Below are positions 1-28,506 of a DNA stretch of 28,506 bases, in pieces; positions within the stretch are counted from its first letter, which is position 1; each line of letters begins with the position of its first letter. Under the pieces are notes generated by a model. It did no database searches, was not told the origin of the DNA, and saw only the letters and a list, made by a program, of their open reading frames with translations. The position numbers were made by a program, and so were the translations under genes. Source of the stretch: Gemmatimonadaceae bacterium (lineage in GTDB: Bacteria > Gemmatimonadota > Gemmatimonadetes > Gemmatimonadales > Gemmatimonadaceae); NCBI GenBank assembly GCA_035698205.1, contig DASSBZ010000017.1, positions 1-28,506 of the forward strand, written 5' to 3'.

Positions 1-378
1 GCCCAGCGACGCGACCACCGCGCGCGCGGAGTCGAGCGCGCGCGCCCATCGTGTGTCGTAACCCATGCTGTAGGAGCGGTCGAGCAGCAGCACGACATCA
101 CGCGCGCCGCCGCCGCTCAACCCCGCGGCCGCGGCGCGCCCCGTGAGGAATGGGCGCGCGAAGGCCAGCGCCAGCAGCGCAACCGCCGCGCAGCGCATGA
201 GGAACAGCAGCCAGTGCCGGATCTTCTGGCGCCGCACCGCCTGGTACGGAATGCGGTGCAGGAACATCAGCGACGGAAAGAACTGGACGTCCTTGCGCTC
301 CTTGTGGATGAGGTGCACGAGGATCGGCACCGCGATCGCGCCAAGCCCGGCCAGGAACCACGGGGCAAGCAGGTTCAC
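1..378 (-). CDS. BatA-like VWA-domain protein with N-terminal aerotolerance-regulator-type TM segment; 5' part only, gene continues past position 1
   Basis: Hand translation of the minus strand from GTG at 378 gives VNLLAPWFLAGLGAIAVPILVHLIHKERKDVQFFPSLMFLHRIPYQ...FARPFL...DVVLLLDRSYSMGYD with no stop to position 1. VVLLLDRSYSM is a VWA MIDAS DxSxS motif. A GGAGG Shine-Dalgarno sits at 385-389 on the minus strand, 6 nt before the GTG. This gene is not in the supplied ORF track. Confidence 0.7.
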   Translation of the reverse strand, partial: MNLLAPWFLAGLGAIAVPILVHLIHKERKDVQFFPSLMFLHRIPYQAVRRQKIRHWLLFLMRCAAVALLALAFARPFLTGRAAAAGLSGGGARDVVLLLDRSYSMGYDTRWARALDSARAVVASLG

Positions 379-415
379 GGCCGACCTCCGGTGAACGACA
401 CGCGACCGGATGCCA

Positions 416-1317
416 TCATCGTACCCGCATGAGCCGCTGGCGCCGGGCCAGGTAATCGAAGAGCAGATACTCGAGCGGCTTCGACGTATCGAACATCGCG
501 TAGTCGATCCCCTGCTCCCCCATGCGCGCCGAGAGGGTATCGATGTGCTGCGTCATGAGCGCGCGGTACTGCTCGCGCAGGAACTCCGGCACGATCGGCA
601 GCTTCTCACCCGTTTCCATGTCCTCGAAGCTGGCGGCCTCGTCGAACGGGAAGGTCAGCTCCGCCGGATCCAGGAGCTGGATGACCAGCAGGTCGTTCCC
701 GCGATTGCGCAGGTGGTTCAGTGCGCGCATCACGACGTCCGGCTCGGCATAGAAGTCGGAGATGACCAGCAGCATGCTCCGCCGCCGGAACTGCTCGGAG
801 AGCATGCGCATGGGGGTTTCGAGATCGCCCTTGCGCGACGCGCGCGCGCGCGCGAGCGCGTGCAGCACCACGGGCAGGTGTCTCGCCGACGGCGGCACGT
901 ACTCCACCACCGCATCGTCGAACGTGACCAGCCCCACGCGATCGCGCTGGCCGTGCGAAAACCAGGCGAGCGCCGCCGCGAGATAGCGGGCGTAATCCAG
1001 CTTGGTCAACCCGTGGCTGCCATAGCCCATGGACGCCGACACGTCGAGCAGCACCGAGAAGTTCGTGTTGGTGTCGGCCTCGAACTCCTTCAGGAAGAAG
1101 CGGTCGGTCCGTGCGAACAGCCGCCAGTCGATCCGCCGGATGTCGTCGCCCGGCATGTATGCGCGATGTTCGGCGAAGTCCATCGACATCCCGAGGTTCG
1201 GTGACCGGTGCAACCCGTTGATGAAGCCCTCGACCACCGTGCGCGCGATCAGCTCGAGGCTGCCGATACGGGCCAGCGTCGACGGATCGAGAAAGCCGGT
1301 GCTGTCGACGGCAGCCG

Positions 1318-1321
<4 letters not shown>
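416..1321 (-). CDS. DUF58-family protein (VWA-like partner of MoxR ATPases)
   Basis: Hallmark HRAYMPGDDIRRIDWRLFARTDRFFLKEFEADTNTNFSVLLDVSASMGYGS. The likely start is GTG at 1321, overlapping the MoxR stop (minus-strand ATGTGA). An in-frame ATG at 1198 is the alternative start. Confidence 0.85.
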
Positions 1322-2355
<1,034 letters not shown>

Positions 2356-2430
2356 GATGGGTCCTTGTGGTCGAGGTGACGGAAGCGGTACGACGGAGCA
2401 AGAGCCGGCGCGGACGCGCGCGCGGCAGGA

Positions 2431-3204
2431 TCAGTGGGAGAATCCGTACATGATGTAGTTCACACCCAGCTTGTAGGCTTCGTTGGTAAGCGGAATCGGC
2501 AGGAATCCCTCGGCCGACCACTGCCAGTAATCACCGATGTCGTTGTTGTAGTTCGCCACGACCAGGAGGCGCTTCGCGGGATCGTTGTCCTCGTAGAGTC
2601 CCATGAACAGCGAGCGTCCCCCGTAGTTCGGTTCGGAGAGGTCGAGCGTCTCGATACCGAGCATGGACTGGAAAACCGGGTTCGTGACGTCGAGCTCGAC
2701 GAACTGCAGCCCCGGCAGCACGCGCGACATCACCTCGGCGAAGTTGTACCAGTGCTGGCCGCGGAAGTCGTCCACAATGAGAAAGCCGCCCTTCTGCAGG
2801 TACTGCTGCAGCCCCGTGACCTCCGACTCCGTCGGGCGCCAGCACCCGGGCTCGGAGAGGTAGGCAATGGGGTGTCGCATGAGCTCCGGATCATCGGTGT
2901 CGAGCACGTAGCTGGAGTCGAGCCGGGGCTGCAGCGCCGTCAGCTCGCCAAGGATCTTCATCAGGTTGCGTTCGGCGATGGGATAGTCGTGCATCCACCC
3001 CGGGCCTTCATTGCTCATGCACCCGTAGCCCTGATAGCGAAGGCGCACGAAGGCGAACCGGCCGTCGTAGCGCGGATTCTGCTCGACGGTGATGTCACCC
3101 GAGAACCGTCGACCACGACGCCCCTGCGCAAATGCCGTCGCCACGACGGTCGTGAGCGCCACCAGGAAAATGGCCAGTACCGTACGCGGTCGTCGCAGGT
3201 TCAT
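2431..3204 (-). CDS. DUF4159-like secreted protein
   Basis: N-terminal signal peptide (MNLRRPRTVLAIFLVALTTVVATAFAQG). Conserved GGFLIVDDF core. ATG at 3204 overlaps the upstream stop (ATGA). GGAGGAGG Shine-Dalgarno 6 nt upstream. Family assignment is from memory of DUF4159 proteins that sit beside MoxR/DUF58/VWA genes. Confidence 0.75.
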   Translation of the reverse strand: MNLRRPRTVLAIFLVALTTVVATAFAQGRRGRRFSGDITVEQNPRYDGRFAFVRLRYQGYGCMSNEGPGWMHDYPIAERNLMKILGELTALQPRLDSSYVLDTDDPELMRHPIAYLSEPGCWRPTESEVTGLQQYLQKGGFLIVDDFRGQHWYNFAEVMSRVLPGLQFVELDVTNPVFQSMLGIETLDLSEPNYGGRSLFMGLYEDNDPAKRLLVVANYNNDIGDYWQWSAEGFLPIPLTNEAYKLGVNYIMYGFSH

Positions 3205-5930
3205 TGGATACCTCCTCCGGGCGGCGTCGAGGTGCCGCGTTGCAGCGTCAGCAGCAGATCCTGCGCCTCTCGAAAGCTGGGCGCCTCCTCCAGCGCGCGC
3301 AGCACCTCGCGGCGCGCCTGTGTACGGTCGCCCGCGTCGAGCAGGGCCTTCGCCAGTTGATAGTACGCCTCCGCACGATCCGTTGGCGCCAGCGCCACCA
3401 CCGCGCGTCGCTCCCGCACCACGGCCTGCGTGTTCGCCGTGGCCGTCAGCAGTTCGGCCAGCCGCTGGTGATCGGCGAGATCAAACGGCCAGATGTACAT
3501 CGCACGCTCGAGTACGCGCGCCGCGCCGGCGCTTTCCCCCTGCTGCTCGAGCAGGGTGGCCAGCAGGCGATGCGCCTCGTAGCTGGTTTCGTCGGAGTGC
3601 ACGACGGTCCGCAGCGCAGCGATCGCGGCCGGCTCATCACCGCGCGCCACGCTTATGGCAGCAAGCGCGCGATACGGGCTGGCCTCTCCCGTGTACTCGG
3701 GGAAGATCTCGCGTGCCGCGTCGAACTCGCGGATCGCGGCGGCGGTGTCCCCCGCCTGCAGCGTGCGGGTGGCGCGCTCGAGTGCCGCGACATAGTTGCC
3801 GGGGGGCACCTCGAGGCGCCCGGTACGCGCGTCGTCCGTCGCGCGCCGGAGCCGCGCGGGTTCCACGGCGTCGCGCCGCGCGCCAAACCGCTCGTCCAGC
3901 CAGGTCGCGAAGCGCTTGTCGAGCTCCTCGGGATCCAGCCGCAGCACGCGCTCGAACACCTGCGCGGTGCTCAGTCCGTCGCGCCACGCCAGCAGCATGT
4001 CGGTGAGCGCCTTCGCCCCGAACTCCCGCTCGATCATCTCGCATACCAGGGAGGCCTGATAGTACGAATGAATCACCTGCTGCGGGTAGGCCGGACGCAT
4101 GAAGCCGTCGTTCATGCGACTCACCGGTACGAGCAGGTCGCCCTTCCACGCGGCCAGGAAGTCGAGCGTCACGTTCGCCCCCCACCCCTCGCGTGCCCGG
4201 CGCTCCTCGAGCACAGAGAGCCCCTCGGAGAACCAGCGCGGCACCTCATGCGCGCTCGCGCCGAGGGTGAACGTGTGCGCCAGCTCGTGCCAGAACGTGG
4301 AGCCCCAGTTGAACTCGCCCTTCGCGCGCGCGGCCGGCGAGTCCATGGCCAGCGTGGTGCCGAACGACACACCCAGCGCACCGAGGCCGGCGAGTCCCAC
4401 CGTGCGGACGGAGAAGTCGGCGTGGCTGCGGAAGAACTCGATGCGGATCGGCGGCTCGGGGCGGATGCCATAGCGGGCGACCAGCGAGTCATAGGCCTCC
4501 TCGCCCAGCGGCGCCACATACAGCGCCAGCAGGTCCGCATCCTTCGCCTCGGCCATCATCAGGAAGCGCCCCGACGTGATCTCCCGGTAGCCATCGAAGG
4601 TATCCAGCAGGTCGAGCGTGTTCTTCACGCGCACGGTGTACGGATCGCCGGCGAAGGCACGTTCCAGGCTGGCACGCCCGGCGGCGATCTCGCCGTTGCG
4701 CAACTGGTTCTCACCCAGCACACCCCACGCGTGCCATGACGTGGAGTCCAGCGCCACGCCCTCGCCGGCGAACTCCTGCGCCCGTCGATAGTGCCGATTG
4801 CGCGCGCTCACCTCGCCTAACGTGGCAAAGAAGGAGGCGTCGCGAGGCCGGACGGCGAGCGCCTGCCGGCGGGTCGCGGCAAACCCGGCGTCATCGCCAC
4901 GGAGCGACTGCACGGCCCCCCGCATGGCCAGCGCCTCGGACGACGCCGGATCGATCGCCAGCGCCGAGTCGGCCTGGGCCGCGGCCCCTGCATAGTCCTC
5001 GGTATCGAGCAGCAACTGCGCGAGCATGGCGCGCGCCGGCACGTGCCCCGGATTCACCTCGAGCACCGCGCGAACGGACTCCATGGTGCCGGGCTCACCC
5101 TCGGCGTACTGCCGCCGCGCCGAGGCGAGCAGCGCGTCGGGGTGGCGCGGATTCACCTGCAGTACTGCCTCGATCGCCGACCGCGCATCCGCGAGGTTGT
5201 ACTTCTCGAGGAACAGCTCGGCCGCACCCACACGCGGGGCCAGCGCCTCCGGATCCTTCGCGATGGCGGCGTCGAACGCCTTGAGCGCGTCCTTGAACAG
5301 CTCCGGGTTGTCAGCACCGAGATGCCGGCAGGCGATGGCCACGGCCATCAGTTCATCCGACGAGAGCGCCGGACGTCGATCGTTCCAGACGTCGATGAAA
5401 TGGTCGAACTCGCGCATGGCGCCAGCGCGATCGCCCCCGGCAAGCAGAAGCTCGGCGGCGCTCACGCGCGCGAGCAGGCTGTCGGATGCCCCTCCGCTCA
5501 CCGCGGCGGCATACGCCGCAGCGGCATCGTCCCGCTTGCCGCGGCGGCGCAGCACGTCGCCGAGTGCGCGCTGCAACTGCACATCGCCGGCCGCGACGAA
5601 TGTTCGCGCGGCGGCTTCGGCCTCGTCGTAGCGACCCACCGCGGAGAGCGCGTCCACAAGTCCGCGGCGCGCCACCACCGAGCCGCCACCGTCGCGACCG
5701 GTCAGCGCGCGGAACGCGGAAATGGCGTCATCGTAGCGCCCCTCGCGCAGCGCGGTTCTCGCCGCCCCTTCGGGATCCTGCTGGGAGAGCGCCCACGTGC
5801 CGTCGTTGCCGCATGAAAGCAGCATGACACACGACAGCACGAGCAGCAGCATGCCCGCGCGCCCGCGTGCATCGCCGCGGCCACGATCTGCACGCCTGCC
5901 GCCCGCCGGATGACGAAGGGCCGCGATCAC
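3201..5930 (-). CDS. TPR-repeat lipoprotein with embedded peptidase-MA-like (HEXXH) metallopeptidase core
   Basis: Many TPR-like helical repeats. Central WHELAHTF...EGLSVLEE (HEXXH plus a downstream Glu) resembles Peptidase_MA_2 domains that are commonly fused to TPRs. Lipobox LLSC|G. The start is ambiguous: GTG at 5930 forms a GTGA overlap with the upstream stop, or ATG at 5852 directly begins MLLLVLSCVMLLSC. Confidence 0.75.
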   Translation of the reverse strand: MIAALRHPAGGRRADRGRGDARGRAGMLLLVLSCVMLLSCGNDGTWALSQQDPEGAARTALREGRYDDAISAFRALTGRDGGGSVVARRGLVDALSAVGRYDEAEAAARTFVAAGDVQLQRALGDVLRRRGKRDDAAAAYAAAVSGGASDSLLARVSAAELLLAGGDRAGAMREFDHFIDVWNDRRPALSSDELMAVAIACRHLGADNPELFKDALKAFDAAIAKDPEALAPRVGAAELFLEKYNLADARSAIEAVLQVNPRHPDALLASARRQYAEGEPGTMESVRAVLEVNPGHVPARAMLAQLLLDTEDYAGAAAQADSALAIDPASSEALAMRGAVQSLRGDDAGFAATRRQALAVRPRDASFFATLGEVSARNRHYRRAQEFAGEGVALDSTSWHAWGVLGENQLRNGEIAAGRASLERAFAGDPYTVRVKNTLDLLDTFDGYREITSGRFLMMAEAKDADLLALYVAPLGEEAYDSLVARYGIRPEPPIRIEFFRSHADFSVRTVGLAGLGALGVSFGTTLAMDSPAARAKGEFNWGSTFWHELAHTFTLGASAHEVPRWFSEGLSVLEERRAREGWGANVTLDFLAAWKGDLLVPVSRMNDGFMRPAYPQQVIHSYYQASLVCEMIEREFGAKALTDMLLAWRDGLSTAQVFERVLRLDPEELDKRFATWLDERFGARRDAVEPARLRRATDDARTGRLEVPPGNYVAALERATRTLQAGDTAAAIREFDAAREIFPEYTGEASPYRALAAISVARGDEPAAIAALRTVVHSDETSYEAHRLLATLLEQQGESAGAARVLERAMYIWPFDLADHQRLAELLTATANTQAVVRERRAVVALAPTDRAEAYYQLAKALLDAGDRTQARREVLRALEEAPSFREAQDLLLTLQRGTSTPPGGGIQ

Positions 5931-6910
5931 GGCTTCTTCACCGGATTCGCGTCGCGAAGCTGGCGGTCCACCATGGCCAGCTCAATCAGCAGGCGTTCGA
6001 GCGTCTGTTCGTACGTCAGCGAGTCCGTGCTCGCCTTGCGGCGGCGCAGGGAGTCGATGCTCGCCTCGAGCCCAGCCTTCGTCCGCACAAGCGCCGCCAG
6101 GCGTGGATCGGACGATGCTATCGCGGCGCTTCCCGCGGAGAGGAACATTCGCGACGCCAGCGCGCCATCGCCCGTGCGCAGCGTCGGCGCCTCGATCCCC
6201 TTGCCATCGCCATCGTCGTCGAGCAGCGCATGTTCGGTACGCAGCGTGCCGGCATCCTCGTACCCCCGGGCCACCTCGCGGCGCGCGTATTCGAACGCCT
6301 CGAGCAGCGACACGCGGCCGTCCTTGTCGCTGTCGGCGTCGCCCCCGGCGTACGCCGCGACGAAGAACTTCGCGAACGTCGTCTCGTTGCGCTCCATTCC
6401 CGACTTCGTGGCGGTGACGATCGCCCGATCCTTCCCGGCCAGCGGCGCGACGAAATCGCCGCTTGCGCTGGCCGCGTTGATGAACGCCACCCGCCGGCCT
6501 TCGAGTCCGTCGATCAGCTTCGCGAAGTCGGCGGCGGTGAGGTCGGGACCCGGGACGTTGAAGCGCGCGCTGCCATTCATCGCGCTGCCATGACCGATCA
6601 GCAGCACGAACACCAGGTCGCCCGCGCGCGATCGCGACGCCACGGCAGCGAAGGCCTTCTCCACATCGGCCTTCGTGGACTTCCCATCGATGCGCGCCCG
6701 GTCACGCTCCGGCCGTTCGGCAAGGAAGGTCACGTTGGCGTCGGGCACGCCGAAGCGCTGCGTCGCGGCATCGCTCATGGCGGCGCCGGCCTCGAAGAAC
6801 GCCTGCTGATATGCTGGTTCGCCGCCCACTCCGGCCACGATAATCACATGCGTGGCGGGCGCCGGCGCCTGCAGCGCGTACAGGAGCGCGATCGCGGAAC
6901 CGTGGAGCAT
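5927..6910 (-). CDS. Peptidase C13 (legumain/GPI8)-fold protein lacking any cysteine; putative pseudopeptidase or non-Cys variant
   Basis: HVIIVAGVGGEPAYQQAFFEAGAAMSDAATQRFGVPDANVTFL aligns with the legumain N-terminus. GDLVFVLLIGHGS...FNVPGPDLTAADFAKLID...RRVAFINAASASG aligns with the legumain His-box and Cys-box (DHVFIYFTDHGS...MVFYIEACESGS). The whole protein contains zero Cys. ATG at 6910 overlaps the upstream stop (TGATG). N-terminal signal-like segment. Confidence 0.7.
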   Translation of the reverse strand: MLHGSAIALLYALQAPAPATHVIIVAGVGGEPAYQQAFFEAGAAMSDAATQRFGVPDANVTFLAERPERDRARIDGKSTKADVEKAFAAVASRSRAGDLVFVLLIGHGSAMNGSARFNVPGPDLTAADFAKLIDGLEGRRVAFINAASASGDFVAPLAGKDRAIVTATKSGMERNETTFAKFFVAAYAGGDADSDKDGRVSLLEAFEYARREVARGYEDAGTLRTEHALLDDDGDGKGIEAPTLRTGDGALASRMFLSAGSAAIASSDPRLAALVRTKAGLEASIDSLRRRKASTDSLTYEQTLERLLIELAMVDRQLRDANPVKKP

Positions 6911-9279
6911 CACGCCAACCCCCGTCTGCGGCGCAACGCCCATTCACCCGCGAGCAGTCCAAGCAGGAGGAGGAAGATGATCGGCATGTCCCAAAGATCC
7001 AGGCGTTCCACCACCGTGTTGCCCCCCTCGGTATACACCAGGTCGCCCGCGAGCGCGTCCACTGTTTCAGGGGTGTAGTAGCGTCCCCCTGTCTCCTCGG
7101 CGACACGGCGCAGGAGCGATGCGCGCAGCTCCGCACCGAAGAACTCGTTGGTCACGTCGCCCACCTCCACGAAGGCCGGCGCGCTCGCCACCGTGTCGCC
7201 GCCGACGCGCGCCGACACCTCCACCCGGTGCACGCCGGTCTCCACCGGCGTGAACGCCACGTCGTACTCGCCGTCGCGCGTCACCGACCACTCGAGCGGC
7301 ACTTCCTGCACCACCCCCGACGGCGACGTGACCGATGCCGTCGCCTCCGCACTGTTGACGCGCAAAAAGGCGGCGTCGGCGACTTCGGCGCTCAGCGTCA
7401 CCGGCTCGCCGGGCGCGGCGCGATCGCTGGTCGCCATCACGTTCACGCGCCCGGGCACGTCACTCACCAGCCAGCGCAGCGTCTGCCGCCAGAACGACTC
7501 GTGCGACTGGTCATCCACCGGCACGTCAGCGTGCATCTGCCACAACCACGAATCCTGGATGGCCAGCGCGATCGACTTGCCGCGTCCGAAGCGCTGGAAG
7601 GCCATGACGATGTGCTTCCCGTCCCCGTCCACGCTGGTGCCGGTGAGCAGTGTCTGCGCGCCCGGACGAGTCCGCGCAATGCGATTCACCGTGCTCACGG
7701 GGGGCATCGTCTTCCAACGTTCCGCGGACTCCGCTTCCGTACCGGCAATCTGCGTTGTCGCGTGGCGTGCACCGGCCGGCGTCAGTTCCACGCGGATCTC
7801 GTCAAACGCGGGATCGCCCTCGCGCCCCGCGGTGAGCTCCACGGGCAGCACTTCCGCCAGCGGGGTACCCGCATATCCCCCTTCGGCAAACGACTGACGG
7901 CCGCCCAGCATCAGCAGCCCACCACCGCGCGTCCCCACGAAATCGGCCAGCATGCGCAACTGGTCGAGCGTGAAATAGCTGGCCTCGATGGATCCCAGCA
8001 CGATGCCCTTGTAGGCGAACAGCTCATCGCGCGACTTCGGAAAGCCGGAGAGCAGGTCGAGGCTGTCGTCCACGCTGAGGCGCAGGAATCGATCCTTCGC
8101 GGTACGCAGCAGCGTCACGACCTGGAGGTTCTCGTCGGATTCGACGGCCCGGCGCAGGAACTTCAGCTCGAAGCGCGGCTCACCCTCGATGTAGAGAATC
8201 TTCTCGCGGCGGTCGTTCACCACCACCAGCGCGCGTTGCGTGTTGTTCTCGGTCACAAGCTCGCCCGGCAGCGGCGCGATGCGGAACGTGAGCGGCCTGG
8301 CACCGGCGGCGATGGTCGGCACACGCGTTCTCACCGAAGCCACCTCGCCATCGCTTGGCAACGTGAACTTCTCGGTGCTCACGATCCGCCCGCTGTCCTC
8401 CACGACAAGCTCCGCCTGCTGCCCGCCGTAGCCGCGCTGCACCACCGAGGCATCCACCACAAGCGACGCTCCCTCCAGCACCTCGCGCGGCGCGTCGATA
8501 CGGCTGATCTCGATGTCCTGCGCGAAACGCTCGCGTCCGACGCCCACCGTGAAGACGGGGACGTGCCGGGCGCGGAGCGACGACAGCGTCTCGGTGAGCG
8601 CACCGCCGGAGTTGTCGGCGCCGTCGCTCACCAGCACGAGGCCGGAAAGCGGCACACCGTCGAGCTCCTGGCGAACCCCCTCGAGCGCGGGCGCGAGACG
8701 CGTGCGCGTACCGTCCCAGGTGAGGTCGGCCACCGCGTTCACCCGATCGCCGGCCGCCCCCGTCCGGAACAGGCGTACGACGAAGCGTTCGCCGAGCGAC
8801 TTGAACAGCGAGCTGTCGCGGCCGCCAAGGAGTGCACGCACCGCATCGGCGCGCGTGCGGCCATCGAGGTCGGCGATCTGCATGCTCCGCGAGTCGTCCA
8901 CCACGACTCCCACCACGTTGCGCTGCGGCACCGCGGCGGAAACGAGCAGCATCGGCCGCAGCAGCGCGAACAGCAGCAGGAGCACCACGGCCGCGCGGAG
9001 ACCGCCGAGCACGAAGCGCTGCCGCTCCCCGCCGCGCGGGCGCGTGCGCATGTACGTCGCGATCGCCGCCAGCGCCAGGACACCCGCCACGATCGCCGCC
9101 ACGCGCATGAAACCGGCGGCACCGAGGACGAACTGCCCCTTCTCGAACACCACGGGGCGGTACTTGAACAGGAACGCGAAGATCGATTCCACGGTTGATC
9201 CGTACCCCCGCGCCGCGGTTGACGTGCCGATGTGATCAATACGCTCGCGGATGACCGAGCGCTGACGGCTTTCCCGCAC
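6910..9279 (-). CDS. Large membrane-anchored VWA-domain protein of the Bat-like cluster
   Basis: N-terminal TM helices, VWA MIDAS motif VVGVVVDDSRSM...LVSDGADNSG, a mid-region with amidotransferase-like LLMLGG, and a C-terminal TM (MPIIFLLLLGLLAGEW). The start is GTG at 9279 or GTG at 9192; this is uncertain. Confidence 0.8.
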   Translation of the reverse strand: MRESRQRSVIRERIDHIGTSTAARGYGSTVESIFAFLFKYRPVVFEKGQFVLGAAGFMRVAAIVAGVLALAAIATYMRTRPRGGERQRFVLGGLRAAVVLLLLFALLRPMLLVSAAVPQRNVVGVVVDDSRSMQIADLDGRTRADAVRALLGGRDSSLFKSLGERFVVRLFRTGAAGDRVNAVADLTWDGTRTRLAPALEGVRQELDGVPLSGLVLVSDGADNSGGALTETLSSLRARHVPVFTVGVGRERFAQDIEISRIDAPREVLEGASLVVDASVVQRGYGGQQAELVVEDSGRIVSTEKFTLPSDGEVASVRTRVPTIAAGARPLTFRIAPLPGELVTENNTQRALVVVNDRREKILYIEGEPRFELKFLRRAVESDENLQVVTLLRTAKDRFLRLSVDDSLDLLSGFPKSRDELFAYKGIVLGSIEASYFTLDQLRMLADFVGTRGGGLLMLGGRQSFAEGGYAGTPLAEVLPVELTAGREGDPAFDEIRVELTPAGARHATTQIAGTEAESAERWKTMPPVSTVNRIARTRPGAQTLLTGTSVDGDGKHIVMAFQRFGRGKSIALAIQDSWLWQMHADVPVDDQSHESFWRQTLRWLVSDVPGRVNVMATSDRAAPGEPVTLSAEVADAAFLRVNSAEATASVTSPSGVVQEVPLEWSVTRDGEYDVAFTPVETGVHRVEVSARVGGDTVASAPAFVEVGDVTNEFFGAELRASLLRRVAEETGGRYYTPETVDALAGDLVYTEGGNTVVERLDLWDMPIIFLLLLGLLAGEWALRRRRGLA

Positions 9280-9448
9280 CGCCGGCTCGCTCGCGAATAC
9301 ATCGTCGCGGTACCACGCGTTGGCTGCACGCCACGTATCGACCTTGCATCAAGTTGACATGGTGCAACGGCCGGTGCACAGCCGTTCGGCCACGCGCCAG
9401 CGCGAGGGCGCGTGTCGCGCGCACCCGGCGCATCGGCCTGACGCGCCG

Positions 9449-9736
9449 CTAGTCGGCGCGAATCACGTCGCGCAGCCGCTCGCAGTCGTGCAGGAGCAGC
9501 GCGGTGACCTCCTCGTCTCCGCCATAGATGCGACGCCGTTCGGGGCTGAAAAGGATGTCGGTCCAGGTGGCGATGCTGGCGAGCTTGGAGCCGATCACGG
9601 CGTGCTCACCCGGTGCATCGCGCAATCGCGTGACGATCGCGCGCACCCCTGCCTTGACCCGCTCGTCGTCGTGACGAGCGGTCGCCGTCAGCCCCTCGAT
9701 CTCTTCGACCAGCGCCAACGCCTCGTCACGCGTCAT
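9449..9736 (-). CDS. small acidic hypothetical protein (95 aa)
   Basis: ATG at 9736 with GGAGGA 4-5 nt upstream. Helical acidic sequence MTRDEALALVEEIEG... I do not recognise a family. The longer ORF-track version (start 9910) lacks a ribosome-binding site. Confidence 0.5.
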   Translation of the reverse strand: MTRDEALALVEEIEGLTATARHDDERVKAGVRAIVTRLRDAPGEHAVIGSKLASIATWTDILFSPERRRIYGGDEEVTALLLHDCERLRDVIRAD

Positions 9737-9954
9737 CCGTCCTCCGCTTCCCCGGCGCGGGGAAGTCGCATACGTCGTCGCCTGCCAGTTCATGACGCTC
9801 CCGCCGCACAGGTTGATAAGCCGGGATCGCTTGCCGCGCAATAGCGCCGCGCTCGGCGGGGGGACGATCATTCGGACCCGACCATCGGCGCCGCTATCTT
9901 GCGCCGGCACGCATCCCTCGCGTCGTCCCCCCGTCGCTCCAACTCGCCCAACCC

Positions 9955-10884
9955 ATGTCCGGCCGAACGGTCACCACGAAGCCCCGCCCCACCACGTTTC
10001 TCGACGCGCCGCGCCTGTCCGACGACCTCGGACTCGAGCTCGTGCTTGCGTGCGAGACGTTCCAGATCACCGGCAGCTTCAAGTTCCGGGCGGCCTGGTC
10101 GCTGGCGGCGAATGTGCCGAATCCCCATGTGATCGCCGCGTCATCAGGAAACTTCGGGCAGGCGCTGGCGCTCGCCTGCAAGCTGTTCGGCAAGCGGAGC
10201 ACGATCGTCATGCCGGCCAACTCGGCCCGCGTCAAGATCGATGCGGTCCGCACCAACGGCGGGACGGTCGATCTCGTCGACACGACAAAGACGCCGCGAG
10301 CCGAGCGTGTGGCGGCGCTCGCCGATGCCGACCCCGAGGCATATGTCGCAAGCGCGTACGATGACCGCTGGGTCATCGAGGGGAACGCAACGCTGGGAGA
10401 CGAGGTCTGTCAGCGCGATCCGCGCCCCGAAGTCATCGTCGTCCCCGTCGGCGGTGGCGGACTCGCCTCGGGGATCGTCTCCGCGGTCCGGGCCGCGGGG
10501 CTGGCAGGGTCAGTGGCCGTCGTGGGCGCGGAACCGGCGCTGGCGAACGACGCCGCCCGATCGCTGCGCGAGGGGCGGATCGTCGCCAATGAATCGGAGC
10601 CACAGACCATGGCGGACGGCGCACGGACGCTCAGCGTGGGTGAGCAGAACTGGGCGCTGCTTCGCGATGGGCTCGAGACCATCGTCGAGGTTCCGGAGGA
10701 GCGCATCGTGGAGGCGCTGCGCCGCTACTTCGTGCAGGCAAACCTGAAGGTGGAACCGACGGGTGCGCTGGCGCTGGGCGCGATCCTCGCCAACCCCGAG
10801 CGCTTCAGCGGCCGCCGCACCTGCTGCGTGATCAGCGGCGGGAATGTCGATCCCGCGGTTTACGCACGGCTGCTCGTGGACTGA
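9955..10884 (+). CDS. PLP-dependent threonine/serine dehydratase-family enzyme (fold type II)
   Basis: PLP-lysine motif FQITGSFKFRAAW, glycine-rich VPVGGGGLASG loop, and length near 309 aa. Confidence 0.85.
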   Translation: MSGRTVTTKPRPTTFLDAPRLSDDLGLELVLACETFQITGSFKFRAAWSLAANVPNPHVIAASSGNFGQALALACKLFGKRSTIVMPANSARVKIDAVRTNGGTVDLVDTTKTPRAERVAALADADPEAYVASAYDDRWVIEGNATLGDEVCQRDPRPEVIVVPVGGGGLASGIVSAVRAAGLAGSVAVVGAEPALANDAARSLREGRIVANESEPQTMADGARTLSVGEQNWALLRDGLETIVEVPEERIVEALRRYFVQANLKVEPTGALALGAILANPERFSGRRTCCVISGGNVDPAVYARLLVD

Positions 10885-11810
10885 CGGGCAGCGCCGTTCG
10901 TCGTCGCCGGCGGTCCGGCGTCGGGTTGCGTATGATCACCCTCGAACGGCTCCATGTGCACCAGCACGCCGCTCACCTCCGGCACCGCCGCCATGATCGC
11001 GCGCTTCACCCGCCCGCTCAGGACGTGCGCATCGTGCAGCGACATGGTCGGCTCGGCCTGCACGTGGATGTCCACGTGATACACGAGTCCGGTCTTGCGA
11101 ACGTTCAGCTTTTCGATCGCCTGGACGTCGCTGGTGTTGCGCGCGGCGCGGGCCACCGGCTCGACCACGCTGGCGCCCGGTGCGCGATCCATCAGGTCGC
11201 CGGACGCACGACGCGCCAGTGACGTCGCGTTCCATGCGATCACGCCGGCCGCCAGCAGCGCCGCCCAGTCGTCGGCGGATTCCCATCCGGGCCCGCCCCA
11301 CAGCGCGATGCTGATCCCGATGAAAGCGGCTGCCGAGGTGACCGCGTCGCTCGCATGATGCCACGCATCAGCGCGCACAGCCGTGCTGGGCAGGCTGTCG
11401 CTCACACGCAGCACGCGCCGGAACAGCCCGAACTTCACGACCATCACCGTCACCAGCACCGCCAGCGTCCATGGCGCCGGCGTCAGGTGCGGCGTCCGGA
11501 TCTCGCGCACGGCTTCGAGCCCGACCCAGAGTGCCGCGCCCATCAGCATGACCGACACCGCGAGCCCCGCCAGCGAATCAGCCTTGCCGTAGCCGAACGG
11601 GTAGGCGTCGTCGGGATCGCGCGACGCGACTCGCAGCCCCCCCCACACCACGAGCGAGCCCAGCACGTCGGCCATCGACTCGACCGCATCGGCGACGAGC
11701 GCATAGGTATGGCCAAGCACGCCCGCGGTCGCCTTGACAGCGGCCAGCAGGATGTTGGTAACGAGGCCGACCTGAACCAGACGAATGCCGCGCAGGGAGG
11801 GATCCGGCAT
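10860..11810 (-). CDS. Cation diffusion facilitator (CDF) family metal efflux transporter
   Basis: Six TM helices plus a C-terminal cytoplasmic domain. His/Asp-rich helices (HASDAVTS, HTYALVADAVESMAD). ATG at 11810. The ORF-track N-terminal extension is unlikely. Confidence 0.85.
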   Translation of the reverse strand: MPDPSLRGIRLVQVGLVTNILLAAVKATAGVLGHTYALVADAVESMADVLGSLVVWGGLRVASRDPDDAYPFGYGKADSLAGLAVSVMLMGAALWVGLEAVREIRTPHLTPAPWTLAVLVTVMVVKFGLFRRVLRVSDSLPSTAVRADAWHHASDAVTSAAAFIGISIALWGGPGWESADDWAALLAAGVIAWNATSLARRASGDLMDRAPGASVVEPVARAARNTSDVQAIEKLNVRKTGLVYHVDIHVQAEPTMSLHDAHVLSGRVKRAIMAAVPEVSGVLVHMEPFEGDHTQPDAGPPATTNGAARQSTSSRA

Positions 11811-11920
11811 GCGAATGGAGGTAAGCGTATCGCGAGGGCCGGGGCAAGTGCGGGCGCGGTTGACGGTGGCGGTGAAGTCGCGTAGCTCTGGGAGTATCCA
11901 CATCCCGTCGGGAGCCGTTC

Positions 11921-12511
11921 ATGAAACGACGCCAGGCACTTCGTGTGCTCGGCTCGAGCGCCGCGGCAGCCGCGCTGCTGCCGTTCGCCCCGAGCGATGC
12001 GTTTGCCGCGGGCCGGGCAATCCATGACCGGTTGCAGCGTGGTGAACGTGTCGTCGATGGACTCACGGACGCGCAGTTGGCGCTCGTTGCCGCAGTCGCC
12101 GGGACGATCATTCCCGCCACCGACACACCGGGCGCCCGCGAGGCTCGCGTACACGAGTGGATCAACGTCGTGTACGCGGACTGGATGAGCGATTCCGAAC
12201 GCAGCGTCTTCTCGGCGGGGCTCGAATCGCTGGACGAAATGAGCCAGCGCGAGCACGGCACGACCGTGGCGCAGCTCGCGGAGCCCGATCGGCTGGCCCT
12301 GCTCACATCGGTGGATGCCATGGCGTTCGCGCCGCAACCATACGGCGCCCCGCCCCCTGCCTTCCGACGGCTCAAGCAGCTCGTCATCCACGGGTACTAC
12401 ACGTCCGAGATCGGCCAGCGCGAGGAGCTGAAGGTCGTCATCATTCCCGGTCGCTACGACAGCTGCCGGCAGATGCAGCCCGCACCCGGCGGCGGCGGGA
12501 GCGACAGATGA
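11921..12511 (+). CDS. Tat-signal small subunit of FAD-dependent dehydrogenase (gluconate 2-dehydrogenase subunit-3-like 'hitch-hiker' subunit), copy 1
   Basis: Twin-arginine signal MKRRQALRVLGSSAAAAALLPFA. Size near 196 aa. Stop overlaps the downstream GMC start (ATGA). GGGAG Shine-Dalgarno 6 nt upstream. Confidence 0.75.
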   Translation: MKRRQALRVLGSSAAAAALLPFAPSDAFAAGRAIHDRLQRGERVVDGLTDAQLALVAAVAGTIIPATDTPGAREARVHEWINVVYADWMSDSERSVFSAGLESLDEMSQREHGTTVAQLAEPDRLALLTSVDAMAFAPQPYGAPPPAFRRLKQLVIHGYYTSEIGQREELKVVIIPGRYDSCRQMQPAPGGGGSDR

Positions 12512-14190
12512 GGGCGGACTACGACGCGATCGTCATCGGTTCAGGCATCACCGGCGGCTGGGCGGCGAAGGAGCTCACCGAGCGCGGCCTGCGCACGCTC
12601 GTCCTCGAAGCGGGTGGACCGATCGACCCGCTGAAGGACTACGTGGAGCATGTCCCCCCGTACGAGCGAAAGTTCCGCGGCTACGGCGACCGCAAGGCGC
12701 TGGAGCGCGACCAGTTCGTGCAGAGGGCGTGCTATGCCTGCGACGAATACAGCGGCAAATTCTTCGTGAACGACCGCGAGAATCCGTACACCACCCCCGA
12801 TGATGCGCCCTTCGACTGGATCCGGGGGCGCCAGGTGGGTGGCCGTTCCATTACGTGGGGACGACAGGTGTATCGCTGGAGCGACCTCGATTTCGAGGCC
12901 AACCTGCGCGACGGGCATGGCGTGGACTGGCCCATCCGGTACGCCGACATCGCGCCCTGGTACGATCACGTGGAGTCGTTCATCGGCATCAGCGGCGAAG
13001 CGCTGGGGCTCGACCACCTCCCCGATGGCCGGTTCCTTCCCGGTATGGCGCTCAACTGCGCCGAGGAACGGGTGCGCGACCGGCTCGCGCCGCTGTTCGA
13101 CGGCTCACGCATCGTCACCATCGGCCGCGTTGCGATCCTCACGCAGAACCACAACGGTCGCGCCGCCTGTCATTACTGCGGTCCGTGCGAACGCGGCTGC
13201 ATCACGCGGTCGTACTTCAGCTCCATCGGCTCGACGCTCCCCGCCGCCGAGGCCACGGGCCGGCTTACGCTGCGCCCCTGGAGCGTCGTCTCGGAGATCA
13301 TCCACGATCCGTCCAGCGGGCGCGCCAGCGGCGTGCGCGTGATCGATGCGCAGTCGCACGAGACCATCGAGTTCGGCGCGCGCGTGGTGTTCCTCTGTGC
13401 ATCGGCGCTCGAGTCCGCGCGCATCCTGCTCAACTCACGCTCGGCGGCGTTTCCCGCGGGGCTGGCCAATTCCAGCGGAGAGCTCGGGCGGAACGTGATG
13501 GACCATTGCATGGGCGGCGGCGCGAACGGCTCGGTGGACGGTCTCGATGACCGGACGACGTTCGGCAACCGACCCACCGGCACGTACATGCCGCGCTTTC
13601 GCAACGTGACGGATCAGCACCCCGACTTCGTACGCGGCTATGCGTATCAGGGCGGCGCGAACCGGTCCGGGTGGCAGCGCGGCCAGTGGGGACGGGGTAT
13701 CGGCGCGGAGCTCAAGGAGCGGCTCCGATCCCCCGGCCCGTGGAACTTCGGGTTGTACGGCTTTGGGGAATGCCTCCCCCATCCGGAGAACCGGGTGTCG
13801 CTCGATCCCGACCGGAAGGACGCATGGGGAATCCCGGCGCTCCACATCGACGTGCGCTGGCGCGACAACGAGCGGAAGCTCCTGGAGGACATGTCGGTCC
13901 AGGCCGCCGAGATGCTCGAGGCGGCCGGATTGGGAAACGTGAGTCCGTACGTCAACGACAATCCCCCCGGACTCACCATTCATGAGATGGGGACGGCGCG
14001 GATGGGGCGCGATGCGAAGACGTCGGTACTCGACGCGCACAATGCGGCGTGGGACGTTCCGAATCTGTATGTTACCGACGGCGCGTGCATGGCTTCGTCG
14101 GCATGCCAGAATCCATCCATCACCTACATGGCGCTCACCGCGCGCGCGGCGGCGCACGCCGTGGAACGCATGAATCGCCGGGAGCTGTGA
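12508..14190 (+). CDS. GMC-family FAD-dependent oxidoreductase, catalytic subunit (copy 1)
   Basis: N-terminal DAIVIGSGITGGWAA Rossmann motif. Cys cluster NGRAACHYCGPCERGC. C-terminal GMC His/Asn active-site region (IHEMGTARMG...VTDGA). The true start is ATG at 12508, with GGGAG upstream; the ORF-track start at 12157 is an overextension. Confidence 0.9.
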   Translation: MRADYDAIVIGSGITGGWAAKELTERGLRTLVLEAGGPIDPLKDYVEHVPPYERKFRGYGDRKALERDQFVQRACYACDEYSGKFFVNDRENPYTTPDDAPFDWIRGRQVGGRSITWGRQVYRWSDLDFEANLRDGHGVDWPIRYADIAPWYDHVESFIGISGEALGLDHLPDGRFLPGMALNCAEERVRDRLAPLFDGSRIVTIGRVAILTQNHNGRAACHYCGPCERGCITRSYFSSIGSTLPAAEATGRLTLRPWSVVSEIIHDPSSGRASGVRVIDAQSHETIEFGARVVFLCASALESARILLNSRSAAFPAGLANSSGELGRNVMDHCMGGGANGSVDGLDDRTTFGNRPTGTYMPRFRNVTDQHPDFVRGYAYQGGANRSGWQRGQWGRGIGAELKERLRSPGPWNFGLYGFGECLPHPENRVSLDPDRKDAWGIPALHIDVRWRDNERKLLEDMSVQAAEMLEAAGLGNVSPYVNDNPPGLTIHEMGTARMGRDAKTSVLDAHNAAWDVPNLYVTDGACMASSACQNPSITYMALTARAAAHAVERMNRREL

Positions 14191-14195
14191 ACGCG

Positions 14196-15101
14196 ATGCC
14201 GAGGATCGACCGTCGGACGTTTCTTCGCAGGCTCGGCAGCTCAACGGCCGGGCTGGCGTCGTGGCCCATCGTTGCCGGTGCCGCCAGCGCAGTGGGCGCT
14301 GGCGCCCTCGCCGGGTGCGATACGTCCGCAGCGGGCAGCGCGACCACCGCCCTGCTCGACCGCATCGGGGTGCAGCTCTATACCCTGCGCACGGAGATGG
14401 AGAAGGGGGTGGGACCGGTGCTCGAGCAGGTGGCCAGGATCGGTTACAGCGAGGTGGAGTTCGCCGGCTACTTCAACCTGCCGCCTGCCGAGCTCCGATC
14501 GATGCTCGATGCCAACGGACTGACGGCGCCGTCGGCGCACGTCGATTTCAACGGGCTGCTGACATCCAGTGAGCCGGCGCTCGATGCCGCCGCGACCCTC
14601 GGTCACCAGTGGCTCGTGGTAGCCTGGCTTCCCACCGAACTGCGCGCCACGCTCGACGACTACAAGCGCCGTGCCGAGGACTTCAATCGGCTTGGCGAGG
14701 CCTGCGTCGCGCGCGGGATGCGCTTTGCCTACCACAATCACGACTTCGAGTTCGCGCCGCTCGATGGCGCCAAGGGGTACGACACACTGCTCGCCAACTG
14801 CGACCCGTCGCTCGTCGACTTCGAACTGGACCTGTTCTGGGTGACACGCGCGGGACAACAGCCGCTGGACTACTTCGCCCGTGCGCCGGGGCGCTTTCCG
14901 ATGGTGCACGCCAAGGACATGGACGGATCGCCCGAACATCGCATGGTGGACGTCGGCAGCGGCACCATCGACTTCGCCGCGATCTTCGCACGGGGCGAAC
15001 AGGCCGGCCTGCGCCACGTGTTCGTGGAGCACGACGAGCCAGCCGACCCGTGGGCGAGCGTACGCGCCAGCTTCACGGCACTGCGGGCCATGGATGCCTG
15101 A
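14196..15101 (+). CDS. Tat-exported sugar phosphate isomerase/epimerase (xylose-isomerase-like TIM barrel)
   Basis: Twin-arginine signal MPRIDRRTFLRRLGSS. TIM-barrel family motifs (YSEVEF, HNHDFEF, FVEHDEP). The start is ATG at 14196. Confidence 0.8.
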   Translation: MPRIDRRTFLRRLGSSTAGLASWPIVAGAASAVGAGALAGCDTSAAGSATTALLDRIGVQLYTLRTEMEKGVGPVLEQVARIGYSEVEFAGYFNLPPAELRSMLDANGLTAPSAHVDFNGLLTSSEPALDAAATLGHQWLVVAWLPTELRATLDDYKRRAEDFNRLGEACVARGMRFAYHNHDFEFAPLDGAKGYDTLLANCDPSLVDFELDLFWVTRAGQQPLDYFARAPGRFPMVHAKDMDGSPEHRMVDVGSGTIDFAAIFARGEQAGLRHVFVEHDEPADPWASVRASFTALRAMDA

Positions 15102-15987
15102 CGTGCCCGGCGCCATCTCCCGCCGATCGGCGTTAGGCGCGCTGGCAGGGGCGGCCGCGACGCTGGCGATCAGCGACACCGCCTCCGCGAGCACGCCATT
15201 ACCGCGTGAGCGCGGATCGGTACCCCTCCCGCCCGGGCGCCTCAACCAGTCGGTCTGCCGCTGGTGCTACGACGGCATCCCCCTCGAGCGGCTCGGCCGT
15301 GAGGCAAAGGCCATGGGGCTGCGCTCCGTCGAACTGCTTGGCGAGGCGGAGTGGCCGGTGATCCGTTCCCTGGGACTCACCTGCGCCATGGCCAACGGTC
15401 CCTCCACCATCACGCTCGGCTGGAACCGGCCGTCGGAGCACGATCGGCTGGTGGCCGAGTCGGAACGCCTCCTGCCGCTCGTCGCCGCCGAGGGGTTTCC
15501 GAATATGATCGTCTTCTCCGGCAACCGCGCCGGCATGTCGGATGGCGAGGGGCTGGAGAACTGCGCGCGCGGCCTGGCACGAATCGTTCACACGGCCGAA
15601 CGCACCGGTGTGACCGTCTGCATGGAACTGCTCAACAGCAAGGTCGATCACAAGGACTACATGTGCGACCACACGCCGTGGGGTGTGGAACTCGTGAAGC
15701 GCGTCGCTTCGCCCCGCTTCCGGCTCCTGTATGACATCTACCACATGCAGATCATGGAGGGGGACGTGATCCGCACCATCCGCGACCACCACGCATCCAT
15801 CGCGCACTATCACACCGGCGGGGTCCCCGGTCGCGCCGAGATCGACGGCTCGCAGGAGCTGAACTACCCGGCCATCATGCGCGCCATCGCGGAGACCGGA
15901 TACACCGGATGGGTGGGGCAGGAATTCGTGCCACGGCGCGATCCGCTCACGTCGCTGCGCGAGGGCGTTGCCATCTGCACCGTGTAA
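15094..15987 (+). CDS. Tat-exported hydroxypyruvate-isomerase-like TIM barrel (xylose-isomerase-like superfamily)
   Basis: SRRSALGALAGAAATLA Tat-like signal. C-terminal YHMQIMEGDV...HYHTGGVPGRAEIDGSQELNYPAIMRAIAETGYTGWVGQEFVP matches the Hyi-family signature. ATG at 15094 overlaps the upstream stop by 8 nt. Confidence 0.8.
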   Translation: MPDVPGAISRRSALGALAGAAATLAISDTASASTPLPRERGSVPLPPGRLNQSVCRWCYDGIPLERLGREAKAMGLRSVELLGEAEWPVIRSLGLTCAMANGPSTITLGWNRPSEHDRLVAESERLLPLVAAEGFPNMIVFSGNRAGMSDGEGLENCARGLARIVHTAERTGVTVCMELLNSKVDHKDYMCDHTPWGVELVKRVASPRFRLLYDIYHMQIMEGDVIRTIRDHHASIAHYHTGGVPGRAEIDGSQELNYPAIMRAIAETGYTGWVGQEFVPRRDPLTSLREGVAICTV

Positions 15988-16065
15988 TGAGCACGTGCGA
16001 TGGTTGACGACGCCGCGCGCGCGCGGTAGCTCTCCGCCACATCTTCACGGGAGAGCATTCGTACC

Positions 16066-17760
16066 ATGCAGATCCAGCGACAACGCCCCGAGTTCGATGT
16101 CGTCATCGTGGGTTCGGGGGCCGGCGGCGGCATGGCCGCCTGGAGCCTGACCCGTTCGGGGGCGCGCGTTGCGCTGCTCGAGGCGGGGTCCATGTGGGAC
16201 CCGGCGAAGGACGGCGCGATGCTGAAGTGGCCCTACGAGAGCCCGCGCCGCGGTGCCTCGACGCGCGAACGGCCGTTCGGGGAGTTCGACGGATGCATCG
16301 GCGGCTGGCAGATCGACGGCGAGCCATACACCACGGCCCCCGGCACGCAGTTCAACTGGTGGCGCGCCCGCATGCTCGGCGGGCGCACCAACCACTGGGG
16401 GCGCATCTCGCTCCGCTTCGGACCGAAGGACTTCCGGCACAAGAGCGTCGACGGACTGGGCGACGACTGGCCCATCTCCTACGACGACGTCAAGCCGTAC
16501 TACGACGAAGTCGACAAGCTGGTCGGGATCTTCGGCAGCATGGAGAACCTGCCCAACGAACCGGATGGCATCTTCCATGAGCCGCCGGCCCCGCGCTGCT
16601 ATGAGCACCTCGTCAAGCGCGCCTCCGACCGGCTCGACATCACCTGCATCCCGTCGCGGCTGTCGATCATCACCCGGCCGCACAACGGCCGCGCGCCCTG
16701 CCACTACTGCGGGCAGTGCAATCGCGGCTGCATGACGAACTCCAACTTCTCGTCGACCGGCGTGCTGATCCCGCCGGCGCAGGCCACCGGGCGGCTCACG
16801 CTGATCACCGATGCCATGGCTCGCGAGGTGAGCGTCGGCTCCGATGGACGCGCCACCGGCGTGCACTACGTGAACACACGGACCGGTGCCGACGAACATG
16901 TACGTGGGCGCGTGGTGGTCCTCGCCGCGAGCGCCTGCGAGACGGCCCGGCTCCTGCTCAATTCGAAGAGTTCGCGGTTCCCCGAGGGCCTCGCGAATTC
17001 CAGCGGCACGGTGGGCAAGTACCTCACCGACACCACCGGCAGCGACGCGGCCGGGAGAATCCCGGCGCTCTACGACAACCTGCCGCACAACGAGGACGGC
17101 GTGGGCGGCATGCATGTGTACATGCCCTGGTGGCTGGACAACGCGAAGCTGGACTTTCCGCGCGGCTATCACATCGAGGTGTGGGGCGGCCGCGGCACGC
17201 CCGGCGCGGGGTTCATGGGAGGCATTCACCGGTGGCCGTCGGGCGGTGGCTACGGCGCCTCGCTCAAGGATGATTACCGACGCTACTACGGCTCCGTGGT
17301 AGGCTTCTCGGGACGCGGCGAGATGATCCCCAACGAGGACTGCTACTGCGAGATCGATCCCGGCGTGTTGGACCGGTTCGGCATTCCCGTGCTGCGGTTC
17401 CACTGGAAGTGGTCCGATCACGAGTACCTGCAGGCGAAGCACATGCAGGAGACCTTCCGCTCGATCATTCGCGAGATGGGCGGCACGCCGACCAGCGAGA
17501 TGCCATCGCGCGAGAGCGGCTATGGCCTGCACAACGGTGGCGCGATCATCCACGAGCTCGGCGGCGCCCGCATGGGCAACGATCCGGGAACGTCGGTCGT
17601 GGACTCCAACTGCCGCGCGCACGACGTGCAGAACCTGTTCGTGGCCGACGGCGCACCGTTCGTGAGCCAGGCGGACAAGAATCCCACCTGGACGATTCTC
17701 GCGCTGAGCATGCGCACCAGCGACTTCATCGCGGCCGAGCGCAAGCGGGGGGCGCTATGA
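16066..17760 (+). CDS. GMC-family FAD-dependent oxidoreductase, catalytic subunit (copy 2, paralog of 12508-14190)
   Basis: DVVIVGSGAGGGMAA Rossmann motif. The same Cys cluster, NGRAPCHYCGQCNRGC. C-terminal IHELGGARMG...VADGA. Clearly paralogous to copy 1. Confidence 0.9.
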   Translation: MQIQRQRPEFDVVIVGSGAGGGMAAWSLTRSGARVALLEAGSMWDPAKDGAMLKWPYESPRRGASTRERPFGEFDGCIGGWQIDGEPYTTAPGTQFNWWRARMLGGRTNHWGRISLRFGPKDFRHKSVDGLGDDWPISYDDVKPYYDEVDKLVGIFGSMENLPNEPDGIFHEPPAPRCYEHLVKRASDRLDITCIPSRLSIITRPHNGRAPCHYCGQCNRGCMTNSNFSSTGVLIPPAQATGRLTLITDAMAREVSVGSDGRATGVHYVNTRTGADEHVRGRVVVLAASACETARLLLNSKSSRFPEGLANSSGTVGKYLTDTTGSDAAGRIPALYDNLPHNEDGVGGMHVYMPWWLDNAKLDFPRGYHIEVWGGRGTPGAGFMGGIHRWPSGGGYGASLKDDYRRYYGSVVGFSGRGEMIPNEDCYCEIDPGVLDRFGIPVLRFHWKWSDHEYLQAKHMQETFRSIIREMGGTPTSEMPSRESGYGLHNGGAIIHELGGARMGNDPGTSVVDSNCRAHDVQNLFVADGAPFVSQADKNPTWTILALSMRTSDFIAAERKRGAL

Positions 17761-17809
17761 CACAGGGACCATCAGGCCGCTCAGGCGCGCTGCACAGGGG
17801 AGGTCGCTC

Positions 17810-18442
17810 ATGACGACGGTTGATCGACGCGAAGCGCTCAAGGTGATGGCCACCACCGCGGCCGCCGGCCTCGCCGGCTTCCGGGAGGATGACCTGCTGG
17901 CCGCACGCGAGGTCGCGGTGCGCGCGAGCGCTGCCCGCCGCGCCGGAGCCCAGGCGTACGCGCCGCAGTTCTTCACCGACGAGGAATGGAAGACCGTGCG
18001 CGTGCTGGTGGACGACATCATTCCACGCGACGAGCGTTCGGGATCGGCCACCGATGCCGGTGTGCCGGAGTACATCGACTTCCTCCTGTTCGACCAGACC
18101 CCCGCTGGAGATCGACAGGCCCCTTCGTCGGCGCAGGTGGGCATTCGTGGCGGGCTTCGGTGGCTGGACGGCGAGAGCCGATCGCGCAATGACGGCAAGG
18201 CGTACGCGGACTGCACTGCTGCGCAGCGCCACGCCATCCTCGATGACATCGCCTGGCCCGAGCGCGCACGACCGGAGTTTTCGCACGGCGTTGCGTTCTT
18301 CACCCGGATGCGCGATCTCACGGGATCCGGGTTCTTCTCGTCGAAGATGGGAGTCGAGGACCTTCGCTACACCGGCAACACGGTGGTACCTCGCTGGACC
18401 GGGTGCCCGGAGCCGGTGCTGCGGAAGCTCGGCATCTCCTGA
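17810..18442 (+). CDS. Tat-signal small subunit of FAD-dependent dehydrogenase (subunit-3-like), copy 2
   Basis: Twin-arginine signal MTTVDRREALKVMATTAAAGLAG. GGGGAGG Shine-Dalgarno 6 nt upstream. Paralogous to 11921-12511 (shared ...IIP..D..G...........). Confidence 0.75.
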   Translation: MTTVDRREALKVMATTAAAGLAGFREDDLLAAREVAVRASAARRAGAQAYAPQFFTDEEWKTVRVLVDDIIPRDERSGSATDAGVPEYIDFLLFDQTPAGDRQAPSSAQVGIRGGLRWLDGESRSRNDGKAYADCTAAQRHAILDDIAWPERARPEFSHGVAFFTRMRDLTGSGFFSSKMGVEDLRYTGNTVVPRWTGCPEPVLRKLGIS

Positions 18443-18488
18443 GCATCGTGCGGCGCCCATGACACCTTCTCAACGGCGGGAGACGTCC

Positions 18489-19724
18489 ATGTCGCGACTC
18501 GGCATCGGGTTCATCGGATCCGGTTTCAATACACGCTTTCACCTGCAGGCGCTGGTGGCGGTTCGTGACGTCGACGTCTACGGCATCTGGTCGCCCACGT
18601 CGAAGAATGCCGCCGCCACGGCGCGCTTCGCGCGCGAACTCGGCGTGGGCCCCGCCGAGCCGTTTCGCACCATCACTGACATGGTCGCCGATCCCCGGAT
18701 CGACGCGATCTGGCTGTGCGGGCCGAACCAGGCACGCGTCGAGAACGTGGAGGAGATCGTCCACGCAATGGAAAGCGGTGCCGGAACATTGCGTGCGATC
18801 GCCGTGGAGAAGCCGCTCGCACGCAACGTTGCCGAGGCGAAGCAGGTACTGGCGCTGATCGAGCGCGCCGGGCTCGCGCACGGCTACCTGGAGAACCAGG
18901 CGTTCGCGCCGCAGGTGGAGCACGGTCGTGCGCTCATCTGGGCGCGCGGTGCCGCGCTGACCGGGCGTCCCTTTCTCGCCCGCGCCTCCGAAGAGCACAG
19001 TGGACCACATTCGCCCTGGTTCTGGCAGGGGAAGTTGCAGGGGGGCGGCGTGCTGAACGACATGATGTGCCACAGCGCGCTCGTCGTCCGGCAGTTGCTG
19101 ACCAGGCCCGGTGATTCGTTGTCGACGTTGAAGCTGACGAACGTCACCGGCCACATCGCCAGCCTCAAATGGTCACGACCGGCCTATGCGAAGCAACTTC
19201 GCGCGCGGATGGGCAAGGAGGTTGATTACACGAAGCGCCCATCCGAGGATTTCGCCAGCCTGACGCTCGAGTTCGAAACCCCCGACGGCCATGTTGTCAT
19301 CGGCGAGGCATCCACGTCGTGGAGCTTCGTTGGGGCCGGGCTGCGACTGTCGGCCGAACTGCTGGGTCCTGAATACTCGATGTCGTGGAACACGCTCGAC
19401 TCCGGGCTCAACCTCTTCTTCTCGCGCGAGGTGAAGGGGAAGACCGGTGAAGATCTGGTGGAAAAGCAGAACGCCGAGATGGGGCTGATGCCGGTGGTGG
19501 CCAACGAACCGTCGGTCTACGGCTACGAGGGCGAAGATCGCCACATGGTGCGCTGCTTCCTCACGGGCGAGACGCCGTCGCTCACGCTGCACGACGGACT
19601 CGATGTCGTACGCATCCTCATGGCGGCATACATGAGCGCGGAGTCGGGAAAAACGGTGTCGTTCCCGCCACGCGGTCTCGACCGGTTCGTCCCCGCGGTC
19701 GCGCAGGGCACATGGAAGCCATGA
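18489..19724 (+). CDS. Gfo/Idh/MocA-family NAD(P)-dependent oxidoreductase (no signal peptide)
   Basis: N-terminal Rossmann GIGFIGSGFNTRFHLQAL, EKPLA motif, and length near 411 aa. ATG at 18489 with GGGAG 6 nt upstream. The ORF-track start at 17889 is an overextension. Confidence 0.85.
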   Translation: MSRLGIGFIGSGFNTRFHLQALVAVRDVDVYGIWSPTSKNAAATARFARELGVGPAEPFRTITDMVADPRIDAIWLCGPNQARVENVEEIVHAMESGAGTLRAIAVEKPLARNVAEAKQVLALIERAGLAHGYLENQAFAPQVEHGRALIWARGAALTGRPFLARASEEHSGPHSPWFWQGKLQGGGVLNDMMCHSALVVRQLLTRPGDSLSTLKLTNVTGHIASLKWSRPAYAKQLRARMGKEVDYTKRPSEDFASLTLEFETPDGHVVIGEASTSWSFVGAGLRLSAELLGPEYSMSWNTLDSGLNLFFSREVKGKTGEDLVEKQNAEMGLMPVVANEPSVYGYEGEDRHMVRCFLTGETPSLTLHDGLDVVRILMAAYMSAESGKTVSFPPRGLDRFVPAVAQGTWKP

Positions 19725-19734
19725 CCGGCTCCTC

Positions 19735-20298
19735 ATGAGCACGTTCTTTCTCACCTGCGCGATTCTTGGCGGCAGTATTGTCGTCATCCAGTTCGTGCTG
19801 GGCATCGTCGGCGGACACATGCTCGTCGACGCCGACGATGCGATCGACACCGGCGTGCACGATGGCCTCGACCTGCGGAGCATCCGCGCGCTGTCCGCCG
19901 GACTTGCCTTCTTCGGAGTGGGCGGGCTGCTGGGACTGCAACTCGGCATCGGAGTCGTGCTCGCGACGGCGCTGGCGATTGCCGCGGGCGGCGCTGCATC
20001 GATGGCCACCGCCGCGGCGCTGCGCGCCATCCGGCGCCTCGAGCGCGACGGGACCATCTCGCTCCAGAACGCGGTCGGCACCTCCGGCACCGTCTACGTC
20101 TCCATTCCCGGCGAACGATCGGGCGCCGGCAAGGTCCACCTCAGCGTCCAGAACCGGTTCATGGAGTGCGCCGCTGTCACCCCTGGCGCTTCCCTCGCCG
20201 CCGGCGCTCCCGTGCTCGTGATCGACGTGTCGAGTTCCGACACGCTCGTCGTCGTTCCAAACCCCACGTTGATCGAGGAATCCGATGCCACGTCCTGA
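19735..20298 (+). CDS. NfeD-family membrane protein (OB-fold C-terminus)
   Basis: Two or three N-terminal TM helices. C-terminal beta-rich GTVYVSIPG...GAPVLVIDV domain. Located immediately upstream of, and overlapping, the flotillin gene, which is the classic NfeD-SPFH pairing. Confidence 0.75.
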   Translation: MSTFFLTCAILGGSIVVIQFVLGIVGGHMLVDADDAIDTGVHDGLDLRSIRALSAGLAFFGVGGLLGLQLGIGVVLATALAIAAGGAASMATAAALRAIRRLERDGTISLQNAVGTSGTVYVSIPGERSGAGKVHLSVQNRFMECAAVTPGASLAAGAPVLVIDVSSSDTLVVVPNPTLIEESDATS

Positions 20299-21946
20299 TG
20301 TAGTCCTCCTGCTGCAGGGGGGCGTGATCGAGAATCTCCCCCTCATGTCCGTCGTGATTCCGGCACTGGTGGTGCTCGTGGTCGGCGGGCTGGTCGCCCT
20401 GGTTGCCGCACGCTACAAGCGCTGCCCCGCCAACCGCGTGCTCGTCATCTCCGGCAAGGTCGCCGGGGAGGAGAGCGCGCGCTGCATCTCGGGTGGCGGC
20501 GCATTCATCTTCCCGATCATCCAGGAGTACGCGTACCTCTCGCTGGAGCCGATCCAGATTGACATCCCGCTCAAGGATGCGCTCTCGCTCGAGAACATTC
20601 GCGTCGCGGTGCCCAGCGTGTTCACGGTGGCCATCGGCACCGAGGCGGACATCAGGCAGAACGCCGCGATCCGCCTCCTCGGCCTCACCTACGAGCAGAT
20701 TCGCCGCCAGGCCCAGGACATCATCTTCGGACAGTTGCGGCAGGTGATCGCCTCGATGCGCATCGAGGAGATCAACCGTGATCGCGACGGCTTCCTCCAC
20801 AAGATCCTGACATCGCTGGAGCCGGAACTGAAGAAGATCGGCCTCGTGCTGATCAACGTGAACATCACGGACCTCAAGGACGACAGCGGTTATATAGAGG
20901 CGATCGGCAAGAAGGCCGCCGCCATGGCAGTGCAGCAGGCGCGTGGCGACGTGGCGGAGCAGGAGAAGCTGGGTGAAGTGCGCGTCGCCGAAGCCGATCG
21001 CGATCGCACCGTGGCCGTCGCCGACGCGAACAAGCTTCGCGAGATCGGGGTGCGGGAGGCCGACCGCGAGAAGCTCGTGCGCATCGCGGAACTCGACAAG
21101 GAGCAGCAGGTAGGCGAGCAGCGCGCGGCCTACGAGCGCGAGGCCATCATCAAGGATGCCGAACGCGAGAAGCGCGTCGCCATGGCCGATGCCGAGGCGA
21201 AGGCAATCGACGGCGAAGCGCACTCGCTGGCGCTCGTCGCTGCCTCACGCGCCACGCTGGCGGTGAAGGAAGCCGACGCCTACCAGCTTGCCGAGACGCG
21301 CAAGCGGGAAGCCGAAGCGCTGGTGCAGGAAGCGCAGAACCGGGCGATGGCGCGGGCAGCAATCGCCGAGGCCGAGCGGGTGGAAGCCGAGCGTCGCGCG
21401 GAGCTCGAGGCACCAGCGAAGGCTGCCAAGGCAACGACCATCGTGGAGGCCGAGGCTTCGGCCGAGCGCGTGCGGATCGCCGCCGAAGCGGAGGCTCGGG
21501 CGATCTACGTGAAGCTCGAGGCCGAAGCGCGGGGCGAGTACGAGATTCTCGCGCGCAAGGCCGATGCGATGCGGCAGCTTGTCGAAGCCGCCGGCGGCGC
21601 GCGCGAGGCCTATCAGTTGCTGATGCTCGAACACCTCGACACGCTCGCCGAGACGTCGGCCAAGGCCATCTCGAACATCAAGTTCGACAAGGTTGTGGTC
21701 TGGGACAGCGGGCGCGATGGCGGGAGCGGCGGTGCTGCCGGATTCCTGCAGAGCATGGCCCAGACCATGCCGCCGATCATGAACGTGCTCCGCGATATCG
21801 GGGGCATCGACCTGCCGGGCTTCGGGGCGCCGGTGGAGCGGGAGATCGTGCTCGATGGCGCCGATGACGTGCCGGTGCCGGTGTCCTCGCGGAAGACGGG
21901 AACGGCCGGCGCGGTGTCGAAGTCCGACAGCGCGGCGAGCAACTGA
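20285..21946 (+). CDS. Flotillin-like SPFH/band-7 domain protein with long EA-rich coiled coil
   Basis: N-terminal TM MSVVIPALVVLVVGGLVALVAARYKRCPANRVLVISGK resembles the FloT start. SPFH core. EAEARA/AEAER-rich coiled-coil tail. ATG at 20285 has a GAGGAA Shine-Dalgarno; the alternative start is ATG at 20345. Confidence 0.85.
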   Translation: MPRPDVVLLLQGGVIENLPLMSVVIPALVVLVVGGLVALVAARYKRCPANRVLVISGKVAGEESARCISGGGAFIFPIIQEYAYLSLEPIQIDIPLKDALSLENIRVAVPSVFTVAIGTEADIRQNAAIRLLGLTYEQIRRQAQDIIFGQLRQVIASMRIEEINRDRDGFLHKILTSLEPELKKIGLVLINVNITDLKDDSGYIEAIGKKAAAMAVQQARGDVAEQEKLGEVRVAEADRDRTVAVADANKLREIGVREADREKLVRIAELDKEQQVGEQRAAYEREAIIKDAEREKRVAMADAEAKAIDGEAHSLALVAASRATLAVKEADAYQLAETRKREAEALVQEAQNRAMARAAIAEAERVEAERRAELEAPAKAAKATTIVEAEASAERVRIAAEAEARAIYVKLEAEARGEYEILARKADAMRQLVEAAGGAREAYQLLMLEHLDTLAETSAKAISNIKFDKVVVWDSGRDGGSGGAAGFLQSMAQTMPPIMNVLRDIGGIDLPGFGAPVEREIVLDGADDVPVPVSSRKTGTAGAVSKSDSAASN

Positions 21947-21954
21947 GGTCAGGG

Positions 21955-21990
21955 GGCCGGCATCGCGGATGATGCCGGCCAACTGTTGGT
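21955..21990 (+). terminator. putative intrinsic terminator after the flotillin gene
   Basis: Perfect 10-bp inverted repeat ggccggcatc / gatgccggcc with a 6-nt loop (21955-21980), followed by aactgttggt, 9 nt after the stop codon. The tail is only weakly T-rich, as expected in high-GC genomes. Confidence 0.45.
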
Positions 21991-22044
21991 GCAGCGAGAC
22001 TGCCCGGACGCTCCATCTCAGGAATCACAACAGCAGCGACACCG

Positions 22045-22449
22045 TCAGTCGAGCCCCGTGAGTGAGAAACGGTATGTGAACGTGCTGTCAAAGAAGAAAT
22101 ACACCGCGGGGTAGTCGCCCAGTTCAAAGGGACGGAGCACCCAGGCGTACCCCGCCTGCACCACGAAGCCATCCTGAATCTGCTTCGTGCTGTCTGCCGG
22201 GGACAGCGACCCATTGTACGAAGCAACAATGGCATCGCAGACCGTGCTGTCTGTTTCCATCCGCACGACGGCGGGCTTGTAGGGAATTCCATTCGAGACG
22301 AGAGCCGCTGAATCGCTGAACGACAGCGTGCCATGTACGAACGCGACGAGTCCGGCGGTGTCGCCAGTCGTCAGGCAGGACTGGACGATGGATCGACTGT
22401 TCTCCCCGGAGAGCGTACCAACTGTGGCAGCCAGCAGGGCCGTTGCCAC
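22045..22449 (-). CDS. hypothetical small beta-rich, possibly secreted protein in a lower-GC islet
   Basis: 134-codon ORF with an alternative (GTG) start. Local GC is near 57% against about 70% in the flanks. Ser/Thr/Gly/Phe/Tyr-rich with two Cys. Hydrophobic N-terminus ATALLAATVGTLSG. No recognisable family and no clear ribosome-binding site. Confidence 0.35.
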   Translation of the reverse strand: MATALLAATVGTLSGENSRSIVQSCLTTGDTAGLVAFVHGTLSFSDSAALVSNGIPYKPAVVRMETDSTVCDAIVASYNGSLSPADSTKQIQDGFVVQAGYAWVLRPFELGDYPAVYFFFDSTFTYRFSLTGLD

Positions 22450-22588
22450 GATGATCGACGCGCGAGTAGACAGATGCAGGGTAGCCTCGGAGCGAAGTTC
22501 AGCAGGTAGCGCCTCATCCGGAGGCCCTCGGTCGTGGGCTATTCATACCGTAGCAGTATCGCCAACGATCTGCGGCTCGACGCCTCGG

Positions 22589-23278
22589 TCACATCGCCGA
22601 CATCGCAGCGCTCCCCGCCAGCCGTGCCACCCGGGCGTGCAGCTCCCGCACCCCCGTCAGCGCCACGAGACGTGCGGCGTGATCCGCGCTCACGCCGCCG
22701 CACGCAACGATGCCGATGCGTCCGTCGCTGCGCTCAACAGTCCCACGGATGGCGCCGACCGCGTCGATCGCCCGAGCACCGCCACCCGAGGTAAGAATCC
22801 GCCGCACGCCGCACTCGATCAATCGACGAACCGCGTCGTCGTCGCGTATCAGGTCGAAGGCCCTGTGAAACGTGACCGGCAGCGGACCCGCGGCAGCGAC
22901 CAGCCGACCCAGCAGCTGCGCATCGACCTGCCCACCGGTGGTGAGCGCGCCGGTCACGATGCCGCTGGCTCCGAGTTCACGCACGCGCGCCACATCGGCA
23001 AGCATGATGTCGGCCTCGCGATCAGTGAACACGAAGTCGCCGCCGCGCGGACGCACCATGACGAACACCGGGATCCGGACCCGTCCGCAGACCTCGGCAA
23101 CCAGCGCATCGTCGGGCGTGGTACCGCCGAGGTCGAGCCGGGCGCAAAGCTCCAGCCGCGCCGCCCCGCCCCGCTCCGCCGCCTCGGCCTCCGCCGTGCC
23201 TTCGACACAGGCTTCCACCAGCACACGCGGAGGGCGCCCTCCCGCCCGGCCAACGTGAGGAATACGTTCGGAGCGCAT
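22589..23278 (-). CDS. cutC: CutC-family copper homeostasis protein (TIM barrel)
   Basis: VLVEACVEGTAEA...GAARLELCARLDLGGTTP matches the CutC N-terminal signature. Length 229 aa. ATG at 23278. Confidence 0.85.
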   Translation of the reverse strand: MRSERIPHVGRAGGRPPRVLVEACVEGTAEAEAAERGGAARLELCARLDLGGTTPDDALVAEVCGRVRIPVFVMVRPRGGDFVFTDREADIMLADVARVRELGASGIVTGALTTGGQVDAQLLGRLVAAAGPLPVTFHRAFDLIRDDDAVRRLIECGVRRILTSGGGARAIDAVGAIRGTVERSDGRIGIVACGGVSADHAARLVALTGVRELHARVARLAGSAAMSAM

Positions 23279-23322
23279 CGCACACCGTACAACGCCGACC
23301 CGTCCAACGCCAGACTTCCGTC

Positions 23323-24585
23323 ATGCCTCTCACGCATCGTGTGCTTATCGCGGCGCTGGCCATCGCCACCGCCTCCCCTGCAATCCCGGTCCTTGCGCAG
23401 TCCGGCGCCGCGCAGTGCGCTCCCGACAATGCGGGTCTCACGCTCCCCGCCGGCTTTTGCGCGCAGATAGTGGCCGACAGCGTTGGCAATCCGCGACACG
23501 TGGTCGTGGCGCCCAACGGCGACGTGTACGTTGCGTTGCGCCGGGCAGCCGCGGGTTCCGGGGTGATGGCGCTGCGTGACACGAACGGCGACGGCGTGGC
23601 CGATGAGCGGCACACGTTCGGTGTGGGTGCCGGCTCCGGGATCGCACTCGCGAACGGCGTGCTGTACTTCGCGACCGACACGTCGGTTGTGCGCTGGCGC
23701 CTCGCGCCGGGCGCGCTCGTCCCGACCGGGGAGCCCGAAGTGGTGGTGAGCGGCCTGGCGCGCGGCCGCGCGCATTCGGCCAAGACCATCGCCATCGCGA
23801 ACGATGGGGCGCTGTTCGTGAACATCGGTGCGCCGTCCAACTCCTGCCAGTCTCGCGACCGTCAGTCCAAGGTGCCGGGGATGGATCCCTGCACGCTGCT
23901 CGATACCGCCGGCGGGATCTGGCGGTTCAGCACCGGGCGCACGGGCCAGCGTCAGTCCGACGGCGAACGGTGGGCGACCGGGTTGCGCAACGTCGTGGCG
24001 ATCACGCTCGGCCCCGACGGTGCCACCCCGTGGGGGGCGCAGCACGGCCGCGACATGCTGAGCGCCAACTGGGGATTCGACGAGGCCTACAACGCCGAGA
24101 ACCCCGGCGAGGAGCTCTTCCGGATCACGCAAGGCAGCGATTTCGGGTGGCCCACCTGCTACTGGTCGACCGCGCTGAAGAAAAAGGTGCTGGCTCCGGA
24201 GTACGGCGGCGACGGCACGGAGGTGGGGCGCTGCGCCGATGTGGGGCAGCCGCTCGTCACCTTCCCCGGCCACTGGGCGCCTAACGCGATGCTGTTCTAC
24301 GGCGGGGCGCAGTTCCCCGAGCGCTACCGCGGCGGCATCTTCGTGGCGTTCCACGGCTCGTGGAACCGCGCGCCACTCCCCCAGGCCGGCTTCAACGTGG
24401 TGTTCGTCCCCATGGCGAACGGCGCGCCGTCCGGCCCATACGAGGTGTTCGCCGACGGCTTCCGCGACGACGAACGTCGCCCGCACCGACCGAGCGGGCT
24501 CGCCGTGGCGCCGGATGGATCACTCGTGGTCACGGATGATACGCGGGGACGGGTCTATCGGATTTCGTATACGGGGGGACGCTAG
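23323..24585 (+). CDS. Secreted PQQ-dependent sugar (glucose/sorbosone) dehydrogenase-like beta-propeller
   Basis: Signal peptide MPLTHRVLIAALAIATASPAIPVLAQS. GSDH-family motifs (GLRNVVAITLGPDG, GSDFGWP, LVVTDDTRGRVYRI). Confidence 0.85.
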   Translation: MPLTHRVLIAALAIATASPAIPVLAQSGAAQCAPDNAGLTLPAGFCAQIVADSVGNPRHVVVAPNGDVYVALRRAAAGSGVMALRDTNGDGVADERHTFGVGAGSGIALANGVLYFATDTSVVRWRLAPGALVPTGEPEVVVSGLARGRAHSAKTIAIANDGALFVNIGAPSNSCQSRDRQSKVPGMDPCTLLDTAGGIWRFSTGRTGQRQSDGERWATGLRNVVAITLGPDGATPWGAQHGRDMLSANWGFDEAYNAENPGEELFRITQGSDFGWPTCYWSTALKKKVLAPEYGGDGTEVGRCADVGQPLVTFPGHWAPNAMLFYGGAQFPERYRGGIFVAFHGSWNRAPLPQAGFNVVFVPMANGAPSGPYEVFADGFRDDERRPHRPSGLAVAPDGSLVVTDDTRGRVYRISYTGGR

Positions 24586-24829
24586 GGAACAGCATGCTGC
24601 GTGCTTCACGCTGTATGCTGTACGCTGCGCGCCTCATCGTAAGGAGTGCGAAGCACGCATCGGCTTGACGGGGCGCGGCATGCAGCATGCAGCAGCCGGA
24701 GGCAGCAACAAAAGACCTGCCCCCGAGTGCTGCATGCAGCCGCCCCGTGTAGCGACCGCCGAACCGCTCCATGAATCCGGATGCACGCAGCCACCAGCAT
24801 ACAGCGTGTAGCACGCAGCATGCTGTTCC
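24586..24829. repeat. 244-bp element bounded by 35-nt near-perfect terminal inverted repeats (MITE-like or structured RNA)
   Basis: 24586-24620 ggaacagcatgctgcgtgcttcacgctgtatgctg is the reverse complement of 24795-24829 with one mismatch. The interior is rich in CAGCATGC/GCATGCAG motifs. It fills the gap between two convergent stop codons. Confidence 0.6.
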
Positions 24830-24848
24830 ATAGCCTGCTTCATCCGAT

Positions 24849-26177
24849 TTAATAGTTCCGATACTCCGGCATGAGGAACTCGCTCGGAACATCGGCCCCC
24901 GATATCTCCCCGGTCGCCGGATTCACCATCACCGCCCGTCCGGTGCGCACGGCCAGGTTGCCCAGCAGCACCATCTGCGTGAGCGGCCCGGCATGGCCGT
25001 CGAAGCTCGAGCCCCCGGTCGTGCCGTTTTTGCACGCTGCGATCCACTCGGCGTAGACGCTTTCCACCCGCGGATACTTCTCCGCAGGCGGGTTCGCCTT
25101 CACCGCGGCATCCTGTTCCGGGTCGAGCAGCCGCGGATTCTGTCCGTACATGCCGGCAATCAGCTTCCCCTTGTCGCCGACCCAGAGCTGGCCACCATCG
25201 GCGAACGCCGGCCACACCGCCGTCTGCGGCACCTCGGGCGGTCGCTGCGGGAACATGCTCCCGTCGCGCCATACCACCGTCACCGCCGGCCGGCCATTGC
25301 GTTCCGGAAACTCATAGGTGATCCGCGACGAGGCGGGAGCGGTCTCCGTGTAGAGCTTCGTGCTCTCGGGCACGATGCTCGTCGGAAAGCCCAGGTCGAG
25401 CGTCCAGAACGCGGCGTCCATGGCATGGCAGGCGATATCACCGAGCGCGCCCGTCCCGAAGTCCCACCAACCCCGCCAGCGGAACGGCGCATACGCCGGA
25501 TGATAGGGCCGCTCCGGTGCCGGACCGAGCCAGAGATTCCAGTCCAGCGTGGCGGGGGGCGTGTGCATCTCCGTCGGGCGCTCGATGGCCTGCGGCCAGA
25601 TGGGACGGTCGGTCCAGTAGTGCACCTCGCGCACGGGGCCGATCAGTCCCGCCTCCACCCATTCGCGGATCTGCCGCGTGCCCTCAGCGGCGTGCCCCTG
25701 GTTCCCCATCTGCGTCGCGACCTTCGTCGTCTTTGCCTTCGCCATCACCTGGCGGACTTCGCCGATGGTGCGCGCCAGCGGCTTCTGGCAGTAGACGTGC
25801 TTGCCCAGCGAGAGTGCGGCCATCACCACCGAGGCATGTACATGATCCGGCGTTGAGACCGTGATCGCGTCGATGTCGCGCTCCTTGTCCAGCAGCTCGC
25901 GAAAATCCTTGTAGCGCGTCGCCTTGGGAAAGTTGCGGAACGAGTCGGCCGCGGAGCGCTCGTCCACGTCACAGAGTGCGACGATGTTCTCCGTGCGCCC
26001 CATGCCGTTGACATCGTTGCGCCCCATCCCGCCCACGCCCACGCACGCCACGTTGAGCGTATCGCTTGGCGCCTGGAAGCCATGACCGAGTACGTGCCGT
26101 GGCACGATGGTGAATGCGAGCCCCGCACGGGCGAGGTCGCCGACGAATTCGCGACGATCGATCGGGTTGATGGCCAT
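24849..26177 (-). CDS. Tat-exported Gfo/Idh/MocA-family oxidoreductase (glycoside 3-dehydrogenase-like)
   Basis: Twin-arginine signal MAINPIDRREFVGDLARAGLAFT. Rossmann VACVGVGGMGRNDV. CQKPLA motif. Length 442 aa. ATG at 26177. Confidence 0.85.
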   Translation of the reverse strand: MAINPIDRREFVGDLARAGLAFTIVPRHVLGHGFQAPSDTLNVACVGVGGMGRNDVNGMGRTENIVALCDVDERSAADSFRNFPKATRYKDFRELLDKERDIDAITVSTPDHVHASVVMAALSLGKHVYCQKPLARTIGEVRQVMAKAKTTKVATQMGNQGHAAEGTRQIREWVEAGLIGPVREVHYWTDRPIWPQAIERPTEMHTPPATLDWNLWLGPAPERPYHPAYAPFRWRGWWDFGTGALGDIACHAMDAAFWTLDLGFPTSIVPESTKLYTETAPASSRITYEFPERNGRPAVTVVWRDGSMFPQRPPEVPQTAVWPAFADGGQLWVGDKGKLIAGMYGQNPRLLDPEQDAAVKANPPAEKYPRVESVYAEWIAACKNGTTGGSSFDGHAGPLTQMVLLGNLAVRTGRAVMVNPATGEISGADVPSEFLMPEYRNY

Positions 26178-26231
26178 GATCTCGGGATGCGTAACCGGTG
26201 AGTGACTACGGGATGGACGGTCGAAGATCGA

Positions 26232-27458
26232 TCAGAGCGGCACCACCGCCGGCACGTCGTCGCGGCGCGGGCGGAAGAGCAGCAGGAAGAGCACGAACAC
26301 GAGCGCGGCACCGATGGCCGGCACCAGCCACGCCGACTGCCAGTCGTGCAGCACCGCCGGGCAGGCCGCGGCCGCCGCATCGGCCACCGTACAGTCGGGA
26401 TTGGGCGTCGAGTATCGGTTGACCACGGCGCCCGAAATGAACGCACCGATGAAGTAGCCGACGCCGTTCGTGACGAAGTTGATGAACCCCTGCGCCGCGG
26501 CGCGAATGCGCTCCCCCGCCCGCAGGTCCGTGTAGATCTGCCCGGCCACGAAGAAGAAATCGTAGCACACGCCATGGAGCAGGATGCCGGCGTAGAGCAA
26601 CCACATGCCGCCGCCCGCGTCACCGTTGCTGAACGCGAGATAGCGCAGGCTCCACGCCGCCATGCCCGCGAGCATGATCGCCTTGATGCCGAAGCGCTTG
26701 AGCGCGAACGGCAGCAGCAGCATGAAGGCGAACTCCGACATCTGGCCGAACGTCATGATGAACGCCGGCTCGGCCACGCCGATCTCGTTGAGGAACGGGT
26801 TGGCGAAGGTGTAGTAGAACTGGAGCGGAATGCAGAGCAGGAACGAACCGAGCACGAACACCAGGAAGTCCTTCTCCCGCAGGAGCTGCAGCGCGTCGAG
26901 GCCGAGCGCGTCGCGCCAACTGAACGGCGCCCCGGCGGCGCGCGGCGGCGTGTGCGGCAGCATCAGCGCGAACAGCCCGAGCGCGAACGACGCGATGGAC
27001 GCAAGCCGCATCGGCGTTGCCTGCGCTTCCGCCTGCAGCACCTTGCCGACGATCACCCCGGCCACGATCCAGCCGATCGTGCCCAGCACGCGGATGAGCG
27101 GAAACTCCTTCCGCGCATCGCGAATGTGGTGGAAGGAGATCGAGTTCGTGAGCGACAGCGTGGGCATGTAGCACAGCGCGTACAGGATCAGCAGCGGATA
27201 GAAGCTGCCGAAGGTCGTCCGCGTCGATACCACCCACATGATCGTGCCCCCCGCCACGTGCAGCAGCGCCAGCAGCCGCTCCGACGCGAAGAACCGGTCG
27301 GCAACCATGCCGATGAAGAACGGCGAGACCAGCGCCGCAATCGCCGTGGCCCCGTACGACAGCCCGATCTGCTGGTCGGTGAAGCGCAGCGTCTGCCCGA
27401 GATACGTCCCCATCGTCACGAACCACGCCCCCCAGACGAAGTACTGGAGGAACATCAT
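26232..27458 (-). CDS. MFS transporter of the nucleoside:H+ symporter (NHS) family
   Basis: [21 protein letters not shown]-terminus typical of NupG/XapB/YegT-type transporters; 12 predicted TM segments. The start is ATG at 27458 or 27455. The ORF-track N-terminal 83 aa is an Arg-rich overextension. Confidence 0.85.
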
Positions 27459-27478
27459 CGTCGACAGCCGGAAGCGTA

Positions 27479-28225
27479 TCACGGCAGTTCGCGAATGCGG
27501 ATGTTGCGAAACTCCACGCGATCGCCGTGATCCTGCAGGGCGATGCCGCCGCTCGCGGCACGCCCGTAGGAGGGCCACTGCGCGAACTTGCTGGCGGCAA
27601 CCTTCGCCTCCCAGTCGGGGGACCAGAGTTCGTAGCTCACCACGCGTTCGCCGTTCAGCCAGTGCTCCACGTGCGCGCCATTGACCAGGAGGCGCACGGA
27701 GTTCCATTCGCCCGCCGGCTTCACGACCCCGCGCGGCGCCGGATAGAGTCCATACGCCGACCCGGCCGAGGTAAGCGGCGACTTCCCGTCGGCATGGGCG
27801 GCGTCGTCGAGCACCTGCATCTCCGGCCCGGTTTCATAGGTCAGCTCACCGTCCTCGGTGACGTGGAACATCACGCCGCTGTTCCCCGCCGAGTCCACCT
27901 TCCAGTCGAGCGCGAGCTCGAAGTTGGTGAAGGATTCGCGGCTCACGAGGTCACCGCCCCCCGTCGTCCGCGTCAGCACGCCGTCGATGCCCTCCCAGCC
28001 GGATGGTGCGGTATCCGTCTTGAATCCCTTCCACGCATCCAGCGAATGGCCATCAAAAAGCAACCGCCAGCCGTCGGCGCGCTCCTGCTCGGTGAGTGAG
28101 TTCATGGCGGTCTGGGCGGTCGCGGTCGCGGTCGCGGCGGTGTCGACGACATCGCCGTCGGCCGGCGCACATCCGGCCGCGGCCACTGCGGCAAACACAA
28201 TGGACAGGAGGGGGCTGAATCGCAT
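27479..28225 (-). CDS. DUF1080-domain lipoprotein (3-keto-disaccharide hydrolase-like, concanavalin-type fold)
   Basis: Lipoprotein signal [22 protein letters not shown]1080 signature ([44 protein letters not shown]). ATG at 28225; alternative start ATG at 28297. Confidence 0.8.
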
Positions 28226-28409
28226 TCGAGTCGGAGTCGGGAAGTTGGAAGAAATCGACCCGGGAGTGTGCGCCATGCGCACGAACATCGCAACCATCCC
28301 CGCGGCCCGGTTATGAAATCCTCACGAATTGCACCTTGCGCCCGAAGCCCGAAGTGGCATCTTCTGCGTCGTCAGGCAGCGAACTCGACCCTCAGCCCGG
28401 AGCCGCACC

Positions 28410-28506
28410 ATGGACATGACCGCTCTGCTCATTCAGTTGATCGCGGGTGCCGTAGGTGGGAACATTGGTGGGTTGCTGAACAAGGCCAAGAACCTGGGAC
28501 CCATGC
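28410..28506 (+). CDS. GlsB/YeaQ/YmgE-family small membrane protein (5' fragment; runs off the window)
   Basis: ATG at 28410 with GGAG 7 nt upstream. MDMTALLIQLIAGAVGGNIGGLLNKAKNLGPM resembles Transgly_assoc-family proteins. Only 32 codons are visible. Confidence 0.4.
   Translation, partial: MDMTALLIQLIAGAVGGNIGGLLNKAKNLGPM

Follow-up and report, generated by a model that had tools for sequence, protein, structure and literature searches.

The Gemmatimonadaceae locus described here probably encodes, as far as its sequence allows us to judge, the greater part of a periplasmic pathway ('oxidise, eliminate, hydrate, reduce') that would cleave O-glycosides via 3-keto intermediates. It resides on a 28.5-kb contig of a soil MAG, the whole of which was analysed and is referred to as the window. 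In agreement with a preliminary description of this DNA, seven co-directional open reading frames (g1 to g7) fill exactly positions 11921-19724 of the plus strand, with successive gaps of -4, 5, -8, 78, 49 and 46 nt. The stop codon of g1 overlaps the start codon of g2 (ATGA), and the genes g1 to g4 are joined by overlaps or a 5-nt gap, whereas 78 nt separate g4 from g5. A second cluster, located beyond the range covered by the preliminary description, comprises the genes h2, h3 and h4 on the minus strand (24849–28225).

Besides other Gemmatimonadota, members of the Bacteroidota, Acidobacteriota and Proteobacteria possess this set of genes. For comparison, 80 genomic loci with a g3 homologue were collected and the neighbours within 10 kb were scored, which identified as partners a GMC protein (47/80), a g4 homologue (31/80), a DUF1080 protein (21/80), an MFS transporter (21/80) and a Tat-signal Gfo protein (16/80). 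The full g1-g7 order occurs at loci L018, where a DUF1080 gene directly follows g7, and L042; g1-g6 is present at L010, and the order g3-g4-g5-g6-g7 is found at L011-L013, L018 and L042. Annotated clusters of the same content exist in Hymenobacter and Xanthomonas.

Export signals and hitch-hiker dehydrogenases

According to Pfam, g1 (11921..12511, 196 aa) and g6 (17810..18442, 210 aa) are small subunits of the Gluconate_2-dh3 family (PF13618; E 2.9e-29 and 2.3e-27), g2 (12508..14190, 560 aa) and g5 (16066..17760, 564 aa) consist of GMC_oxred_N and GMC_oxred_C domains as expected for FAD-dependent catalytic subunits, g3 (14196..15101) and g4 (15094..15987) are TIM barrels of PF01261, and g7 (18489..19724, 411 aa) is a GFO_IDH_MocA-type NAD(P) oxidoreductase. 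The N-terminus of g1, MKRRQALRVLGSSAAAAALLPFAPSDAFA, contains the twin-arginine motif KRRQALR; the corresponding motifs are DRRTFLRR in g3, followed by the lipobox LAGC, SRRSALG in g4 and DRREALK in g6, and in all four proteins a hydrophobic stretch follows the motif. In contrast, g2, g5 and g7 (N-terminus MSRLGIGFIGSGF) begin right at the Rossmann GxGxxG motif, which leaves no room for a signal peptide. Signal peptides were called by motif and conservation, the latter by applying a twin-arginine regular expression to the N-termini of homologues from the 80 related loci. This expression was positive for 24/25 g1-like, 16/16 g6-like, 81/82 g3-like and 29/30 g4-like proteins, but for only 4/28 g2-like, 3/17 g5-like and 2/9 g7-like proteins, which we take as the background rate caused by GC-rich upstream read-through. 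Conserved in exactly those components predicted to be exported, the twin-arginine motifs exceed chance. The arrangement proposed in the preliminary description, two signal-less GMC subunits each residing next to a Tat-signal small subunit, is therefore retained, as are the Tat signals on the two TIM barrels, both of which are predicted to be periplasmic, g3 probably as a Tat-exported lipoprotein. These signals had been considered unusual; however, Tat export is the rule in both TIM-barrel families, and a periplasmic lyase, AL1, has already been published (bioRxiv 10.1101/2024.03.25.586180).

The Fe-S-containing catalytic subunits of FAD-glucose and fructose dehydrogenase are related along the full length to g2 and g5, two paralogues that share just 37.5% identity. 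The best solved relatives of g2 are the catalytic subunit of FAD-glucose dehydrogenase (6A2U) and the large subunit of fructose dehydrogenase (7W2J), with E ~1e-30, while g5 matches 6A2U with E 1.2e-48. The motif CHYCGQCNRGC of g5 aligns with the cysteine-rich stretch of the FAD-glucose dehydrogenase subunit, and g2 displays the similar CHYCGPCERGC. By these features, g2 and g5 are to be classed as hitch-hiker dehydrogenases, with g1 and g6 as the respective small subunits; GlycDH, a characterised glycoside 3-dehydrogenase, also needs a 'TAT-pathway signal protein' as partner (PMC10628242). At the same time, g2 is 51-53% identical to the GMC proteins that Hymenobacter, Xanthomonas, Halomonas and Pedobacter encode in their 3-keto-glycoside clusters, and in Xanthomonas and Halomonas these genes adjoin AtOGE orthologues. 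We predict that g2 is a glycoside 3-dehydrogenase of the LacA/GlycDH type. The regiochemistry of g2 and g5 is not readable from their sequences; C3 is taken from the gene context. The nearest relatives of known structure attack glucose at C1 or fructose at C5. As already stated in the preliminary description, neither a cytochrome c subunit nor a regulator was found: no reading frame of the 28.5-kb window contains a CxxCH haem-binding motif, the window encodes neither a c-type cytochrome nor any other electron acceptor, and its main open reading frames contain no transcription-factor domain. As regards the electron acceptor, the window differs from many related clusters, which carry one.

The two TIM-barrel proteins

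As a single sequence, g3 matches over its full mature length the structures of 3-keto-O-glycoside 1,2-lyases (8TCT, 8TCD and 8TCS; E 5e-27 to 3e-25) and AtOGE (8BVK; E 1.3e-24). The g3 family profile finds the solved lyases with E 4e-46 to 2e-40, followed by IolE at 2e-13. The residues H115, H180, H182, D212, W215, H238 and E278 are invariant, and the HxH…D…W…H…E active-site residues of the solved enzymes are retained, the catalytic roles being those given in PMC10628242 and the Nasseri preprint (bioRxiv 10.1101/2024.03.25.586180). We predict that g3 is a metal-dependent 3-keto-beta-O-glycoside 1,2-lyase. The logic of 3-keto-glycoside oxidation and elimination suggested in the preliminary description is thus supported by the match to solved lyases, the retained residues and synteny across phyla.

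Of the two TIM barrels, only g3 is a lyase homologue; g4 exhibits no detectable similarity to it. By profile search and Foldseek, the nearest relatives of g4 are 3NGF, ketose 3-epimerases, the 3-keto-glucoside 4-epimerase YcjR and YgbM, which groups it with hydroxypyruvate-isomerase/OtnI-like proteins and keto-sugar epimerases; its scores against the NCBIfam models OtnI and Hyi (94 and 93 bits) are far below the respective cut-offs of 325 and 353. Homologues of g4 near g3 (31/80 loci) share 47-74% identity across phyla, and others are found alone, away from such clusters. It might be hypothesized that g4 is a keto-sugar isomerase, epimerase or hydratase.

These affinities also bear on the question of whether the locus might instead serve ketogenic periplasmic oxidation of sugars, sugar acids or polyols as in Gluconobacter or Pantoea (by gluconate 2-dehydrogenase or sorbitol, fructose or glucose dehydrogenase), with the TIM barrels acting as keto-sugar isomerases rather than lyases. 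The small-subunit family is named after gluconate 2-dehydrogenase subunit 3, glucose and fructose dehydrogenases are the nearest solved GMC relatives, g4 resembles hydroxypyruvate/oxo-tetronate isomerases and ketose epimerases, and there is the weak match of g3 to the IolE model. However, we consider this decidedly improbable, given how far the g3 profile favours proven lyases over IolE and that the catalytic residues are kept. In addition, the linked genes are those for DUF1080, an AL3-like dehydrogenase and a cluster-typical MFS transporter, the GMC orthologues with 51-53% identity share clusters with AtOGE orthologues, and published genetics links Caulobacter LacABC clusters of like composition to the use of lactose, salicin and raffinose (PMC9007349).

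The preliminary description had further drawn a link to C-glycoside deglycosylation as by CarA/CarBC or DgpA/DgpBC, in which g3 and/or g4 would cleave a C-C bond. The overall chemical logic is identical, flavonoid C-glucosides are among the compounds that the related flavoenzyme GlycDH oxidises (PMC10628242), and the g4 model resembles a Microbacterium C-glucosyl deglycosidase at the level of the fold, albeit only at rank 26. Nevertheless, this reading appears extremely improbable. By sequence, no C-glycoside deglycosidase was matched by g3 or g4 or by the profiles of the two families. The tightly packed gene block leaves no unassigned open reading frame for a small second subunit such as PuCGE-beta or DgpB, and the match of the Fe-S dehydrogenase-type proteins g2 and g5 to the PsG3Ox-type C-glycoside 3-oxidase structure (7QF8) is restricted to the C-terminal domain. 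Moreover, AtOGE is specific for O-glycosides (PMC10628242), and AL1/BT1 do not degrade 3-keto-C-glycosides (bioRxiv 10.1101/2024.03.25.586180).

The g5-g6-g7 triad and the minus-strand cluster

Solved relatives of g7 are weak (E 1e-13). As g7 lacks a signal peptide, a cytoplasmic 3-keto-sugar reductase is likelier than a second periplasmic oxidase, and we predict that it reduces the imported 3-keto-sugar. The preliminary description had placed both oxidase types in the seven-gene locus, which applies to the GMC type; as candidate for a periplasmic 3-dehydrogenase of the Gfo type we instead identify h2 (24849..26177, minus strand; PF01408 and PF19051), an AL3/BT3-like Tat-signal protein with the N-terminal motif DRREFV, matches to AL3-type structures (8TDF, E 4e-98; 8TDH, 3.6e-95) and homologues in 16/80 related loci. 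The adjacent h3 (26232..27485, minus strand; start codon uncertain, open reading frame extending to 27707) is an MFS transporter of the 'nucleoside H+ symporter' type (PF03825, E 7e-121) with 42-74% identity to 'nucleoside permease' genes inside related clusters, and is predicted to import the sugar or keto-sugar product. By homology, the DUF1080 (3-keto-disaccharide hydrolase family) lipoprotein h4 (27479..28225, minus strand; PF06439, E 9e-52), whose signal peptide is closed by AAAGC, would be an AL2/BT2-like 3-keto-alpha-glycoside lyase and 2-hydroxy-3-keto-glucal hydratase (8TDA/8TDE, E 1.7e-36; 8RR2, 2.5e-36). A CutC-family gene (22589..23278, minus strand; PF03932, E 3e-62) is possibly an accessory component, as weakly indicated by the position of a CutC gene directly after the g7 orthologue at L093 and between g7 and the MFS gene at L032.

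The triad g5-g6-g7 is kept, its stop and start codons overlapping, at L011-13, L018, L026, L032, L037, L042, L076, L092 and L093, and g6 always follows g5 in relatives. This raises the question of whether the locus is a juxtaposition of two or three independent modules, namely a LacABC/GlycDH-type glycoside module (g1-g4) and a separate g5-g6-g7 unit that would not feed g3 or g4 but serve the periplasmic oxidation and cytoplasmic reduction of a different substrate, e.g. a non-glycoside alcohol or a sugar of another class. In favour of this, g5 orthologues of ~80% identity are widespread in Gemmatimonadaceae, where g5-g6 pairs also stand alone beside a cupredoxin gene without TIM barrels; L092 has the triad after a GH20 gene, and the wider g4-g5 gap and the low identity between g2 and g5 point in the same direction. 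We nevertheless regard such a separation as unlikely. A g5-type GMC gene directly follows the g3 homologue, with no g2 present, at L026, L041, L075 and L093, the last being a compact g3-g5-g6-g7-CutC cluster that also holds MFS and DUF1080 genes; even stand-alone g5-g6 pairs have DUF1080 genes within 10 kb, and the order from g3 through g7 is repeated at five loci.

Proposed route and relation to known systems

In the favoured route of O-glycoside cleavage, the FAD- and Fe-S-containing g2 and g5 would fold in the cytoplasm and each be carried across the membrane via Tat by its small subunit. In the periplasm, they would act on the sugar at the non-reducing end of the glycoside and oxidise its C3 hydroxyl, the Fe-S cluster passing the electrons on to a carrier that the window does not encode, while NAD-bound h2 could provide a second, redox-neutral way to the 3-keto-glycoside. 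The probably lipid-anchored g3 would then take H2 and eliminate the aglycone from 3-keto-beta-glycosides to yield 2-hydroxy-3-keto-glucal, a step suggested by strong homology and the conserved active site; h4 may perform the same elimination for alpha-anomers and hydrate the glucal to the 3-keto-sugar. Probably acting at the carbon adjoining the keto group, g4 might epimerise or isomerise the 3-keto-glycoside or 3-keto-sugar, or hydrate the glucal. Finally, h3 would bring the product into the cell and g7 reduce the 3-keto-sugar back to an ordinary hexose, as we infer from the conserved g5-g6-g7 linkage and a published Agrobacterium Gfo reductase. As g4 homologues and g5-g6 pairs occur alone elsewhere, one common substrate for every gene is not required. 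A hint at the substrate, such as a regulator, a glycoside hydrolase or a transporter of the outer membrane, is absent from the open reading frames of the window, and so is a homologue of the ~350-aa TIM protein ('sugar phosphate isomerase/epimerase') of the Hymenobacter and Xanthomonas clusters, which is similar in size to the 41-kDa AtHYD.

The gene set matches the published LacABC/GlycDH and BT2156–2160 3-keto-glycoside systems. In Caulobacter, the use of lactose and other glycosides requires LacABC-type dehydrogenase clusters that encode, in addition, DUF1080, a transporter, a reductase and two 'sugar epimerases'; genetic analysis has tied these Caulobacter clusters to the use of lactose, salicin and raffinose (PMC9007349). 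Related clusters have been reported in Pedobacter (PMC9007349; PMC8121099). Thus, the locus would represent a version, from a soil member of the Gemmatimonadaceae, of a bacterial pathway known from earlier work, in which periplasmic oxidation at C3 is followed by elimination of the partner.

Gene content and predicted export

The window is a complete contig of 28,506 bp with a G+C content of about 68%, belonging to a metagenome-assembled 'Gemmatimonadaceae bacterium', and ORF calls placed seven plus-strand genes at 11921-19724, exactly the range of the preliminary description, whose domain assignments were upheld by Pfam. The small subunits g1 (11921-12511) and g6 (17810-18442) belong to the gluconate 2-dehydrogenase subunit 3 family (PF13618), g2 (12508-14190) and g5 (16066-17760) have the N- and C-terminal domains of GMC dehydrogenases, g3 (14196-15101) and g4 (15094-15987) are xylose-isomerase-like TIM barrels (PF01261), and g7 (18489-19724) is a Gfo/Idh/MocA protein. 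Genes g1 to g4 are closely spaced, two neighbouring pairs overlapping by 4 and 8 nt and the third being 5 nt apart, while g4 and g5, g5 and g6, and g6 and g7 are separated by 78, 49 and 46 nt, respectively. A scan of positions 11400-22200 for promoters and terminators yielded no sites, a result that is uninformative on operon boundaries in a GC-rich genome. Upstream lie an unrelated Bat-like operon on the minus strand (416-9279; MoxR AAA+ ATPase, DUF58, DUF4159, TPR-peptidase and VWA-like), a gene for a PLP-dependent enzyme (9955-10884) and, divergent from g1, a minus-strand cation-diffusion-facilitator gene (10860-11903).

A second 3-keto-glycoside cluster is located on the minus strand, outside the range described previously, and comprises h2 (24849-26177), a Gfo/Idh/MocA protein with a Tat signal, h3 (about 26232-27485), an MFS transporter of the 'nucleoside H+ symporter' type, and h4 (27479-28225), a DUF1080 or '3-keto-disaccharide hydrolase' lipoprotein. 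The contig ends about 280 nt past this cluster, and further genes may have been cut off there. A CutC-family gene (22589-23278, minus strand) lies between the two clusters, as does, between CutC and h2, a plus-strand gene (23323-24585) for a secreted beta-propeller protein similar to glucose/sorbosone dehydrogenase (GSDH, PF07995); GSDH-like genes also occur near g3 or g4 homologues in two related loci, L053 and L003. An NfeD-like membrane protein gene and a flotillin/SPFH gene (19735-21946, plus strand), which overlap each other by 14 nt, start 10 nt past g7; their membership in the operon was considered and rejected, as they are absent from all related loci. One of these, L093, has a compact cluster of g3-g5-g6-g7-CutC together with MFS-DUF1080, in which CutC (11248-12012) directly follows g7 with overlapping stop and start codons, and relative to this arrangement the NfeD-like/flotillin pair looks like an insertion between g7 and CutC. 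The CutC-family gene recurs by a g7 orthologue also in L032 (about 15951-16631), between g7 and an MFS gene. CutC is not known to have an established role in the metabolism of sugars; in Gemmatimonadota it may be a part of the pathway that has gone unrecognised.

A twin-arginine motif and a hydrophobic stretch are found at the N-termini of g1, g3, g4 and g6, whereas g2, g5 and g7 cannot bear a signal peptide because the Rossmann GxGxxG motif stands at their very start. Tat signals were judged by conservation, the twin-arginine motif being sought upstream of each aligned homologue in the 80 best loci among at least 600 matches of a pattern scan with the g3 alignment, with one genome per species. 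In this set the motif was present in 24 of 25 g1-like, 16 of 16 g6-like, 81 of 82 g3-like and 29 of 30 g4-like proteins and in 14 of 16 Tat-Gfo proteins of the h2 type, compared with 4/28 for g2-like, 3/17 for g5-like and 2/9 for g7-like proteins, which were taken as the background for GC-rich read-through. Only one of the 21 DUF1080 proteins in the same best 80 of at least 600 matches had it, Sec or lipoprotein signals being found there instead. As judged from sequence, the export pattern is a conserved property of these families. The hitch-hiker export postulated earlier, with a signal-less GMC subunit beside a PF13618 subunit bearing a Tat signal, is predicted twice, for g1/g2 and g5/g6, with motifs conserved in the homologues, and the proposed periplasmic location of g3 and g4 is borne out by their conserved motifs to the extent that such signals can predict it. 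As Tat export of the TIM barrels is conserved across both families, it is not the unusual trait it had been taken for. Residues 1-41 of g3 contain the twin-arginine motif followed by the lipobox LAGC, which suggests that g3 is a Tat-exported lipoprotein; Tat motif and lipobox occur together in 10 of the 82 g3 homologues from the best 80 of at least 600 matches, mostly in Gemmatimonadota.

Two different TIM barrels

Used as a single sequence, g3 matched the entries 8TCT, 8TCD/8TCR and 8TCS (E 5e-27 to 3e-25) and 8BVK (E 1.3e-24) over its whole mature length. The latter is AtOGE, the 3-keto-O-glycoside beta-eliminase of Agrobacterium (PMC10628242), while the 8TC*/8TD* entries fit the structures of the AL and BT proteins, the 3-keto-glycoside systems of Alistipes and B. 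thetaiotaomicron (BT2156-2160), from Nasseri et al. (bioRxiv 10.1101/2024.03.25.586180), to which they are tied only by molecule names, such as 'P2B11 Glucuronide-3-dehydrogenase' for 8TDI, and by the preprint's structure list. A small g3 family profile matched the lyases at E-values of 4e-46 and 1.7e-40, with IolE as the next family at 2e-13. The g3 motifs AYHNHDFE, FELDLFW, HAKD and VEHD align with their counterparts in AtOGE and the 8TC* entries, and residues H115, H180, H182, D212, W215, H238 and E278, to which roles as metal ligands or in catalysis or substrate binding are assigned according to PMC10628242 and bioRxiv 10.1101/2024.03.25.586180, are invariant in the homologue alignment. 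The protein has the Mn-site and catalytic His residues of AtOGE, and with the predicted metal ligands His/Asp/His (plus Glu), the catalytic His of HxH, the Trp and the Glu it has the marks of the 3-keto-O-glycoside 1,2-lyase/beta-eliminase family, in addition to significant full-length similarity to solved members. Compared to AtOGE, residue 10 of which pairs with residue 57 of g3, the latter has about 50 extra N-terminal residues that bear the Tat signal and lipobox. In the gut systems, g3 is matched by the periplasmic TIM-barrel 3-keto-beta-glucoside 1,2-lyase AL1/BT1; however, the signal of AL1 is of the Sec rather than the Tat type (bioRxiv 10.1101/2024.03.25.586180).

The preliminary description had drawn an analogy to C-glycoside deglycosylation by CarBC and DgpBC. 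These enzymes and PuCGE do share with g3 and g4 the xylose-isomerase-like TIM fold, and their chemistry is likewise a metal-assisted beta-elimination after C3 oxidation (PMC10628242). Neither single-sequence nor profile searches, however, matched g3 or g4 to solved C-glycoside deglycosidases, and none was found at E ≤ 0.1 with the g3 family profile. The small second subunit that accompanies the TIM subunit in such enzymes is also missing from the block, in which gaps of -8 to 78 nt leave no unassigned ORF. Furthermore, the tested relatives of g3 spare C-glycosides: AtOGE is O-glycoside-specific (PMC10628242), and AL1/BT1 leave 3-keto-C-glycosides intact (bioRxiv 10.1101/2024.03.25.586180). The C-glycoside analogy is accordingly not supported, whereas the more general 3-keto-glycoside logic stands, as g3 matches solved 3-keto-glycoside lyases and the gene content matches published 3-keto clusters.

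Also not sustained was the notion that both TIM barrels are lyases, since only g3 matches lyases and g4 groups, by sequence, with hydroxypyruvate-isomerase and keto-sugar-epimerase proteins. Similarity between g4 and g3 was not detectable, g4 representing a different TIM subfamily. Scores of 93.2 bits against a cut-off of 353 (TIGR03234) and 93.8 against 325 (NF043033) indicate that g4 is related to the hydroxypyruvate isomerase and 2-oxo-tetronate isomerase families, yet is not a member of either. Profile matches were 3NGF, ketose 3-epimerases, YgbM and the E. coli 3-keto-D-glucoside 4-epimerase YcjR, and Foldseek returned the same neighbours for an AlphaFold model (mean pLDDT 79.9, with lower values for the signal peptide) that was based on aligned closer homologues; a C-glucosyl deglycosidase appeared only at rank 26, a match at the level of the fold. 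The reaction of g4 is expected to be a proton abstraction beside a keto group that leads to epimerisation, isomerisation or hydration. A search of the newer literature on glucal hydratases or g4-like enzymes returned nothing on the g4 family.

With a mature mass of about 27 kDa, g4 is smaller than the Agrobacterium enzyme AtHYD (41 kDa; PMC10628242), and g4-type genes co-occur with a separate TIM gene of about 350 codons in Xanthomonas and Hymenobacter; g4 is therefore probably not the AtHYD equivalent. These additional genes for proteins of about 350 amino acids (L004 9374-10426; L090 15896-16948) fit the 41-kDa AtHYD in size, and a counterpart was not found in the window. Strict binding of g4 to the cluster was also considered and dropped, as two g4 homologues stand alone, in two genomic contexts.

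Dehydrogenases, candidate electron acceptors and g7

The two GMC proteins share 37.5% identity and are related over their full length to the catalytic subunits of Burkholderia FAD-glucose dehydrogenase (FAD-GDH; 6A2U) and Gluconobacter fructose dehydrogenase (FDH; 7W2J), while the PsG3Ox-type oxidase 7QF8 is matched over the C-terminal domain only. In FAD-GDH and FDH, too, a catalytic subunit devoid of a signal is combined with a small subunit carrying the Tat signal. Both g2 and g5 contain the motif C-x2-C-x2-C-x3-C (CHYCGPCERGC in g2), which in the alignment falls on the Cys-rich stretch of the catalytic subunit of FAD-GDH, C-HY-C-GQ-C-NRG-C of g5 being aligned to CCGNNNCMPIC; we take this stretch to provide the ligands of the 3Fe-4S cluster. 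Because of this conserved motif, which also marks hitch-hiker FAD/Fe-S dehydrogenases, g2 and g5 are regarded as electron-transferring dehydrogenases and not oxidases. FAD-GDH and FDH oxidise free glucose at C1 and fructose at C5, respectively, together with a multi-haem cytochrome c subunit; in the window, by contrast, the gene context suggests that glycosides are oxidised at C3, and a linked cytochrome gene is absent. From this context, which includes the linkage of g2-like genes (51-53% identity) to AtOGE orthologues, we infer that g2 and g5 oxidise glycosides at C3.

The cytochrome c that forms the third subunit of hitch-hiker complexes was not found, as no CxxCH motif is present in any frame of the 28.5-kb window, nor was a regulator domain, both as had been reported before. 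Small cytochrome c genes occur in related loci of Bacteroidota, Xanthomonas and some Gemmatimonadota, and the corresponding gene may be outside this contig. In a different Gemmatimonadaceae genome, a g3 homologue of 52% identity comes after a gene (L001 3662-5343) whose product has a cytochrome c domain of the photosynthetic-reaction-centre type (PF02276). Lone g5-g6 pairs, about 80% identical to those of the window, stand beside a cupredoxin gene, and in four Gemmatimonadaceae loci this gene (PF00127) was located 0.2-4.5 kb downstream of the pair (L006 12594-13016; L007 16813-17211; L008 12752-13150; L009 12759-13157). This cupredoxin is a candidate for the electron acceptor that would replace the absent cytochrome c; the window itself has no cupredoxin gene. 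It might be speculated that the two Fe-S flavoprotein dehydrogenases pass electrons to a soluble carrier such as this protein. Genes for GH20 beta-hexosaminidases were observed beside a g5-g6-g7 triad (L092 5578-7659) and a few kb downstream of a seven-gene block (L018 14593-16179), and these neighbours may be a clue to the class of substrate on which the second dehydrogenase acts.

Among solved structures, g7 has only weak relatives (E 1e-13). It had been counted among the oxidases of the locus; its start at the Rossmann motif, with no signal peptide, instead led us to propose a cytoplasmic reductase.

Related clusters and the predicted pathway

Gemmatimonadota, Acidobacteriota, Bacteroidota, Rhodothermales, Balneolales and Gammaproteobacteria are all represented among the best 80 of the at least 600 matches. 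At no more than 10 kb from the g3 homologue, these 80 loci have a GMC gene of the g2 or g5 type in 47 cases, g4 in 31, DUF1080 and MFS transporter genes in 21 each, a Tat Gfo gene in 16 and g7 in 9, all of which are lower bounds because many contigs are short. The exact order g1-g7 recurs in L018, with a DUF1080 gene directly after, and in L042, with h2 and h3 downstream on the opposite strand; L010 has g1-g6, L011-L013 have g3-g4-g5-g6-g7, and at least six loci have g1-g2-g3-g4 alone. Since g5-g6 pairs and g4 homologues also occur separately from the rest, the block is modular, not indivisible. Annotated clusters on a Hymenobacter plasmid and a Xanthomonas replicon contain GMC, a small subunit, a 'nucleoside permease', Gfo, several TIM barrels, DUF1080 and a small c-type cytochrome, in Xanthomonas also a LacI regulator. 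In Xanthomonas and Halomonas, a GMC gene 51-53% identical to g2 adjoins an AtOGE orthologue of 58-62% identity. Homologues of g2 and g3 with 47-55% identity are also present on the megaplasmids of a cultured relative, Gemmatirosa kalamazoonensis.

By its predicted functions, the gene content matches three published descriptions. The first are the LacABC-type clusters of Caulobacter crescentus, Pedobacter sp. GW460 and Echinicola, in which GMC and DUF1080 genes likewise stand together with a transporter, a Gfo-type reductase and two TIM barrels termed 'sugar epimerase'. In Caulobacter, LacABC, the DUF1080 protein, two 'sugar epimerases', the transporter and the reductase are all important for lactose use (PMC9007349), and comparable clusters are reported from Pedobacter, Echinicola and other Bacteroidetes (PMC9007349; PMC8121099); the LacABC work of Arellano (2010) is cited here as presented in these two papers. 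Pedobacter and Flavobacterium loci have orthologues of g2 (51-52%), h2, h4, h3, g4 (51-53%) and g3 (41-43%) in one block, and the Hymenobacter and Xanthomonas clusters share the small PF13618 subunit as well. LacABC, however, has three components and is cytochrome c-dependent according to PMC8121099, and a gene for a small c-type cytochrome is part of the clusters in Bacteroidota, Xanthomonas and Hymenobacter, whereas the window encodes none; it has instead two GMC/small-subunit pairs, two clusters on opposite strands and no visible regulator.

The second is the GlycDH-Gfo-AtOGE-AtHYD operon of Agrobacterium tumefaciens (PMC10628242), in which a flavoenzyme glycoside 3-dehydrogenase (GlycDH, AEX01166.1) is expressed with a 'TAT-pathway signal protein' and accompanied by a beta-eliminase of 3-keto-O-glycosides with a TIM barrel, and in which 3-keto-glucose is converted to glucose by a Gfo reductase. 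The third is the BT2156-2160/AL system, of which an AL1-like lyase (g3), an AL2-like DUF1080 protein (h4) and an AL3-like Tat Gfo protein (h2) are encoded together in the window, within 14 kb of one another, yet in two opposite-strand clusters. The match of h4 to 8TDA/8TDE and 8RR2 places it with the AL2/BT2 lipoprotein lyase/hydratase, a 3-keto-alpha-glucoside lyase and glucal hydratase (bioRxiv 10.1101/2024.03.25.586180). Matches to 8TDF (E 4e-98) and 8TDH (E 3.6e-95) suggest that h2 is a periplasmic glycoside 3-dehydrogenase of the AL3/BT3 type, a Tat-exported, NAD-bound Gfo protein, and the role of the cytosolic Gfo protein AL4/BT4 is proposed for the signal-less g7. The gut systems differ in that they have neither GMC flavoprotein dehydrogenases nor a g4-type protein, B. 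thetaiotaomicron having no LacABC (PMC8121099), and their regulator SusR/DUF6377 is not in the window.

The best-supported reading is a periplasmic pathway that would oxidise, eliminate, hydrate and reduce O-glycosides. It draws on predicted features: the hitch-hiker architecture, Tat targeting of g1, g3, g4, g6 and h2, the lipoprotein signals that g3 and h4 bear, and, in g3, the active site of a lyase. Judging from homologous enzymes that have been tested, g3 would carry out beta-elimination, h4 alpha-elimination and glucal hydration, and h2 NAD-bound 3-oxidation. Gene context would assign C3 oxidation to g2 and g5, import to h3 and the reduction of 3-keto-sugars in the cytoplasm to g7, for which the Agrobacterium Gfo reductase (PMC10628242) is a parallel. 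The g4 family, predicted to be Tat-exported, is highly conserved and belongs to such clusters in Gemmatimonadota, Bacteroidota and Proteobacteria alike; its task may be a so far unattributed step, for example periplasmic epimerisation of 3-keto-glycosides, which would widen the substrate range, or glucal hydration. That Gemmatimonadota run the pathway in an undescribed form, with two Fe-S paralogues but no dedicated cytochrome c, a new step by g4 and participation of CutC, is an idea we regard as rather doubtful. The differences, namely two GMC/small-subunit pairs, a lyase of the Tat-lipoprotein form, the conservation of the g5-g6-g7 triad, the split into two clusters and the absence of both a linked cytochrome c and a TIM barrel of AtHYD size, are variations within a known kind, and the locus is a further case of the known 3-keto-glycoside pathway, from a phylum that has been little studied.

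The 3-keto route, which has only recently been recognised as an alternative to glycoside hydrolases, is so far known from work on gut Bacteroidales, Agrobacterium and Caulobacter. Three targets offer themselves for closing gaps in the pathway: the g4 family, the g5 paralogue with its conserved, predicted cytoplasmic partner g7, and the electron acceptor. The locus and its relatives suggest that abundant soil Gemmatimonadota carry a respiratory-linked, flavoprotein-driven version of the route; as a GMC gene lies near the lyase gene in 47 of the best 80 of at least 600 matches, CAZy-style annotation would miss part of the glycoside-degrading capacity of Gemmatimonadota.

Follow-up and report, generated by a model that had tools for sequence, protein, structure and literature searches.

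The spacer between two convergent genes in the window (the whole 28,506-nt stretch of Gemmatimonadaceae DNA that was analyzed) is a genuine, very stable non-coding palindrome built from degenerate 7-base repeats in inverted runs; both genes belong to sugar oxidation. The palindrome has the look of fast-evolving local DNA, and no sign of mobility was found in the collections searched. We hold the chances to be about even that the element is a lineage-specific quasi-palindrome of simple sequence repeats, evolving in situ and probably serving both genes as a 3′ hairpin that lacks a U-tract.

An inverted-repeat element between convergent stop codons

The element separates the genes for a PQQ-dependent sugar dehydrogenase (GSDH) and a Gfo/Idh/MocA oxidoreductase (Gfo) (Table 1). 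Both products have 100% matches at NCBI (HET6679696.1, annotated as a PQQ-dependent sugar dehydrogenase of a Gemmatimonadaceae bacterium, and HET6679697.1, respectively), and the neighboring genes in the window encode metabolic enzymes and a transporter. A preliminary description of the locus reported 35-nt terminal inverted repeats; positions 24586–24620 and 24795–24829 are indeed reverse complements at 34 of 35 positions. As described, the left repeat adjoins the GSDH stop codon (TAG, 24583–24585) and the right repeat ends 19 nt from the Gfo stop codon (TAA on the minus strand, 24849–24851). The two ends share the same outermost 20 nt (GGAACAGCATGCTGCGTGCT), and two matches to them were obtained in 0 of 100 shuffles. 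The core placed inside each repeat, CAGCATGCTG, was located at 24590 and 24816, and the three interior repeats reported with it correspond to GCATGCAG at 24678, 24685, and 24732 and at no other site in the window. The hexamer GCATGC occurs five times in the element, against ~0.09 expected.

The palindrome is larger than first described. Its outer arms are each 55 nt long and 87% complementary, and the GSDH stop codon falls within the outer end. Further inward, the arms of the apical hairpin and an additional pair (24663–24675 with 24741–24753) are centered together with the outer arms near 24708, and 24645–24659 pairs with part of the left arm. The left outer arm can also fold on itself (24584–24603 with 24607–24626; 20 nt, 80% complementary). 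The apical loop is 11 nt long (CAACAAAAGAC, 24706–24716). Close to the Gfo stop codon, GCCTGCTTCATCC (24833–24845) repeats the left-arm units in direct rather than inverted orientation (direct repeat D8). The GC content of the element is 0.63, compared to 0.68 in its flanks.

Table 1. Coordinates of the element, its segments, and the flanking genes in the window
Feature	Start	End	Strand	Remarks
PQQ-dependent sugar (glucose/sorbosone) dehydrogenase (GSDH)	23323	24585	+	Pfam GSDH/NHL; GC3 0.86
Left outer arm	24581	24635		Inverted-repeat pair I1; contains 35-nt repeat 24586–24620
Inner-left segment	24636	24681		Partly palindromic; inverted repeats I7, I11
Apical hairpin	24682	24740		Arms 24682–24705 and 24717–24740, 24 nt, 83% complementary
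Inner-right segment	24741	24779		Partial mirror of inner-left segment
Right outer arm	24780	24834		Mirror image of left outer arm
Spacer remainder ahead of Gfo stop codon	24835	24848		
Gfo/Idh/MocA oxidoreductase (Gfo), convergent with GSDH	24849	26177	−	Pfam GFO_IDH_MocA and C-terminal domains

Each arm is an array of degenerate heptamers, and the two arrays mirror each other, with GYRYGC+T on the left and A+GYRYGC on the right. Each unit is a palindromic hexamer (GYRYGC) with one spacer base, and a second, oppositely oriented pair of arrays surrounds the apex. The left-arm array (24592–24633) consists of GCATGCT, GCGTGCT, TCACGCT, GTATGCT, GTACGCT, and GCGCGCC; the right-arm array (24789–24823) consists of AGCCACC, AGCATAC, AGCGTGT, AGCACGC, and AGCATGC. 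Two convergent arrays therefore lie between the two stop codons, (NNNNGCT)x5 at 24592–24626 and (AGCNNNN)x5 at 24789–24823. A regular-expression search for (NNNNGCT)x4 recovered only the left-arm site within the window, which contains no further GYRYGCT arrays. TRF identified period-7 repeats at 24608–24627 and at 24678–24694, the latter with 100% matches, and the apical arms carry GCATGCA x2.4. Autocorrelation at lag 7 was pronounced for the whole element (z = 6.5; 0 of 2000 shuffles), for the left arm (0.54, z = 4.75; 0 of 2000 shuffles), and for the right arm (z = 4.2), and a lag-14 signal was also present in the whole element (z = 3.75; 2 of 2000 shuffles). This 7-nt periodicity accounts for the richness in CAGCATGC motifs, and mirroring of the arrays means that either strand folds as one imperfect stem of ~125 bp. 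With tandem 7-nt units (here degenerate), convergent arrays, and an intergenic position, the element shares these features with inverted intergenic heptamer-repeat pairs. Similar direct arrays of the AGCGTAC type were seen in two Planctomycetota loci (L053 and L063).

RNA folding, proposed as a check in the preliminary description, yielded a single hairpin of ~254 nt with predicted energies of −162 kcal/mol (+ strand) and −172 kcal/mol (− strand). The corresponding z-scores were −9.3 and −9.7, and the DNA fold gave −96.9 kcal/mol (z = −10.7); no shuffle was equally stable in any of these comparisons. The earlier statement that no ORF is present holds in the sense that the element is non-coding, but mechanical ORFs do run across it. 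These have a flat codon-position GC profile (0.62/0.62/0.65, compared to a GC3 of 0.85 in the flanking genes), no Pfam match, and no homologue. Searches of Rfam at gathering thresholds gave zero matches for the window and for the related locus introduced below (L006), and relaxation to E ≤ 10 returned only generic miRNA-hairpin models (13–23 bits against thresholds of 34–150). The locus therefore bears out its original portrayal as an unannotated, strongly structured, non-coding element between convergent stop codons. No terminator-like site was detected on either strand between 24300 and 25100, there is no run of T or A beside the stem, and a sigma-70 promoter scan of the region found none. 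The label "bidirectional terminator," also offered originally, fits the position between convergent stop codons but fails the canonical definition, which calls for a U-tract. One of the seven stem mismatches in the window is a G-U pair and there is no bias towards either strand, so nothing points specifically to a function at the RNA level.

Divergence of the spacer in a close relative

The sole close relative compared was locus L006 (ENA ERZ28541676), an independent assembly from another sample; the locus is thus represented by two sequences. The L006 contig has 3.6x coverage, so finer features such as its duplication and Gfo frameshift may include errors. The flanks are ~88% identical at the nucleotide level (GSDH, 90% amino acid and 87% nucleotide identity; the available part of Gfo, 90% nucleotide identity). 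The same stop-to-stop gap, 250 nt in L006 and 263 nt in the window, is filled with homologous sequence, with identities of ~78% in the center, ~79% in the right arm, and ~74% in the left arm. The best conserved part is the apical hairpin, which aligns with L006 3153–3212 at ~78% identity (nhmmer E = 2.5e-6; AAAGACCTGMCCCCG). L006 lacks the two inner segments of the window (the inner-left one as part of a stretch, ~24621–24690, with no counterpart, and the inner-right one at 24741–24779) and contains an 82-nt tandem duplication (91%) that includes the right arm; both copies are ~79% identical to the right outer arm of the window. At 11 of 13 positions, GCCTGCTTCATCC matches the beginning of the L006 left arm, which could be due to chance (p about 0.1, a rough estimate). 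Periodicity is also evident in L006 (z = 3.1), in AGC-phased arrays at 3196–3230 and 3278–3312, but the units differ from those in the window (GCTTCAT, GCTCCAC, and GCTGGTG), and inspection by eye found one GCATGC in the gap. The L006 arms are 31 nt long and 77% complementary, the fold of the whole region has z-scores of 0.4 and −1.0, and the hairpin internal to the left arm of the window is not conserved. Such a modest hairpin argues against strong selection on structure.

Comparison with the empty site in a relative had been suggested to reveal an insertion. Instead, a diverged homologue fills the L006 site, and the alignment passes through the repeat boundary without interruption. The preliminary description had set against mobility the case of an element that is single-copy in the genome and whose sequence is the same in relatives, with no indel at the repeats; on the second of these points L006 largely agrees, in that its gap is homologous and has no boundary indel, but its sequence is diverged and rearranged rather than the same. 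Other loci lack the GSDH-Gfo junction altogether: in L087–L090, GSDH converges on an MFS gene with a 20-nt overlap, Gfo abuts other genes with 0–6 nt between them in L004 and L005, and the downstream sequence is unrelated in L091. Distant relatives without the junction are uninformative on the empty site.

At four-fold degenerate sites in GSDH, the window and L006 differ by 29%. Divergence of the gap is about equal to this value, so the sequence of the element drifts at a roughly neutral rate. From the same four-fold divergence, arms inherited as a perfect palindrome would be expected to retain ~73% complementarity, and a match at 34 of 35 positions would then have p about 2.5e-4. The arms in the window must therefore have been homogenized or rebuilt after the split, and those in L006 were not. 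When the arms are aligned in one particular register, three identical substitutions are seen on both (GCTGCGTGCTTCACG to GCTTCATGCTTCACC, with the reverse-complemented right arm changing in parallel). This candidate triple compensatory change was downgraded: the 7-nt periodicity permits an alternative, equally good register, and a colinear alignment of the right arms of that kind removes it.

These observations are consistent with a spacer that is remade locally. In the explanation that we favor, spacer DNA would have arisen at a GSDH-Gfo convergent junction exclusive to this clade, polymerase slippage would multiply its 7-nt units, and local duplications and deletions would reshape it. Intramolecular template switching between the arms would repeatedly copy one arm onto the other, keeping or creating complementarity while the primary sequence drifts approximately neutrally. 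Template switching would explain the 97% complementarity of the arms despite ~25% drift, with no need for selection on pairing, and also the changes that look compensatory and the extension of the palindrome to the flanking stop codon. Both convergent transcripts would enter the spacer directly after their stop codons, and each would end in a very stable 3′ stem-loop. Such a stem-loop could halt RNA polymerase or slow it down with no need of a U-tract, obstruct 3′-5′ exonucleases, and restrict how far antisense transcription extends into the opposing gene. Counting against this explanation are the MITE-like appearance of the element (its termini, ~250-bp length, lower GC, and TA/CTAG-like flanks), the lack of a U-tract, and a stem far longer than terminators need.

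The same location between convergent stop codons, exact in both genomes, could instead reflect selection for a bidirectional terminator or structured 3′-UTR RNA, in which compensatory substitutions preserve the stem and the presence of repeats is incidental. The window and L006 both have a hairpin, the substitutions are paired on both arms in one register, and in relatives, hairpins of a comparable kind lie after the 3′ ends of genes. However, the covariation depends on the 7-nt register, the region in L006 folds no better than shuffles with arms that are 77% complementary, and the strand-specific G-U signal is absent. A stem of ~125 bp is well above what termination requires, it lacks a U-tract or terminator-like site, and it belongs to no Rfam family. 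Other convergent pairs manage without any spacer, both in the window (9955–10884 on the + strand and 10860–11903 on the − strand) and in L087–L090. We consider selection of this kind distinctly improbable.

Heptad arrays are bound cooperatively by ribbon-helix-helix proteins, such as the omega repressor of pSM19035. By analogy, the 7-bp-phased GCATGC boxes might form a cooperative protein-binding array at a centromere-like, silencing, or recombination site. Five exact boxes and degenerate ones (GTATGC, GCGTGC, and GTACGC), in strict 7-bp phasing and in direct as well as inverted orientation, would suit such a role, but the boxes are not conserved in L006, no partner gene lies nearby, and GCATGC occurs in the rest of the window at the expected frequency (10 observed, 9.6 expected). 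Furthermore, the units differ between loci and between hairpins of one locus, which argues for a mutational origin rather than one in recognition. A binding array is very unlikely.

The L006 data also bear on the trustworthiness of the sequence itself. The window is part of a contig from a metagenome-assembled genome, and some library and assembly errors can create long palindromes, so a chimeric or hairpin-type misassembly was considered. The element is internal to the contig, between two intact and mutually different genes; its palindrome is imperfect and contains indels, unlike those of fold-back chimeras; and the independent L006 assembly contains homologous gap sequence of similar length. 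An artefact is scarcely credible on this evidence.

Searches for further copies and the mobile-element readings

The preliminary description preferred a miniature inverted-repeat transposable element (MITE), but no test that was run supported this identity: there was no second copy in the collections searched, no transposase in the window, and no empty site in L006. The exact 20-mer terminus had 0 matches in 596 Gb of species-representative genomes. In 241 M JGI metagenome records it had three chance matches, with no similarity past the 20-mer; all three fall within coding sequence (…RMLFRIGINLGDV…) that looks like part of an adenylate-cyclase-like gene. An 18-mer terminus had 0 matches in IMG/VR viral contigs, and blastn against plasmids and phages gave only sub-significant matches of 27–41 nt. 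When the elements from the window and L006 were used in blastn and nhmmer searches of 1.3 Mb of relatives' loci, only L006 was recovered. No second copy is present in the 28.5-kb window, the sole part of the source genome searched, and no transposase domain was found among its genes. Translated open frames identified no true copy in protein space, with 0 matches in a word-indexed search and one unrelated match in an exhaustive search. The latter, P0242, is an 810-aa tandem-repeat protein whose score adds up over 13 stretches.

Bacterial MITEs include Correia/CREE, RUP, and Nezha, which are IS630-related with TA duplication, and IS5-type elements, which target CTAG/YTAR. An element of IS630/Tc1-like type (TA duplication) or IS5-like type (CTAG/YTAR target) could have been inserted at the GSDH stop codon, either before the split between the window and L006 lineages or with more recent renewal in the window lineage. 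It would imply a precise empty site, ...GACGCTAGCCTGCTTCATCC... / GGGGGGACGCTAGCCTGCTTCATCCGATTTAA. Like known MITEs, the element has near-perfect (35-nt) terminal inverted repeats around a short (<~600 bp) non-coding sequence of ~250 bp, folds back over its whole length, has a lower GC content than its surroundings, and lies beside a stop codon with TA/CTAG-like flanks. Excision would restore ...CGC TAG CC... with the stop codon intact. The junction is also lineage-specific, and the copy number so far rests on 28.5 kb of the source genome.

Unlike known MITEs, it has no further copy in the genomes, metagenomes, viruses, plasmids, phages, relatives' loci, or protein space searched, nor a cognate IS or transposase in the window; its termini are unmatched in plasmid and phage records; and the orthologous site in L006 is filled by the diverged, rearranged homologue, so no empty site was seen there. 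Termini composed of tandem heptamers, next to an equally periodic interior, are atypical of transposase binding sites, and an old insertion is unlikely to have kept termini matching at 34 of 35 positions at 29% neutral divergence. The target-site evidence is weak. The flanks read C-TA-G before the left GGAAC and A-TA-G after the right GTTCC, and L006 is without them. Both TA and CTAG are self-complementary, so a target duplication cannot be told from four more bases of inverted repeat, and the left CTAG is simply the GSDH stop codon. The rarity of CTAG in the window (2 compared to ~85 expected) was considered as evidence of an IS630 or IS5 target and rejected; both CTAGs are TAG stop codons. 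Taken together, a MITE is unlikely.

A REP-like identity, also raised originally, would make the element a REPIN-type pair of inverted short palindromic units moved by a RAYT-type tyrosine transposase. Both outer arms are capable of folding individually and, like REP doublets, they are inverted, but the arm-internal hairpin follows trivially from a near-palindromic heptamer and L006 does not conserve it. REPIN spacers are much shorter than the 174-nt interior, no further copies were found in the 28.5 kb or any collection, and no RAYT gene was found in the window. The reading is highly improbable. An attC-like site, considered by eye, was rejected as well: its ends misfit RYYYAAC/GTTRRRY, its length is excessive for such a site, and an integrase is lacking.

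Periodic hairpins at gene ends and comparison with known systems

The 1.3-Mb sample of relatives' loci, including 80 loci with Gfo homologues, was surveyed for hairpins. Of 43 long hairpins, 14 had significantly periodic arms, with a period of 7 in nine. These periodic-arm hairpins sit just 3′ of gene ends; one, in L005 (6161–6238; (CGTGAAA)4/(CGTTTCA)4), lies between convergent genes. Speculatively, the element might be the largest sampled case of a widespread, undescribed class of 3′-end hairpins that lack U-tracts and have stems of 7–9-nt units rebuilt by slippage and template switching. Members of this class might act as bidirectional or unidirectional transcription barriers in Gemmatimonadota, Acidobacteriota, Planctomycetota, and Bacteroidota, although we regard the two proposals jointly as a long shot. 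If true, they would mean that terminators can be made and maintained by mutation, with a structure that persists while its sequence turns over neutrally. The hint from the survey, if it applies genome-wide, would be relevant to the formation of transcript ends in phyla with few canonical U-tract terminators.

On its own, the element is of minor importance: it is a non-coding spacer from one uncultured soil bacterium, shows no evidence of mobility, and brings no new biochemistry. It is nevertheless a cautionary case, with the looks of a textbook MITE but better explained as locally generated repeat DNA. The two genomes also provide a snapshot of a long hairpin that stays or becomes near-perfect under neutral drift, as models of template-switch hairpins predict.

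Intrinsic bidirectional terminators likewise place a GC-rich stem-loop, readable from both strands, between convergent genes. The element differs from them in having no U- or A-tract on either side and a stem about ten times longer. REP/BIME and ERIC sequences are enterobacterial 3′ stem-loops that protect upstream mRNA from 3′-5′ decay and attenuate read-through, although they are not canonical terminators. By analogy, the element probably works like these 3′-end palindromes. They are genome-wide families with a consensus, whereas the element has so far been seen at one locus, which evolves fast and has no family consensus.

Template switching has been described as quasipalindrome mutagenesis (PMC7202029), as a process that makes and preserves hairpins (PMC8794818), and as a route to inverted-repeat expansion (PMC13100816); it perfects and expands the arms of inverted repeats and mimics compensatory change. 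The documented cases are short inverted repeats (tens of nucleotides) in Escherichia coli, yeast, and primates; here the process is only inferred, for a structure of ~250 nt with 55-nt arms. Among long simple sequence repeats in bacteria, heptamers are the most frequent, which has been attributed to slippage (PMC4679880), and a general excess of heptameric simple sequence repeats across bacteria (Mrazek 2007) is cited in PMC4692102 and PMC4679880.

The closest precedent is found in Xanthomonas, where ~70–75 convergent intergenic pairs of heptamer arrays can form stem-loops (Rehm et al. 2015, PMC4692102). The gene context of these pairs is kept between species while their length varies (PMC4692102). 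The GGGAATC arrays and the element share intergenic tandem 7-nt units, with arrays that face each other on opposite strands and can form a stem-loop or cruciform. They also share a gene context that is the same among related genomes with variation in length and detail, and slippage has been invoked for their origin. Xanthomonas uses one near-perfect G-rich unit at ~185 sites per genome, compared to a degenerate GYRYGC+T unit at one site within 28.5 kb here. The element differs further in having no G-quadruplex potential, a much greater length, and a second, nested inverted pair. Among bacterial intergenic repeats of this already described kind, it is unusually large.

Anatomy and periodicity of the GSDH/Gfo spacer

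The window spans the complete contig (28,506 bp) of a MAG that NCBI lists as Gemmatimonadaceae bacterium; its genes serve ordinary metabolism and transport, and no transposase is among them. The stop-to-stop gap between the convergent genes for a PQQ-dependent sugar dehydrogenase (GSDH) and a Gfo/Idh/MocA oxidoreductase (Gfo) is 263 nt (24586–24848; coordinates of the genes and of comparable hairpins are tabulated below). The preliminary description placed 35-nt terminal repeats at the ends of a 244-bp element in this spacer, and these (24586–24620 and 24795–24829) were indeed reverse-complementary at 34/35 positions, with the left repeat beginning right behind the GSDH stop codon and the right one terminating 19 nt short of the Gfo stop codon. 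The outermost 20 nt are identical at both termini, which was unmatched by any window shuffle. Inverted symmetry exceeded that first account, extending to 55-nt arms (24581–24635 and 24780–24834; 87%), and the inner inverted repeats share a common centre with the outer arms, so almost the entire spacer is one imperfect palindrome. Folding as RNA gave a single long hairpin from either strand (−162 and −172 kcal/mol, z about −9.5); the DNA fold had z = −10.7, and the stem mismatches showed G-U bias toward neither strand. The element matched no Rfam family, in keeping with its designation as an unannotated structured element. The statement that it contains no ORF needs qualifying: mechanical ORFs do cross the element, but they have no codon-position GC signature, Pfam match or homologues. 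The sole match of two translated frames in protein collections was an unrelated repetitive protein.

The reported motif richness (five copies of GCATGC within the element versus ~0.09 expected, with the expected frequency in the rest of the window) is a 7-nt periodicity. The left arm reads in 7-nt units as GCATGCT GCGTGCT TCACGCT GTATGCT GTACGCT GCGCGCC, the right arm mirrors it (AGCCACC AGCATAC AGCGTGT AGCACGC AGCATGC), and the apical hairpin holds an additional pair of GCATGC-type units in opposite orientation. The lag-7 autocorrelation of the element was 0.45 (z = 6.5), a value reached by 0/2000 shuffles, with an echo at lag 14; the periodicity was detectable in either arm taken alone, and TRF returned short period-7 arrays with low scores. 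The repeat unit is the palindromic hexamer GYRYGC plus one base, which accounts for the recurrent CAGCATGCTG and GCATGCAG and for the self-folding arms.

The position between convergent stop codons suits the terminator suggested earlier, but a U-tract terminator is absent; no sigma-70-like promoter was found in the element. Another convergent pair of the window, formed by a PALP enzyme gene (9955–10884, +) and a cation-efflux gene (10860–11903, −), has a 25-nt overlap (10860–10884) and neither spacer nor hairpin. Convergent junctions in this genome therefore do not generally require a long hairpin.

Flanking genes of the element and intergenic heptamer hairpins in other loci
Feature	Location	Strand	Remarks
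GSDH gene (PQQ-dependent sugar dehydrogenase)	window 23323-24585	+	TAG stop
Gfo/Idh/MocA oxidoreductase gene	window 24849-26177	-	convergent with GSDH
Inverted heptamer hairpin, (CGTGAAA)4.3/(CGTTTCA)4	L005:6161-6238		Gemmatimonadaceae relative; between convergent genes
Hairpin with tandem-heptamer arms	L012:6480-6589		intergenic
Hairpin with tandem-heptamer arms	L016:1743-1810		intergenic
Hairpin with tandem-heptamer arms	L046:8370-8441		intergenic
Hairpin with tandem-heptamer arms	L058:6063-6126		intergenic

Origin of the junction and the orthologous gap

Where GSDH identity falls to about 68% (loci L087–L090), GSDH and a convergent MFS (Nuc_H_symport) gene overlap by 20 nt (e.g., L088:7244–7263), and both the Gfo gene and the spacer are absent beside GSDH. 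In the window, Gfo and the spacer intervene between GSDH and the same MFS gene. Gfo relatives have another gene as convergent neighbour, 0–6 nt distant, and in L091 (GSDH 70%) the 70 nt 3′ of the TAG stop are unrelated to the element. Because these relatives are without the GSDH/Gfo junction, junction and element are specific to the clade of the window and L006, and mark a synteny breakpoint. L006 is a 4.3-kb ENA contig with GSDH 90% identical; all other homologues of either flanking protein are at most about 73% identical.

L006 is syntenic on either side of the gap at about 87–90% nucleotide identity, with 250 nt from stop to stop. On alignment, its gap is homologous to the window element but much altered: identity is about 78% in the apical region, about 79% in the right arm and about 74% in the left arm, both inner segments of the window element are absent, and an 82-nt block including the right arm is tandemly duplicated (L006:3190–3353; 2.1 copies, about 90–91%). 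The 7-nt periodicity is retained (z = 3.1), the hairpin is modest (31-nt arms, 77%), and the entire gap folds no better than shuffles. Coverage of L006 is only 3.6x, so fine detail is to be treated with care; for the same reason, the calling of its Gfo orthologue as two pieces of 72 aa and 231 aa (L006:3371–4291) suggests a frameshift that is possibly a sequencing error. A third, partial arm-end, TCGCAGCATGCAGTT, adjoins the Gfo stop codon in L006, and both convergent TGA stop codons sit inside ends reading TGAAC...GTTTCA. Just beyond the right arm in the window, GCCTGCTTCATCC (24833–24845) echoes the left-arm unit GCGTGCTTCACGC in direct, not inverted, orientation, and 11/13 of its positions agree with GGCTGCTTCATGC, where the L006 left arm starts. 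An older arrangement may have left it behind, or the resemblance may be accidental (rough estimate, p about 0.1).

Between the window and L006, GSDH has diverged at 29% of its four-fold degenerate sites, so the primary sequence of the element evolves at roughly the neutral rate. Had a perfect palindrome simply been inherited and its arms drifted independently, the complementarity expected from these sites would be ~73%, and 34/35 would have p about 2.5e-4. It follows that the window arms were homogenised, rebuilt or introduced anew after the two lineages separated; those of L006 were not homogenised or rebuilt. Three apparently compensatory changes on both arms were not relied on because the 7-nt periodicity permits an equally good colinear register that removes them.

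Search for further copies and the transposon reading

A MITE was among the first suggestions. The flanks (C-TA-G|...|A-TA-G) are compatible with insertion into CTAG in the manner of IS630 or IS5, and CTAG is nearly missing from the window (2 versus about 85 expected from base composition), but both occurrences (9449 and 24582) are TAG stop codons. TA and CTAG are self-complementary and so are not distinguishable from four extra inverted-repeat bases, and these flanks are absent in L006. The empty site and clean boundary that a MITE would leave were not found: the L006 site is filled, and its alignment continues past the border of the repeat into the end of the gene, in which the window GSDH TAG is matched by an Arg codon and L006 terminates one codon later. 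Among other palindromes in the window, CCTAGG and GCTAGC number 0 (9.6 expected each) and GGGCCC 2 versus 43 expected, and ATCGAT and CGATCG are over-represented 4–5.5x.

Further copies did not appear by any route, with the source genome covered by this one contig and the L006 assembly by its 4.3-kb contig. There was no second copy within the 28.5-kb window; blastn and nhmmer searches of 1.3 Mb taken from relatives and other phyla found none beyond the L006 orthologue. Plasmids and phages yielded no copy of the element and IMG/VR none of its terminus. The terminal 20-mer had no match in 596 Gb of species-representative genomes and three in JGI metagenomes, all by chance inside a coding region (L001:729–748, L002:160–179 and L003:977–996). 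These seemingly represent one coding sequence containing …RMLFRIGINLGDV…, which appears adenylate-cyclase-like and unrelated to the element; on one or more of the three contigs the gene seems to be interrupted. With the L006 site filled, no copies in the collections searched, no transposase in the window, and termini and interior alike composed of heptamer arrays, a MITE is possible but improbable and is not favoured.

Periodic hairpins elsewhere and a proposed origin

A small survey of 1.3 Mb of fetched DNA turned up 43 hairpins whose arms reach 24 nt or more, the longest being the window element. Arms were significantly periodic in 14 (period 7 in nine, period 9 in four, period 8 in one), and in high-GC loci the periodic hairpins sit just 3′ of gene ends in tandem or convergent contexts. 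Two hairpins 8 kb apart in the Gemmatimonadaceae locus L011 (1784–2015 and 9792–9915) have a common CACAGAGG/CACGGAGG-type unit with a best lag of 9, and could belong to a true multi-copy repeat family of that genome. Direct AGCGTAC-type heptamer arrays in Planctomycetota (L053:18490–18560 and L063:15748–15775), for which no inverted partner was found, closely resemble the window right-arm units AGCATAC AGCGTGT AGCACGC.

We put at about an even chance an origin in which a lineage-specific spacer at the new GSDH/Gfo junction would have become the long quasi-palindrome through slippage of heptamers, duplication and deletion on the spot, and template switching from arm to arm. Such switching is documented as perfecting and expanding inverted-repeat arms and mimicking compensatory evolution (PMC7202029, PMC8794818, PMC13100816). 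Among long simple sequence repeats in bacteria, heptamers are the most frequent class and are put down to polymerase slippage (PMC4679880), and Xanthomonas carries about 70–75 convergent pairs of stem-loop-capable intergenic GGGAATC arrays, with gene context constant between species and length variable (PMC4692102). This published pattern agrees with the surveyed hairpins. A very stable 3′ stem-loop of this kind, without a U-tract, would likely block read-through and 3′-5′ decay for both convergent transcripts, much as REP/BIME and ERIC elements work, and the element is an unusually large representative of an already known type of bacterial intergenic repeat.
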